Shown here piece after piece: positions 1-64,000 of a stretch of 64,000 nucleotides of DNA (position 1 is its first letter; each line of letters begins with the position of its first letter). Under the pieces are notes generated by a model. That model was not told the DNA's origin. It did not search any database and saw only the letters and a program-made list of their open reading frames with translations. The stretch is from Leptogorgia sarmentosa. Taxonomy: Eukaryota. Location: contig OZ210885.1 of assembly GCA_964658305.1 (NCBI GenBank), positions 5,022,001-5,086,000 on the forward strand, read 5' to 3'. The translations under genes were made by a program, and so were the position numbers.

Positions 1-1120
1 AGCAATCGCCAGACTTAAATATTGGTGTTACTTTACCGTCTTTCCAGATCTTGGGGAAGATAGAGGATTTTAGTGATTGATTAAATATGTCCGTTAGGGT
101 TGGGGCGATAACTGTTGCAGCATCTTTCAGCGGTCTAGCGCTGATACCATCAAGGCCGGTAGATTTATTGGTTTTAAGTGTTGATAGTTGTTTGTGGACG
201 GAGGTAACATCAATCTCTTTGAATTCGAATGTGGAATTGAGTTGTGCTAGTTGGATGGAGGAGAATGTTTGATGACAATTTTTGCTTGATTTTGTTTGCC
301 AAAGTCTGTCCGATACTGGTGAAGAAAGTATTGGAAGGAGATGATATTGATTGTGAGTTCTTGGTTTCGGCGCCGCCTGATGTGATAGATGTTGGTACTG
401 GAGAATGTGTGTTGCGTGGAGTTAATTCATTGAGAGTTTTCCAGAGAGCAGAAGGATTATTTTTGTTTTCTTTTATCGAGGACTCGTAATATTTTGATTT
501 GCATTCACGTACTGCTTTGTTTACAAAACAGCGAAGCTTACGGTAAGACGACCAATGGTGTTTTGACTGTGTTTTTTGGGCCTTCTTCAGATGATAGTCT
601 CGATCTTGCATCGCTCGACTTAAATCAGCCGTCATCCATGGAATGCTATTTCCCTTAACTTTCATTATCTTCATTGGCGCGCGCGTGCTTGCTACGTTAG
701 TAAAACATTGACACCAGCTGTTAAAGGTAGTATCGACGTCATTTTCGTCTACAAGGGTAGACCAGTTGACGTTTCTAAGATCTAGAAGGAAGGACTGTTT
801 ATTGTGGTGTTTATAAGATCTATTTTCAATTGTGCGTGGTGGAGCTTTGGTGACGCCAGCTTTAAGCACGCAGAACACAAGAGTGGTCACTCAACGAGCA
901 TGTAATCACATCACTTCGGACAATTCTCTGATTATTGTTAGTAAAGATCAGGTCAATCATGGTTTCTGATGTTTCAGTGATTCTTGTTGGCTTCGTGATT
1001 AGTTGGTCTAAGTGAAATTGGCGAGAGAAATTATGGAGTAGTTGTTTCGAGGGTGAACGGGTTTTCTTGCTCAGGTCAATATTGAAGTCGCCTAACAAAA
1101 TGAGCTCGCTGTTATTTGTT
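1..1120 (-). mobile_element. Non-LTR retrotransposon (L2/CR1-group) fragment: endonuclease C-terminus and linker toward RT, frameshifted
   Basis: ORFs 862-1098 (LGDFNID, PTRIT, IDLIF, SLSDH) and 210-890 (PWMT, LWKTLN) match LINE ORF2 motifs; the element continues off the window edge. Confidence 0.85.
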
Positions 1121-1381
1121 CAGTATATATATATCGATGTAATGTAACCTAGCATCATTCCTGATGATGAATCTTAGTCGAAAGCTAGGATATTAAAATG
1201 TTTATTTTCGGAGTTACCGTTGTTTTATATTTTATTAAAATACTCAGTGGTTACCGTAAGTTTCTTTCTCAATATGACTTGGTTTGTTCTTTTCTTTCCT
1301 TTCCTTACAGTCTTCAAGAATGTCTCGTTATCTCCGATTTCCATGTCTTTACTTCCATTGCTGACCATGGTGACCATGTGG

Positions 1382-2290
1382 TCAAACTCTTCCTTTCCCC
1401 ACTCTCTGAAGTAGCGACCAATTATGTGGATCGTACATCCACTGGTCAGTGCCAGGTGTTATGGTTGAAAGGGAGGAAGTGGTGAATATTTCAACTCTCC
1501 GTTGGACATTTGCATTGTCTCCAAAGTCCGGCACTGCATTGGTGGTGATGTAAAATGGGCTGTGGCAAATCATGTGTCTTGGTTGCGTGTGCTTTACCGC
1601 AGTTACTAACCAACCGCCTTGCAGATTGGTCTTTGCAAGTTCAGCGGGCATTGTGCTTGCACACCATTCGTCAATGATGATGAGTTGGGTGTCCTCGTTG
1701 AGCAGAAAATTGGCGCTTGTTGGTGATGGAAGCGATGTACTGGGCTGGAACAATGCATGAGGGATATGTGCCCACAAGGTCTTGCCAGAGTCGCGAGGTC
1801 CTGCAACAACCAATTTTCGAGTTTTCTGTGGGATTTTATGGGCGAGTAGGCACTGGTAGAATTTGTTGATGAAGTTGGTTCGCACGTCATCTTCGGGAAA
1901 CAAATTGTATACCCCTTGAGGTGGTGTGGAGGAGTCATAGGGTATGTAGGCTCGCGGCGTCAACCTCCCAATGCATGATTCATGGATGGCATTTGGTATG
2001 AACCCTCGACTGCAAATCGCCAGACAAAAACCGTTCTAGATTTCTATAAGGTTGAAGTCAAATGCTAGCTGCTCTAAGATCGCGCACGCCGGATGAGAGA
2101 GTATGGTTTCCACACTTTTGAAATGTTTCACCAGCTGCTGATTGAGTACATTGTTGACAAGCAGCTTGTTCAAATAGCTGCCAACGTCCATGAGCCGGGT
2201 GTACGTGAATTGGGCTCCATCGGGTCTTGCATATATGTCACCACGCTACAGGGTGTGTTTGGACAGGTGCATAACCCGCTCCACCTTGCG
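1382..2290 (-). pseudogene. Superfamily 3 (SF3) helicase, viral type, degraded
   Basis: Walker A GPRDSGKT, Walker B IIIDEW, motif C FYITTN and arginine finger VQRRV in ORF 1382-1963; broken upstream frame. Confidence 0.7.
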
Positions 2291-2354
2291 GATGGTGGAT
2301 ATAACATCTGTGGAAGGCGATTCAGATGAACGTGGATGCAAGTGTTCGTGCAGT

Positions 2355-3325
2355 GTACTTTCCACAACCAGACATCAGAAACGGATGTTATCGCGTTATA
2401 AGAAACATCTCCATGGCTTGGCAAATAAAAAAGTATCCAGAACGCAAAAGAAACGTTATTTAAGTCAGAAGGGAGGAGGTTTACTAACAACCGTTTTACC
2501 ACCTGTTTTAAACGTGCTTGGGAAATTGTTGGTATAATGAAAAAAGCAAAACGGGGATGGCACTGGTGCCTGAGGAAATGTTGGATAAATTTGAACGGAA
2601 GCTTAAATTGGAAACCTCTCCGATTTTTTCGGACCTTTTGCGAAGCGATAAACGTATGTCGGACATTCTTGAACGTTCGGATTTGACCGACGACAAGAAG
2701 CAGAAACTGTATAATATGGACATGCAGCGCCTTTTAGAATTAAGGCAACAGAAAAACAGTCAAGTACCAACGGTTTGATTCGCTCCAATTAAAGAAGAAA
2801 AGGAAGCTCCCCTGGAGCCATCCGAACCCCAGCTACCTCAATCATTTGAAGCTGACATTGTGGCAAATTTGCCAAAGTCGCATCGTACGAGGGCCACAGG
2901 TCTTTTGAATCGATTAAAAGCGAGACCTGATGTGATTACATGGGATGATACAGGGCAAGTGAAAATTGACGGGGAGACTATTCCAAATTTTAACATAACG
3001 GATTTGGTCAGCGATGCCATGAGATCAAGAAAAAATTTTAATCCTGTGCGTTCGAGAGTATTCTTTCAAACATTATCCAAATTAAATGTGCCCAAAGATC
3101 TCGTCAGAAATGACGAGCGATGGAAACAACTGGGCAAAACCGATTCTACCCAACCGCGGCGATCGGGAGGTTTTGCATGGCCCTTGCGAAGTGCAGGTTT
3201 TGGCAGTCCATGAACGGAAGATTTCGGCAGTCCACGAACTGGAGGTTTTGGCAGTCCACAAACTGGAGGTTTTGGTACCCCACCACCCACAAGTTCATCT
3301 CAAGAACAATGGATAAGATATTAAC
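2355..3325 (+). pseudogene. Maverick relic: paralogs of the two conserved genes at 37193-38235
   Basis: LSRYKKHLHGLANKK...QKGGGLLTTVLPPVL and LLNRLKARPDVITWDDTG...NITDLVSDA align closely with ORFs 37004-37498 and 37501-38235; in-frame stop at 2776-2778. Confidence 0.85.
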
Positions 3326-3429
3326 TTTTGTAACTTTGTTTTATGAATAAATGATATTAAAAAAATATTTGTTGTTGTTTAAAACACCACACAGTTTTCC
3401 ATTTTACAATTTTATTACAACAATTTTTT

Positions 3430-3700
3430 ACAACATTGATTAAGGCCTATAAAAGGCTGTTTGAAAGTAACTTTAAAATGAGCTTGAACAAAACGAAACA
3501 CCTTTTCATCGTTTAAAGCTTTGGGCAGTACTGCAGTGTTTAAGGTTTCCAACAATGCTTGTTTTTTTTTTAAAAAAAATTTAAATGCAAGGCATTAACA
3601 AAACACACGTTATCGTCAGTCGTACAATCTTGGACAAGTCTCTTTGTTTACCCCCATCGCTTGCAATCCTCCGAGCGAATATTGGCTTAAAATAATCTGT
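3430..3700 (-). pseudogene. Relic paralog of the Maverick-associated ORF at 50567-50953
   Basis: Minus strand near 3515-3570 reads KQALLETLNTAVLPK, against KQALLETLNTAVLPN in ORF 50567-50953. Confidence 0.7.
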
Positions 3701-3904
3701 ATGAAATAAAAATATAATTTCCTAAAGTTAAAACATTTCAAAACGTCCTATATGCGAATATTTGACATCAAATTTAGGTTTAATGGCATTAATGCTACAT
3801 ATATTCTGCAAATTAAAAAGCATTCTATAAAAACCAGGTTAAAAACTAATATGTTTTTCCATTATTTTTTCATTTAAAAAAAAAATATACGTACTACTAT
3901 TACT

Positions 3905-4520
3905 TCATGTTGTTAGAATATAGGTGCATTGAGTTGAATGTAGTCTTGCTACGTAAGTAAGACGAGCGAGGGGTTGCTGCATATATGTATTTCTAGTTAT
4001 GTCTATATTGCTCAAACTCCCATTTTTATGGATTGCGCTTTCGAATGAGTCCCAGAACTCACGCCATCTTGGATTTTCCCAGAAAATTTCCATAGTTCTA
4101 ATTTAGGTAGTTTTACTCTAGTGTCATTACTGTTAGGTGGAAAACTGTAACTTATGGTTTCGGCCTGCTGCTCCACAGAAACGTCCAGTTTCTTCTCGTT
4201 TATTTTTCTCAATTCATTGTCAATCTTCGCTAATCGGTCCTAAACTTCGCTTATGAATTCTGACGACGTTTCAATCTTGTTTTCGACGTCTTTTTGCTTC
4301 TCTAACAAATCGATTATCGCTTCGTCCAGTTTTTTTAGTCATGATCTTTTCTGTCAACGTTAATTTCAACCGCGCCAATTCAACCCCTACTCCCGGAGCA
4401 TCGCTTCCCAATAAACTTTTAACTCTTGCCAATGTTTTTGTTGTATATGCATGATGTCAACTTCTCGACTGTTTCTTCTTCGTAATCTCTGACATTACTT
4501 CGTTCACACTATTCTTGAAA
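3905..4520 (-). mobile_element. BEL/Pao LTR retrotransposon gag N-terminal fragment
   Basis: VKLPKLEL..FSG and WREFWDSFESAIHKN..LSNID are typical of BEL/Pao gag (DUF1759-like); frameshifted. Confidence 0.8.
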
Positions 4521-4524
4521 TCCA

Positions 4525-4542
4525 ATCCGGCTCGAAGGAGCA
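4525..4542 (-). promoter_or_regulatory. Primer-binding site complementary to tRNA-Tyr, next to the LTR end
   Basis: Plus strand atccggctcgaaggagca matches the eukaryotic tRNA-Tyr 3' end (ATCCGGCTCGAAGGA-CCA) with one mismatch; an LTR-type TG/CA end starts at 4545. Confidence 0.65.
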
Positions 4543-4961
4543 AGTGTTGCGTAACTTAGTGCGATTTGAGTCACGCTGGTTGCTGGCTCACGATCCAAGA
4601 CACAAATCAAGTGGGACTGTAGTTTTTTTTGTAGATTTTATTTTTATAGTACAACTATTTACACTTGATTAGTGTCGTTTATAATATCACAGATATATGA
4701 AGACCAACACAATTACGTTCACGATTCACTCACTCCAACTCTCCACAATGCGATGCAATCAGTATTGCCAATCATCAATGCCTACAATCATTCCAATACC
4801 AATCTCAATACCAATATACCGCTACAACACACACACACACTCTTATAATACACAAACAGGAATACATATTTTCCTCCCACACGTTTCCTCTAGATAAATG
4901 GAACACGTTTATGCTGACTGTGTTCCTACTTAGTTCCGACTGTGTTCATAATCTTATTATA

Positions 4962-5338
4962 AGAGACCTTAAGATTACACGACGGCGACTCCAACAATGG
5001 CAAAGTTGAAACAGGGAATGAGCTGGGCCGAGAACACCGTCAAGTTGTACATTTCTGGGATTTTAAGCTTTTGAATTTTGTCAACATTCAACAACGAGAA
5101 CGCCATCTCATAACTGAACAGCAGCAGTGTGTTATTCAGGTCATGAAAGATGTACTGTCAATGCTCTTAATATAGGCTTTAATTGTTTGTCTTTGTTTGA
5201 ACGTACAAAAATGATCAATATATTCTCTATAAATACCTTCAACTGACAAGTCTATTTACTGCCAAAGTCGTCGCGTTGCAGCCACTAACGTCGGCGACTC
5301 AAATGCTGTCACAGTTTTCTCACAATCTTAAGGTCCCT
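4962..5338. mobile_element. MITE with ~15-bp TIRs and a 3-bp TSD (ATA)
   Basis: agagaccttaagatt ... aatcttaaggtccct, flanked by ata on both sides. Confidence 0.65.
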
Positions 5339-5699
5339 ATAATCTACCACGCCGTCCTGAGTCATTGTCCTTGGCGTTCGCTTGTGGGATCGCGTGTCAT
5401 TACGAAGCATATTTTCCTTTTTAAGTTCGCATTGTTTCTATATTGTTTATAAGTAAATTTAATACATATATATTTTGACATAGGTATTTACACATTTACA
5501 CGGACAATTTTTTGACACACTATACACATTTTACGACAGTATTGATGTTGTTGTTGTTTGATTTGATGTATCGAGCATGAAGGGCTTTAATCCATAGTGG
5601 TTGCTAGCATTCACTCGTTTGAAAACTTAACTAGGTTTATAAATCGTAAAGTTTAGTTCTAGGCTTTTGTCTAGCGTCACGCTTGTTGTCATTGCCATT

Positions 5700-6360
5700 T
5701 CCTTTTCGATGAATAGCATATTCTTTAAATAATAGTGTTTCTCGACTGGTCTATGGGGAATAAACGTCCCAATTGTCTTCCTTGGTTGTTAGTATAGCTT
5801 GTTTCTTGAAAAATATGGGTCCTCTACCACTTCGAAAGCCTAAAAAAGTTTAAAGATTACAGAGCATAATAGCATGTGTTGTTCACTCTCCGCTGTTCAG
5901 CCAAAGACTTTGGGAGGTTTTTTAAAATTTTGTTTGCGTGCCAGTTCTTTAAAGTAATTGTGTGGTCCCAGATCCTTTATCATTGATGGTATATGTATCA
6001 TGTAGTGCTGTTTTGGAATAATGTTAATATGAGGAAAGTGTTCCCTAAAATTTGTAAGGTGTCCACCAACTTCAATTTCAGCAAGTTGATAATATAATCT
6101 TGCATATTTCAATTAGTTCTCTGATCAAAGAATAGTAGCTGTCGTCATCATCTGGACAAAAGGTGAAGAGAAATAACCATGTTCGAGCAGCCTTGTATTT
6201 CAGCTTGTAAGCTTCGCCACCATGGAATACAGATTCCTTTATAGGGCCTGGTTTGTCAGCAAATTCACTGTAGCCATAATTTTGACTAGCAATTGTTACC
6301 CAAGTAGGCCAATGTGAAATAACCTTTGGAAAGATAATATGCCAATATGTGACGGACTTC
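5700..6360 (-). pseudogene. Degraded DNA transposase fragment, possibly animal EnSpm/CACTA-like
   Basis: PKQHYMIHIP..IKDLGP..YFKELARKQNFK motif in ORF 5897-6112. Confidence 0.4.
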
Positions 6361-7034
6361 ATACTGAACTACTTGTAAATAACTAGGGTTACTTGTGTAA
6401 ATAGCTTGTACGTAAACAGTTGGCAAATAACCAGGGTTACTGCGTAACAATCTGTAGATAGCCTGGGGTGTTCATATCAATAGTTTGTGCATAACCAGGA
6501 AAAGCTAACTAAATGTTATCATAACATCATAAATGCAATAATTAATGAACTTGATCATATTGTATAAAACCTTTTATTTTGAAGCCATGAATTGGTACTG
6601 CAATAAAACCATATAATAATTATATAACAGGGTAAAAATACATAAATTTATCTAACTTACATAAGTAGAACACGAATATGTAAAATAAAAAGATTCATTG
6701 CACTTCATACCAGGGTACATTCCATGCACGTTTTGGGGTAGATCTTCGGCGTGAGTTTCGGTTTGACCAGGGCGGTTATAAGATAGGGCGTTGAAATGCC
6801 AGCTGACGAGCTGAAACATGTGTGTTGCACTTTAGGCATGGGGCGAGCGCGGTTATAGCAATGTTCTAGAAAAAATGTTTGAACATTTATTTTTATCGCT
6901 CTCAGAACCCTTTTTACTCCTTAGTTATTAACTCGTTACCAACTACTCTTTTTCCCTACACTTCCAGTGTTTTTTGTTGCCATCAGAGCGTCTAACAATT
7001 GGCTATGTAATAGTTAAAACAGAAAATTTCTTAA

Positions 7035-8950
7035 AGGACATTGGCACTTAAAATTTTTATTGGCAATATCTTTCAAGCTTGCCTAGGGAATACTTAATTT
7101 CGTATTTTCACTTGTCTTAATCGTTTATTTCGTGAGAAAATTGTAAAAATGTTTGACGCTTGTCCGCCATTCCCCGTATGCTAATTTATTCATGAATACA
7201 TTTTGTGACATCATTAGTAGGGTTTCGGGCAAAACAACAAACTAAGATACACTGCAGAATGCAGATAATTGCGTTCTGAACACAACTGTGCAACGAAATT
7301 GCCAAAGCATTATGAGTTACAATATCAAATAATAATACTACTGCAGACTGCTAATATTTTAACGACAGTGCCATGTGTAAACGGGTATAATATTCGATTT
7401 CTTGCTTTCCTTTGTGCGAGAGTCGAGACAAACGGCCTCATAATATTTTAACGACAGTATTACAAAATAATAAACGTGTATATATTCTCGATATCATGCT
7501 TTTTTTATATATACAAGAGTCGAGACAAAGACATTAGCTATCGGGCACAGAAGCGCAAGTTGCGTATATTATAATATACTTGGTCTGGAACTTGTAGAAT
7601 TAAAAATTATGTGTGTGCGCAACCACGGAGCAAGTAATAGGAAAGATTAGCATAAAGTGTGTAACTTGAGCAGAGCATCATATTCGTCGTACTCTAGAGC
7701 CTTCTCGTGACAACAGAAACATTCGATAGTTTTTGTTGATAAGGCACAATGTCCACATTTGCACCAACTCAAAGATTTGCGGTGCCAAGCATTCGCTATT
7801 TCGAACTCTTCATCGACTTCCTCATCTGAGGAAGACAACTCGCTGTCTTCGTCCGAACCACTTTCAGCGCTAAAATTACTAGCATTTGCAGATTTGCTCC
7901 CGCTTCTGGCTCAAATTGGTAAGGTAATACTTCGCCTATTTGGTTCTCATGAATATTTTCCATTATTATAATCAAAAAGGCAATAATTACTTGACAACAG
8001 CTGTCCGACGCAAATATGAACTATAAAATTTATATACTGTTGTTTTGATCTTACCCTACTAATGATGTCAGGTCATATTACCAAAAGATAATTTTTCCAG
8101 AATGGCGGACGATTTTTGTATTTTGGGCACAATTAAACGCATATATCTTGCAAACTAAAATATTTCGTGAGGAATTATTACCAGATTCATTGTTAGATAG
8201 TACTGTAGGTTTGAAACGCCTATTGTAGTATTATAATAGTTCCTTGTGTACGTATTTGTTTGTTGGTTAAGTACACGTAATAATATAGTTGATTTGATTT
8301 ATACCTCGACGGAAATACCTGCACCATATGTTCACGATAGGTTAGATAGCGTGAGGCAGTATTGTTCCGAACGTGTTAGAGTAAAGACGTTAATCTCTGC
8401 AAGTTATTTGAAAGACATCGCTATATATTTCTACATTGCTACTAGTTTGGTACAAGTGTAAACCAAAGTACGTAAGTTTGATATTACTATTTGTTGTTGT
8501 TTATTTAGTTTGTTAATGACATTGACATTGCTGGTTTTGTATGTTGCATGCTTTAACCTTAGTATTAAGTAGTTCTATTTTACTGTCGTGTTTCAGTTCG
8601 AACCTACAATATCTACGATATCCACAATATCGACAGTATCCACGACCAATCGATCTATACGCCTGACCTACAAGTCCCACATCGTGTTACGTTGAACAAT
8701 TATTACCTTTGTCCTAATACCACTTACAATTGGCTACAATACGTTGCGTGACTTGTACAAGGGCCTTTGTTATATGACTTTGTTTAAATGTTTAATTAAA
8801 CTGTGTATCGTAAACTGATTTGGTCCAATTGTTGAGTTCGAGTATTCACCTGTACCCTCGCAACCCCTGTGGCTCCTATATTTGGCAACTGGGAGTTACA
8901 AGTACAACACGTTTGAAATAGCCAATAAAAATTTTTAGTGCCAATACCCT
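7035..8950. mobile_element. Kolobok-type DNA transposon, non-autonomous, TTAA TSD
   Basis: ttaa|aggacattggcacttaaaatttttattggc ... gccaataaaaatttttagtgccaataccct|ttaa; imperfect TIR of about 30 bp; internal Cys-rich ORF. Confidence 0.75.
7647..7950 (-). pseudogene. KolX / P2X7-ballast-like cysteine-rich protein fragment
   Basis: Acidic tract followed by WCKCGHC...ECFCCHE, located inside the Kolobok TIRs. Confidence 0.6.
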
Positions 8951-9479
8951 TTAAACATGAAACCATAGACAGTATGCGCTACTTTTTCGATTTTGAAACA
9001 GAAGATAAAATATTTGAATTTTTCAGCTACAAATGGACAGTTTGGTATTTAACTTTTAAACTTGGTGTCTAAGATGTTGCTTAATACGTCTAGCATTATT
9101 TGACCACGTAATTTTTTGAGCTTTTTCAGCAATCCTCTGTTAATTCTGGACTAAAAATTGTCGGGATGACAGCCAACTGTCGTGACTGACAGGGTCTCAA
9201 AATATCCATTAAAAACTCTTCAACTCACGTTATGACAGTTTATGTACTTATCTCAAAAACAAAACATTCAGTTCTTTTGCTGTGGGCATATTTTGTAACA
9301 ATGGCAACAATTTAGCAGGGAAACCAGAAACTTACTTGCAAGAAACATCTGACCGCGCCATGACAACAAGATTGAAACTTTCATTAGTAATTTTTCCATA
9401 GGTCTTTAAAAACTTCACAGAAGCTCAGGAGGTTCGTAAAGGCAATAGAATGACTGCCTAATCTAATTCAAGAATGGTC

Positions 9480-10490
9480 AACTCTCATTTCCTGTGACGT
9501 GGGATGCAGCTCATCCACTAAATCTTGGGAGTTGTCGAGGTCAAGGACCAAAGTCCCAGTAGTGATTACTTCAAAACATTCTTGAAGAGATGTAATGTTT
9601 CTAACACAGTCCTTGCGAATTGAAAGGGGTTTGCTTTTCTGCAACTCGTTGACAAAGATGCGAGGAGACCAGTTTGTTATGCTACTAAAAGGTTCGCCAG
9701 TTCGTTATATGAAGCTTAAAATTGAAAAGAGCTACAGCAGTTGTGGAAAGCATTCGATATGTTGTATCCAAATCGACAAGATGAACAGTACGAGTACATG
9801 ATCGCTGGGTCAGACCTTATTTCTGACCTGTTGGCAATCCTCGACATATTGGAGCCGATTGTTGATTTGATGTTGAGAGTCCAATCGCTTGATGTGCCCA
9901 TTTGGCAACTGAAGGTTTGGTGGCCCAAAGTTAAAGCGAAACTGGAAAAGGCTGCGAACGGCAATGTCAACTCCTTTCTGCGATTGCAAGAAGCTGGTGG
10001 AACGATCGAGCCTGGCGATCATTACCAAGGCGTTGAACTTCTTTACAGGTGGTTGGTGACCAATCAAGGTGGTGAAGAAGGACAGAGAGGAAGAGTTAAT
10101 TGGATGGAGCGAGAAGACATGGAAATTGAAGAAGACCGCCGGCGCCAGCAGTTGATCTAAAGAACGCTCTTGACAGAAGGGTTCAGGATATTCTTCACAA
10201 TCATTGTTTGTCTACACTCCAAGTGTTCGATGCCACAGCTCTTGTCACTCTATGCTGTGGTAATTGTGAAGAGAACACCTTGCAAATGGCTGTGTCGGAT
10301 GGAGAGTACGGAGCGTACAGAGTTGAAGAATGTAAATCGGTATTGGGTGTTGCTTCAAAAATGCCCCATCTCATCAAATCCGGAATGGATTTCGATCCGT
10401 GTTTGGCTTTTCGTTTTATGGGAAGGATCAAGAAAGCAGTCAGGATTGCTATCTGGGATGGGCTGTGCTTAGATTGGTTTGTTCTTGCTG
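9480..10490 (+). pseudogene. Degraded transposase-like gene (hAT-like?), cut off by a LINE insertion
   Basis: FPVTWDAAH motif near 9490-9520; fragmented ORFs 9741-10160 and 10208-10495. Confidence 0.35.
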
Positions 10491-13130
10491 AATAATAATA
10501 ATAATTTAATATTTATATCGCGCAAATTTACATGAGAATATGATCAAATGCGCGTAACAAAGATATAATAATAGTAATAATATTTACATATGCTAAGATA
10601 AGCGGATAAATCTATGCACAATATGCAATGTATATGTTTTCAATGAAGACATAAAACTATTAAAATTACTATCTTGTCTAATAAAATGCGGCAAGGCATT
10701 AAAAACTGTAGGAGCTGCAAAACTAAAGCTCTATCACCTAAAGTCTTCTTCGTATTTCTGTTATTAGCTGGCTCTATCAATAGTTCCTTATTTCTGCGCA
10801 GCTGATAGCTACTTGGTCTCATAACTGTTACCATTTCACTAACATATGATGGCGCTAGGCCATGTATTGCTTTAAAAGTCAATACAGATATCTTAAAGAT
10901 TATTCTCTCCTTGACAGGCAGCCAGTGTCCTTTCTCACTCGCACCGTTCCCTGGTTTAAACGAGAAATAAAGCTGCGTGTCATCAGCATATGCGTGCGCA
11001 GTTGGTAAATGTTCTTTAATAACATGAAATAATTTACTTGCATACATGGTAAAAAGCAGCGGTCCCAAACATGAGCCTTGAGGTATGCCACACGTTAATG
11101 GAAAAATGTCAGAGATTCCATCTTTAAATGCTATTCGCTGACATCGTCCAGGTAGGTAAGATTCAAACCACTTCCGCACAGTTCCTGTAATCCCAAAAGA
11201 TGTTTCCAATCGGTGCAATAGAATGCTGTGATCGACAGTATCGAACGCTGCACTAAGGTCCAGAAGAACAAGAAGGGTAACCCGCTGACAATCCATGCCC
11301 AAAAGTATGTCGTTTTGGACCTTCAGAAGGGCGGTCTCAGTACAATATCCATGCCTGTATGCGGACTGATACTCCGGGAATAAATCATGCAATATCAAAT
11401 GGTCATAGATCTGATCATAAACTGCTTGCTCAGCTAGTTTAGAAATAAACTGCAAGTTACTGATCGGACGCAGATGGTTGAACAAAGCAGCTTGTCCTGG
11501 TTTTTTTAGAAGGGGTTTTACTAGAGCCTCTTTCCAATCAGTTGGAAAGTATCCATAGATAAGCGAACTATTGACTACATGAGTAATTACAGGTAATAAC
11601 AATTCCAGACAATCAATCACCAATGGCATTGGCATTGGATCCAAATCACAGTACTGCTTGGGTGAGGCAATAACCAGAGCTCGAACTTCCTCTTCACTGA
11701 GCAAACGAAACGACTCCAGGGTAACACTACCATCAGGTGGCACGCAACGATCACTGGGTACAGGAGCACATGATTCCTCATCAAGAACAGGCCGATCCAC
11801 ATCAGAGCGAATCTTAGAGACCTTTCGCACTAGAAACTCCCCAATATCATTACAGAGCGCAGTATTGTTGGTATAATTTGGGAAGTTTAGTTTGTTCTTG
11901 GTAGTTAGCAGTTTACTTGCCGCACGGAAAAGCTTACCTTGATTTTCACTGTTGTCCGAAATGAAGTCAGTGTAATATGTTTTCTTTGCTTTGTTTATTA
12001 AATAAGTCACACGATTTCTAGAAGACTCAAACTCAGTAAAGTCAGCCAGTGATTTGCTTTTCCGCCACACTCTTTCAGCCTTCCTACGTCGTCTCTTAGC
12101 TGCGTCAATATCCGCATTATACCAAAGAGAATTTCTTGAGAGTTGAGTTGTATTCATGTGCCAAAGCATCAATGCTGTTCTCGTCTCGCCGATATTCCGT
12201 CTCACAATAACGAGAGGTACACAGTGATGTAGCTGCCAGATCCTCCCTGAGAACATCGTGGTCCACAGACTTCAACTTCCTATAAGTTATTTTTCGATAC
12301 GGTTTCAATGACGTTGGACCTGCAAGATGACAGACAACAGCGGCATGATCCGATATAAACTGATCAATGCCCGGTCTGCCATCAATAATATCATCCGAAA
12401 ATCGTGTTATTACTAAGTCAAGGGTGTGGTCATTAACATGGGTAGCTTGATTCTCATGCTGCCGCAATCCAACCGATTCAAGTAGATCACAAAACTTAAC
12501 AGAATCAGGGTCTTCAGTGGAATCAATGTGTATGTTAAAATCGCCACAAATCAATAGCGGTTCCTTGCACAGTAACAACGGTTCTAGATGACTAAAAAAC
12601 TCAGCCAAAAACACCCTCACGGGTATCCTGTGTTCACTTGAATAAGGAGGTCGGTAGACAACAACAATACGTAGTTGATGTGCAGACGATGAGTTAACCA
12701 GCCACTCAGAAAATTCAAATGATTTTTGTTCCCTGCATCCACTTTTGTCACACCAAGAAAATCTTGATACAACAAGGCAATTCCTCCACTGCATCGCATG
12801 TCACACACGTTATCCTCCATTTTGTAACCTTCAGGACATAACTGAGCTCGTACTGCATCATCATCCCTGTCCAGCCAAGACTCCATAATTGCAAGAATAT
12901 CGGGCTTGCAATCATGCGCGATGTAGTCAGCGATATCTCCAGTCTTATTCCTGACTGAGCGACTGTTGACTAGACAGAATTTAAGAGGGTTATTGTGGCA
13001 GTTCGCAGATATTTGAGGCAAACAATCAATACTAATTAGATTTGTCTGCTGCAAGCGTCGAACAAAGTCAGATACGGGAGGGCGCAATGCTGTTGACTTA
13101 ATTAGCCCATAATCGGGATGACTCGAAACA
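10491..13130 (-). mobile_element. LINE (L2/CR1 group) ORF2 EN-RT with frameshifts, an internal deletion and an (ATT)n tail
   Basis: EN motifs VVYRPP, GDFNIH, TLDLVI, SDH; RT motifs RPISNL, LDLSAAFDTVDH, GIPQGSCLGP, YADD; jumps from YADD..GASE to HWLPV; (aat)n at 10491-10505. Confidence 0.92.
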
Positions 13131-13136
13131 ACAATT

Positions 13137-14020
13137 GCCGATCACTCAGACAAATTTGCAAAATTGAATTATAACTGTCCAAACATTGCCCATCCTTTGC
13201 GAATCCATAAACATCTTTGATAATAAGAACTTCATAATTAATTAGACGACTCCTCTGAGCCAAAATAACTCCAAAAATAGAATAAAATATTTAAAAAACT
13301 TGAGAGCACAAAGTACAAGCCGGCAGCCATTTTGAAACTCTAACTGCAACAAATGACCTGAAGGCGGCCCTATCAAGAGGTGGCCCGGTCTACAATAAGA
13401 AACATTAGGGTACATGATGAAAAGATGCTGTAACCTTGCCAATGCACGATTTTAATATCATAATGAGCACTTTAGTTGCATATAATAGGGATGTAACAAA
13501 ACTTTTTCGGTCCATTTACTTACACCAGCACATGTTGTCAATGGTTGATATTCTTTAATGATATTTAGAGTATCATATGTGCAAAAAAAGAATTATCGAA
13601 CTAACTTCTCATGAGCCAAACGAAATTCTTTCCAATATCTTTACACCAGCCAAAAAAGATGGGTTAGGGTTTGAGATAAACTCTGTTAACATGACAGTTA
13701 GCCAACTGTTTGTAAGGCGGAATCCCTGAAACAGGATTGTGCCAACCTCCTTACCAATTTCAAAGCAGGAAAGCAAGTAACAATCCGTACAGTTGCACAA
13801 ATTATAGGCAAGTTAGTTTCAAGCTTTCCGGGTGTACAGTTTGGCCCTCTCTATTGGCGCAATTTGGATAAAGATAAATTGTTAATCTAATAACAAAGTT
13901 CTTAACTATTTAAAACAATTTAGTTCTATCGAGAACACACAACTATAAGACCTCACTATATGAATCTGACTACTCTACTATGTACCTTGACATATCAGAG
14001 ATGCCAAACCATGCACAAAA
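13137..14020. repeat. Composite local duplication: 13137-13571 matches 14173-14608, and 13574-14020 matches 17160-17608
   Basis: Near-identical sequence; duplicated ORF translations (MARLQHL..., MCNCTDC..., MNLTTLLC...). Confidence 0.9.
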
Positions 14021-15649
14021 TTGGTAAATCAAATCCAAGGTTAAATGAAATAGCCATGTACATTGTTACATCCATCACAGCGAACTTCGTAGGAAAAGCC
14101 AAGGAAACCACACTATGTTTCATAGACTTCGGGATTAGCAGCAACGATTTGCATTTCGATATTCGTTTAACTTGCCGATCACTCAGACAAATTTGCAAAA
14201 TTGAATTATAACTGTCCAAACATTGCCCATCCTTTGTGAATCCATAAACATCTTTGATAATAAGAACTTCATAATAAATTAGACGACTCCTCTGAGCCAA
14301 AATAACTCCAAAAATAGAATAAAATATTTTAAAAACTTGAGAGCACAAAGTACAAGCCGGCAGCCATTTTGAAACTCTAACTGCAACAAATGACCTGAAG
14401 GCAGTCCTATCAAGAGGTGGCCCGGTCTACAATAAGAAACATTAGGGTACATGATGAGGAGATGCTGTAACCTTGCCAATGCACGATTTTAATATCATAA
14501 TGAGCACTTTAGTTGCATATAATAGGGATGTAACAAAACTTTTTCGGTCCATTTACTTACACCAGCACATGTTGTCAATGGTTGATATTCTTTAATGATA
14601 TTTAGAGTCACCTGACTCAAAATGCCCTTTCTCCGTATTTGATAGGTTGACTTCATTAGCTCCCTTAGTTTTGCTTTTTGCTCTGAAATTCCTACCCCAC
14701 GCCTTGTATGCCTATGTACATCATGGCATTGCACATGGCACAGGATGGTATGGTATAGATGGTGTGTGCCTAATTCATTCATTACATACCAAGCCACTTC
14801 CTATTGTATCGTTGAAGTGAGGATATTGTAAAATAATTTTCAAAGCAATCGCTTTCGTTCGCGTTCTCGCTTTCTCATGAAGTTCACCCTTCCTGGCAAA
14901 TGGTCAGAGCACATGTCACGAATTAACTCGTTTCGTAAGGTCGACGTCAATTTCTTTGTTGCCAACCCATGCATCACCGCCGGGGAAAACTAAAAACCAG
15001 ATATATAACAACTTAATGGATGTGTTGCCATTGCTAGCATATACTAGTTCATTATAGTGCATGAATAAATAAGCTTCAATTTATTTTATTTTGGTAACAT
15101 TACCATAACAGCACCGCGACATGCAGGGGCAAAATAGGGCTTGATATGAATGTGCCAAAAACTAGCCACACATATTCTCTTTAGGCTGAAGCATGTGCAT
15201 GACGTGGGTATAGGCTGGAAACATTTGACCTGTTATACAACATATGTCTTAGGTATACGGAATATTACCTTAATGTTTTAAATGTTAAACTGGTCAAGCA
15301 CATCTCTGTTTATACTTTCTTCGGAAACAAAAACTGGTGGACATGCTGGCAGAGTTGGAAACGGTGTTGACGTCTGATTACTTGGTTGTGGGGTGTGGCA
15401 TGTTACGACACTCTCAAGCATTTCATCTTTGTTTTCACTATTGCCAGCTACCAAAGGCATGCACTGTTGAGTCTGCAGAATATTAATTTTGAAAGCATTG
15501 CATGAGTATCAACTAGTACAAAACATGACAAACTTTATTCTAAACTTTGTATTTAATCTGAACTTTAAAAAACTATGATATGAAAACCACCACCTTTACA
15601 TTTTACATTTTTATGAACATAACAAATGTTTAATTCATAGTATATATAT

Positions 15650-15920
15650 TTATAAAATTACGTATAAAATTGTCGCCAAAATGTTTGCCATCTGACTACT
15701 TATTAACATTTCCTTCACTGCTGACACGCAAACTGGTCTTTGTGATGGACAACTATGAAGGCACTTTTTAAATATCGACTTCATGTCCTTTTTCCGAAGA
15801 CAGTGTTTTAGACACCTCAACATCCAACCAAAAGAATAGACGTCACTCTGGATAGACTTCTGTAAGTTTTGTTTGTACAACTCTGGTGCAATGTGGGGGT
15901 AATTGACTTTGTATTTCTGA
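15650..15920 (-). pseudogene. Protein kinase C-lobe fragment
   Basis: YPHIAPEL, SDVYSFG and ..P..RP resemble kinase subdomains VIII, IX and XI. Confidence 0.5.
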
Positions 15921-16249
15921 GCGGGTGGGGAAGGGAGTCCCCCCCCCCCAAAAAAAAATCCTGGATTTAAAAAACCCATTAAAGCCGTACCTCAGTCAAC
16001 AATTTTTCATTTGTATACCAAACTAAAAGGCGAGTTTGGACTCCGAAATGGTCATTTCTGGCAATCTACAGACACTAGATGCTCAACGCCTTGTGAGTTG
16101 TGATGCCTGGGGTTTTGGTCCCCCCATTGTTTTAAATGTTCGTGCATGCATGGTTTATTGTTAAGTTTTAAGATAATTTTTTTATTTGAAGTTTTCTGAC
16201 TCTTCGATCTCGTCCTCAATCTCCCCTTCGATCTCACTCTGGCCACTAA

Positions 16250-18100
16250 GAATGTCGATGATCTGATCGTCCAGATCCTTCAATGTCTTTAACTTCCCTT
16301 CTGTCTTTTGCCAAGTCCGTCATTCCCCTTCGCTATCAGACTCAATTCGGACAAGGTTTTTCAAACTTTACCAGCGGTCGCCAACCAGTGCTTGTGGAGT
16401 TCATTGACCAGACAGGATGTGAATGAATTGAAAAGATGAGATCACACAGTTATGGCGACAACCAATGCAGCTGCTTCGCCCAGAACACGCAAAACATGAC
16501 AAACGCCCAGCTACCCTGTTGTTTGCCACATGACCTTTACTCTCAAAATATGGGCTAAGCTGCCTTTCTAACAACAGCGCTCCAATTTAAATGTTTCAAA
16601 AATATAAGAGGCAATTCGGCAAGCATCGTTAATTTCCATTAAAACAGCTGATGCTTTGCAGCTTGAAAAACATCAATATCAAACAGCTCAACAAGTCGAT
16701 TCAATAGCTTTGCTAGGGCATATCAGTCATTAACTCGCATGCCTTCGCAGACACAAAATGAAGGCTGTTCTGAAACGTGAATATGCCCCGGTTAGGTTAA
16801 AGGATGCGAAAGAAACAAGCAATGTTGGTCAGGCTGTGAAATCATCGAGAAGCCAACACTCAAATAGCATATTTCGTTAAAAGAACGCAGACAGCCGCAA
16901 GAAGAAAGAGCCACTCCTCTTATGAGATGACACGTCAGGATTATTTTCGGCTCGGCAGACCATCGCACCATAACAAGAAATGAGGTGCGAGAAACCAAAT
17001 GACACAAAAGAAATAATACAACAGATGGAAAATAACAAATCTTTGGTGAGTGATTTGGGCACAATTTCTCCCAGTTTTGCAAGTGCATTTAGGCAAGCTT
17101 TGTGTAACTTCCAAAGCTAGTTGAATTTCTAAAGCAAGATAATTGATAAGGAAATTTGACATATGTGCAAAAAAGAATTATCGAACTAACTTCTCATGAG
17201 CCAAACGAAATTCTTTCCAATATCTTTACACAAGCCAAAAAAGATGGGTTAGGGTTTGAGATAAACTCTGTTGACATGACAGTTAGCCAACTGTTTGTAA
17301 GCCGGAATCCCTGAAACAGGATTGTGCCAACCTCCTTACCAATTTCATAGCAGGAAAGCAAGTAACAATCCGTACAGTTGCACAAATTATAGGCAAGTTA
17401 GTTTCAAGCTTTCCGGGTGTACAGTTTGGCCCTCTCTATTGGCGCAATTTGGATAAAGATAAATTGTTAATCTAATAACAAAGTTCTTAACTATTTAAAA
17501 CAATTTAGTTCTATCGAGAACACACAACTATAAGACCTCACTATATGAATCTGACTACTCTACTATGTACCTTGACGGATCAGAGATGCCAAACCATGCG
17601 CAAAATTGATGTGGATTTTGTTCAATTTCAACAGGACGGTTGTATTATAACAATTAAAGATATCCTCAAGCATACGAGAGCAGGCAAACACCAGCCACCA
17701 CTATGTCTTGCTGCATATCCTCAGGACAAGTGACTGTGCATAGTCCAACACTTGCTGGAATACTTGAAACGAACGCTGAACATTTGTAAAGACCAAACCC
17801 AGTTATTGATCGGCCTCAATAAACCGCATCATGCAGTTAATAAAGATACTATAGGGAGATGGGTAAAGACAACATTAAAAATTGGAATTGACACTGAAGA
17901 GTTCCCTAGTCACAGCACTCGAGCAGCGTCTACTACTTGTGCGAAATCGGCAAGGATTGAATTTACAACAAATTATGTCAGCTGCAGGGTGGTCAAATTT
18001 GTTAATGTTTGCAAACTTGAGGACTGTTCGGCGATTCACACACGCATATTGTTTGACTCCTTCGTTCCTGACTGATGACTAATAGAATTCCAATCAATCT
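16250..18100 (+). mobile_element. DIRS1-type retrotransposon remnant (gag-like part and tyrosine recombinase)
   Basis: YR motifs LT.QRCQT, LKHTRAG, HSTRAAST and IMSAAGWS in 17545-18082, with stops and frameshifts; left boundary approximate. Confidence 0.7.
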
Positions 18101-18681
18101 TCAACTTAAAGTAAGTTTTGTTTAATTTTAGAATCATATAAGTTGTGTTACAAATATAAGTCTATGTACAGCAATCATTTGCAATCTACTACAATCAAAT
18201 TCAACGTTCTGCGTTTCTCTTGGCACAAACAACCTATTTCAGCTGCCAATGCGCGCGTTCCAGCATAAGCTATTTAACATTATTCAGTTTATTTCATTCC
18301 CTATGTGTGTATCCGTACAAACAACTTTTTACTTGGCACAAACAACATGTTTTTAACCACTGCTAATTAATCTCCTTTTTGCATCTGCACGTGCAATGAC
18401 CCAGATATATTGCTATTGTGTTGTGTGTGTGTTAATGTGTTTGTGTGTGTGTGGAAATGTTAAACACTAGGCCAAAGCAAGTTATTGTGGGCTAAATATT
18501 ACAATGTGGCAGCTGATATAGGCGCGAGCTAAAGAGTGGTGGTGTTTGATGGTGGATTTTATTTCACATGAATAGCCAGATGAAGTGAAAATATAATGGC
18601 CGCAGCGACGAGTGTTTTCACAGAAATAGAGGTTGATTTATGAGTGTTTACGCCGTTTAGAACGCTATTTACCAAGGAAAT

Positions 18682-19830
18682 TTATACGCAAAAATTGTAC
18701 GTTGGTATAGCTTTTAAAGATATGTACATGGCCGCATTCATACTTTTTGAATCTAATTCATGTGATAGGATGAAAAGCAGTTTTTTTTTCCCACACACCA
18801 AGCACAGATAAACTTTGCATTTAGAGCAAGTCCAGCAGAAACTGTAGCGAGTTGGGCAGTATCGGCATCTTCCTTTCTTTTCCAGCGACACTGCAAGTGA
18901 CCAACATTGTTGTATCTTATATCAAGCTCTTGGCAAGGGTCGACTCGAAACTTCTTCGCAGGTACTGGGGACTGAAGTGATGGACAATCACAAGCAACCT
19001 TTCCTTGGCAAGGAGGTAGCGGCTTGGATTTGGAATTCCTTCATCTGCAATGGTTTGTTGTTCTTCAGGGACTTTGATTCCTGGCAATACAAGAACCAGG
19101 CATTTGTGATTTCCATTGTGAGGGAATGCATTCACCCCCATTCCTGTGCCTTTCCCTTGGTAGACATCAAAGGTGTGGAGAAAACCAGTGGATGAACAAC
19201 GACCCCAAAGCTTGATTCCCCACTTTTTGGGGCAGGTACATTTTTAGGATAGAGCGCCCTTTGAAAGATACCATGATTTCATCAACTAATTGATAGTCAT
19301 CAGGACTCACAGTCAGAGAGTTAGTCTGCAGATTTTCAATCCACGGTCGTAATTGCCACACACTATGAAGCTTATTGTGTGACATCCTGTCTGCAATTTG
19401 GGCATAGCGTAAATCAAACCTCCAATAGTCATCAATGTTTTGAAGTCTGACAATTCCCATCAAATAATACAGCTCAGTTTTAGTAAAGTTTGGGCATGAC
19501 TCGGTCGTTTCGGTTGCATACTTGTTGGACTCCAGCACTAAGTTTTCAATCATGTCATCTGTCAAAAACATGTTGACATACTCTACAGGGATCCGATCAT
19601 CAGGTGTTGGCATCTCTGGTCCGGGTATAAAAGGTGGTAGCTGTGGTGGCACAAACTGTCGCCTTGTTTCCAACTTGCACTTTTTTTTTGGACTTCTTTG
19701 TCTTTCGATTAGAGGTACATCATAATCATATTATCACATTCATCATCACCAACATCATCTTCATCAACATCATCTCCAACTCCTTCATTACCTTCCAACT
19801 TCCACAGGTCATCATCATCTCCTGATGACA
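18682..19830 (-). pseudogene. piggyBac (PGBD-like) transposase, degraded
   Basis: Acidic N-terminus, VDEIMVSFKGRS..KMYLP and C-terminal Cys-rich domain GRCRYC..CSKCKVYLC. Confidence 0.75.
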
Positions 19831-20559
19831 GAACATCACTTTCGCTATGATATGAAGATTTGCACCCTACGCTACAATCTAAAATTGCTTTTAAATCTCC
19901 TACAGATTAGAACATCATAAATCTAACTTCGTCAGTGATGGAGAATATCCCTGATAATCATTGTGCAAAATCTTGTCGTGATGTGATACGAACTGGTGGA
20001 GCCTTAGTAGTTTTAACCTGCTTGGGTTATTATGCAACTAATTTTGATTATTGTGAATGCTGATATTACTACGGGCCAGTACAGCACAATTTAAAATCAC
20101 TTGTCAATTTCTTCAAAATGAAAAAAAAATCAAAAATCTAACTCCGTCAGTCAATGGGGAATATCCCTTAGAATCGCCATGTGAAGTCTCTTGCAATTTG
20201 ATGGAGCCTTGAGGTTTTTCAAAGAGGCATCTGCCCCTAACAGCAAGATTAGCAGTGTTTGGGGACCAGTTCCTGGTACAAAAACATGTTCCATTATATT
20301 TTTCTTAACAAATCCCAAATGTCCTTGATTTATCAACAAAACCTGTTGTCCTCGATTTATCGAGAAAATCCACTCTCTAATGTTTCGTTGGAACCAAGAC
20401 AACCAGTTAGCAAAAATTTACACAAGTATAGATTAAAGAAGTCTCGCAAATCGTATTATTTAAATTATATTAAACAAACCATTTGATCTAAATAAACAAA
20501 TTAATACAAGAAATAATTAAAGTGAGCATGCATATAAACCCGATGAAATTCATACCTGT

Positions 20560-23265
20560 GACATAAAATAACCCTTGCAATATAATTTAACAATCTATAC
20601 TTTCACAATGTCTTCTTTCCACTATGCGTCATGTTCCCTAATGTTAATTGACGTGATCAAAGTTCAATTACGCACGCATGTGCATATCATGCATATGCAT
20701 TGTCAATCCACTCCCCCCCCCCCCCTTGAACCACTACGATGTCATCCACTCATACATTTCGTCTTTCATTTATCCACTTCTTTCTGGGAACTAGAGTAGG
20801 AAATACAGTACTGTGCAAAAGTTATAGGCACCTCGTGAAAAAGCATTTGACGCCATCTTATTCTAAACTTATACGATAAGTTTACAATAAGATGGCGTCA
20901 AATGCTTTTTCACTAGGTGCCTATAACTTTTGCACAGTACTGTACATCTCTGCTCCAAGGCTTCCAAAAACCATCAATTATCTTCTGGACAAATTCAACA
21001 TGATGACGAGGAATCATTGTCTCTCTGAATAGGCCTTGTGGTACCATCGTTGATGCTCGACCAAGTAGAATGTCGTTGGGACAAAGGAAACAGCCGTCAA
21101 AGGCAATCACGCTGCTGTCATTTTGTCGCTCTCTGATCCATCCTCCGCCCCCATAAAGGGATCTCTTTGTCTTCATTCGTTTACACCCTCCGCTGGGTGG
21201 ATGACTGCTATCTTTTGGTCTGGAATACTCTCCTGACACCGTTCGTACTTTAATATTCCTAACTTTCTGATCTTGTCCCGGGTAAACTTCTATCACACGT
21301 CCGACTTTCCCCTGATCGCCGTCCCATCTTGCACAATCACAATATCATTCACTTGCACGTTCTGTTTCTCCGAGTTCCATTTCATGTTTTTCAATTTTAT
21401 GTATTCACGCTCAACCTCAGCTGGATCCGGTTTTTCTTCCTTTTTTCGGCCATTCGTTCATTGGTTGCCGCAAGAATTCTGGACCGCTCAATCAGCGCCC
21501 TGATAGATCTGGAACAGATAACCCACGGGATACATCAACGGCTGGATTTTGTTCAGTTGGGATGTGTTTCCATTAGACTGGATTCACGTTGCTTCGAATC
21601 TCTCCCACTCGACTAGCAACGAATGGTTTCAAACGCTTTCCGTTGTTTTTTATCCAAGCCAATACGATCGCGCTGTCTGTAAACAGGATACTTTCCTGGA
21701 GCTCGATCCGGATTTCTTGCTCAATAGCTTTGCACAATCGGCTCGCCAACACAGCTGCTTGGAGTTCAAAACGAGGAATGGTTAACTCTTTCAGTGGGGC
21801 CACTCTGGATTTGGCTGCGATGAACTTTACATTTACATCTCCTGAGGTGGTTTTACTTCTAAGATACGCACACGTTCCAAACGCCCCTCGCGATGCATCT
21901 GCGAACACACAGAGAATTGGTGCCTCTACTATATTTCGTGGACAAATATATCTTTCGAACGACACCTCATTCAGCTGCTTCATTTCTTCAAACAGGACAA
22001 CAATTTCTTCTGAATATTGGCAGCAAGTACGTCATCCCAGTCTACACCTTCTTCCCACAGCTCCTGGAGACTTATCTTCGCTCTCACGAGGAATGGCGCA
22101 GCAGAACCAATTGGATCGTATATTCGAGCGATTTGGCTGCGTATCTTCTGTTTTGTAAGATCAGTGACACTGGATTTCACAGCTTCAACTTATACTTCAG
22201 GACATCTTCTGCGCAATCCCAGGAAACACCAAGCACTTTCGCGTCATTTTGACTTTGGGGTACTTTTACCTCATTTATATCTGTGTTGTGCTGTTCGAGA
22301 TTTTGTTCAATCGCCATCCTTTCACTTCGAACCCACCTGTCTTGAGAATTTTGTCTACGCCATTTGTTAGTTTCTTGGCTCCTTCCTTCGTGTTCACTGA
22401 GTCAAGGATGTCGTCCATGTACGTGTTGTCCTGATGGTTCGTGCCGCTTCCGGGTTGCTGCTCTTTCCTTCCTCTGCGTTCCTTTGCAAGGCTATCTGAG
22501 CCATGGCTGGCGCAGGCTTGTCCCCGAACGTCAAAACATTCATCAGGTAAATGTCCAGTGGTCTGTCCATTTCTAGATTTCTCCAAAGAAATCTATGTAC
22601 GTGTCTGTCCTCCTTAGGAATGAGAACTCGGTGACACATCTTCGAGATGTCCGCGGTTACAGCGACCTCATTTTCTCTGAAGCGTAGTATGACTCCGAAA
22701 AGATCGTTCAATAAATCGGGTCCCTTTTGCCAATATTCATTGAGTACATGCATGGCCTTGATATGCGGATGATGAGTTAAAGACTATATGCACAGGTGTG
22801 CTTGCACTGTCAAGTCTATGAACAGCGTGGTGCGAAATATAATGAACTGGGCCCTTGTACTCTTCAATTTCCTTTGCTGTCAACTTGCTCGCAAAGTTCA
22901 TTTCCTCCATCTCCATCATTTTACTATTATAGGTGGCAGATTCGTTGGGTTTTCAACAGTCGGTGTTCGGTTGATTCTAGGCGCATAACTGCTTGTTCTT
23001 TATTGTCAGGTAGCTCGGTGGGATTTCTTTTCCACGGATAGGGGATCATCCATTGCTCTCCAACTTTTCTGGCCGACTGTTTGATCATCAGCTTTTCTTC
23101 TCGATCCTCCTGACTCGACTTGTTCGCCTCGCACACACAAGGTTCAACTTGGACACCCATTGCTTCTGTGGTCCAAAATTCAGAGAGATCCACTGGAGAA
23201 GTTGTTTTCACGTGTAGAACAGTGGTTGTCACATTATTTAGATCACCAGTTGTGGAACCAAATGG
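20560..23265 (-). mobile_element. BEL/Pao pol remnant (RT, RNase H, integrase C-terminus) with deletions
   Basis: KGPDLLNDL, ADISKM, TFGDKPAP, YMDD, YDPIG, FADAS..AFG, KSRVAPLK..TIPR.ELQAA, FTDS, PNDILLGR. Confidence 0.88.
20806..20942. mobile_element. Tc1/mariner-type foldback MITE, 137 bp, TA TSD
   Basis: ta|cagtactgtgcaaaagttataggcacc ... ggtgcctataacttttgcacagtactg|ta; removing it restores the BEL frame WSRDV-FPTLVPRKKW. Confidence 0.88.
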
Positions 23266-25720
23266 AAACTGGAAACTGTGGCTGCTGTAATGCCCAGTAA
23301 TTCCGGCATCGCGGAGCAAACCTCGGAAACGGTCTGTGAATTACGCCCGCCTTAGGGGAGCACCATTTGCCCCAACGAATAGAGGGCCAACGCTCCCACC
23401 CTGCAACGCTAAGTACGTCAGCATCGACTTGATGGGGCACAAGTGGGGGAGACCCAATCCCAATGTGATGATACAGCCCTGATGAAAAGGGTCAGTCTTG
23501 GAAACTTTGATGTTGACTTGTATCCGGGATGGTGGCACGCCTTGGTCAGTTAAACATTGACTGAAAGATGTGGAGAAAAGGCATTGGCGTTAGGTACGGT
23601 AAACTCGGAGGAACGAAGGAAGGCAAGTATGCTAGACAGCAGGCTGCCCAAAACATAACGTCGCCGTACGTGCACAAATCGAGATGAAGCGGAATGCCGC
23701 GAAGTATAGCGGGGGTGACCGGTAATCGAGTATCCGAGGAAGGTCCCTGATGCCCTTCAACACACGTTGTAGACGTAAACAGCCACTCTGCCGATAAATA
23801 AACTTTTATAGAGGCTGCCTTTGAATCATTGGCAAACCACGTCGCAAAGAGACATAACGTCCACTCGTCGGCGGGAAACGAGGAACCAGTGTTCGACTTC
23901 CGGTTTGCCAACTGGCAAAAAACGTAAAAAGGAATGCTGGCCTGAAGAGTAAGTCTGATGGGTTGATGAAGCCAAACCATGCCACAGATACAGCTCGCAT
24001 TGAGCACCTAAATTTTTGAACGTAAATTGTGCAGAATCGCGTCAGGAATTGGAGTAGGAAACGGGGACGAGTCGGGTGCTAGTCGTCGGAACAACGCCAA
24101 CTAAAACGAGAAAGCGCGTCAGCCAAAAACAAACCCTTCGGTTGCTCCACTGGCCACCCCACAACAAATGCGCTGCAATCACGACCGGAAAGATTTCCTT
24201 GTATGCAATGGACAACGGCATCTGACTTGCCATCCATTGTTGGTTGAACCACGGCTGTCGGTATGATGTGCCGTAACCAATAGAACCCGCTGCATCTGAC
24301 GTAACAAACAAATCAGCCACAGGAAAAAGCCCTGGCACCAGGAAGAAATTCGTCCCATTCAACTCGTCGATAAACTGAACCCACCACCGGAGGTCCAACC
24401 GGAATTGGACATTAAGACGAATGGGATAATTCCGGCTCCGAAACACACACAGCAAATTAATCATTCGACGTAAAAAAGTACGGCCGGGCCAGACGACGAG
24501 GCAGGCATGATGGAGTTTACCAATTACTGATTCAAGTTCCACGCGCGTGCACCATTTCCTTGATTGCCACACCCCGCCAGGACCAGCTTGAGTTCCTGCA
24601 ATTTCTGCGGCAGCAGTCGGTTTGCGAAATATTTAGGTATTGAGTTCAATCCCCAATACAGGTAAACACGTCGACTTTTATCCGGATGCAAGGGGACCAC
24701 CAAACGCTGGCAAACTGACGAGGCAATGGCTAAATTCTGGTAGCAGTTCGGACGTCCTTGAGGGCCAGCAGTGATATAATCATCGAGGTAATGCTGAAGA
24801 TCCCAGATCGAGTAGTTGTTGCGGAGGATCCATTCCACCAACTCTGCTATCGAGTTGAAGATAAACAGTGCCGATCGCAACCCGAACTGTAAGACCAGAT
24901 CAACAAAATATTGACCACATCACCTCATGCCCAAGAGATACCGTTGGGAGGGTAGGACGGCAACATTACGGTACGCGCTTTTAACATCGAACTTTGCCAT
25001 TAACGCCCTCCATACCATGATGGGTGACCATGGCAACGACATCGTCGAATCGATTGTATTGAAGGGAGAAGGAGCTCGGATCAATGCCATCGTTGACACT
25101 GCCGCCCTGCGGAGACGACAAGTCCAAAATTAAACGCCATTTTCCTGGTTGACCAGCCTTCGGAATGACCCCAAACCCAGTTGTGCGTAACTTGGGCAAG
25201 GGGGGTCGACGACCCTCTGGGACCCAACACCCGACCCACACTGACTTCGTGACGTAAATACGTGTCGACAACCTCTGGGTGCTGATACGCTGACGCCTTG
25301 TTCTTGCGGATAGAAGGGGGGGGGGGGGGAAGAGGGGGAAAACCAATGTGGAACCCCTGAGTAAGGCCACGCAGTACATAGTCCACTTTGGCGCGATCTG
25401 GATGGGAGTGGACCTCCGCGGACTCTCGTACGGTAAGAGGGGAGACCATGGACACGGATGGCATTAAACCTAAACGTATGACGACGAAACATATAGCGCC
25501 TGAGCAACGAAGCGTGGGGGTATCCCACAATCGAACCAACAACAACAGGCAATCACCCTGCATTCCGCCAAAATCCCCCCAGCATGCTGCCCCAACCTAT
25601 AGTAGAACCAGCATAGATTCCTGCCATGCACAAACATGGTAGGAAGTACCATGAAGACAATCAAGAGTATCCTGTACGTGAGGGACGGGATGAGAATCCC
25701 TACGGGTGACGTTATTTAAT
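23266..25720 (-). mobile_element. DIRS/Ngaro-type YR retrotransposon (RT, RNase H, YR), degraded
   Basis: GVIPK..PGKWRLILDLSSP, HYLDD, TSDAAGSIGYG, IAYKE.FP, RLPVT, SKTDPF, SSHSF. Confidence 0.85.
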
Positions 25721-25725
25721 TTGCA

Positions 25726-27340
25726 TTAATCGACGAAGAATCGCTCGCTACCATCTTTTTTCTTAACTACTACTACCAGTGCTGCCCAAGGGCTTATTGA
25801 TGGTTGAATAGTGCCTTGCTCGAGCATCTTGTCAACGTGCTCATTGATGCGGTTTCGGACTGAAGGCGACACCCTGTACGGTTGTTGAAAGATCGGTTGG
25901 GCGTCTCCTGTATCGATATGATGTTGAACTAATGAGGTGTGACCTAACTCCTGATCAGTAGCTGCAAACACATCGGCCTTGTGGGTGTCAATAACAGATA
26001 CGGCAGGCGGTTGTTGGTATAGACCAATTTGTCCGAGATTAGTCCGGCGGTATAGAGTAACAAGCTGTAAAGTTGGATTGATGATGCGAAATGGAATGTT
26101 ATTTTCAGCTATGGTAACAAGTGCCGTTGCGCCGCAAAGATTGTATCATTCCCCTAACTTTGGATCAGATTCTACGAGACCAATTCGATTTGGAGCCGAC
26201 GCAGTTATCGAGGAATCATTGAGCATTGCAGGCAGAACGGACTTAGAAAAAGGCGGTAGGATACATGTCAGAAATGCGTGGATTGAATAGGACATATCAG
26301 GCATGGAGCAGTGGCGTAGCCAGACCTTCATTTTTGGGGGGGCGAAGCAAACGCGGAAGGCGCGATGGCATCTAGGGGGGTCCGGGGGATTGTCCCCCGG
26401 GAAAATTTTGAAATCTGGAGTCCCTCAATGGCGATTTAGCGTGTTTCTGGGGTGAGATTTGTGAAAATGTTTGGATTGAGCTTGGTAGTCACATGGGTAG
26501 TCATCGTCCCCCCTTATTTCTACCCGGATTTCATCTTTTTACGGCGCAGTCCTTCAGCCTATTGGGGGGGCTGAGCCCCCCCGTGCCCCCCCTTATCTAT
26601 GCCACTGGCATGGAGCAAGGCGGTGGCGTATCAGTGGGTGGTGGTAACTCTAATATATCCGAATCGAAGTTAACAGTAGAGATAAGGTAAGCCAAAAAGT
26701 CTGCTCCAGAATTATGTCATATGCCAGGTTTTGGACAATGTGCGAATAAAAGGAGTAAATAGACTCACCAACCTGGAATGGGATCAAAGCTAACCCTTCA
26801 ACTGGTACAATTTCACCATTAACAGTTTTGATGGATTGGACTGCTAACTTATCCGGAGGGTGTTTGATAAGACTTGGCAGTTGCTTAAAGAATGCTAAAT
26901 TTATGGTTGTTATAGCAGCACCAGTATCACATAAAAAAGATGTAGGACGATCACAAATTTTGCCTGGTATAAAAGGGCACTGATTACTTGTTTAAAATGT
27001 ACTGCATTAGTGGCTGAAATTCGTGGTGAGGAACATCAGCTGTCACAGGACTAGGATATACAAGTCCCTCTAAATCAGAGTTTAAAAAATTTGTGTCCTG
27101 CTTTGGCTGTTGTGCTTCATCAGATTAATTATTTAGATCAACCCAATTGTCATAGACAGGGACTTTTACTGAACATTGTAAGTGCGAAAATACCCCCTTA
27201 GCTTTATCTTCAGTTTCATGTGACATTATAAACCAGAGCTGAAACCAGAGCACGTTGCGCTCACGAAAACGATTGCACCTCACGCTCAGTCGTGCGCGGA
27301 CGATCGGAGCAATTCGTGCGAATGTCCGGTACACGCTATA
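25726..27340 (-). mobile_element. Ty3/Gypsy gag-protease-RT N-terminal remnant
   Basis: HHIDTGDAQPIFQQPYRVSP...SPWA..VVVKKKDG..RFFVD; protease-like DTGAA near 26915-26930. Confidence 0.75.
26309..26607. mobile_element. hAT-type MITE with 8-bp TSD
   Basis: gcatggag|cagtggcgta ... tatgccactg|gcatggag. Confidence 0.85.
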
Positions 27341-27399
27341 CTATAGTAGGTAAGACGTCGAAGTAAACAATAACACACGGAGTCGAGTCGATTTTTTAG

Positions 27400-29490
27400 C
27401 GAGAATAGCGAGAAAAATATAACAAATATAACAAATATAACAAATGTAATACACGTCCCAGCAGTAACCAGCTAAAGGAACTACGACAGTAAGCAAGATG
27501 CGACACTTTCAGGGGGGGGGGGGGTGCGAATGTATAACTGATACGCGTCGCTAACCCATCGGCCAAGTGTCTTTATCAGATGATCCGGCAGACCAACTCT
27601 GACCGCGCTCAAACCAGAGCACGTTGCGCTCAGTCGTTGGAGACAAACGACACAGGATAACATGGACCGTGCTGAAACCAGAGCGTGTTCCTGCAAGTTG
27701 AAAAGCGTCAGCAATTCTATTGGACTTCCCTGGTACATGGCAGACGCAGACGCGAAAGTTATATTGGGCTGTTATCAGGTAGAGAGCGCGGAGTATATGC
27801 ATGATTTTGTCATCCTTGGATGTTCCTGACTGTATGATGTGAACCACGCTCTGGTTATCGCACCAAAACTTTATTCGCAGGCGCGACAAAGTAGGACCCC
27901 ATAAGTGGCAGGCAACGACGATAGGGAATAGTTCTTTATACGCCATTCCTAGCGGTTGTTGCACGGCTGACCATGCACCGGAAAACCACTCGCCGTTATA
28001 GTAAACGCCGTATCTTTGTTTACCTGAGGTATCACTAGAGAGTTCGAAGTCTGCTAGGGGGGCCCACTCGGGGAGGTCGAAAAAGTAAACTCCTGGGCAC
28101 AATGGCAAGAACTGCACCCACCATTGAATATCTAGCTGACAATCCCTGGTGAGGCGAATTCGTTTCCAGTAGCGTTTTGAGTCGCGCAGAAGATTTAAGA
28201 GACGGCTAAGAAAGGTGCGACCCGCGGGAATAATGTAGCATGCATGGTTGAGCTTGCCAAGTAAAGACTCAAGTTCCCATATTCGAATAAGCGAAGTAAG
28301 TTCAGATAGTTTATCCGTGGGCAAACGTGCGGTCATTGCCATCTAGTCAAGCTCGATCCCCAGAAAAGTAATACAGGTCGTAGGCCCCTCGATCTTATTT
28401 GGAGCTAGAGGAATACCAAAGTAGCATGCTGCGCATTGAATCGCGTGCAAAGAATCGGCACAAACAGGTGATGCCGTAGGGCTCAGAGTGGAATAGTCAT
28501 CGAGATAGTGTAGTAAATCCGGAACTAGATAATTGTTTGTGAGTATCCATTGGAATATGTCAGCCAAACAGTTAAAAATATATGGCGCCGAGCGAAGTCC
28601 AAACGGAAGAGCGAGATCAACGAAATAATGATCACCCAATTGCATGCCCAAAAGGTAGTAATCGTCGGAGTGAATAGGTACGATACGATAAGCATTCTTT
28701 ATGTCGACCTTGCCCATTAGAGCCCCCTTGCCCCGCTTTAGGATCAAAGCATTTGCATTGTCGACCTTGCTGTAACTGACGGGAAACTCATCTTTTTTAA
28801 TCCCATCATTAACGCTGTGTCCGAGGCGATGAGAGAGATCGAGAATAAGGTGCCATGCATTAGATTTGTTTTTCTTTGGAATAACGCCAAAACGACTAAT
28901 TTGCAAGTAGAGGGAAGGTTGGTTAGTCATTGGGCCAAAGACTTGCCCGGCTTTGATTTCGGCAGTAAGATACTCATCAATAACCCGTGAGTGTTCCCCG
29001 CCACAGACGGGCAATTGGCCGCGGTCGATTTTAATTGTTACCAGCTACACGATCGATTTTTATCAACCTTAATGCTCTTAGCATAAGGTCAATTTTGAGT
29101 CCGGCCATGGACACATCTGCAAACTGCAGGAGCTGTTCCATGGTATTGGGGCACGGCCGAGACCTAGGCTAAAGGCTGTTTCAGGGCCAAGTTGAATCTG
29201 GGGCGAAACACGGACAGGGGTACGGGTTAAAGGCGGCACAGTGGTGTTTTGGACGGTGGGATCGGGAATCGAAGGAGTTGTAACCGAATAACGTGAATCT
29301 CGGACACTACTGTTAACCACATTTAAAAATGATGGAGCAAGAAACGTACCTGGGGCCAGGGATGAGATACCTGTGTCAGTGCTCGGCGTAGTCAGCGTCG
29401 GAGTGGGAATAGCGGCGCCCAATTGTTCCAACTGTGAAGTAGACGTGGCCATAGTAGAAATGGCGGTGGAAATTTTGGCGGCCATAGTTT
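27400..29490 (-). mobile_element. Second DIRS/Ngaro-type element: gag-like, RT, RNase H and YR tail, with most of YR deleted
   Basis: KVDIKNAYR, LPFGLRSAP, HYLDD, FLGIELD, MAYKELFPI, CDNQSVV, HVPG..N..AD, TLGRW.SDAY..YIRTP. Confidence 0.85.
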
Positions 29491-29715
29491 TTTTTTAATG
29501 CTCTAGTGGACTATTGTCATTGTGCGAGTACTTCCCGAGCAAAGTGAGCCCAAAATATTATTTTGCGTTGTGCATTGTTTATAGATGCGTGCGCATCCTA
29601 ATTAATTGACTAAGTGCAAAGGTTATCTTACACAGTGTTTATCCTTCCTGATTTCTTGAATAATCGTTGCCGTTGTGGCATTCTTAACCAGATTTCTGGT
29701 GGCGTGGGCGATTAT

Positions 29716-30965
29716 TTATGTCTCATAATTGGTAAATATTTGCCGACCACCAGACGATGTTGTTTCCGTTTCCCACGAATTGATTTTCCTGCCGCCACTT
29801 GAAGTCCACGACGCCACTTTCTTCTGTGACGGCATGACGATTTTTTTGGACTTGAGATATTCATGTGCCTCCTTTGGCACAGCGCCCGCCAGCTCATTTT
29901 TCTGGCCACACACTTTAGCCACGTGGGTTAGGTCGAGCACGACACCTTTGCTCAACGTCGGGCCAAACAGTTTGAGCAGCTCTTTCTTCTGCTCGACGCT
30001 CAAGGCGTGGTGGTCAGGTAGCTAAATAGAAATAGAATTATGAACAACGATATCTTTTGTAGGAGAAACCATTTCCTGAAAACTTATTCATATCAGATAG
30101 TTACTTACCTCATCAGCATTCCCACCAGTTACAGTTTTCATAAACTTCGCCATGTAAATATCATCTTTTGAAGTGTTGTTCAACGTGCTGACCGCATGGC
30201 TCATCTGCTCGGCCAGTTGTTCCTTGGACACAGTTGACGATTCGCCCAGTTTGCGCTGGCTACTGATGATAGCCTTCCTAAGGTCAGCCCCGTGGATGTT
30301 GGTGCCCATCCTTTGGCCGATGGTGTTAATTCGGCGGCTGACCCTGGATTCATCTAACCCATGACCATTGGAATTTATAAAAAGCAGCGGCTCCGGAGGT
30401 ACGCCAGGATTCGCTTCCGACACCGAGTGTTGATTTGCGAACAATGGTCGCATATGGGCCTTGTACGTTTCCCCCATTTGCTTTAACTCGACATCCCAAA
30501 ATAGCTTGGCCGGCCCTTTGGACACCTCCAAAGGTGTTGTGATTTTGGGTCTGTCTCAGGTAAAGGTCCCCCGTCGTTACGCCGTGCTCATACTGCTGCA
30601 GCGTCAGGTTAGCCAGAGCCCCACATCGCTGCCCACTTGCCATGAGGAGCCGGAGCATGAGATAATCTCTCATTTGCGAAAAATCATTCACAGACACAAT
30701 ACGGTCGGTGGTGCCCTCCAAATCTACAAATTGTTGCCAAACCTTCTGGCTGTTGCGACTTGCCAACATGCGTGAGAAATCTTGGGAACCGAGCAGACGC
30801 TCTTGACCCCTGGTTCTCACTTCCGCCCGATGCCGCATCAGCGCATGAGTTAAGGAACCTGGCCAGTACTCCAGGCGAGTTAGTTAGTTTCCCGAGTTGG
30901 GATTCGAGTTGGGATTTGGACTGAAATTGGACCATATATATATTATATGTTCGCGTACTAGCCAT
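29716..30965 (-). pseudogene. Spliced tyrosine recombinase gene (Crypton-like or viral), frameshifted
   Basis: RDYLMLRLL..SGQRCGAL.NLT, DLRK and LAEQMSH motifs; GT-AG intron 30022-30108 joins NADE to LPDHHALSVEQK in frame. Confidence 0.65.
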
Positions 30966-31044
30966 TATAGGTATTAGAAATTTCACGTTTTTATAATAAA
31001 AATTTTCCAGGAGATAGTTAAAGGTCAATATTAGATAAAAAAAG

Positions 31045-32429
31045 TCATCCAGCAACTAAAGTTCTAATTGTTTGCTGGTGTGCTGGCGTTAATAAAAGTT
31101 GAATATTTGGTGCAATCGTGACATATTCTCGTGAGAATAGTGGTTGTTTCTTCTTCACGCAGTCTGCCCGGCAATGAAAATAAACATTTCCTAACTTTCC
31201 TATTCTCTCTTCACCATCTTCATAGTACATCCGTCTCATTTTCGTGACGATTATGCTTCAGTCAATTGACACGACGCAAAATGCAATGAAATACTAATGA
31301 AGTATTAAAAATTGAGAATGACGTATTTTAATGCTGCCTCCTTTGACCTTTGTGCGTGTCAAATTACCAATGTAAATTAAATTATAAAAGGTAAAGTTTA
31401 TCCAAACTATGGAAATGACGATGCCTGATAATATTTTAGTATTCAAAGCAACGGATGGCTAGAGATTGAACCACTGGATTGAACACAAAATAGAGTTTAA
31501 AAGCACGTACCTGTCTCACACACTTCTTTTCGGCCGCTATTTTCGTGTTTTTATTGACTCGCCCTAGTCCACATCCTTTAAACCCCTGGTTTAAATCCCG
31601 GCATAATTTATATCGCGGGTGTTAAATCCCCGCCTAATACCCCGGTTTACAAAAACGTGTTGTTAATTCTACCGCCCTCCCGGGCATAGCACGTTGTTAA
31701 ATAGCGTTAAATCCCCGCTAAATTTTGTTAATTCCCCGCTATGTCCCGGGGGTGGGGGGGGGGGGGGGGCGTGGTGTCAATTGACTGAAGCATTACCAAG
31801 ATATGAGGAATTCTGTGCCTGCACCCGTGGCATGTTGTAACTCTCGGGTCACAGAATTGCAAAAGAGTTATTTCATACGAGCCTTCCGCAGGTTTTGGTC
31901 GAGGCGTCAAATGAGCGTTTTGTGTCGCAGTGGCTTCTTGTGTCAGGGTGTGGGGTCGAGGCATGAAAATATTGTTCTGCGCCGTAGAGACTTGATGTGT
32001 CGGGGCGTGAAAACAGCGTTTTGCGCCACACAGACTTGATGTATTGGGGCGGGAGGTGTATGTCGAGACGTGAAAACAGCATTTTGCCGTCGTATTCTCT
32101 CTTGCTTATCTCAAGGGCTTGTTTTAAAGTAATTTCTTCACTTTCATCAATAGGGACTTGATGTATCGGGGCTGGAGGTGTATGTCGAGGCGTGAAAACA
32201 GCGTTTTGCACCATAGGGACTTGATGTATCGGGGCGCGAGGTGTATGTCGAGGCGTGAAAACAGCGTTTTGCGCCATAGGGACTTGATGTGTCAAGGCGT
32301 GAAAACAGTGTTCTGCGTCGTATGGACTTGAAGTGTCGCGGCGCGAGGTGTGGCTCGAGGCGTAAAAATAGCGTTCTGTGCTGGAGGGATTCGGTTTATT
32401 TGAGCTCGAGGTGCTTCAGCAAACCCTTG
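31045..32429 (-). pseudogene. C-terminal relic of a MULE-like transposase gene (paralog of 60813-63870) with 63-bp tandem repeats
   Basis: C..RV..C.GC and LVIV..M.R.Y...GNVYFH...C..KKQPLF are shared with ORF 60813-62378; 21-aa repeats at ~31900-32390. Confidence 0.7.
31254..31792. mobile_element. MITE with 19-bp TIR and TTA TSD (PIF/Harbinger-like)
   Basis: tta|tgcttcagtcaattgacac ... gtgtcaattgactgaagca|tta; excision restores the frame PHILVIVTKMRR. Confidence 0.85.
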
Positions 32430-32726
32430 AGTAGGTTACCCCCCCCCCCCATATAGCAATGAAAGGGATGCCGACAATGACGTCACAATAGGTGAGAACA
32501 AAGGTTGACCATAGTGTTCACGTGGACAGTGCATGTATTCAAATGAAGCACGTGGACAGTGCATGTATGAGGTGTTCACGTGGACAGTGCATGTATTCAA
32601 ATGAAGCACGTGTTTACTGTATGGTACGAATTTTTTATTGAAATTTCGAGCGATAAGAATTAGGCAAAAAAAAAATTGAGATTGTACATTTTTATTTGAG
32701 CAATAATAAAATTTTAATTTTACATG
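32430..32726 (+). repeat. Left TIR of element 1
   Basis: Reverse complement of 48328-48556, with extra copies of cacgtggacagtgcatgtat. Confidence 0.95.
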
Positions 32727-33265
32727 TTATTAAAATGTTTTCGAAGTTTGTCTTTGAGATAGTCTTCATATGCTTTTAGTGTGTCCGGTTCCTTGCTCTT
32801 AAACCTTTCTTTTTTTCCTCGCACAAAATAATTAAAGGTAGGTGGGCTAGTAAAAAAGCACTCCGCAATACGTTCCAATGGATCCGCTTTAGGAATAAAC
32901 AAATCGCGTAGGATTTCGATTAATGACTGATTGTCCTGGTATACATGAAATATTGATTCAATCAACATAAGATCAGGGTTTTCTTCCAAGCTTAACAGGT
33001 GTTCAGTAAGATATTTTTCAAACGGAACATTTAGGATTTCAAGAACATGACTAAATTCACGCCAAACAATGCAACTAGCTTTTGCTTCTTCCATAGCATC
33101 AATACCATACATCTCCCATTTTTCAAACTCGTCCAACATCAAGCAGTCTTGGTCACGAATTTTACACCCGCAACAAAACAGGTTAAATTTACTTTCGATG
33201 ATATGAGCTATGACCTTGGCGTGTATCATTTCCATCAAATGAAGCTTTTTGCTTGAACCGTTCAT
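32720..33265 (-). CDS. CCGC-motif Maverick accessory protein (divergent paralog), 181 aa
   Basis: FCCGCKIRDQDCLML..EKWEMYG..AME aligns with ORFs 33741 and 58700. Confidence 0.75.
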   Translation of the reverse strand: MNGSSKKLHLMEMIHAKVIAHIIESKFNLFCCGCKIRDQDCLMLDEFEKWEMYGIDAMEEAKASCIVWREFSHVLEILNVPFEKYLTEHLLSLEENPDLMLIESIFHVYQDNQSLIEILRDLFIPKADPLERIAECFFTSPPTFNYFVRGKKERFKSKEPDTLKAYEDYLKDKLRKHFNNM

Positions 33266-33331
33266 TATGAAAACCAGTGCGTTCTAACAAAATAGTGTTC
33301 CTAACCATTTCAAATATACTTCAACGCTAAT

Positions 33332-33647
33332 GTACTTTAATGAGATTGCTGAGGCGTCACGGCATTGTTTGGTGTACGTACGCTGATTTAATGAGCTGAG
33401 GTGAACGTACGCGACGCCCACACAATTCAAATTTTGGCGCCATTTATTGTTTTGGTGTACGTACGCTGATTTAATGAGATTGCTGAGGCGTCACGGCATT
33501 GTTTGGTGTACGTACGCTGATTTAATGAGATTGCTGAGGCGTCACGGCATTGTTTGGTGTACGTACGCTGATTTAATGAGCTGAGGCGAACGTACGCGAA
33601 GCCCACCCAATTCAAATGTTGGCGCCAATGATTGATTGGTGTACGAT
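33332..33647 (+). repeat. Left sub-terminal repeat array (51-bp and ~83-bp units sharing a TACGTA core)
   Basis: Core ttggtgtacgtacgctgatttaatgag repeated; inverted copy at 47538-47868. Confidence 0.92.
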
Positions 33648-33740
33648 ATTTTAATTCATTTATTTGCATACTTGGTAAACTATAAGTAGAGCCGTTGTAT
33701 ACTGTTTTTTCATAGTACTGAGATTTTCGAAACGCGAAAA

Positions 33741-34214
33741 ATGAGTTCTTATAAGCATACGACGTTCGGAAGCAGAGTTTTTGCCGATGAAGTTTTTTAT
33801 GCGGACCATATGAAACTATGTAATTTGTTGGAGACGATTTTTGCTTGGAGTGTTTCTGATGAAGTTCACAAGCTTGATAAGGAGAAATGTTGTGGATGCG
33901 AGGTCGACCATCCCAGTCAGCGAAGGCATGATTGCCTTATGTTGACGATAGAAGAAAAATGGATGTCGTACGGTTTGGAGGCGATAGAGCGAGTGAATAG
34001 TAAGCGTATGACATGGCGGCTTTTTTTAGAAGCGTTGAGGATCTTGAAACTAAAATATCATAATAGCATTGTTGATCATTTAAGAGATCTCGAACGCGAT
34101 CCTGACTCTTCACTGGTGCATTCCTTAATGGAACTTCACCTTGACACCAACAATACCGAGTTTGAATCCGTTTTGAATTATTTATCGTACTGGAGAGAGG
34201 ATAGAGGTTGCTGA
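33741..34214 (+). CDS. CCGCxxDHPSQxxHxC putative zinc-binding Maverick protein, 157 aa
   Basis: Intact ORF with upstream TATA-like tataag; ortholog at 58700-59158. Confidence 0.8.
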   Translation: MSSYKHTTFGSRVFADEVFYADHMKLCNLLETIFAWSVSDEVHKLDKEKCCGCEVDHPSQRRHDCLMLTIEEKWMSYGLEAIERVNSKRMTWRLFLEALRILKLKYHNSIVDHLRDLERDPDSSLVHSLMELHLDTNNTEFESVLNYLSYWREDRGC

Positions 34215-34319
34215 TTAACTGGATTTATGAACACGTGATCGGAAGTGACGTATATGTAAGAAAAAAAGTATATAAGTGTGCATGCTTTTGAAAAATATTA
34301 GTTACATTTATCCTGAACG

Positions 34320-34901
34320 ATGAAGTGTTTGCACGGAGAGCCTGCTTCTTCCTCGACTACCCAGAACGGTTCATTCTGGTTCTGCGGTCAGAACTCGACA
34401 TGTCATTTCTTTTGCTCGGAAGAGGAGGGATATATGTTTGAAAAAGCCATTGATGCCTGGAGATCCACGAATCAACAGCAGCCATTATGTAGTGGACACG
34501 GTAAACTTGCGAAGATGCACGTGGTTAAAGATCTGATGAAAGAGAGCTATGGAAGACCGTATTTCGTGTGTTCCGATAAGAGGAATCCGTGTTCCTTTTC
34601 GGTGTGGGGCGATGTTCAACCAGTGATGCGGCCGAGCTGTAACCATGGGTTTCCATGTGCAACTCTTAAGGTCAAGAAAGAGGGCGTCAACAAGGGTCGT
34701 ATGTTCTTTACCTGTCCAAACGGGAAGGAGGACTCGTGTCGATATTTTGAATGGGTTCCCGAGGAAGGAGACGAGTCGCTGCAGCCGGTCAACTTCTTCA
34801 TGTCTGAACAACGTAGCCAGAGAAGCAGAGAGAGACGGAACTATTATAATAACTGCGTTGATAATTTAGCGCAAAGTTTTCAAACCATGAACATTAACTA
34901 G
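34320..34901 (+). CDS. Triple GRF-type zinc-finger protein, 193 aa
   Basis: CxH...GR.[YF]F.C...C.[FY]..W repeats (GRPYFVC, GRMFFTC); ortholog at 59891-60451. Confidence 0.85.
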   Translation: MKCLHGEPASSSTTQNGSFWFCGQNSTCHFFCSEEEGYMFEKAIDAWRSTNQQQPLCSGHGKLAKMHVVKDLMKESYGRPYFVCSDKRNPCSFSVWGDVQPVMRPSCNHGFPCATLKVKKEGVNKGRMFFTCPNGKEDSCRYFEWVPEEGDESLQPVNFFMSEQRSQRSRERRNYYNNCVDNLAQSFQTMNIN

Positions 34902-34988
34902 TTTGCTTATTACTTGTTTGTATTTCATATTTTAAATAAACACGTTTCTACTTTCATGTATTCATTTTTGTCTATGTTTGAGTGCAGA

Positions 34989-35339
34989 ATGGAGGTAATT
35001 TTGGATGAGCTTCAAAAAAATAATGTAGACATTGACATGAGAACGTTATCATATTATATAAACTATTTACTTGACGAGCACGAGTCTATGTATCGGTCAA
35101 TGGTTGCATGTTCTCCAGATTTCGCGACAGTTTTTCACGAGATCAACGTTGTTAATTTTGGTCGAGCTATGGCTTATTTAACCATGGTTTATTTCATGAA
35201 AGTTTCTGAAGATGAGATACGTAGTGCGGTGCAGTTAGTTGTTGCACCTTTAAGGAGCTTTGATTTTACGGAGTATAAGATCAAAGAAAGTTTTTTCGAC
35301 AAGATGACGTCTTTTTTTATTAAACTATTTCCGTTATAA
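34989..35339 (+). CDS. Putative Bcl-2-like protein, about 116 aa
   Basis: FATVFHEINVVNFGRAMAYL resembles the BH1 consensus (F..V..E.....NWGRIVA.L); small, helical-looking ORF. Confidence 0.5.
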   Translation: MEVILDELQKNNVDIDMRTLSYYINYLLDEHESMYRSMVACSPDFATVFHEINVVNFGRAMAYLTMVYFMKVSEDEIRSAVQLVVAPLRSFDFTEYKIKESFFDKMTSFFIKLFPL

Positions 35340-35391
35340 AATGTAGAAATGTGTAAGATGAAGTTTATTGCGTGTTTTGGTCGTGAACACG

Positions 35392-36033
35392 ATGGATGTA
35401 AGATTTAAGACGCCTGCGAACTTTTATATTTGCGGTCAGAGTCAAAGCGGAAAATCCTATTTGGTTCGTTCAATGTTACGAAACCTGGAGGAATTGTTTT
35501 TTCCTGTACCTTCTAAAGTAATATATTGCTATGGAGAGTTTCAAAAAGAATTTGAGGAGTTATCGGAGGCTTTACCGAACATACAGCTTGTTCAGGGATT
35601 TCCAAACGACTTGTATGATATGACATAAGCGCATGATAATTCACTTGTGATTTTGGACGACTTGATGTCGCAGTGCTCTAATGATCAACGCGTAGCTGAC
35701 CTTTTTACACGCGGTTCGCATCATCGTGGAATATCTGTCTTATTCCTTACTCAAAACCTATTTCCTCCTGGTAAGCTTTCGAGGACAATCAGCTTAAATT
35801 CACATTACATGCTGATATTTCGAAACCTACGAGATTCACTTGGCATTGCGACATTGGCACGCCAGATGTATCCCAAGAATGTCGGTTATTTGCTAGAATC
35901 ATTTAACGATGCTACAAAAAGACCCTATGGCTATCTTCTATTGGATCTTCATCAATTAACGCCGGAGGACATAAGATTGCGAACAAATATTCTACCTAAC
36001 GAGAGACAGATTGTTTACGTTAAACGAAACTGA
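35392..36033 (+). pseudogene. A32/FtsK-like DNA packaging ATPase with one in-frame stop (35626-35628)
   Basis: Walker A GQSQSGKS, Walker B LVILDDLM, SHH and TQNLF motifs; both ORF halves are in the same frame. Confidence 0.92.
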
Positions 36034-36150
36034 CTCAGACACAGAATTCAATGTTAACTTTTTATCCCAACATAATTTTATATTCCCAACAAAATGTAAA
36101 AGTTCTAACGAAATATATAAATTTAAATAACCTAAACTATGCGTTTTTTA

Positions 36151-37005
36151 TTACACACTTGTAACATCATAAATTTCACTACTTGAGCCCGAGGAGCTTT
36201 CAGCAATGTTTCCCACGGAGTTTACTGTTGCCATCACTATGTTTCTGTTTTCCTGGGTTCGACGGCGGCGGCAACGCGTACACGGTCTACATTTTGCGCA
36301 AAAAATTAGAACGAAAAGTGTCGCAAATGCTGTCGACAAGTATACTGCTAACTGTTGTGGATAACCGTCGCGTCGGTGTACCGTTACAGGGTTTTTGGGC
36401 TTTATGGACGATGAGGATAAAGGGAGGGAGGAGGAGCTCGAGCTGAATTTTGGGGGTTGGGGAGTATTTCGACTTTGGGTGTTGGGTACTGATCGGGTGT
36501 GAGGTTTGGAAGGTCGAGGAATATGGGTACTTGGTTTGGTGGAAGGTCTGCAGGGCGATGTTGTCGTTGGGGTGAGAGGTTTAGTGGGCGAGGGTCGAAG
36601 AGTGGTTTGGATTGTAGGTGGAGAGGTGGTGGAATGCTTGGACGGCGATGGGGTTTTCGAGGGGGAAAGGTATATGTTTGTCCTTATTTCGCAATCGCTC
36701 TTTACCGTTACGCTTATGAACACGCCACCGCAAACATGTGGATTTTCACGCACGTCGATCAACTTTAAGTTTGGATATGTTGTTATGATTTTGCTATCCA
36801 ATTTTGTAATGTTGTTTTGCCGCAAGTCCAAAACCTTTACGGCATCGCGATCTTTTTTTAATATGGGCACATTCTGCAGACCCACGTTGACGCAATCTAG
36901 TACGCCCACAAATTTCACCAGTTTACAGGATCGCTGCTGTGTTCCATAGATTGAGCTGTCAGTTAAGATAACAAGGAAAATAGAAAAGCGTACGAAGCCA
37001 ACCAT
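36151..37005 (-). CDS. Type I membrane protein with signal peptide, LRR, mucin-like stalk, TM helix and cytoplasmic tail, 284 aa
   Basis: MVGFVRFSIFLVIL signal; LRRNT-like C...DC...GL..VP; LDLRQNNITKL; LKLIDVRENP..C; P/T/S-rich stalk; TM LAVYLSTAFATLFVLIFC; ends in EIYDVTSV. Confidence 0.8.
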   Translation of the reverse strand: MVGFVRFSIFLVILTDSSIYGTQQRSCKLVKFVGVLDCVNVGLQNVPILKKDRDAVKVLDLRQNNITKLDSKIITTYPNLKLIDVRENPHVCGGVFISVTVKSDCEIRTNIYLSPSKTPSPSKHSTTSPPTIQTTLRPSPTKPLTPTTTSPCRPSTKPSTHIPRPSKPHTRSVPNTQSRNTPQPPKFSSSSSSLPLSSSSIKPKNPVTVHRRDGYPQQLAVYLSTAFATLFVLIFCAKCRPCTRCRRRRTQENRNIVMATVNSVGNIAESSSGSSSEIYDVTSV

Positions 37006-37192
37006 GATTTCGCTTGGTGTTCGTGCGATTTGTAAATGTGTATACAGAAAAGAATTTAAAATGTTTTTAAGTTCATTAAAACTGAAGTGTGTGTGTGTGT
37101 GTGTGACACGTGACATTTATTTTTTGTTATACTTCATCATTAATGTATATATAAAACTGTACTTTTATAAAATGCGGTTTATTTATCTCACG

Positions 37193-37498
37193 ATGTCAAA
37201 GAGGATGAGAGATAGTCAGAGAGTGAGAGATAGCCGAAAAGTTCTTATAGAACATGGACCGAGTGATCTCATATTATGCATTTGTGAATGCTGTTACAAC
37301 GTGTTAAAAGGGACGGTACCTTTGACAAAAAGGCAGAAGCAACATTTGTCGCGGTACAAGAAACATCTCAGAGGTTTGGCAAACAAAAAGATCTCACGCG
37401 TAAAAAAACGTCGTTTACTGACACAGCAAAAAGGTGGTGGTAATCTGTTAACAGCCCTTTTACCGCCTGTTTTAAGCGTATTGAGTAGCTTATTGTAA
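37193..37498 (+). CDS. Small basic conserved Maverick virion-module protein
   Basis: CECCYNVLKG.VPL...QKGGG.LL..LLPPVL; paralog in the relic at 2355-2537. Confidence 0.75.
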   Translation: MSKRMRDSQRVRDSRKVLIEHGPSDLILCICECCYNVLKGTVPLTKRQKQHLSRYKKHLRGLANKKISRVKKRRLLTQQKGGGNLLTALLPPVLSVLSSLL

Positions 37499-37500
37499 AA

Positions 37501-38235
37501 ATGAAAAGCGCTAAACGAATGATTCTTATTCCTGAGGATATGTTGAACAAATTTGAGCAAAAACAGAAACTAGAGACTCCTCCGATTGTTAGCAGCATGA
37601 TACAAAAAGATGCGGAAATGTCAAGGGTTCTCCATCGTGACGATTTAAATGATGATGTAAAAGAGAAATTATATCACGCAAATTTGGAACGTTATTTAAA
37701 TTTGAAAAGTCAAAAAGACAACACAACCCCAACGGTCCGATTGGCACCTGATAGCGAGATTGAAGATAAGGAGCCGGTTTCTCCCGAAGAAAAAGCGCAA
37801 CTTTCTGATACTGTTATCGTCGAAAGTATTCCGAAAACAAACCGGTCGAGAGCAGTAGCCCTTTTAAATCGTTTAAAAGCAAGACCAGATGTTATTTCTT
37901 GGGATGAAACGGGCAGAGTCAGCCTGGAGGGAAAAAGTGTTCCTCTATCTAATATTACCGATTTGATCAGCGATGCTGTTAGAGGGAGAAAAAATTTTAA
38001 TCCTGCTGGGTCAAGGCAATTTTTTCGTGCACTAGCGAAAATTAATATGCCTCGGGAACTGGTCCGGAATGCAAACAGATGGAATGAAGCGCAAATTGAC
38101 AGTCCACAGGGGAGGGATGTGACTGACAGCAGTCCTCAAATTACAACTCCTTCAAAGTATTTTCAAACACTGGTTGAGAGACATAATACCAAAAGCCCAC
38201 GGGGACAAACTCCAAGAGGCTGGCTTAAGTATTAA
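37501..38235 (+). CDS. Conserved Maverick protein of unknown function (PZ-like), 244 aa
   Basis: ISWDETG....G..VP.SNITDLI motif; paralog in the relic at 2537-3325. Confidence 0.75.
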   Translation: MKSAKRMILIPEDMLNKFEQKQKLETPPIVSSMIQKDAEMSRVLHRDDLNDDVKEKLYHANLERYLNLKSQKDNTTPTVRLAPDSEIEDKEPVSPEEKAQLSDTVIVESIPKTNRSRAVALLNRLKARPDVISWDETGRVSLEGKSVPLSNITDLISDAVRGRKNFNPAGSRQFFRALAKINMPRELVRNANRWNEAQIDSPQGRDVTDSSPQITTPSKYFQTLVERHNTKSPRGQTPRGWLKY

Positions 38236-38367
38236 CATGATAAATGATATGAATGTCGAATAAAGTGTGATTTTAATTTCCGTTCTTTTGTCATTATTTT
38301 TACGGGGGGCACTCAATAATAACAAACAACTGATATTTACAGAACATTTATTTATAAAACAAAAAGA

Positions 38368-38886
38368 TTACAAGATACGTTTTTTACTAGTTTGATTATT
38401 CTCTACATGCAACTGTTTATCTATTGCTGTAAAATTGCTTTTCACAAATTGTGATACTTTGGCGTCATTTAACATTGTATTATTATTAAAAATATGCACA
38501 ATTTTGCTTAGACTAAGCCCTCGGGATCTTTGACATAAATAAAACAAGCAATATTGTCCACACACATCTGACCAGATGCTTTGCAAAGTACGTTTGTTAT
38601 ATTCCCATTCAATATCGTGTCTATCTAAAAAATCTTTAAAAGTGTCCTTATAATATTCTAACGATCTTCCAAAGCTATCAAACATTTCGCCTTTATGTTC
38701 AGATGGAAAATAAAAAGCCACCCAATGCGTTCCCGGTTCGTTGCTAGGTGTATCTGTGTTGGCTACGATGGCACATGGAAACCTGTCAAGTGTTTTAGGT
38801 AATTTGTCGCTAGGAAACACCCCGCAAAACGTTCTCTTAGTAAAACGGTCTCGTTTCAACGCGCGAATAATCTGACCAGTGTTCAT
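38368..38886 (-). CDS. Adenain-like cysteine maturation protease
   Basis: GTHWVA, FDSFG and Q....DVCGQYC (His/Asp/Cys triad context). Confidence 0.92.
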   Translation of the reverse strand: MNTGQIIRALKRDRFTKRTFCGVFPSDKLPKTLDRFPCAIVANTDTPSNEPGTHWVAFYFPSEHKGEMFDSFGRSLEYYKDTFKDFLDRHDIEWEYNKRTLQSIWSDVCGQYCLFYLCQRSRGLSLSKIVHIFNNNTMLNDAKVSQFVKSNFTAIDKQLHVENNQTSKKRIL

Positions 38887-40219
38887 TTAGCCCACGTAAT
38901 CGTATATCACGTTTCTTTCGGCGTCAATTTGAATTAGGTTTTCGAATTCCCCGTAGCACAGGAGACTTACGGCTGCTGCTGGAGCGTTAGAGAACTTGAT
39001 GTCAACTGTCAGACTTCCCTTTTGCACGACGTTAAAATGGGGGGGATGATCCGCACATATCGGCTGATAGGTCGAAAGCGTAAACAGCGTAGCCATTGGG
39101 AAACTCGGTCCTGTCGATATCATTTCCAGTGTTGAAAAGCCACTTTCCAGTTCCAGTGAACTGTGTACAGAAAGCTTCAATATATCTAGGGTTAGCTCCG
39201 AATGACAGCGGTAACGGCTTGAACGGTATGTCTTCCCCGTTTAGGGACACTCCAACAGACGAAACGTTGAAATGTTGAAAATTGTACGGATTTTTCTTGT
39301 ACGCACCGTTAAACGCTGTGCTTTCTACTAAGCCAAAGACAAACGATTTCGGTACGAGCCCATTAAAAACGTTATCTTTTCTAAGCGATGGATTTCCTGC
39401 CGGAACGATAAAACTTTTACATTCGACACGTCGAATAGGATAAACTGCTGGACCTTTTTTCAAAGCAACTTCGTGAGCAATCGAGACGCTAGGGGCCACT
39501 TTCATTTTTCGTACTTTTAGTTGGGCATCGATTAGCTTCACTCTGTAATCCGCATCGTCTTCAGAGGCCATCAGACAAAACTCGCTACTATTCCGACTCA
39601 TGATAACTTTAAGATCGACAAAACTTAACATGAGACGTTCTGACATGAATGCGTCACAAAATACAGGTCCCACCATCTCGAGAACCCCACTTTGACTGCT
39701 GTATGTATATCTTGTTTTCAGCCCGAGATTAGCATCGGCATCCCTTGCAACTGTAGGGTCAGCCACATCCATTTTTCCAGCCGTATCTTTGTAGAACATA
39801 GAGGCGGTGAGTTGTGATTTCTTTGCCGCTGGGCCGTAGTTTAGGAGGGTTTCCAAGTACGCACGGTACGAATAAGTCCCCATAGCTTGTGTGACTTGTT
39901 TTTCCTTCAGAAACACATCGACTTGTTTGAACAGACTGTGCAAAAAGTTGTTCACGATTCCAACCTTTTCGTCTTGGTCCAAATTCGCTCCATCTGCCTT
40001 TGTTACTTTTGCTCTTATCACCAACATTGTTTTAGATAGATCGACATAGTCTTCTGTACCAGGAGACAGAAATGTGATAGGGCCCCCGTCAGACACGCTG
40101 GACACCGGCTGATGGTCCATCCAGTAACCTTTTTCCAAACTGACCTGTGTTGGAGGCACAGAAAATAAATCCAGCTCGCTCTTGCTACACTCTTGCGAAT
40201 TGTGGTGGACAAAATTCAT
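38887..40219 (-). pseudogene. Major capsid protein (double jelly-roll) with a +1 frameshift in the G7 run at 39039-39045
   Basis: SELDLFSVPPTQ, NNFLHSLFKQVDV, YRAYLETLLNY, KNPYNFQHF; removing one base joins GSSP to HFNVVQKG...YGEFENLIQID. Confidence 0.9.
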
Positions 40220-40221
40220 GT

Positions 40222-40677
40222 TTAACCAAATATGTCTTCAGGAGATGTTTTTCGTCTCTTGGTCTGCTTGTTTCTGGCAGGAGGTTGCGTTGCCTTTCTC
40301 TTTTTATTAGTTTTTCCAGCCTGTTTTGCACGTTTCCCACTTCCTGTTTGAACGTAAGTCTTTGCCTGCTGCACAACTTTCTCCTTCGCTTTGTTTGCTG
40401 CCTCCTTGGCACGAGCTTTTGCGGCCTCTTTAACATTTTTACCAGCCAAGACATCGCCCACGAAATTCTTACCACTCTTCATTGCGATTTTGCCAAGGGA
40501 CTTTGCTCCACTCTTGACCATCGGCATAACCGCTCTTGCGAAGCTACGAAAAAGACCGCCAAGCCCAAATCCCATCTGTCCGTGACCAACCTGCCAGGGA
40601 CTACCTCTGAACACAGACATCTTATGTCCTTGTTGTTGATTAAGATAGTAATTCACGTACGGATTGTTCTGAGTCAT
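40222..40677 (-). CDS. Basic, amphipathic virion core or membrane-penetration-type Maverick protein
   Basis: Y..YY..Q, G.GLGGLFRS amphipathic helix, QTGSG and a Lys/Arg-rich tail; lies between mCP and MCP. Confidence 0.75.
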   Translation of the reverse strand: MTQNNPYVNYYLNQQQGHKMSVFRGSPWQVGHGQMGFGLGGLFRSFARAVMPMVKSGAKSLGKIAMKSGKNFVGDVLAGKNVKEAAKARAKEAANKAKEKVVQQAKTYVQTGSGKRAKQAGKTNKKRKATQPPARNKQTKRRKTSPEDIFG

Positions 40678-40679
40678 TT

Positions 40680-41435
40680 TTACGAAAAGTAAGATGGGTT
40701 CCGTTGCTTAAAGTGTAGTGTAATGATCGCCTTTCCGCGTTCAAATGGCACAGGGTCTCCCGTGTCACTCCTTAAAAGAACTTCCACGTCCTCAAATGAT
40801 TTTTTCTGAACAGGCACATACTGAATGTTTGTAAACGTTTTAGCAATGACGTCACCGAACTTTCCCTGGACGGGAATGCTTTTCAATAGCCGTACGCTTG
40901 TATCTCCAACAACTTGCGGTTCGACAATATCGCAATACACATAAATGGTTGACACAACCGCCAAATCTACCACGTACGGACCTACGGTTGTTTTCGTGAT
41001 ATACGTATCTTTTCCGCCAAACCCTAAGATAATAGACAATTTGCCAACTAAAAAAACCTGATGCCCATTCTTCAACTGTACTGTCACTTTTCCATTAAGA
41101 GAATTGTACGTTAATTTGATGTTATCGTTGACGGCTCGGGCTAATGCTTTATTTATGGCTTTTACAAGATCTTGGGCAGATTGATAGTAACCGTAATCAA
41201 TTATGACCGGTTGAAACAAGCCACTTTTGTCCGCTTGATAAATATGTGTATCGAACCCGTCCTGTAATGTGTACCACGAATTAGGGTAAGAAATCGAGTA
41301 GAGCCCGACTTCCCAATTATCCACCAAATTAATGCTCTGTGGTAATTTCACACGATAACTTGTCGTTTTGTTATCTGGAAAAACCTCAGGGGATGCATTA
41401 CTAGGAAGCGTAAGGTAGAAATGTGTTCCGCTCAT
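40680..41435 (-). CDS. Minor capsid (penton) protein
   Basis: FYLTLPSNAS, WEVGL..ISYP, IYVYCDIVEPQ.VGD, LHFK. Confidence 0.88.
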   Translation of the reverse strand: MSGTHFYLTLPSNASPEVFPDNKTTSYRVKLPQSINLVDNWEVGLYSISYPNSWYTLQDGFDTHIYQADKSGLFQPVIIDYGYYQSAQDLVKAINKALARAVNDNIKLTYNSLNGKVTVQLKNGHQVFLVGKLSIILGFGGKDTYITKTTVGPYVVDLAVVSTIYVYCDIVEPQVVGDTSVRLLKSIPVQGKFGDVIAKTFTNIQYVPVQKKSFEDVEVLLRSDTGDPVPFERGKAIITLHFKQRNPSYFS

Positions 41436-41480
41436 TGCAAATCATAAAACAAAATGACAACGAAACAACACAGTCAAGGT

Positions 41481-42569
41481 TTAAATATTATTTATTTCAG
41501 ATGCGGGTACCCACGAATTGAATTTGTTTGGGTATCCCGACCATTTTACAAGATATTGTACATTATTGCCTCTGCCGCGCTTTTTCAAAACTTTTTCTAT
41601 TTTATAAACATCGTCCTGTTTAATAACCTTTTGTAATTCCTTATCGTAAAATGTCCCTTTTAGTTCCTCACCATCATAATCTTTCAATTTATATACGGGT
41701 GGATCGCGAGGTATTTGTTTGCTAATGGTAAAAATTTCTTTTGAAAAATTTGGCAAGTAGCCTTTAGAAAATTGGCGTTTAATCTTACTTATCCGAACCG
41801 TCTCACCTACTTTAAATTTAAACTTTACATTTTTCACTACATCATGACTGTCATATAAAGTATGCCAAACTTTTTGTTCGTTCTCAACAGTAACATCTGC
41901 TGGTTTTGTTTTAATACTTCGATGTACACTATGATTGTACGAATGCACTAAATCGGGTAACATGTCAATATATCTCATTGTTTTCTTCGCGGTAAAGTAA
42001 CGCCACATTCTAGTCTTCAGAGTACGAATCAACCGTTCCACAATGGAGGCTTTAGTTTCGTTATACGTATTGTACAGATTTATATCTTTTTCTTTCATCA
42101 ATGCTTGAAAATGTTTGTTGAAAAATTCAGTTCCTTGATCTGTCATGACCTTTTCAGGTTTGCGACCAGTCGATAATATCAATTTGAAAGCTTCGACCAA
42201 GGAGAGACCGGTTTTATTTTTCAATGGAATTACCCATGCATACTTTGAAAACACGTCCACGCACACTAAAAGATATCTGTAACCATCGTTAAACTTTTGC
42301 AGAGATTGCATGTCAGCTAAGTCTAATTGCCATTGCTCGTCAATGCCCCCGACAATGACACGATTTCTTCTAAAATTGCGACGAACAGGCTTATGTAAAG
42401 TGTATGTGTCCTGTTTCATTAGCCATTCTTTAATTTGCTGGCGCGTTATTTTGAATTTTCCCTCCCTTTTTGCGTCACGATACAAACGGTCCACCCCGCC
42501 AAAGCCTCCTGATCGTTTGGCATCGTAATAAACACTCGATAGATAACTGTCTACGCTATCCATGGTCAT
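41481..42569 (-). CDS. Retroviral-like (rve) integrase with C-terminal chromodomain, intact
   Basis: DDE residues in WQLDLADM, TDQGTEF and VERLIRTLK; chromodomain IEKVL...YLVKW.GY...NSW. Confidence 0.95.
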   Translation of the reverse strand: MTMDSVDSYLSSVYYDAKRSGGFGGVDRLYRDAKREGKFKITRQQIKEWLMKQDTYTLHKPVRRNFRRNRVIVGGIDEQWQLDLADMQSLQKFNDGYRYLLVCVDVFSKYAWVIPLKNKTGLSLVEAFKLILSTGRKPEKVMTDQGTEFFNKHFQALMKEKDINLYNTYNETKASIVERLIRTLKTRMWRYFTAKKTMRYIDMLPDLVHSYNHSVHRSIKTKPADVTVENEQKVWHTLYDSHDVVKNVKFKFKVGETVRISKIKRQFSKGYLPNFSKEIFTISKQIPRDPPVYKLKDYDGEELKGTFYDKELQKVIKQDDVYKIEKVLKKRGRGNNVQYLVKWSGYPNKFNSWVPASEINNI

Positions 42570-42619
42570 CTAACACCGTCGCATATAAAATGGAGAAAAT
42601 ATCCAATAATTTGTTTCTT

Positions 42620-42874
42620 TTATCCTTCGACATTTTCAACGCTTTCATTGTCAACGTGCACTGTGTCAACTGTCTTGCTGTCAATCGATTTTAAGGCATG
42701 CATATTTTCAATCGGCGCATAATTCTTAAGAGTTTTGCTATTGTAACCCATTTGCAAATGTCCCTCAAGATTGAGGTCGTTGCGACCAAAACTTATACCT
42801 ATTCGAAACATTTTTTGTCTGTGATGATTTTTGTTGATCTTTGGGCTTTGTCGCTTGCTAATAAGTTGACCCAT
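42620..42874 (-). CDS. Small 84-aa ORF with N-myristoylation consensus
   Basis: Starts MGQLISK (MGxxxSK), directly downstream of a duplicated promoter-like block. Confidence 0.5.
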   Translation of the reverse strand: MGQLISKRQSPKINKNHHRQKMFRIGISFGRNDLNLEGHLQMGYNSKTLKNYAPIENMHALKSIDSKTVDTVHVDNESVENVEG

Positions 42875-43089
42875 TATCTCTGACCGTGTACACCTTGCTA
42901 ATGAGCGTCGTGAACAATATGCACGGGTATGTATAGGCATTTTGAAATATTAAATTTAATATCGTGACCAAGCGAACTTGCATAAAAGGCGGTTCTTATC
43001 TTAAATACACAATAGTAAACTTAAAATAATTTTCAAACAACAAAAATTTTTGAGAATAATTTATTAACATTTTTAAAAAATATTTACAG

Positions 43090-43545
43090 TTAAATTGAGT
43101 GCCAAAGGCACCCGCAGTAAGTAATTTCCCCGCACTCTATAGTGAAATTAAAAGTTAATTGTTCGAATGTTTCTCTTACAGTCTCTACACATTTCTTGTG
43201 AACCTCTGTCTCGCAACATCTCGTTTTTTGTAATTCTTCGGTGTCGACCTTTCTTTCCAGGCACAGCCAGCACAGTTCTTTGTCCGGGAATATCGTCCGA
43301 CAATAGCCACATTTTACGGTTCCTGGCGTTGTACTTCGTGCCGCCCACTCTCGAAAACATTTTGTATGTGCCTTTTGATGGCAGCAACACATGTTCATTG
43401 CTTTTTGCTCGTTCCGTTTGATATCTTCATAGCAGAAGTAGCACTGCCCTTGGTCTTCTTTGTTTTCGGATAATATCCCGAACAGCGAAATGATCGTTCT
43501 GTACATCCAATCTTCTGGCTCGGGCAAAACACCTATCTTCTCCAT
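43090..43545 (-). CDS. Tandem RING-finger protein (first finger C4HC3/RING-CH-like), putative E3 ligase
   Basis: CYFC...CCC....HTKC...W........CGYC, followed by CWLC...CC....HKKC...CG...YCGC. Confidence 0.72.
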   Translation of the reverse strand: MEKIGVLPEPEDWMYRTIISLFGILSENKEDQGQCYFCYEDIKRNEQKAMNMCCCHQKAHTKCFREWAARSTTPGTVKCGYCRTIFPDKELCWLCLERKVDTEELQKTRCCETEVHKKCVETVRETFEQLTFNFTIECGEITYCGCLWHSI

Positions 43546-43739
43546 TTCGATGTGTAATTGAGGTCGTTTGCTAATGTTATCTCTGACCGTGTACACAATG
43601 TTAATATGCGTCGTGGACAATATGCTCGGGTATATATATAGACATTTGATTTCGTGACCAAGCGAACTCGCATAAAAGGCGGTTCTTAACGGACACATTA
43701 AACAGGTACCCTGGCCTAAGGGGCAAGTGGACATTCAAT

Positions 43740-44069
43740 ATGAATACTGAAGAAAGAAAAAGCAGAGCAGCGGAGAGATCCCGAAGAAATAGGCTCAAGG
43801 CCAAAACGGAGATTGGACGACTAAGGGCTCTAGAGCGATATTTTATTACTTTAGACCCTACGATTATCGCAGAGTTCGGGAAAACGTACCTCGGCGTGGT
43901 CCCAGAGATCACACCACGGCAAGGAAAAACGAAAGGGGCCGAAAGGGTCCGAAGAAATCGACTTCAGGTAAAGAATGAGTTGGCACGACTTAGGGCGCTG
44001 GAGCGATACCTAATCAGGCTCTACCCTACGAATGTCGCTGATTTCGTCGAAAACCCTCCATTGGACTAA
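43740..44069 (+). CDS. Protein with two bZIP-basic-like repeats, 109 aa
   Basis: KSRAAERSRRNRLKAKTEIGRLRALERY and KTKGAERVRRNRLQVKNELARLRALERY. Confidence 0.6.
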   Translation: MNTEERKSRAAERSRRNRLKAKTEIGRLRALERYFITLDPTIIAEFGKTYLGVVPEITPRQGKTKGAERVRRNRLQVKNELARLRALERYLIRLYPTNVADFVENPPLD

Positions 44070-44160
44070 CACGGTTCTTTTTAAGAACCACCAAATTTGA
44101 CAAAACAATATAAATGAAGAAGATTTTTTTATTCATCAACCTTACGAATAAATACACAAA

Positions 44161-47100
44161 TCAATACCCATACGGAATTGTTTTATAGTCGTTATTAATT
44201 ACACGTTTATTATAGACAATTTGATAGTCCTTTTTCTGTCGTTTGGTAACTATATCTTTTGAGTGTTTATCTCTCGTGATTTTAAATGGAATATCGACTG
44301 TCGTACGTCCTTCAACATTACAAATTGCCTGAATATTCTTTATGTAACAGATGCGCTTTTTGCAAAATACGTCGCAAAACGTCCAGTTGATGAAATACTA
44401 GCATTTAAGGAAGACCTTAAGGTAGGACAGTGCATTTTACCAGTCCAAAGTAGGATGAAAGATCTTGAAAGTTCTCAGTTATTATCTGAGGATGACCGAT
44501 AACTGAAGGTGTGGACTTATTGCAATGGGGGTAGAGGCTTGTAAAGTCGAAATATTTTATTTGTTCGTCGTCCTGACATTCGTGAAATAATTTCGTGGCG
44601 TTTGTACGACCTCCATAAAAAGCATCCCGGGGCTCGAGAGGATCGACCACTTGAAAATTATCAAAATAAGCCCGCATGTCGGCGTCAGTTTTGAGTTGCT
44701 GGTTTATTTGACACTCCCAAATCTCAACAACATTAAAATTTAGAGATTTCAGATACATAGTTTTGTCTAATGTAGCCTAATACAGTTCATGCGTAGTTTT
44801 ACTGTTAACAGTGTTTACGGTATCCCTTGCGTAACATTTCAGACACCCATGCCAAAAACACCCTTGAACCTCGTAGACGGTGTTCGTTTCTTCGTGAAAA
44901 CCATCCAAACGATAATTCCCGACCCGTTTCTCCCCTGAATTTCGAGTATGTTGTATGTTTATATTATTCCGCTCGGCTGTAAACGAAAGCCACTTAAGTG
45001 CGAGGATAGAATGTTTATCAGTAGGACGGTAACCGTTTGGCGGTATAATGGCTATCGTACCCTCTCGTAAAAACTTTTTTCTAAAAACAAGATTGCACGC
45101 AGAAGCAATGGTCAAACACTTTTCAAACGGGTCTACATCGGTAACGCTACGAAACAGTTCGCGAAACTCCATGCAACAGCGCCGTAAAATATCAACATCT
45201 GATCGACAATACTTTAATATTTCGTCTTGAAAGTTAAAAACGTAATTGTTTTGCTGTAAATTTTTGTGCCAACTTAGGAACTTTTCTCTTTCGCTGGGGC
45301 TCATACCGTCGGGGTGGTAATATGGGCTTGAAGGTATTGGCCCAATGTACGTTTGATTCTCTGTTCTGTTAAAAAGATGTGGAAAATATCCTTTGGCAAG
45401 TTCAGGTATCCCAAATGTCTTTGGAAAGTTTGCCAATTTCATCGGAATAAAACATAGGGAGTCAATAAATTTGATTTTAAGCATCGGAACGTAAATCGTG
45501 AGAAGTTTTGCACCACGCATAATAACCTCCGGAACAATCCCGTTTTTATGCAAATACTGTAAAATAAAATAACCGTCATAGCCTTGGAAATTATGAGCCA
45601 TGACAATACTGCCCGCATTTTCATTCTGAAACAACCATTCACAAAAGTCGTCTTTTGTATTTCCACCTTGAAAAACATGTTCGTTCCCAGCCTCATCGTG
45701 AACAACGCAGAGATTTGGTGTGTGCGTGCCATTCTCTTGAATGCACTCAAAATCAAAAAATAATAATTGATTATAAGCGCTTCCGTCGTTATTAGTTTCA
45801 TCCGCTTCGCTATCACATAAATCGTCGGACTCGGCTGTTTCGTTCATTTTTGTCTTCTCGGGTTGCATGTAGCAGCGATGTGTCTCATCGACATATTCCC
45901 GACACACTATGCACCGAACAAGTCCGCAGTTATGCGATTCAGGCCTCGCTAAATTCCTTTTTACAACCCTGCCACAATGTTTACACTTAATAAGAGACGC
46001 ACAAATTGATTTCCCATTTCCTACAGTTTCCTTATGCCTGTTATATAACACTCCTGACTTTTAAAATTCCGCATGCAATCTTTACATTCAACCCATGAAA
46101 TGATAGGACAGTTTTGAAAACGACATGCCTTACACGAATCACCGCATAAATGATCGGTATTTTTGTCGTAACCTTTTTTGCAAGTGTGACAAAACATTTT
46201 CCTAGCAAAAAACGCTGGCATACTTGTGATAACATCGTAATGATTATCGTGAGCATACAAATAAATACGTTTTTCTCTATCAGGGCCGGAAAAAATGATC
46301 GAGTTTTGATGTTCCTTAGAAACAATATTAATTTGGTATTCCGCCAAATGTGTTTGAAACTGTTTAATCTCACTCAAACCGCATTGCACTAAAGGAACAC
46401 TGCATTTCTCGTGCAGCTCATACGCTCGTCGTGACTGCAACGTACTGATTTTCGAGTTGATTATTGTTCTATACTGTTCGTCATTTTCAAGTTTTGCAAT
46501 AGCCACAACAAGTGCCCTAGCTAAACATATATCATCGGTGTTTTGAATGCGAACAATTGATCGTTTGTTTGTCAAGTATTTATCTAAATTAATCTCTCGG
46601 CGCTTAGTTCCAGTCCCCCCGTTGGGCATTTCAACATGCACTATGTTGACACTCACTGAATCATTAAGTTTGAATTCGTGATTGGATTGAACGACTCGCT
46701 CAATTTCGGCTAAAACTCGTTCGGATGTTAATCTCCCTCGTGGCATGAAAGGTAAAGATATAGGATATTCTAGCTGAGGCGTACGCAAAACAAAGCGAAC
46801 TTGATCATGCATCGGCACGTCCCTTGTGACTGTATCAAGTAAACTCTGAAATATCTCGTGAAGGTGATTGTGCTGCTCCGATAGTTCCAAATTGGAAAGT
46901 GTATTGGTAAATTGAATCGCGTAATCTAAGCCTGTTGTCGCAAACTTTTGAATTCGAACCTGCCTCAAATGTTTTACAGTAATACTATTACTATTATCGT
47001 CTCTTACTTCATCACTTGTTCCAGCACCGTCGTCATTCATCTCTTCAAATCTCCTTTTCTCGCCATAACCATCTGGATGGTTTGGATGATAGGATCATCG

Positions 47101-47333
47101 TTCAGCCAGTCTTCGATAAACTTTTCTCTCTGTGTAGGTGTCCAGGAATCGCTTATACCGGGCTCTAGCCCCAGCGATTCATTTTCGATGCTCCAGTCCA
47201 ACAATCTCACAAATATCTTTAGTCTTTGGTCAAACACAGCATTTTGCTCTTCTTCAGTTAGAGTATATCTTTCCTCTAGGTTTTTGAGCTGGGCCAGCGT
47301 AGAGCATTGTTTTATCATCCCAGAAAGATCCAT
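44161..47333 (-). pseudogene. Protein-primed DNA polymerase B of element 1: two frameshifts, one stop, and a deletion of palm motifs B and C
   Basis: Exonuclease motifs FFDFEC, AHNFQGYDG and YCRSDV; nuclease-like insert YEVQGCFWHG; YGGRT; DFTSLYP; sequence then jumps from KCTVLP to the C-terminus KTIPYGY (stop 44161-44163). Confidence 0.93.
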
Positions 47334-47537
47334 TACTTGAACAAAAAAAAAGTTCTTATTTCTGAGGTCTGAAAATGCATGCCACATGGAAAAAAAAAGC
47401 TTACCTAGTATTCTTCCTGAACAATCTTGTCGAAAATAGCAACTTGAAAAGGTTTACTTGCAAAAACACAAACTTGAATGCAGGAAAAATTCGAACACGT
47501 ATTTTTATAGCCAGCGAATGCGTGGGCGCTTATAGGT

Positions 47538-47868
47538 CATTAAATCAGCGTACGTACACCAAAACAATAAATGGCGCTAACATTTGAATTGGGTGGGCTT
47601 CGCGTACGTTCGCCTCAGCTCATTAAATCAGCGTACGTACACCAAACAATGCCGTGACGCCTCAGCAATCTCATTAAATCAGCGTACGTACACCAAAACA
47701 ATAAATGGCGCCAAAATTTGAATTGTGTGGGCGTCGCGTACGTTCACCTCCGCTCATTAAATCAGCGTACGTACACCATAACAATGTCGTGACGCCTCAG
47801 CAATCTCATTAAATCAGCGTACGTACACCAAACAATGCCGTAACGCCTGAGCAATCTCATTAAAGTAC
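47538..47868 (-). repeat. Right sub-terminal repeat array, inverted copy of 33332-33647
   Basis: Five copies of cattaaatcagcgtacgtacacca with the same two spacer types as the left array. Confidence 0.92.
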
Positions 47869-47953
47869 CATACGTTAACGTTGAAATATAGAAGTGTGCA
47901 ATCAGATATACTTCAACTCTTCCACAGTGAGCAAGTCATATAAAAGTTCAATA

Positions 47954-48334
47954 ATGACATATCTTTTCAACCAAATATACTTGGACGACATTAAAAACCT
48001 CAAACACCTCAGCGAAACAGAATTAATGGAAGCTGTAACAACCGAATTTATCCTCAACGAATCATACGACGACGGAAAAAAAGTAATGAAAAAAAAGTTA
48101 CAGGATAACACCATATATAAAATGGACCGGCAGAAACTATGGCTGCTCATCATTGAAGCGTTCAAGTTAATGGATTTTGAAAAACCTTCCAACGAACTTC
48201 AATCATTATATGAAAAAACATTAAATCTGCCAAGATCGAAGCAACAGAACATCAATTCAAATATTAACAGAACAATTACTTTTGAAAACCTAATACATTA
48301 TCTAACATGTATCTATAAATTAAAATACATGTAA
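47954..48334 (+). CDS. Hypothetical terminal protein-coding ORF, 126 aa
   Basis: Open ORF between the inner array and the TIR; its stop lies in the TIR; no recognisable motif. Confidence 0.55.
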   Translation: MTYLFNQIYLDDIKNLKHLSETELMEAVTTEFILNESYDDGKKVMKKKLQDNTIYKMDRQKLWLLIIEAFKLMDFEKPSNELQSLYEKTLNLPRSKQQNINSNINRTITFENLIHYLTCIYKLKYM

Positions 48335-48556
48335 AATTTTATTATTGCTCAAATAAAAATGTACAATCTCAATTTTTTTTTTGCCTAATTCTTATCGCTC
48401 GAAATTTCAATAAAAAATTCGTACCATACAGTAAACACGTGCTTCATTTGAATACATGCACTGTCCACGTGAACACTATGGTCAACCTTTGTTTTTACCT
48501 ATTGTGACGTCATTGTCGGCATCCCTTTCATTGCTATATGGGGGGGGTAACCTACT
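48328..48556 (-). repeat. Right TIR of element 1
   Basis: Ends ...ggggtaacctact; reverse complement of the left TIR. Confidence 0.95.
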
Positions 48557-50289
48557 AGTTTTGGACTTGAAAGTGAAATGCTTTTTCAAATAGCAAATGA
48601 AGGTGGTATAAATATGTATGCAAGTTCACTGTAGCAGTCTGAAAACTTTATGTTTAACATGCAAATGAAATTTGCATAAACCAAATAAATTAGAATATAT
48701 TCACATATAATTTTAAGATATTTATCACTTCCATGTGTGACATACTGGATACTGCTTTACAAAATACACTTACATCCTGTCTGCATACTGCATTCAAACA
48801 TGATTCCGTTGCGGATGTCAATACATTTATAAACTATAGTGGTCCTACATCATACATAACCATACGTGACGAATTGGCCAGACAGGAACATTTTAAATTG
48901 CTAAATCCTGAAATTTACATTGCCCATATTGGCCGCCATATTGATTTCCGTGCAATGGTGCGATTGGGACCGAACTTAATAATTAACTATTTCTGTCGAT
49001 AAATTCTTTCGTCTCGTAATTGTTTTTAGAATCACTTTCATATATCTTTACACCCCAAAGATAATCACTAGGATTAGTCAGGATTGCCAATACAATAAAC
49101 AATAGGGTTAGAACTGGGGTTGGTTTTAGATCAGGATTAGAGATTAAGTTTCAGGATTTTTAATATGGAAATGACCTCTTAATCCCAGCTATGACCAGTG
49201 GCTATAACTTTATTTGCCGAAAAGTGGAAATTGAATGTTACTATTCATTTATGGAAACAACTTTGTCTGTCCGCAGGCTAATATGGCGAAAACACGACTT
49301 TTTAGAATATGAAATTGACTTTGTTTCTTTCAATGATAATAAATACGATTAAATCACTGATATGCTTTTCATATCCAACGATACATCATTTAATAAACTT
49401 CCTAGAAGCAACTGCATATCCCGGAAGGTCTTACAAAGCGTCCGTTTACAGCAAACAAGGGTGACCCTGATGGCTGAATGCTGATTAAATAGTTCAATAT
49501 GAGTTATATGACAATATCAATGAATAGTTGACAGTTATTTAGTAAGGTAAAGAAATAATACTTCCATGGGCAATATGTGCAATATATAATTCATTAATTA
49601 TTATCTGTTTATACTTTTCAATAAGCTGAGTATGGTATAACTATATTAAACAACTTGATTAATTGACCAATTATGAATTGCAGTATTGAAATACTTGCTG
49701 ATTTGCATTTACTTGCTTTGCTATTTATTAATAGCTGCTCATTAACTGACATTTTTTGATTTTTATGTTCATTAACTCACATAAAAGAATATTAACTCCT
49801 AATAACATTTTGCTTCCTTGTATTATTGCTGAAGTCCAAACATCTGTACAATATAAACAATGTTATTCAGAGTTACTATTTTTTGTATTTTATTAGAATA
49901 GTAGTGGGTCTCCAGGCTAGGAGATCATGGGAATATTCAAATTTGTCAATTACTGTCCATAAGCACCCCAGGTCACTGTGGTGTGGCCCCCAATTCAGCC
50001 CCTAATGTCGCAAGGAATTTTCTTTGAAAATCCCCAATGTCGCCAAATGTCGCCTATTGTCGCAGCGACATTAGGCGACATTGGCCCCCAAAGTAGGCCT
50101 TGCTTTGGAAAGGGTTTCAGCGATAAAAATCAAAGATGCCTACATTCAACTTCATTCAGATGCAAACGACATCGAAAAGTGGAAAGCTGTTATTTATACG
50201 GAACAAAGACAACGATTAAAACAGGAAATCTTTCATTTGCTTTGAGTATAAAGTTCCGCAGTTTTAAGAGTGCATTATCAGTTGACGAC

Positions 50290-50463
50290 ATGCCTTTGAA
50301 GAGGAAACAACGCGCGTGTGTTCGTAAAACAAGTAAACGAGCAAAAAAGGTTAAACGAGCGAGCAAACTCTCGATAACGTTCAGAAGCTCCAAAGTTATT
50401 ATTAAAAAGGCAACCGGGTGTAAAAGAATCGAGAAAAAACTTTTCATACTGAACAAACATTAG
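50290..50463 (+). CDS. Small, very basic protein (57 aa), possibly a DNA-condensing core protein
   Basis: MPLKRKQRACVRKTSKRAKKVKR...; tataaa about 40 bp upstream. Confidence 0.4.
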   Translation: MPLKRKQRACVRKTSKRAKKVKRASKLSITFRSSKVIIKKATGCKRIEKKLFILNKH

Positions 50464-50566
50464 CATCATCAATGTTTGTTCATATACAACAGACGAAGAA
50501 ATTGGGTATAAGCCTGGGACATTATCGGACCCTAGACGTTAAAGCAAACTCTCAAGTCCTAATCAT

Positions 50567-50953
50567 TTGCTACCAACTATTGATCGCGTAAACATGTCGT
50601 GGAGAGACTTTGTCACTCGCTGGGTAGCAAACCGAGGAGATCGTCTTGTTGTTATGGATTTGGTAGGCGAACTTATACGTGCCAATTCCGTTCCGGCAAC
50701 GTTGGTGGACAACGCTACGTTGCATACCATTTTGATAAAACAAGCATTGCTGGAAACCTTAAACACTGCAGTACTGCCCAACGCTCCGCAAGGAAGAACC
50801 TTCACTTACCATATGAATGTCAAGGAAGAAATGATGTGGAGTTTTGGTACAAAAATACAACAGCATATAAGGGAATTGCAAAAAGAAACAGGCGTGCATC
50901 TGGACCATTACCATAAACTAAAGATCGAAAACATGGACATAGATTGTTGTTAA
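50567..50953 (+). CDS. Maverick-associated hypothetical protein (start uncertain)
   Basis: Shares KQALLETLNTAVLP with the relic at 3430-3700; convergent with pPolB. Confidence 0.55.
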   Translation: MLPTIDRVNMSWRDFVTRWVANRGDRLVVMDLVGELIRANSVPATLVDNATLHTILIKQALLETLNTAVLPNAPQGRTFTYHMNVKEEMMWSFGTKIQQHIRELQKETGVHLDHYHKLKIENMDIDCC

Positions 50954-53544
50954 ATCACGTTTATTTTTAAGTATAACTTTTGTAACTATTTAATATCCAT
51001 AAGGAAATGTTTTGTAATTATTTACAATTACACGTTTATCATAAACAATGCGATAGTCTTTTTTCATGCGTTTTGTCTCGATTTCCTTCGTTTGGGGATT
51101 TCTTGTGATTCTAAACGGAATGTCCACCGATACGTGTCCCGTCACTTGACACTCGGCGTGCAAATACACCAATGCCCGAATCACGTCAAAATTCACTTTT
51201 TGCCTTACCGTACAGTCCAAGGTAATGCCACGGACTTTAGTCTCAACTTTTCCGCTGTTGGTACGGTAGCAATAGTTCTTTGGACCACCAGACGCAAACA
51301 CTGTAATGTATTCCCCTCCCAGCTCGTCGGTCAAATCACCCAGATGGTTGCCAAGAGGGGGTTCCTGTTCGTTCGGTTTGCTCACGAAAATCACCGAGTC
51401 TGTATCGTAGTACAAGACCCTTTCTTGTAACATATCCAAAACGTCGTACAATTTGAGGCGCGCGTAGGCGGTGGTAAAGGCATCGATGACCACGTTGGTT
51501 TTTGCATCGGGTTGAATAAAATTATCTGTATATTCGTACCGGACTTCAATAAGGTCGTCACTCACGAGGTCACCATCGAGCACGTTGATTTCGTCTGAGG
51601 TAAGATAGTCAAAGAACACCTGCGGATCGTCGATCTGTTCGGTTTTGACCATATTGGAACGCTGTGCAAACTTACCTAAACATAAAAAGACGATATAAAA
51701 AAATAAAAAAAAAAACTTCAAAAGCATGTAAAAGTTCACTAATACTTACCCCAAAACGAATTCAGCATTAATTTTGCCAAAGCGCGTAATCCTGGATTGT
51801 GCTCGATCTTGTTGGGATCCAAACGAATACCCGAGTTTTCAAAGTAGTCGTCCACGTAATGTTGCTTCTGCTCTTGCGTCACACAATCCTTCGGGTAGCC
51901 GCTCGCCTCTTGTTTGATTTTCAAAAACGCATTAATATACTCTTTGAACAACTCGTCGGAGGTATTGGGAAAATGCCACACTTCGTGGATGGTAAGAATT
52001 TGATAGCCCTTTTCTAAGGCTTTTTCCAGCTCGACGCTGCACCAGGTTCCTTGGATAGCTCTTTCGTTGTCGGAATGGGTACAGGGAGTCTGATTACATG
52101 TGTCGGCACACGTTTTGCAGAGTGAAAACATCAATTTGCCTTGAGTGCGATAGAGAAGGACAGGATGAAACAGACCTCGCGGTGGAAGCACCGTGCATTT
52201 GATCAAACCAAAATAGGTGGAGATGTCGTCAAAGTTTTCAGTGATGATGTGTGGATGGCCCACAACCGTCCGGGTCATTTTATTGCACCATGGATAAAGG
52301 CTCGTGAAGTCCACGTACCTAAACATAAAATTATTGTCACACATGGCGTAAAACAAAATCTTTTCATCTAAATTTTACCTTATCTTTTCATCGCCTTCGC
52401 ATTCATGGTAAAGCTTGGCTGCGTTGGTTCGTCCACCGTACAGGGCATCGCGAGGTTCCAAAGGATCAACGAGATCGTACTGATCGAAATATACTCTCAT
52501 CTCTTCATCGTTAGCTAACTCCCTGTTGATGGCGCACTCCCAAACTTCCGTCACGTTGTAACCCTGTGACTTCAAGTACTCGGTTTTTTCGACTGTTGAT
52601 TGGTGAAGATCATGCATGGTGTTTCCCACAACAGGATTCAGAGTATCGCGAGAGTAACATTGGATACAACCTAAAAAATTTTTTCATTAGTATATAAATT
52701 CAAACTGTCATTTTAAAGTAAAAAACTTACCATGCAAAAACAGCCGTGGAATTCGTATGCGGTGTGTGTTTCTTCGCGATACCCGTCCAACAAATAAGGA
52801 CCAACACGTTTTTCGCCGCCATTACGAGCATGCTGGATGTAAATTTCGTTTTTCTCTGCCGTATACGATAACCATTTCAGCGCAAGAAGGGACTGTTTGT
52901 TTTTGGGACAATAACCGTGGGGTGGAATAATGGCAATGGTGTTTTCTTCGAGATAATTTGTTCGATAAACGAGATTACATGCCGATGCGATAGTCAAACA
53001 TTTCTCGAAGGGATCGATATTAGTGACGTCGCAAAACAGCTCGCGGAATTGCATGCAGCAACGACGAAGTATGTCGACGTCCGAACGACAGTAGGATAAA
53101 ATTTCTTCTCGGAAGTTAAACACGTAGTTAGCGTCTTTCAATGGAGTATGCCACTGCAAAAACTTTTCTTTCGCAGAAGGACTCATTCCGTTTGGGTTGT
53201 AGTAGGGTGCAGGTGGTATGGGACCAACATAATCTTCGTTCTCTTTCTTATTGAAAAGGTGAGGGAAATAACCTTTTGCAAGTTCCTCGATGCCAAAGGT
53301 TTTGGGGAAATCGGCTAATCGCATAGGTATAAAGTTCAACGAGTCGATAAACTTGATCTTGAACATAGGTACTGTGAGGGAAAGGACTTTAGCACCTCGC
53401 ATGATGACATCGTACTTGACACCGTTCTCCCGTAGGAACTGCAGAACAAAGTAGCTGTCGTAACCCTGAAAATTGTGCGCCATCACAACACTGTTTGCCC
53501 ATTCCTTTTGAAACAGCCATTCGCAAAACTCGTTGCGTGTATTA

Positions 53545-56484
53545 ATTTGATTAATTAATTAATTTGATGTTTATTGGAACTCTCTTGCAGTAATTTACAC
53601 TGAATTAACGAGTCCATGCATGGTATTACTAAGGCTATGTTAAATTACTATATTTACAACATTGACTATATTAATGGCTATGTATTTACATAATCACAAT
53701 ATTTATAGGCTCAGAGTATTACTAGAGTTATATTTAGATAGTAGATAAAATTATTAAAACTATGTATAATTAGGGATATTTAAGAATATTCAAAAGTATT
53801 TAAAAGTAAAAAATTGTTCGGATCTTAAAGTTCTACATTTAATTGTGTCCTTGAATAAAATAGTATTGTCTTGCCCATTTCGTAGGCTATACCTGCATTC
53901 GCTTATCATATGTTTTGGGAGCATGAAATGCAGGGGATGATCCTCCTTCTTCATTTTAGTCATGTATTTTTTACATAACAGGTCGCGTCTGCTCTCCAAT
54001 GTTGGTATCTGTGCCATTATCATCGCCTCATTATAATTGTCTATGGAGGGGAAGATGATTCGAAGTGCCTTTGTCTGTATTGATTCTATTCTTTCACTTA
54101 AATAGTCAGGGATCGCTTGCCATATTGGGACTGCATATTCCAATACGGGTCTGATAGTAGTTAGGTACACTTTTAGTATATTTCTTTGCTCAACGCCAGC
54201 TCTACAAAGTACGCGGAGGGAATATAACTTCTTGCAAGCTTTTTTGTAGATATAATCAACGTGTTTATTCCACTTAAGATCCTCACTCAATTGAACTCTA
54301 AGTAATTTATAATTGGTTACTCTTTCTACTACGTTGCTGCCTATTACAAAAGGCCTCATTATGGAGTTGTTATTATTCATAAAATTGATTACCATTTCCT
54401 TGCATTTAGTTGGGTTGAGACTCATGTTATGATTGACAGAGAATTGATGTAGTTCATCTACCGTATGGTTGAGATAACTAATTGAGTTCCTGGGAATAAT
54501 CTCTAGCGCAGCTGTGTCATCGACAAACTTTGTCCTTAAATGCCAGTCAGTTATTAGCTTATTTGTCATAACCGAGAAAAGAATAACACCAAGTTTAGTT
54601 CCCTGAGGTATACCACCATTTCGGGATTTCCAGTCTGACAAAGTCCCCCCTATTCTAACAGCCTGTTTTCTGTTACAAAGAAAAGCATTAATCCAATTAT
54701 ATAAGACAGGATGGATATCCAATTCCATCAGCTCCTGCATGAGAATGTGGTGGTCAATACGGTCGAACCCTTTGCTAAAGTCGGCAAAAAAGAACCGAGC
54801 ACAGGCATTTCCGCTATCGAGGGCCTCGTAGACGGGCTGAAGCAAAAATAGTAGTGCATCCGTAGTGGAGTGACCCTTACGAGCAAACTGACGGGGGTCA
54901 ATTTTTCTTGTCAACTGTGGTAGAAGTCTCCTACAGAAAAATCCTTCCATAATTTTAGCCAAATTGCATGTTAGGGATATTGGACGTAAGTCACTCTCAA
55001 TTGATTGTGGTGGAGTTACTTTCGGTATAGGAGATATAATTGAAGATTTAAGTAAATCTGGGATATATGATTCCTTAATGGACTGATTGTAAATATCTTG
55101 AATGACCGGAGAGAGCTCCATAGCAAATTCCTTTAGTACTTTATTTGGGAGTTCATCCGGTCCAACAGATTTGGCTACTTGTAGAGATGACAGTGATCGA
55201 TAAACCTCTGCTTCCGAGACAAGGAACTCATTGGGGACATGCTGAATTGGATTGAGAGGCGATAACGGTGAAAAGTTCTCAGTTATGCTCAAGAAGAAGT
55301 CATTGATTCTATCTGCGAGTATCTTAACATTCCCATTGTCACCAAGAAATTGATAATGCCACTCCTGTTGAATGTCTTGTCCCATAAGACTTTTTATTTG
55401 TTTCCACCATTTCCGGGGGTTAGTCTGTCCCAATTCTGCAACTTTATGTTTATAATAATGTGACTTGGCCTCTTTAATTTCCCTTTGAATTTTATTCCTC
55501 CAGTGTTTATAAATGGACGAGTTTTTACCATGTCTTTGGAATGCGGTTTGGCGTTTTCTGATCCATATCTTGAGTTTATTTGTCATCCATGGACGATCTG
55601 TTTGGTGAACTTTTACTGTCCTTTGTGGGAGATAGCGATCGACACCTTGCTTTAGCTCTGTGATGAATAGTTGGAATTTGTCTTCGCAGGAGGAAGTATT
55701 AAGAACTGGGCTCCAATCTTTCTGGGTTATCCATCGACCAAACTCACGCCAGGCACTATCCCTCGTATCACGAGAAATAATTTTTTTGGTTACATTGTTC
55801 TTCTTAGGTCCTAGGAGTGGTTTCGCCAGTATTGTGAAATGATCGGAAGATGCAATTTTAGGTAACTGAGACAATTCAAATAATCCAGTCCGATTTGTCA
55901 GGAACCAATCCAGGATACCAGAATCCCTTGTCTTAAAGGTGACAAGTTGTTTGAGATGATTTGTTTGAGTCAGATCTTTCGATTTCAATCCAGTTGACGT
56001 TGGATTAAAGTCACCAGTAAGTATTACAAGCGCATTAGGCTGATTGGCTAATAGGTTGTCAAGGTTACGCCGAATATGTTGTCGGAGAATAATATTCTCA
56101 GATTCGCGATTAGAAGTCGTATGGTATATTACTGACAGTATTATGGATGTTATATTCCTTGGTAAACAATAGGGTCTAATTGAAATCCATACAGATTCAA
56201 CTCCTTCTTCGTTACATTGCTCTAGCCTCTTACAGGGAATTGTATTATTTAAATAAATGCACACTCCTCCTCCTATTGTATTCAGTCGGTCTTTCCGAAA
56301 TAGATTGTATCCTGGGATAGCGACAGAAGAATCTGGCACATTTGGAGACAACCATGTCTCGGTTATACATATTACATTGATATTATTAAGTTCAGCAACT
56401 TGTTGAATCTCGTCAACTTTCTTTACAATTCCCCTAACATTTGCTGATAAGATCGCTGGTATGCTGTAAGATTTACGATAAGGG
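53545..56484 (-). mobile_element. 5'-truncated LINE with uninterrupted EN-RT ORF, inserted into pPolB
   Basis: ITETWL, TGDFN, SSDH, LRPISLT, ADFSKGFD, GIPQGTKLG, KFVDD; AATAAA plus (TAAT)-like tail; atta at both junctions; removal restores FEGDN-TRNEFCEWLF. Confidence 0.93.
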
Positions 56485-57637
56485 ATTATCGCCTTCGAAC
56501 ACCCACTCGTCGCCGGCTTCGTTCTGAACGACGCACAAGTTCGGTTCATGGTTCCCGTTTTCTTGCCGACATTCAAAGTCGAAAAACAGTAACTGTTCGT
56601 ATCCGTCTTTGATAACTTCGTCCGATTCTCGTACCGGTTGCATGTAACAACGATGGTCTGTTCGAACGTCCTCTTTGCAAATAGGGCACCTGGTCGCGCC
56701 ACAACGATGCTTTTCAGGATCTTTTTGACAGCGTTTCACCACGTTTTGGCATTCGGAACATTTCACAAACGTTGCACAAATCGATTTTCCCGCAGATTGT
56801 TTATGTCTTTCGAAACACGCTCGACTTTTAAACGCACGGTTACAATCGTCACAACGAATCCACGATACGACGGGGCAATCGCCAGGATTACGACAGCACT
56901 TACACGCGTTTGGACAAAGGTGGTTTTCTTCAGAATTGTACCCTTTCTTACACGTATGACAATAGTACGAACGTGCAAAAAATCCAGGCATGGTGGTGAT
57001 CACATCGTAGTGGTTATCGTGCAGGTAAAGGTATATCTTCTTCTCTTGCTCGGGACCGACAAAAATAAGAGCGTTCTGATACTCTTTCGACACGATATTG
57101 ATCTGGTATTCGGAAAGGTGGGTTTGAAACTGTTTGACTTCGTCCAAACCGCAAGCACCCAAAGGAACGCCAGCTTTCTCGTGCAGGTCTCGAGCCAAAC
57201 GAGTTTGCATAGCCCAACGATGATCAACAATACTTTTGTACTGTGGATCCTTCTCGATTTTAGCTTTCGCAACAATCAATGCTCTTGCCAAACAAAGTTC
57301 GTCGTTGTTCTGGATGCGTACAATCGACTGTTTCTTTGCCAGATGTTTCTCGAGATTAATCTCCGCTCGCCTTGACCCCCTACCGCCATGGGGCATTTCA
57401 ACGTGCGTAATATTGACATCGACGCCGTCGTTGAAGTGAAAATCGCGATTGGATTGAACGACTTTTTCGAATTCAGACAGCACACGTTCGGTGGTTAAAC
57501 GGTCACGGGACATAAAAGGAAAGGAAATAGGTTTTTCCAGTTGCGTTGAACGGAGAACGAAACGTACTTGATCGTGAGACGATGCTCCTCCGATAATTTG
57601 ATTCAACAAATTTTGAAACATCTCGTGCAGTCGACCG

Positions 57638-58076
57638 TGGTATTGGGAAAGTTCCATGTCAGCAAACGAATTCGTAAACTGAACGTGGTAATCAATGCCC
57701 GTAGTGTTAAACTTTTTCACATTGACTTGTCTCGTACTTTGTAGATGAAACCCTTGTTAAGTATACAACATGTAAATCAGACGCTTAAAAGGGTGTCATA
57801 GTTACAATATATCATTTAGTGAAGATGAACAGCATATTGGTATTGGGAAAGTTCCATGTCAGCAACGTTACGTACCTTGTTAAGTATACAACATGTAAAT
57901 CAGACGCTTAAAAGGGTGTCATAGTTACAATATATCATTTAGTGAAGATGAACAGCATATTGGTATTGGGAAAGTTCCATGTCAGCAAACGAATTCGTAA
58001 ACTGAACGTGGTAATCAATGCCCGTAGTGTTAAACTTTTTCACATTGACTTGTCTCGTACTTTGTAGATGAAACCC
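57638..58076. repeat. Complex duplication with templated insertions in the pPolB 5' region
   Basis: A ~116-bp pPolB segment is duplicated around two copies of 58620-58710 and a 28-bp partial repeat. Confidence 0.85.
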
Positions 58077-58699
58077 ATCGTCATCATCCTGTCCTTGACC
58101 AATTTGAGGTTCGTCATCAATCTCATCATGGGATCGCTTTTCCCCTTGCGTTGCCATCTCATCGTCTTGCCAATCCCGCAAAAACCGCTCGCGTTGCTCG
58201 GGTGTCCACGTATCCGTAAGATCAGGTACTATTCCCAAGCGCTCGTTCTCCAAACGCCATTGGGAAATTCTATTAAAAATCTCCAGCTTTCTCTCGAACA
58301 CAAGTCGTTGTTCCATTTCACTCAATACGCACTGACTTTCCAAAGCCGTAAGCTCAGCTATCGTTTCACATTTCATAATCGAATCCATTTCGTATGAGAT
58401 CTAAACCAAAAATACGCTGTGTGGTAAATGCCTCCTATCTTTATCTCCTATACCGGTACGTAATCGGATATGTATTCGTGTCACTCGTACTATGAATGTG
58501 TAATCCTTATGTCAACATCTTACACACCGCATTGAATTCATGAGCAAATAAAGGATTAGCACTATTCACTGTGTCAACACCACAATAGATATACTATCGG
58601 ATACGTAACCCGTATTCGGTTACGTACCTTGTTAAGTATACAACATGTAAATCAGACGCTTAAAAGGGTGTCATAGTTACAATATATCATTTAGTGAAG

Positions 58700-59158
58700 A
58701 TGAACAGCATAGATCAAATCGAGTGGATAAAAAAGCTAAACGTTGACGAAACTGCGCCATGGGAAGTAAGAAAGCTCTGCGAGTTAATGAATGCGATCTT
58801 TACTGATGTTGTTAATGATAAAGTGCAAACATTGAAAAAAGAAAAGTGCTGTGGATGTGAAATAGATCATCCAAGTCAACGACGACATGATTGTTTAATG
58901 ATGAGTGAGGACGAAGCGTGGATGGAATACGGAGCCGAAGCTGTGCAGTTAATTATTGAAGAACAGTTACTACCAAAACTGTTTACCGAAGCCCTACGCG
59001 TCATGAAACTGGATCCACACAACGAAGTTATCGAACATTTCAAAAATTTACTTGAAGACACGGAAACAACAGCAGAATTTCTAAAGAGTCAAAAAACAAA
59101 ATTTTCCGAGTATCAAAACATTTTGGGCTATCTCTATTTTTGGAACAAAGAACACTAA
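58700..59158 (+). CDS. CCGCxxDHPSQxxHxC protein, element 2 ortholog
   Basis: KEKCCGCEIDHPSQRRHDCLM is nearly identical to the motif in 33741-34214. Confidence 0.8.
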   Translation: MNSIDQIEWIKKLNVDETAPWEVRKLCELMNAIFTDVVNDKVQTLKKEKCCGCEIDHPSQRRHDCLMMSEDEAWMEYGAEAVQLIIEEQLLPKLFTEALRVMKLDPHNEVIEHFKNLLEDTETTAEFLKSQKTKFSEYQNILGYLYFWNKEH

Positions 59159-59199
59159 TTGAACATTACGTTAATTAAATACACTTGTTATTTGTATAA

Positions 59200-59820
59200 T
59201 GCATGCTGCGGTTACGTACCTGGAATACATGCCGCGGTTACGTATCTGGACTGCGCGCCGCGGTTACGTATCTGGATTGCGTGCGGCGGTTACGTATCTG
59301 GAATGCATGCCGCGGTTACGTATCTGGAATGCATGCCGCGGTTACGTATCTGGAATGCATGCTGCGGTTACGTATCTGGAATACATGCCACGGTTACGTA
59401 TCTGGAATGCATGCCGCGGTTACGTATCTGGACTGCGCGCCGCGGTTACGTATCTGGACTGCGCGCCGCGGTTACGTATCTGGATTGCGTGCGGCGGTTA
59501 CGTATCTGGAATGCATGCCGCGGTTACGTATCTGGAATGCATGCTGCGGTTACGTATCTGGAATACATGCCACGGTTACGTATCTGGAATGCATGCCGCG
59601 GTTACGTATCTGGACTGCGCGCCGCGGTTACGTATCTGGATTGCGTGCGGCGGTTACGTATCTGGAATGCATGCCGCGGTTACGTATCTGGAATGCATGC
59701 CGCGGTTACGTATCTGGAATGCATGCCGCGGTTACGTATCTGGAATACATGCCACGGTTACGTATCTGGAATGCATGCCGCGGTTACGTATCTGGATTGC
59801 ATGCCGCGGTTACGTATCTG
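59200..59820 (+). repeat. 26-bp tandem array (about 23-24 units), consensus gttacgtatctggaatgcatgccgcg
   Basis: Directly visible; 26-aa periodicity in all three forward frames. Confidence 0.95.
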
Positions 59821-59890
59821 AACACGTGTCCCAGTAGGTATAAATAACACACACAATCAGAACTTTCATTTCACATCTAACCATTGCAAA

Positions 59891-60451
59891 ATGAAGTGTT
59901 TACACGGTGAACCAGCTGCTCAATCCACCACACAAAATGGAACCTTTTGGTACTGCAATCAAAATCCAAGCTGCCAGTTTTTCTGTTCCGCAGACGAAAG
60001 TTACCTGTTTGAAAAAGGCATAGCCGCTTGGAAGTCCACAAAACAACCTCATCCTTCATGCGACGGACATCGTAAACTCGCGAAAATGCGTGTGGTTAAA
60101 GATCTGATGAAACCCAGTTATGGAAGACCATTTTTCGTTTGCTCGGAAAGCGCACAGCCGTGTCGTTTTTGGCAGTGGGGTGACGTGGAATTCGAAAAGA
60201 AACCCGAATGTCGTCATGGGCTTGTCTGCAAAGTGTGTAAAGTGAAAAAAGACGGTCCAAACAAAGATCGAAAGTTTTTCTGCTGTCCTCTAGATAAGGA
60301 AAATTCGTGCAAATACTTTGAATGGTTACCCGAAGAACCGTACTATGATGCCAATCTCCTCAGACCCATCGAAAGGAAGCCAACAAGCAAGCCAGCAAAT
60401 TACTATTTGGAAAACAGTTTCATCGATGACTTTGCTAATTTGAAAATTTAA
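59891..60451 (+). CDS. Triple GRF zinc-finger protein, element 2 ortholog
   Basis: MKCLHGEPA..STTQNG.FW and YGRPFFVC align with 34320-34901. Confidence 0.85.
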   Translation: MKCLHGEPAAQSTTQNGTFWYCNQNPSCQFFCSADESYLFEKGIAAWKSTKQPHPSCDGHRKLAKMRVVKDLMKPSYGRPFFVCSESAQPCRFWQWGDVEFEKKPECRHGLVCKVCKVKKDGPNKDRKFFCCPLDKENSCKYFEWLPEEPYYDANLLRPIERKPTSKPANYYLENSFIDDFANLKI

Positions 60452-60509
60452 GATTTTGTAAAACACTATTGTATAATGTTAATAAACTGTTCCTTGTTTC
60501 AACATGTTT

Positions 60510-60700
60510 ACGTTTTGCGTACTAATTACTTTTTGCATACCCGTTATTTTTGCATACTAACTAGCGTGAACGTTTCGCATACTAATTAGCGTGAACGTCT
60601 TGCATACTAATTACTCGCTACTAATTACTTCCGGCGCTAAGGCACTCGCCCTCCTTGTATACTAATTACTTCCCTCGCCAGATGTGCCCTATAACCTACT
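60510..60700. repeat. Probable right TIR of element 2 with repeated (gc)atactaatta motif
   Basis: About seven copies of the motif; ends in taacctact like element 1. Confidence 0.6.
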
Positions 60701-60812
60701 ACCATGAACGTGACGCTTTAGTCCCTATGTTGCCTCATGCGAAGCCGCTATACTAGGGACCTATCTGTTAATTATATGTACTTGCCTACATGAAACCAGC
60801 AGTCTCTCAAGT

Positions 60813-63800
60813 TCACGGCTTTAGTCCATGAAGAGCAAGAAACTGAAAATGAACAGGCAGAAAGTACCGTACAACATCAGTAGGAAGTAACAAATAGGTC
60901 ATTTCGAATAATGGTTGCTTCCTTTTCGCACAATCCAGGTTGAAATGAAAATATACGTTTCCCCGCCGCGACATTTGCTCACCATTGTGCTTGTATCCTC
61001 GCATCATGTTGGAGACAATTACCAAATCATGTGGCGGTTCACAGATAATGCCATTAATTTTTAGACTTTGTGAACAGCCAAAACAAATACTCACTTGTCT
61101 TGGACAAGAGTGCAACGAGTATACTAAAAATTGTCCTGGCCGTGGTGTAGGATGATTCGGCATAGGGGTTGGATGACGATCTGGGATAACTGTTGGCACA
61201 GGAGCTCTCAGTTGGTGAACAATACCGCCCATCAAGCCCCTGCCTTGTCCTTGCACCGGCATCTGTTCAGGAACTCTTAGACTTAGAGTAGGTGGGTTAA
61301 CAGGAGCTCTCGGTTGGTGAATAATACCGCTGCCTTGTCCCTGCAGTAACAGCTGTTCGGGAAGTCTTAGAGTAGGTAGATCACAAGCCGTACTCGTGTC
61401 GTTCTGAAACTGTAGTTGCGAGTGATCATTATTTGTGCTGTTCTGTCCCTGGGAAATCTGCGAGGATCTCGACACACTAGAACACGATGCTACCGACATA
61501 GATGAAGGTTGAGACGTTTTTCTTGTGTTTTCACTAGTTCTTTTTTGGGCTTTGCTTTTTCCACGGTTTTTCTGGTTTTCTTTTTTCCCAGAGCCATCGG
61601 GTAAACCATACTTTGCTGTGCTGTGTATGCTAGTGCCAACCTTTTTAGAAGTTTCCAGGAATCTCCAATATTCCTTCTTTACGTCCAATACTAAAGCAGC
61701 TGCTTGAGTATGAGAGCACATTCCATGGGTTGAAAAATTCAGGCATCCTCTACTTGGACCACATTTCAGTTCAACGACATCTTCGCCTCTGCGTTTGCGG
61801 TCTTCGCGAACAACAATTCTTGGGTATACGTCTGTCTGACTAGCGACAGCCATTTGCTTTCCATTGCTTCCCCTTATTGGTGAGACTAAATCGTCCTGGA
61901 CAAGCTTTTCTGCCTTGCCAAAAATACCTCTGAGAACATCGCATGCGATGTTCACATCAGGCATAGATGCAGGCTCGGCAACGGGGCATTCTACTGACGT
62001 AAACTCCGTGGACGTTGACTGCTCGTTTGTTTCGTTGACGACAAATTGAGATGAAGGTACGCATTTGCAGGCCGCCATAAACTTATTAAAATGAGCAGTG
62101 CGCTTTACAGTTGAGAGACTCCACCACTTCGAACCAATGTTGAACGATTCAAATCCCTCTACAAACTGGAAGTCTCCCGTTCCTGCGAAAGCGGCCTCGA
62201 TTATTGCTTGGTCTGACCGCACAAATTCCTCGACATTCTTTATGAATTTTGGCAAGTCTGATGCCTTGTGACGGACGTGTTTTTTGAACTTGGAGTTCAT
62301 GCACTCGCTGTCATTCGTAGTGTATCTGCCCTGTATTCCATTTCTTCTACGAACATCCAATAGCATGGAATCCTTCATAATAGTAGCCTTTAATTAAAAT
62401 AAAACGTAATACTGTTATCGCCGTTTGTTAAATAAAATAATTTTCTTACTGCATGCTTTGCCGCAACATGTGTAGCATATTCATTTTAGTAATATCCAAT
62501 ATGCTTGTGAATTTACACTTGGGCCATTTCAGTGAAGCTGGTGAAACAACTCATAGATAAATAAGATAACATATCTGGAGAAAATCACGAGTAAGGTCGT
62601 TTCCACTAGACACTCAAAATGTCAACTAATAAAAAACCAATCGAACAAGCAGTCTGGCCAGGCAAATAACATTTCAGTCACTTGACAGACACAATTATGC
62701 AATCATCGAACTAAATGGGATAAATTCTGAAACGACTATAGAATATTCCCAGCAATCTGCACTCGAAATTTGGCCAATATTCATTCGTGAATAAAACATT
62801 TGATAACAATCGAATTTGAACTACGTTAATATATAGAAATTATTTGAATACATGCTGACATAATGTTGTGATTCTGCTTTACCTTTTCGGTTAATATCCA
62901 GTTGTAGAAAACAGGTTCACTTTTTCTGGATTCATCGCATTCTCTCTTGTTCCAAACAACCTCCAAAGATTGCAGTCTCGCTTCAAAATCGTCGGAAGAT
63001 TCAGCATCCAAAATTCCTTCTTCAGCATCTGAGCCAAATATTTCATTTAGAAACTTTGCAACCTCTCCTCCTTTTACCCCGAGCTCTCTCAACTTTCTTT
63101 CAATGTTTCGCCTCATATGGATGAAACATGACAGGTGATCTGCCTCTACCCATTCATCTTTTAAAGCAGTGTACAAGTTCACCTCATCATCTGTACCGAA
63201 TGCTTTTATTAGCTTTGTGGCTTGGTCGATATTTCCAAGTACTTGAGGGAGATGTTTGTACGATGAATATAGTTTTCTGTGATGGATGAGTGAAGGTCCC
63301 AGGAAAAGAGGATGAATGCCATTTTGATTTATTAAAGCAAGATGCCTATACACCGTGAATGTGACATAAAACTCGCCAAGGTTGAACGTTGGATCCACGC
63401 CTAGTACAGAATTGTTTGGACGTTCAACACAGCAGAAAGCAATCAAATCATTGATTTGGCGTTCGCTTGCCAATACGCAACGTGGTTCCGGAGCCGCAAC
63501 AACTTCACGAACAAATTCATCTCCTTTCCTTTCGCTTTTGCACCGTTTCATGATTTCACACAATTCGTCTTTCTTTCCAAACTGTAGAGGTGCAAAGGTT
63601 GATTGGGTCCTTCTAATGCTTTGGTTGGTATTCCAAGCCTGCTTTGCGTTACGGCAGAGATCAGCTGAGCTTGTTGCCAACATGTAACCACCACTATTTG
63701 AATTCACCTCGTTAACCGCCCTTGAAGGTGTCAAGTTACTACTCTGAAGTGTGTTCTGTAAGTTCTTTCTCACACTAGCTTTCGTTTTCCTGTACGGCTT

Positions 63801-63870
63801 ATATGCGGACTTTGAATTTCCGTGTGGAACAACGATGACATCGTGATCTTCCTCCTCGAAAGTGTAAAAA
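60813..63870 (-). CDS. Mutator/MULE-like DDE transposase with SWIM-like finger; intron 62388-62882; 5' end unresolved
   Basis: VDPTFN (D), GTDDE (D), CFIH (CxxH), TTNDSECMN (E), C...C......CSH; splice TEK|ATIMK is in frame with GT-AG ends. Confidence 0.8.
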
Positions 63871-64000
63871 CTTGCTTCTTTTATTGTCCGCTATTTTAAG
63901 TTCGGCTGTCATTCGTCGTAACTCGCTAGATGCTTTGCACTTGCCGTATTTTCTTTCTAAAATGAACACATGTGTATCCTCTAACCCTAATCTTTCAATG

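What the first reader, a model, noticed from the sequence alone, without database searches (positions are those of the whole stretch)
32430..48556. Complete adintovirus-like genome with a candidate host-manipulation toolkit
Seen: besides the core genes, about nine accessory ORFs remain open: two CCGC paralogs, GRF zinc finger, Bcl-2-like, LRR receptor-like, myristoylation-motif protein, tandem RING, bZIP-like and a terminal ORF. Inference: apoptosis, ubiquitin, surface-receptor and transcription functions together look like an infectious animal DNA virus rather than a simple transposon. I cannot tell from sequence alone whether this combination has been described.
Basis: partly seen in the sequence, partly recalled or inferred. 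Interest (0 to 1): 0.85.

Follow-up and report, generated by a model that had tools for sequence, protein, structure and literature searches.

The report
Broken Maverick provirus with conserved accessories
This is a 16-kb virus-like Maverick (adintovirus-type) element integrated in what is likely a cnidarian genome; its polymerase, packaging-ATPase and major-capsid genes are broken in this copy, but it carries accessory genes shared with sister elements, among them a predicted Bcl-2-fold protein, a tandem RING protein and a membrane LRR protein that would act on the host cell.

The parts
32430..32716 (+). Left TIR (287 bp; 5'-AGTAGG end; E-box and CRE-type motifs; extra 58-bp unit)
32720..33265 (-). 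CCGC-family paralogue 1 (181 aa), points outward, stop abuts the TIR; function unknown
33332..33660 (.). Left inner repeat array (51/134-bp units, ACGT/TGACG-rich), inverted partner of 47520-47875; likely bidirectional promoter/enhancer (inferred)
33741..34214 (+). CCGC-family paralogue 2 (157 aa; CxGC...RxxxCLM conserved)
34320..34901 (+). Tandem GRF zinc-finger protein (193 aa); likely ssDNA-binding
   Evidence: Pfam PF06839 E 2e-19; NEIL3 GRF E 4.5e-16; pN/pS 0.30
34989..35339 (+). Compact Bcl-2-fold-like protein (116 aa from the likely start; NFGR BH1-like motif; no transmembrane tail)
35392..36033 (+). Packaging ATPase, internal stop at 35626-35628
36151..37005 (-). Type I membrane-like protein (284 aa): signal peptide, short LRR module, Ser/Thr-rich stalk, TM helix, acidic tail
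37193..37498 (+). Conserved core ORF in the PM position (name by synteny)
   Evidence: 14 of 81 loci; architecture in PMC8097293
37501..38235 (+). Conserved core ORF in the PZ position (name by synteny)
   Evidence: 6 of 81 loci
38368..38886 (-). Adenain-type cysteine protease, open (172 aa)
   Evidence: Pfam PF00770 above cut-off
38887..40219 (-). Major capsid protein, frame break near 39040 in a homopolymer run (fold not tested here)
40222..40677 (-). Basic/amphipathic core ORF in the PW position, open (151 aa)
   Evidence: 30 of 81 loci
40680..41435 (-). Minor capsid (penton) position ORF, open (251 aa); name by synteny
   Evidence: 45 of 81 loci
41481..42569 (-). rve integrase with chromodomain, open (362 aa)
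   Evidence: Pfam PF00665, PF00385
42620..42874 (-). Small protein starting Met-Gly (84 aa); Gly2 and a central 40-residue block conserved in two sister contigs; myristoylation inferred
43090..43545 (-). Tandem RING-like protein (151 aa from the likely start); shares a duplicated ~125-bp upstream segment with the Met-Gly gene
43740..44069 (+). Basic helical two-repeat orphan (109 aa); not a demonstrable bZIP
44161..47387 (-). Protein-primed DNA polymerase B with OTU-like Cys/His, exonuclease and Vsr-like motifs; two frame breaks, one stop, ~1-kb deletion
47520..47875 (.). Right inner repeat array, inverted partner of 33332-33660
47954..48334 (+). 'Terminal ORF' = cysteine-less third CCGC-family paralogue (126 aa), points outward, stop abuts the TIR
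   Evidence: hhalign 92%, E 5.5e-7
48332..48556 (-). Right TIR (225 bp)

Best explanation
This is a defective integrated copy of a Maverick/Polinton (adintovirus-type) DNA element from a young multi-copy family of a likely cnidarian host, and its accessory genes are real lineage genes that likely serve the element's viral life cycle. Shown: termini, gene order, the lesions, sister copies and protein-level conservation. Inferred from the family literature: intact relatives integrate by the rve integrase, copy their linear DNA by protein-primed pPolB from the TIRs, and package it with the ATPase into capsids matured by the protease. This copy cannot replicate or package itself, because the PolB/PolC motifs are missing and the ATPase and capsid frames are broken; its TIRs could still be used in trans. 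Inferred accessory roles, all untested: the Bcl-2-fold protein binds host BH3 proteins to delay cell death (fold about 0.8, anti-apoptotic role about 0.5); the tandem RING is an E3 ligase or Zn-binding adaptor (about 0.6); the LRR-stalk-TM protein is a cell-surface decoy or adhesion molecule (membrane topology about 0.8, role about 0.35); the GRF protein binds displaced single-stranded DNA during replication (about 0.6); the three CCGC paralogues are early, repeat-array-driven genes of unknown target.
Confidence: 0.85

Rival explanations
1. The locus is an intact, infectious provirus with a host-manipulation toolkit, and the lesions are assembly errors.
For: Four of six lesions are absent from near-identical copies in 4 runs; one lies in a homopolymer; TIRs are 98% identical.
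Against: Two in-frame stops and a ~1-kb deletion removing two catalytic motifs are not typical assembly slips. The lack of a target-site duplication points to rearrangement after insertion. The neighbourhood is full of decayed elements.
Confidence: 0.05
2. The family spreads only as an intragenomic transposon; the accessory ORFs are conserved for replication, transcription or passenger reasons and do not act on the host.
For: No virion, free-DNA or RNA evidence was obtained. The GRF protein matches ssDNA-binding fingers (PMC9266487 passages). The Bcl-2-like protein lacks a TM anchor (5 of 69 long members have a hydrophobic tail). No LxCxE motif in any of the eight accessory proteins scanned, GRF not scanned.
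Against: Capsid, penton-position, protease and ATPase genes are under strong constraint between sisters (pN/pS 0.07-0.28). A signal-peptide/LRR/TM protein and a Bcl-2-fold protein have no obvious role in transposition.
Confidence: 0.2
3. The accessory ORFs are chance or decayed frames and their labels are over-reading.
For: The bZIP-like ORF has no relative in 81 loci, no Pfam hit and only a 0.82 Atlas score. Six of nine accessories have no Pfam family at E < 0.01.
Against: Eight of nine have homologues, with third-position-biased divergence in the seven tested; ORF excess over shuffles.
Confidence: 0.04

Closest known systems
Adintoviruses, probably the Beta/divergent-PolB type (Starrett et al. 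2021, PMC8502044; parts 1-4 of 6 of the text and the text labels of Suppl. Fig. S2 read)
   Same: ITRs, OTU-PolB, rve integrase with chromodomain, FtsK-like ATPase, adenain, hexon/penton positions. The paper reports Bcl2 and IAP homologues, Oncoid, Cupiennin, GasderminX and 'Adintoc' unknowns, and maps contigs from corals (Stylophora, Corynactis, Rhodactis).
   Different: GRF, RING, LRR and bZIP did not occur in the readable supplement text (the file was cut, Fig. S1 and the File S2 proteins were not seen). No LxCxE Oncoid motif here. Alpha/Beta was not tested against the reference sequences. This copy is defective.
Vertebrate Mavericks (Barreat and Katzourakis 2021, PMC8097293; section 7 and passages read)
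   Same: Size (16.1 kb vs mean 16.9 kb), TIR length range, converging modules atp-pm-pz and int-mcp-pw-Mcp-pro, accessory regions flanking the core; most copies are degraded.
   Different: pPolB sits on the integrase strand at the far end, not ahead of the ATPase. An LRR-TM gene is inserted between ATPase and PM. The end motif is AGTAGG rather than (AGT)2 or (AG)3. It fails their 'intact' criteria (ORFs, 6-bp TSD).
Stony-coral polintoviruses (Stephens et al. 2024, PMC11131425; section 8 and passages read)
   Same: Abundant endogenous polintoviruses in cnidarians, with patchy accessory genes and expressed core genes.
   Different: The main text has no occurrence of apopto-, ubiquitin, GRF or leucine-rich; Suppl. 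Fig. S10 was not visible.
VSR-containing pPolB2 Polintons of marine molluscs and a marine nematode (Jeong et al., bioRxiv 10.1101/2023.08.22.554363; passages read)
   Same: A Vsr-like GCFWHGC motif between the exonuclease and polymerase parts (motif recalled, not folded).
   Different: Not placed on a pPolB tree here.
Viral Bcl-2 proteins (poxvirus F1L, FPV039, DPV022; herpesvirus BALF1/A9; adenovirus E1B-19K)
   Same: Predicted helical bundle and BH1-like N-F-G-R.
   Different: Only 116 aa, 8-20% identity, usually no TM tail; binding untested.

Membership tests
Maverick/Polinton (adintovirus-type) | Protein-primed DNA polymerase B gene | tested here: met
   PF03175 E 6e-24 and 3e-8; Exo I-III, PolA and OTU Cys/His motifs present; gene broken
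Maverick/Polinton (adintovirus-type) | rve integrase | tested here: met
   PF00665 E 9e-12 plus chromodomain
Maverick/Polinton (adintovirus-type) | Adenain protease and packaging ATPase | tested here: met
   PF00770 above cut-off; P-loop hits below cut-off, 75-90% identical to a sister ATPase
Maverick/Polinton (adintovirus-type) | Double- and single-jelly-roll capsid proteins | tested here: inconclusive
   Assigned by size, position and wide conservation; no PDB sequence hit; not folded
Maverick/Polinton (adintovirus-type) | Terminal inverted repeats with AG-type end motif | tested here: met
Intact (potentially active) Maverick sensu PMC8097293 | All core ORFs uninterrupted | tested here: not met
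   Six lesions in pPolB, ATPase and MCP
Intact (potentially active) Maverick sensu PMC8097293 | 6-bp target-site duplication | tested here: not met
   Flanks differ
Beta adintovirus | Divergent OTU-PolB clustering with the Beta reference; GasderminX and Cupiennin | not tested
   No reference sequences in hand; the weak PF03175 score and Vsr-like motif are only suggestive
Infectious virus | Virions or free linear genomes | not testable with these tools
   Only contig runs were offered
Bcl-2 family (ORF 34989-35339) | Bcl-2 helical-bundle fold | tested here: inconclusive
Bcl-2 family (ORF 34989-35339) | BH1 NWGR-type motif | tested here: met
   N 63/82, F 66/82, G 77/82, R 74/82; the canonical motif is recalled
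Bcl-2 family (ORF 34989-35339) | BH3-peptide binding | not tested
   no job run
RING E3 ligase (ORF 43090-43545) | Conserved cross-brace Cys/His pattern | tested here: met
   Two Cys/His clusters conserved in the 5 aligned rows; zf-RING_2 E 4e-4, below cut-off
RING E3 ligase (ORF 43090-43545) | Ubiquitin-ligase activity | not testable with these tools
   bench assay needed
bZIP (ORF 43740-44069) | Basic region with invariant Asn followed by a multi-heptad leucine zipper | tested here: not met
   Two ~45-aa repeats with a basic stretch but no such Asn and no zipper beyond about one heptad (consensus recalled); no Pfam hit; Atlas best 0.82, unnamed
GRF zinc finger (ORF 34320-34901) | PF06839 above cut-off | tested here: met
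   69.7 bits vs 25.9, two stretches; NEIL3 E 4.5e-16

The most novel reading that the evidence does not exclude
A cnidarian adintovirus lineage still circulates as virions and carries a conserved anti-host kit not yet described for Mavericks: a minimal 116-aa anchor-less Bcl-2 fold, a tandem RING ligase, a TLR-like LRR-mucin surface decoy and a myristoylated membrane protein. It also has two exchangeable 'effector slots', each between an inner inverted enhancer array and a TIR, filled by diverging paralogues of a new helical (CCGC) family, much like the variable ends of poxvirus genomes.
Probability: 0.25. Interest if true: 0.68.

Novelty: new member of a known kind. Interest (0 to 1): 0.38.

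Why it matters
Whether animal Mavericks are true infectious viruses is still argued mostly from conserved capsid genes. Accessory genes that only make sense against a host cell (a death inhibitor, a surface decoy, a ubiquitin ligase) and that are conserved across a family would be a second line of evidence, and they give small, testable proteins for cnidarian innate immunity. This locus is a broken copy, so its value is as a pointer to the family and to four or five uncharacterised protein families, not as a working virus genome.

Tried and rejected
No host genome was held, so copy number and insertion polymorphism could not be counted. IMG/VR scans: single MCP none, MCP alignment one distant 45% locus, GRF none; the Bcl-2-like alignment had no usable seed. 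The genome-contig scan gave one short contaminant-like contig. No RNA holder was listed, which says nothing on expression. Contig depths are not copy numbers and were not used as such. The single-sequence fold of the Bcl-2-like ORF was poor (pLDDT 52) and its search uninformative. The wide VIA search never ran. PHROGs: 0 of 16 proteins. The MCP tree is the quick method only, has no named adintovirus references and a midpoint root. Literature: 'adintovirus'+'Bcl-2' gave 0 papers although PMC8502044 writes 'Bcl2', so these word searches are brittle; Maverick+polinton+'GRF zinc' gave 0; one search returned unrelated papers; 'F54H12'+Maverick gave 0; bioRxiv 2024.03.25.586562 has no GRF/Bcl/LRR/coral passage. 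Longer annotated starts were rejected for the Met-Gly and RING ORFs, because their N-terminal extensions lie in a duplicated upstream DNA segment and homologues agree only from the later Met. A separate terminal-protein gene at 47040-47387 was considered (described for a coral polinton in PMC11161782, passages) and rejected as less likely, since the second element has that part in frame with pPolB sequence.

Full report
Boundaries. The element runs from 32430 to 48556 (16,127 bp). Both ends start with 5'-AGTAGG. The TIRs are 32430-32716 and 48332-48556, 231 of 235 aligned bases identical, with one extra 58-bp unit on the left. The six bases outside the ends do not match, so there is no target-site duplication. 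Contigs from runs X1 and X8 follow the right flank and leave the window exactly at 48556/48557, which supports the right end independently. A second inverted pair lies inside: repeat arrays at 33332-33660 and 47520-47875, about 90% identical (314 of 348 aligned) and rich in ACGT/TGACG motifs (18-22 ACGT per kb against 3.7 in the interior). One outward-facing gene sits between each array and its TIR, with its stop codon at the TIR edge and AATAAA-type signals just beyond. I infer, untested, that each array is a bidirectional promoter/enhancer.

Core genes. Pfam finds rve + chromodomain, adenain (Peptidase_C5), DNA_pol_B_2 and a P-loop. Gene order is ATPase-PM-PZ facing INT-mCP-PW-MCP-PRO, as described for vertebrate Mavericks (PMC8097293 section 7); the names PM, PZ, PW, mCP and MCP rest on this synteny and on wide conservation in 81 fetched loci, not on folds. 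The MCP has 2117 homologues; the closest are 70-88% identical and ~442 aa long, and the named ones among the 120 listed are octocoral proteins. A quick tree places the window's protein in the clade that holds them, so a cnidarian host is likely but not shown.

The copy is defective. pPolB has frame breaks near 47090 and 46050, a stop at 44777-44779, and lacks about 1 kb near 44330-44420. The PolB and PolC catalytic motifs are absent, whereas the second Maverick in this window has them. The ATPase has a stop at 35626-35628. The capsid gene changes frame near 39040, inside a homopolymer run. Of 19 runs listed, 14 hold the stretch or part of it (5 studies). I laid 4 of them: all 30 bins are covered in each, many pieces are 95-99+% identical, the two stops and the capsid break are absent at full depth in all four, and one contig carries about 1 kb more in pPolB. 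The two pPolB frame breaks could not be judged from the rows shown. So the family is young and multi-copy, and these lesions are private to this copy (one possibly an assembly slip). No piece spanned a whole element, so an intact copy is likely but not shown.

Accessory genes are real. Eight of nine have relatives. Sister contig L002 keeps the Bcl-2-like, ATPase, LRR, PM and PZ genes in the same order; L005 and L039 keep the terminal-type gene, the Met-Gly gene and INT together; the second element in the window has CCGC and GRF paralogues. Pairwise pN/pS: GRF 0.30, Met-Gly 0.41-0.44, CCGC2 0.48-0.55, CCGC1 vs CCGC2 0.59, Bcl-2-like 0.49 (46 codons only), LRR 0.59, terminal ORF 0.63-0.66, all with 95% intervals below 1, against 0.07-0.30 for core genes. 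Synonymous sites are saturated and low-identity alignments bias the ratio down, so this shows past constraint only. The RING gene was not tested at DNA level. As an indirect sign of linkage, 6 of 14 members of one Bcl-2-like cluster lie on contigs of the same length as members of the nearest MCP cluster. That all nine ORFs are open here while the core has six lesions is not significant (P 0.10).

Mechanism. From the family literature, intact relatives integrate, replicate by protein priming from the TIRs and package into capsids. This copy cannot do so alone and is best seen as a recent dead provirus whose ends might be used in trans. The accessories most likely split into a replication helper (GRF), host-directed factors (Bcl-2 fold, RING, LRR-TM, perhaps the Met-Gly protein) and unknown early genes (CCGC x3). 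None of these functions was tested.

Comparison with the known. Starrett et al. (PMC8502044, parts 1-4 of 6; Suppl. Fig. S2 labels) already treat these elements as viruses, list Bcl2 and IAP homologues and other accessory genes, and map coral examples. Stephens et al. (PMC11131425, section 8 and passages) report many coral polintoviruses with patchy accessory genes and expressed core genes. I found no mention of GRF, RING or LRR accessories in the parts I could read, but Starrett's Fig. S1 and File S2 and Stephens' Fig. S10 were not visible and may hold them, possibly as 'Adintoc' unknowns. Earlier AI notes of this scan describe other Mavericks with IAP, TBP or orphan cargo (untested here), which suggests that such cargo is common.

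Verdict. New member of a known kind; interest 0.38.

Noticed in passing
window 50543-60700: A second, more decayed Maverick with its own pPolB pieces (PolB and PolC motifs present), a CCGC paralogue (58700-59158), a GRF paralogue (59891-60451), a LINE-like RT insertion (53790-56735) and an AGTAGG end at 60700; its other end was not found.
   Followed up: partly
window 59198-59820: 24 copies of a 26-bp ACGT-containing unit between the second element's CCGC and GRF genes; it may be the counterpart of the focal element's inner arrays.
   Followed up: no
window 48557-50100: The right flank is itself covered by deep contigs in four runs, and contigs in X1 and X8 leave the window sequence exactly at 48556/48557. 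This fits insertion into a repeat and confirms the right end; the joined sequence was not shown.
   Followed up: partly
window 2170-3600: Remnants of a third Maverick (PM/PZ-position genes at 52-53% identity; a 49-bp match to the ORF at 50594-50953).
   Followed up: no
window 42874-42998 and 43577-43688: Duplicated ~125-bp segment upstream of the Met-Gly and RING genes; likely a shared promoter.
   Followed up: partly
window 30088-30838 and 31955-32378: Broken tyrosine-recombinase-like ORF (recalled resemblance) and a 44/63/107-bp tandem array in the left flank.
   Followed up: no
P0169: A homologue in which a GRF domain and the Bcl-2-like sequence are in one 185-aa protein, echoing their adjacency here; it may be a read-through artefact.
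   Followed up: no
window 9700-29500: Mosaic of decayed LINE, BEL/Pao, DIRS-like and piggyBac-like pieces (labels by recalled resemblance).
   Followed up: no
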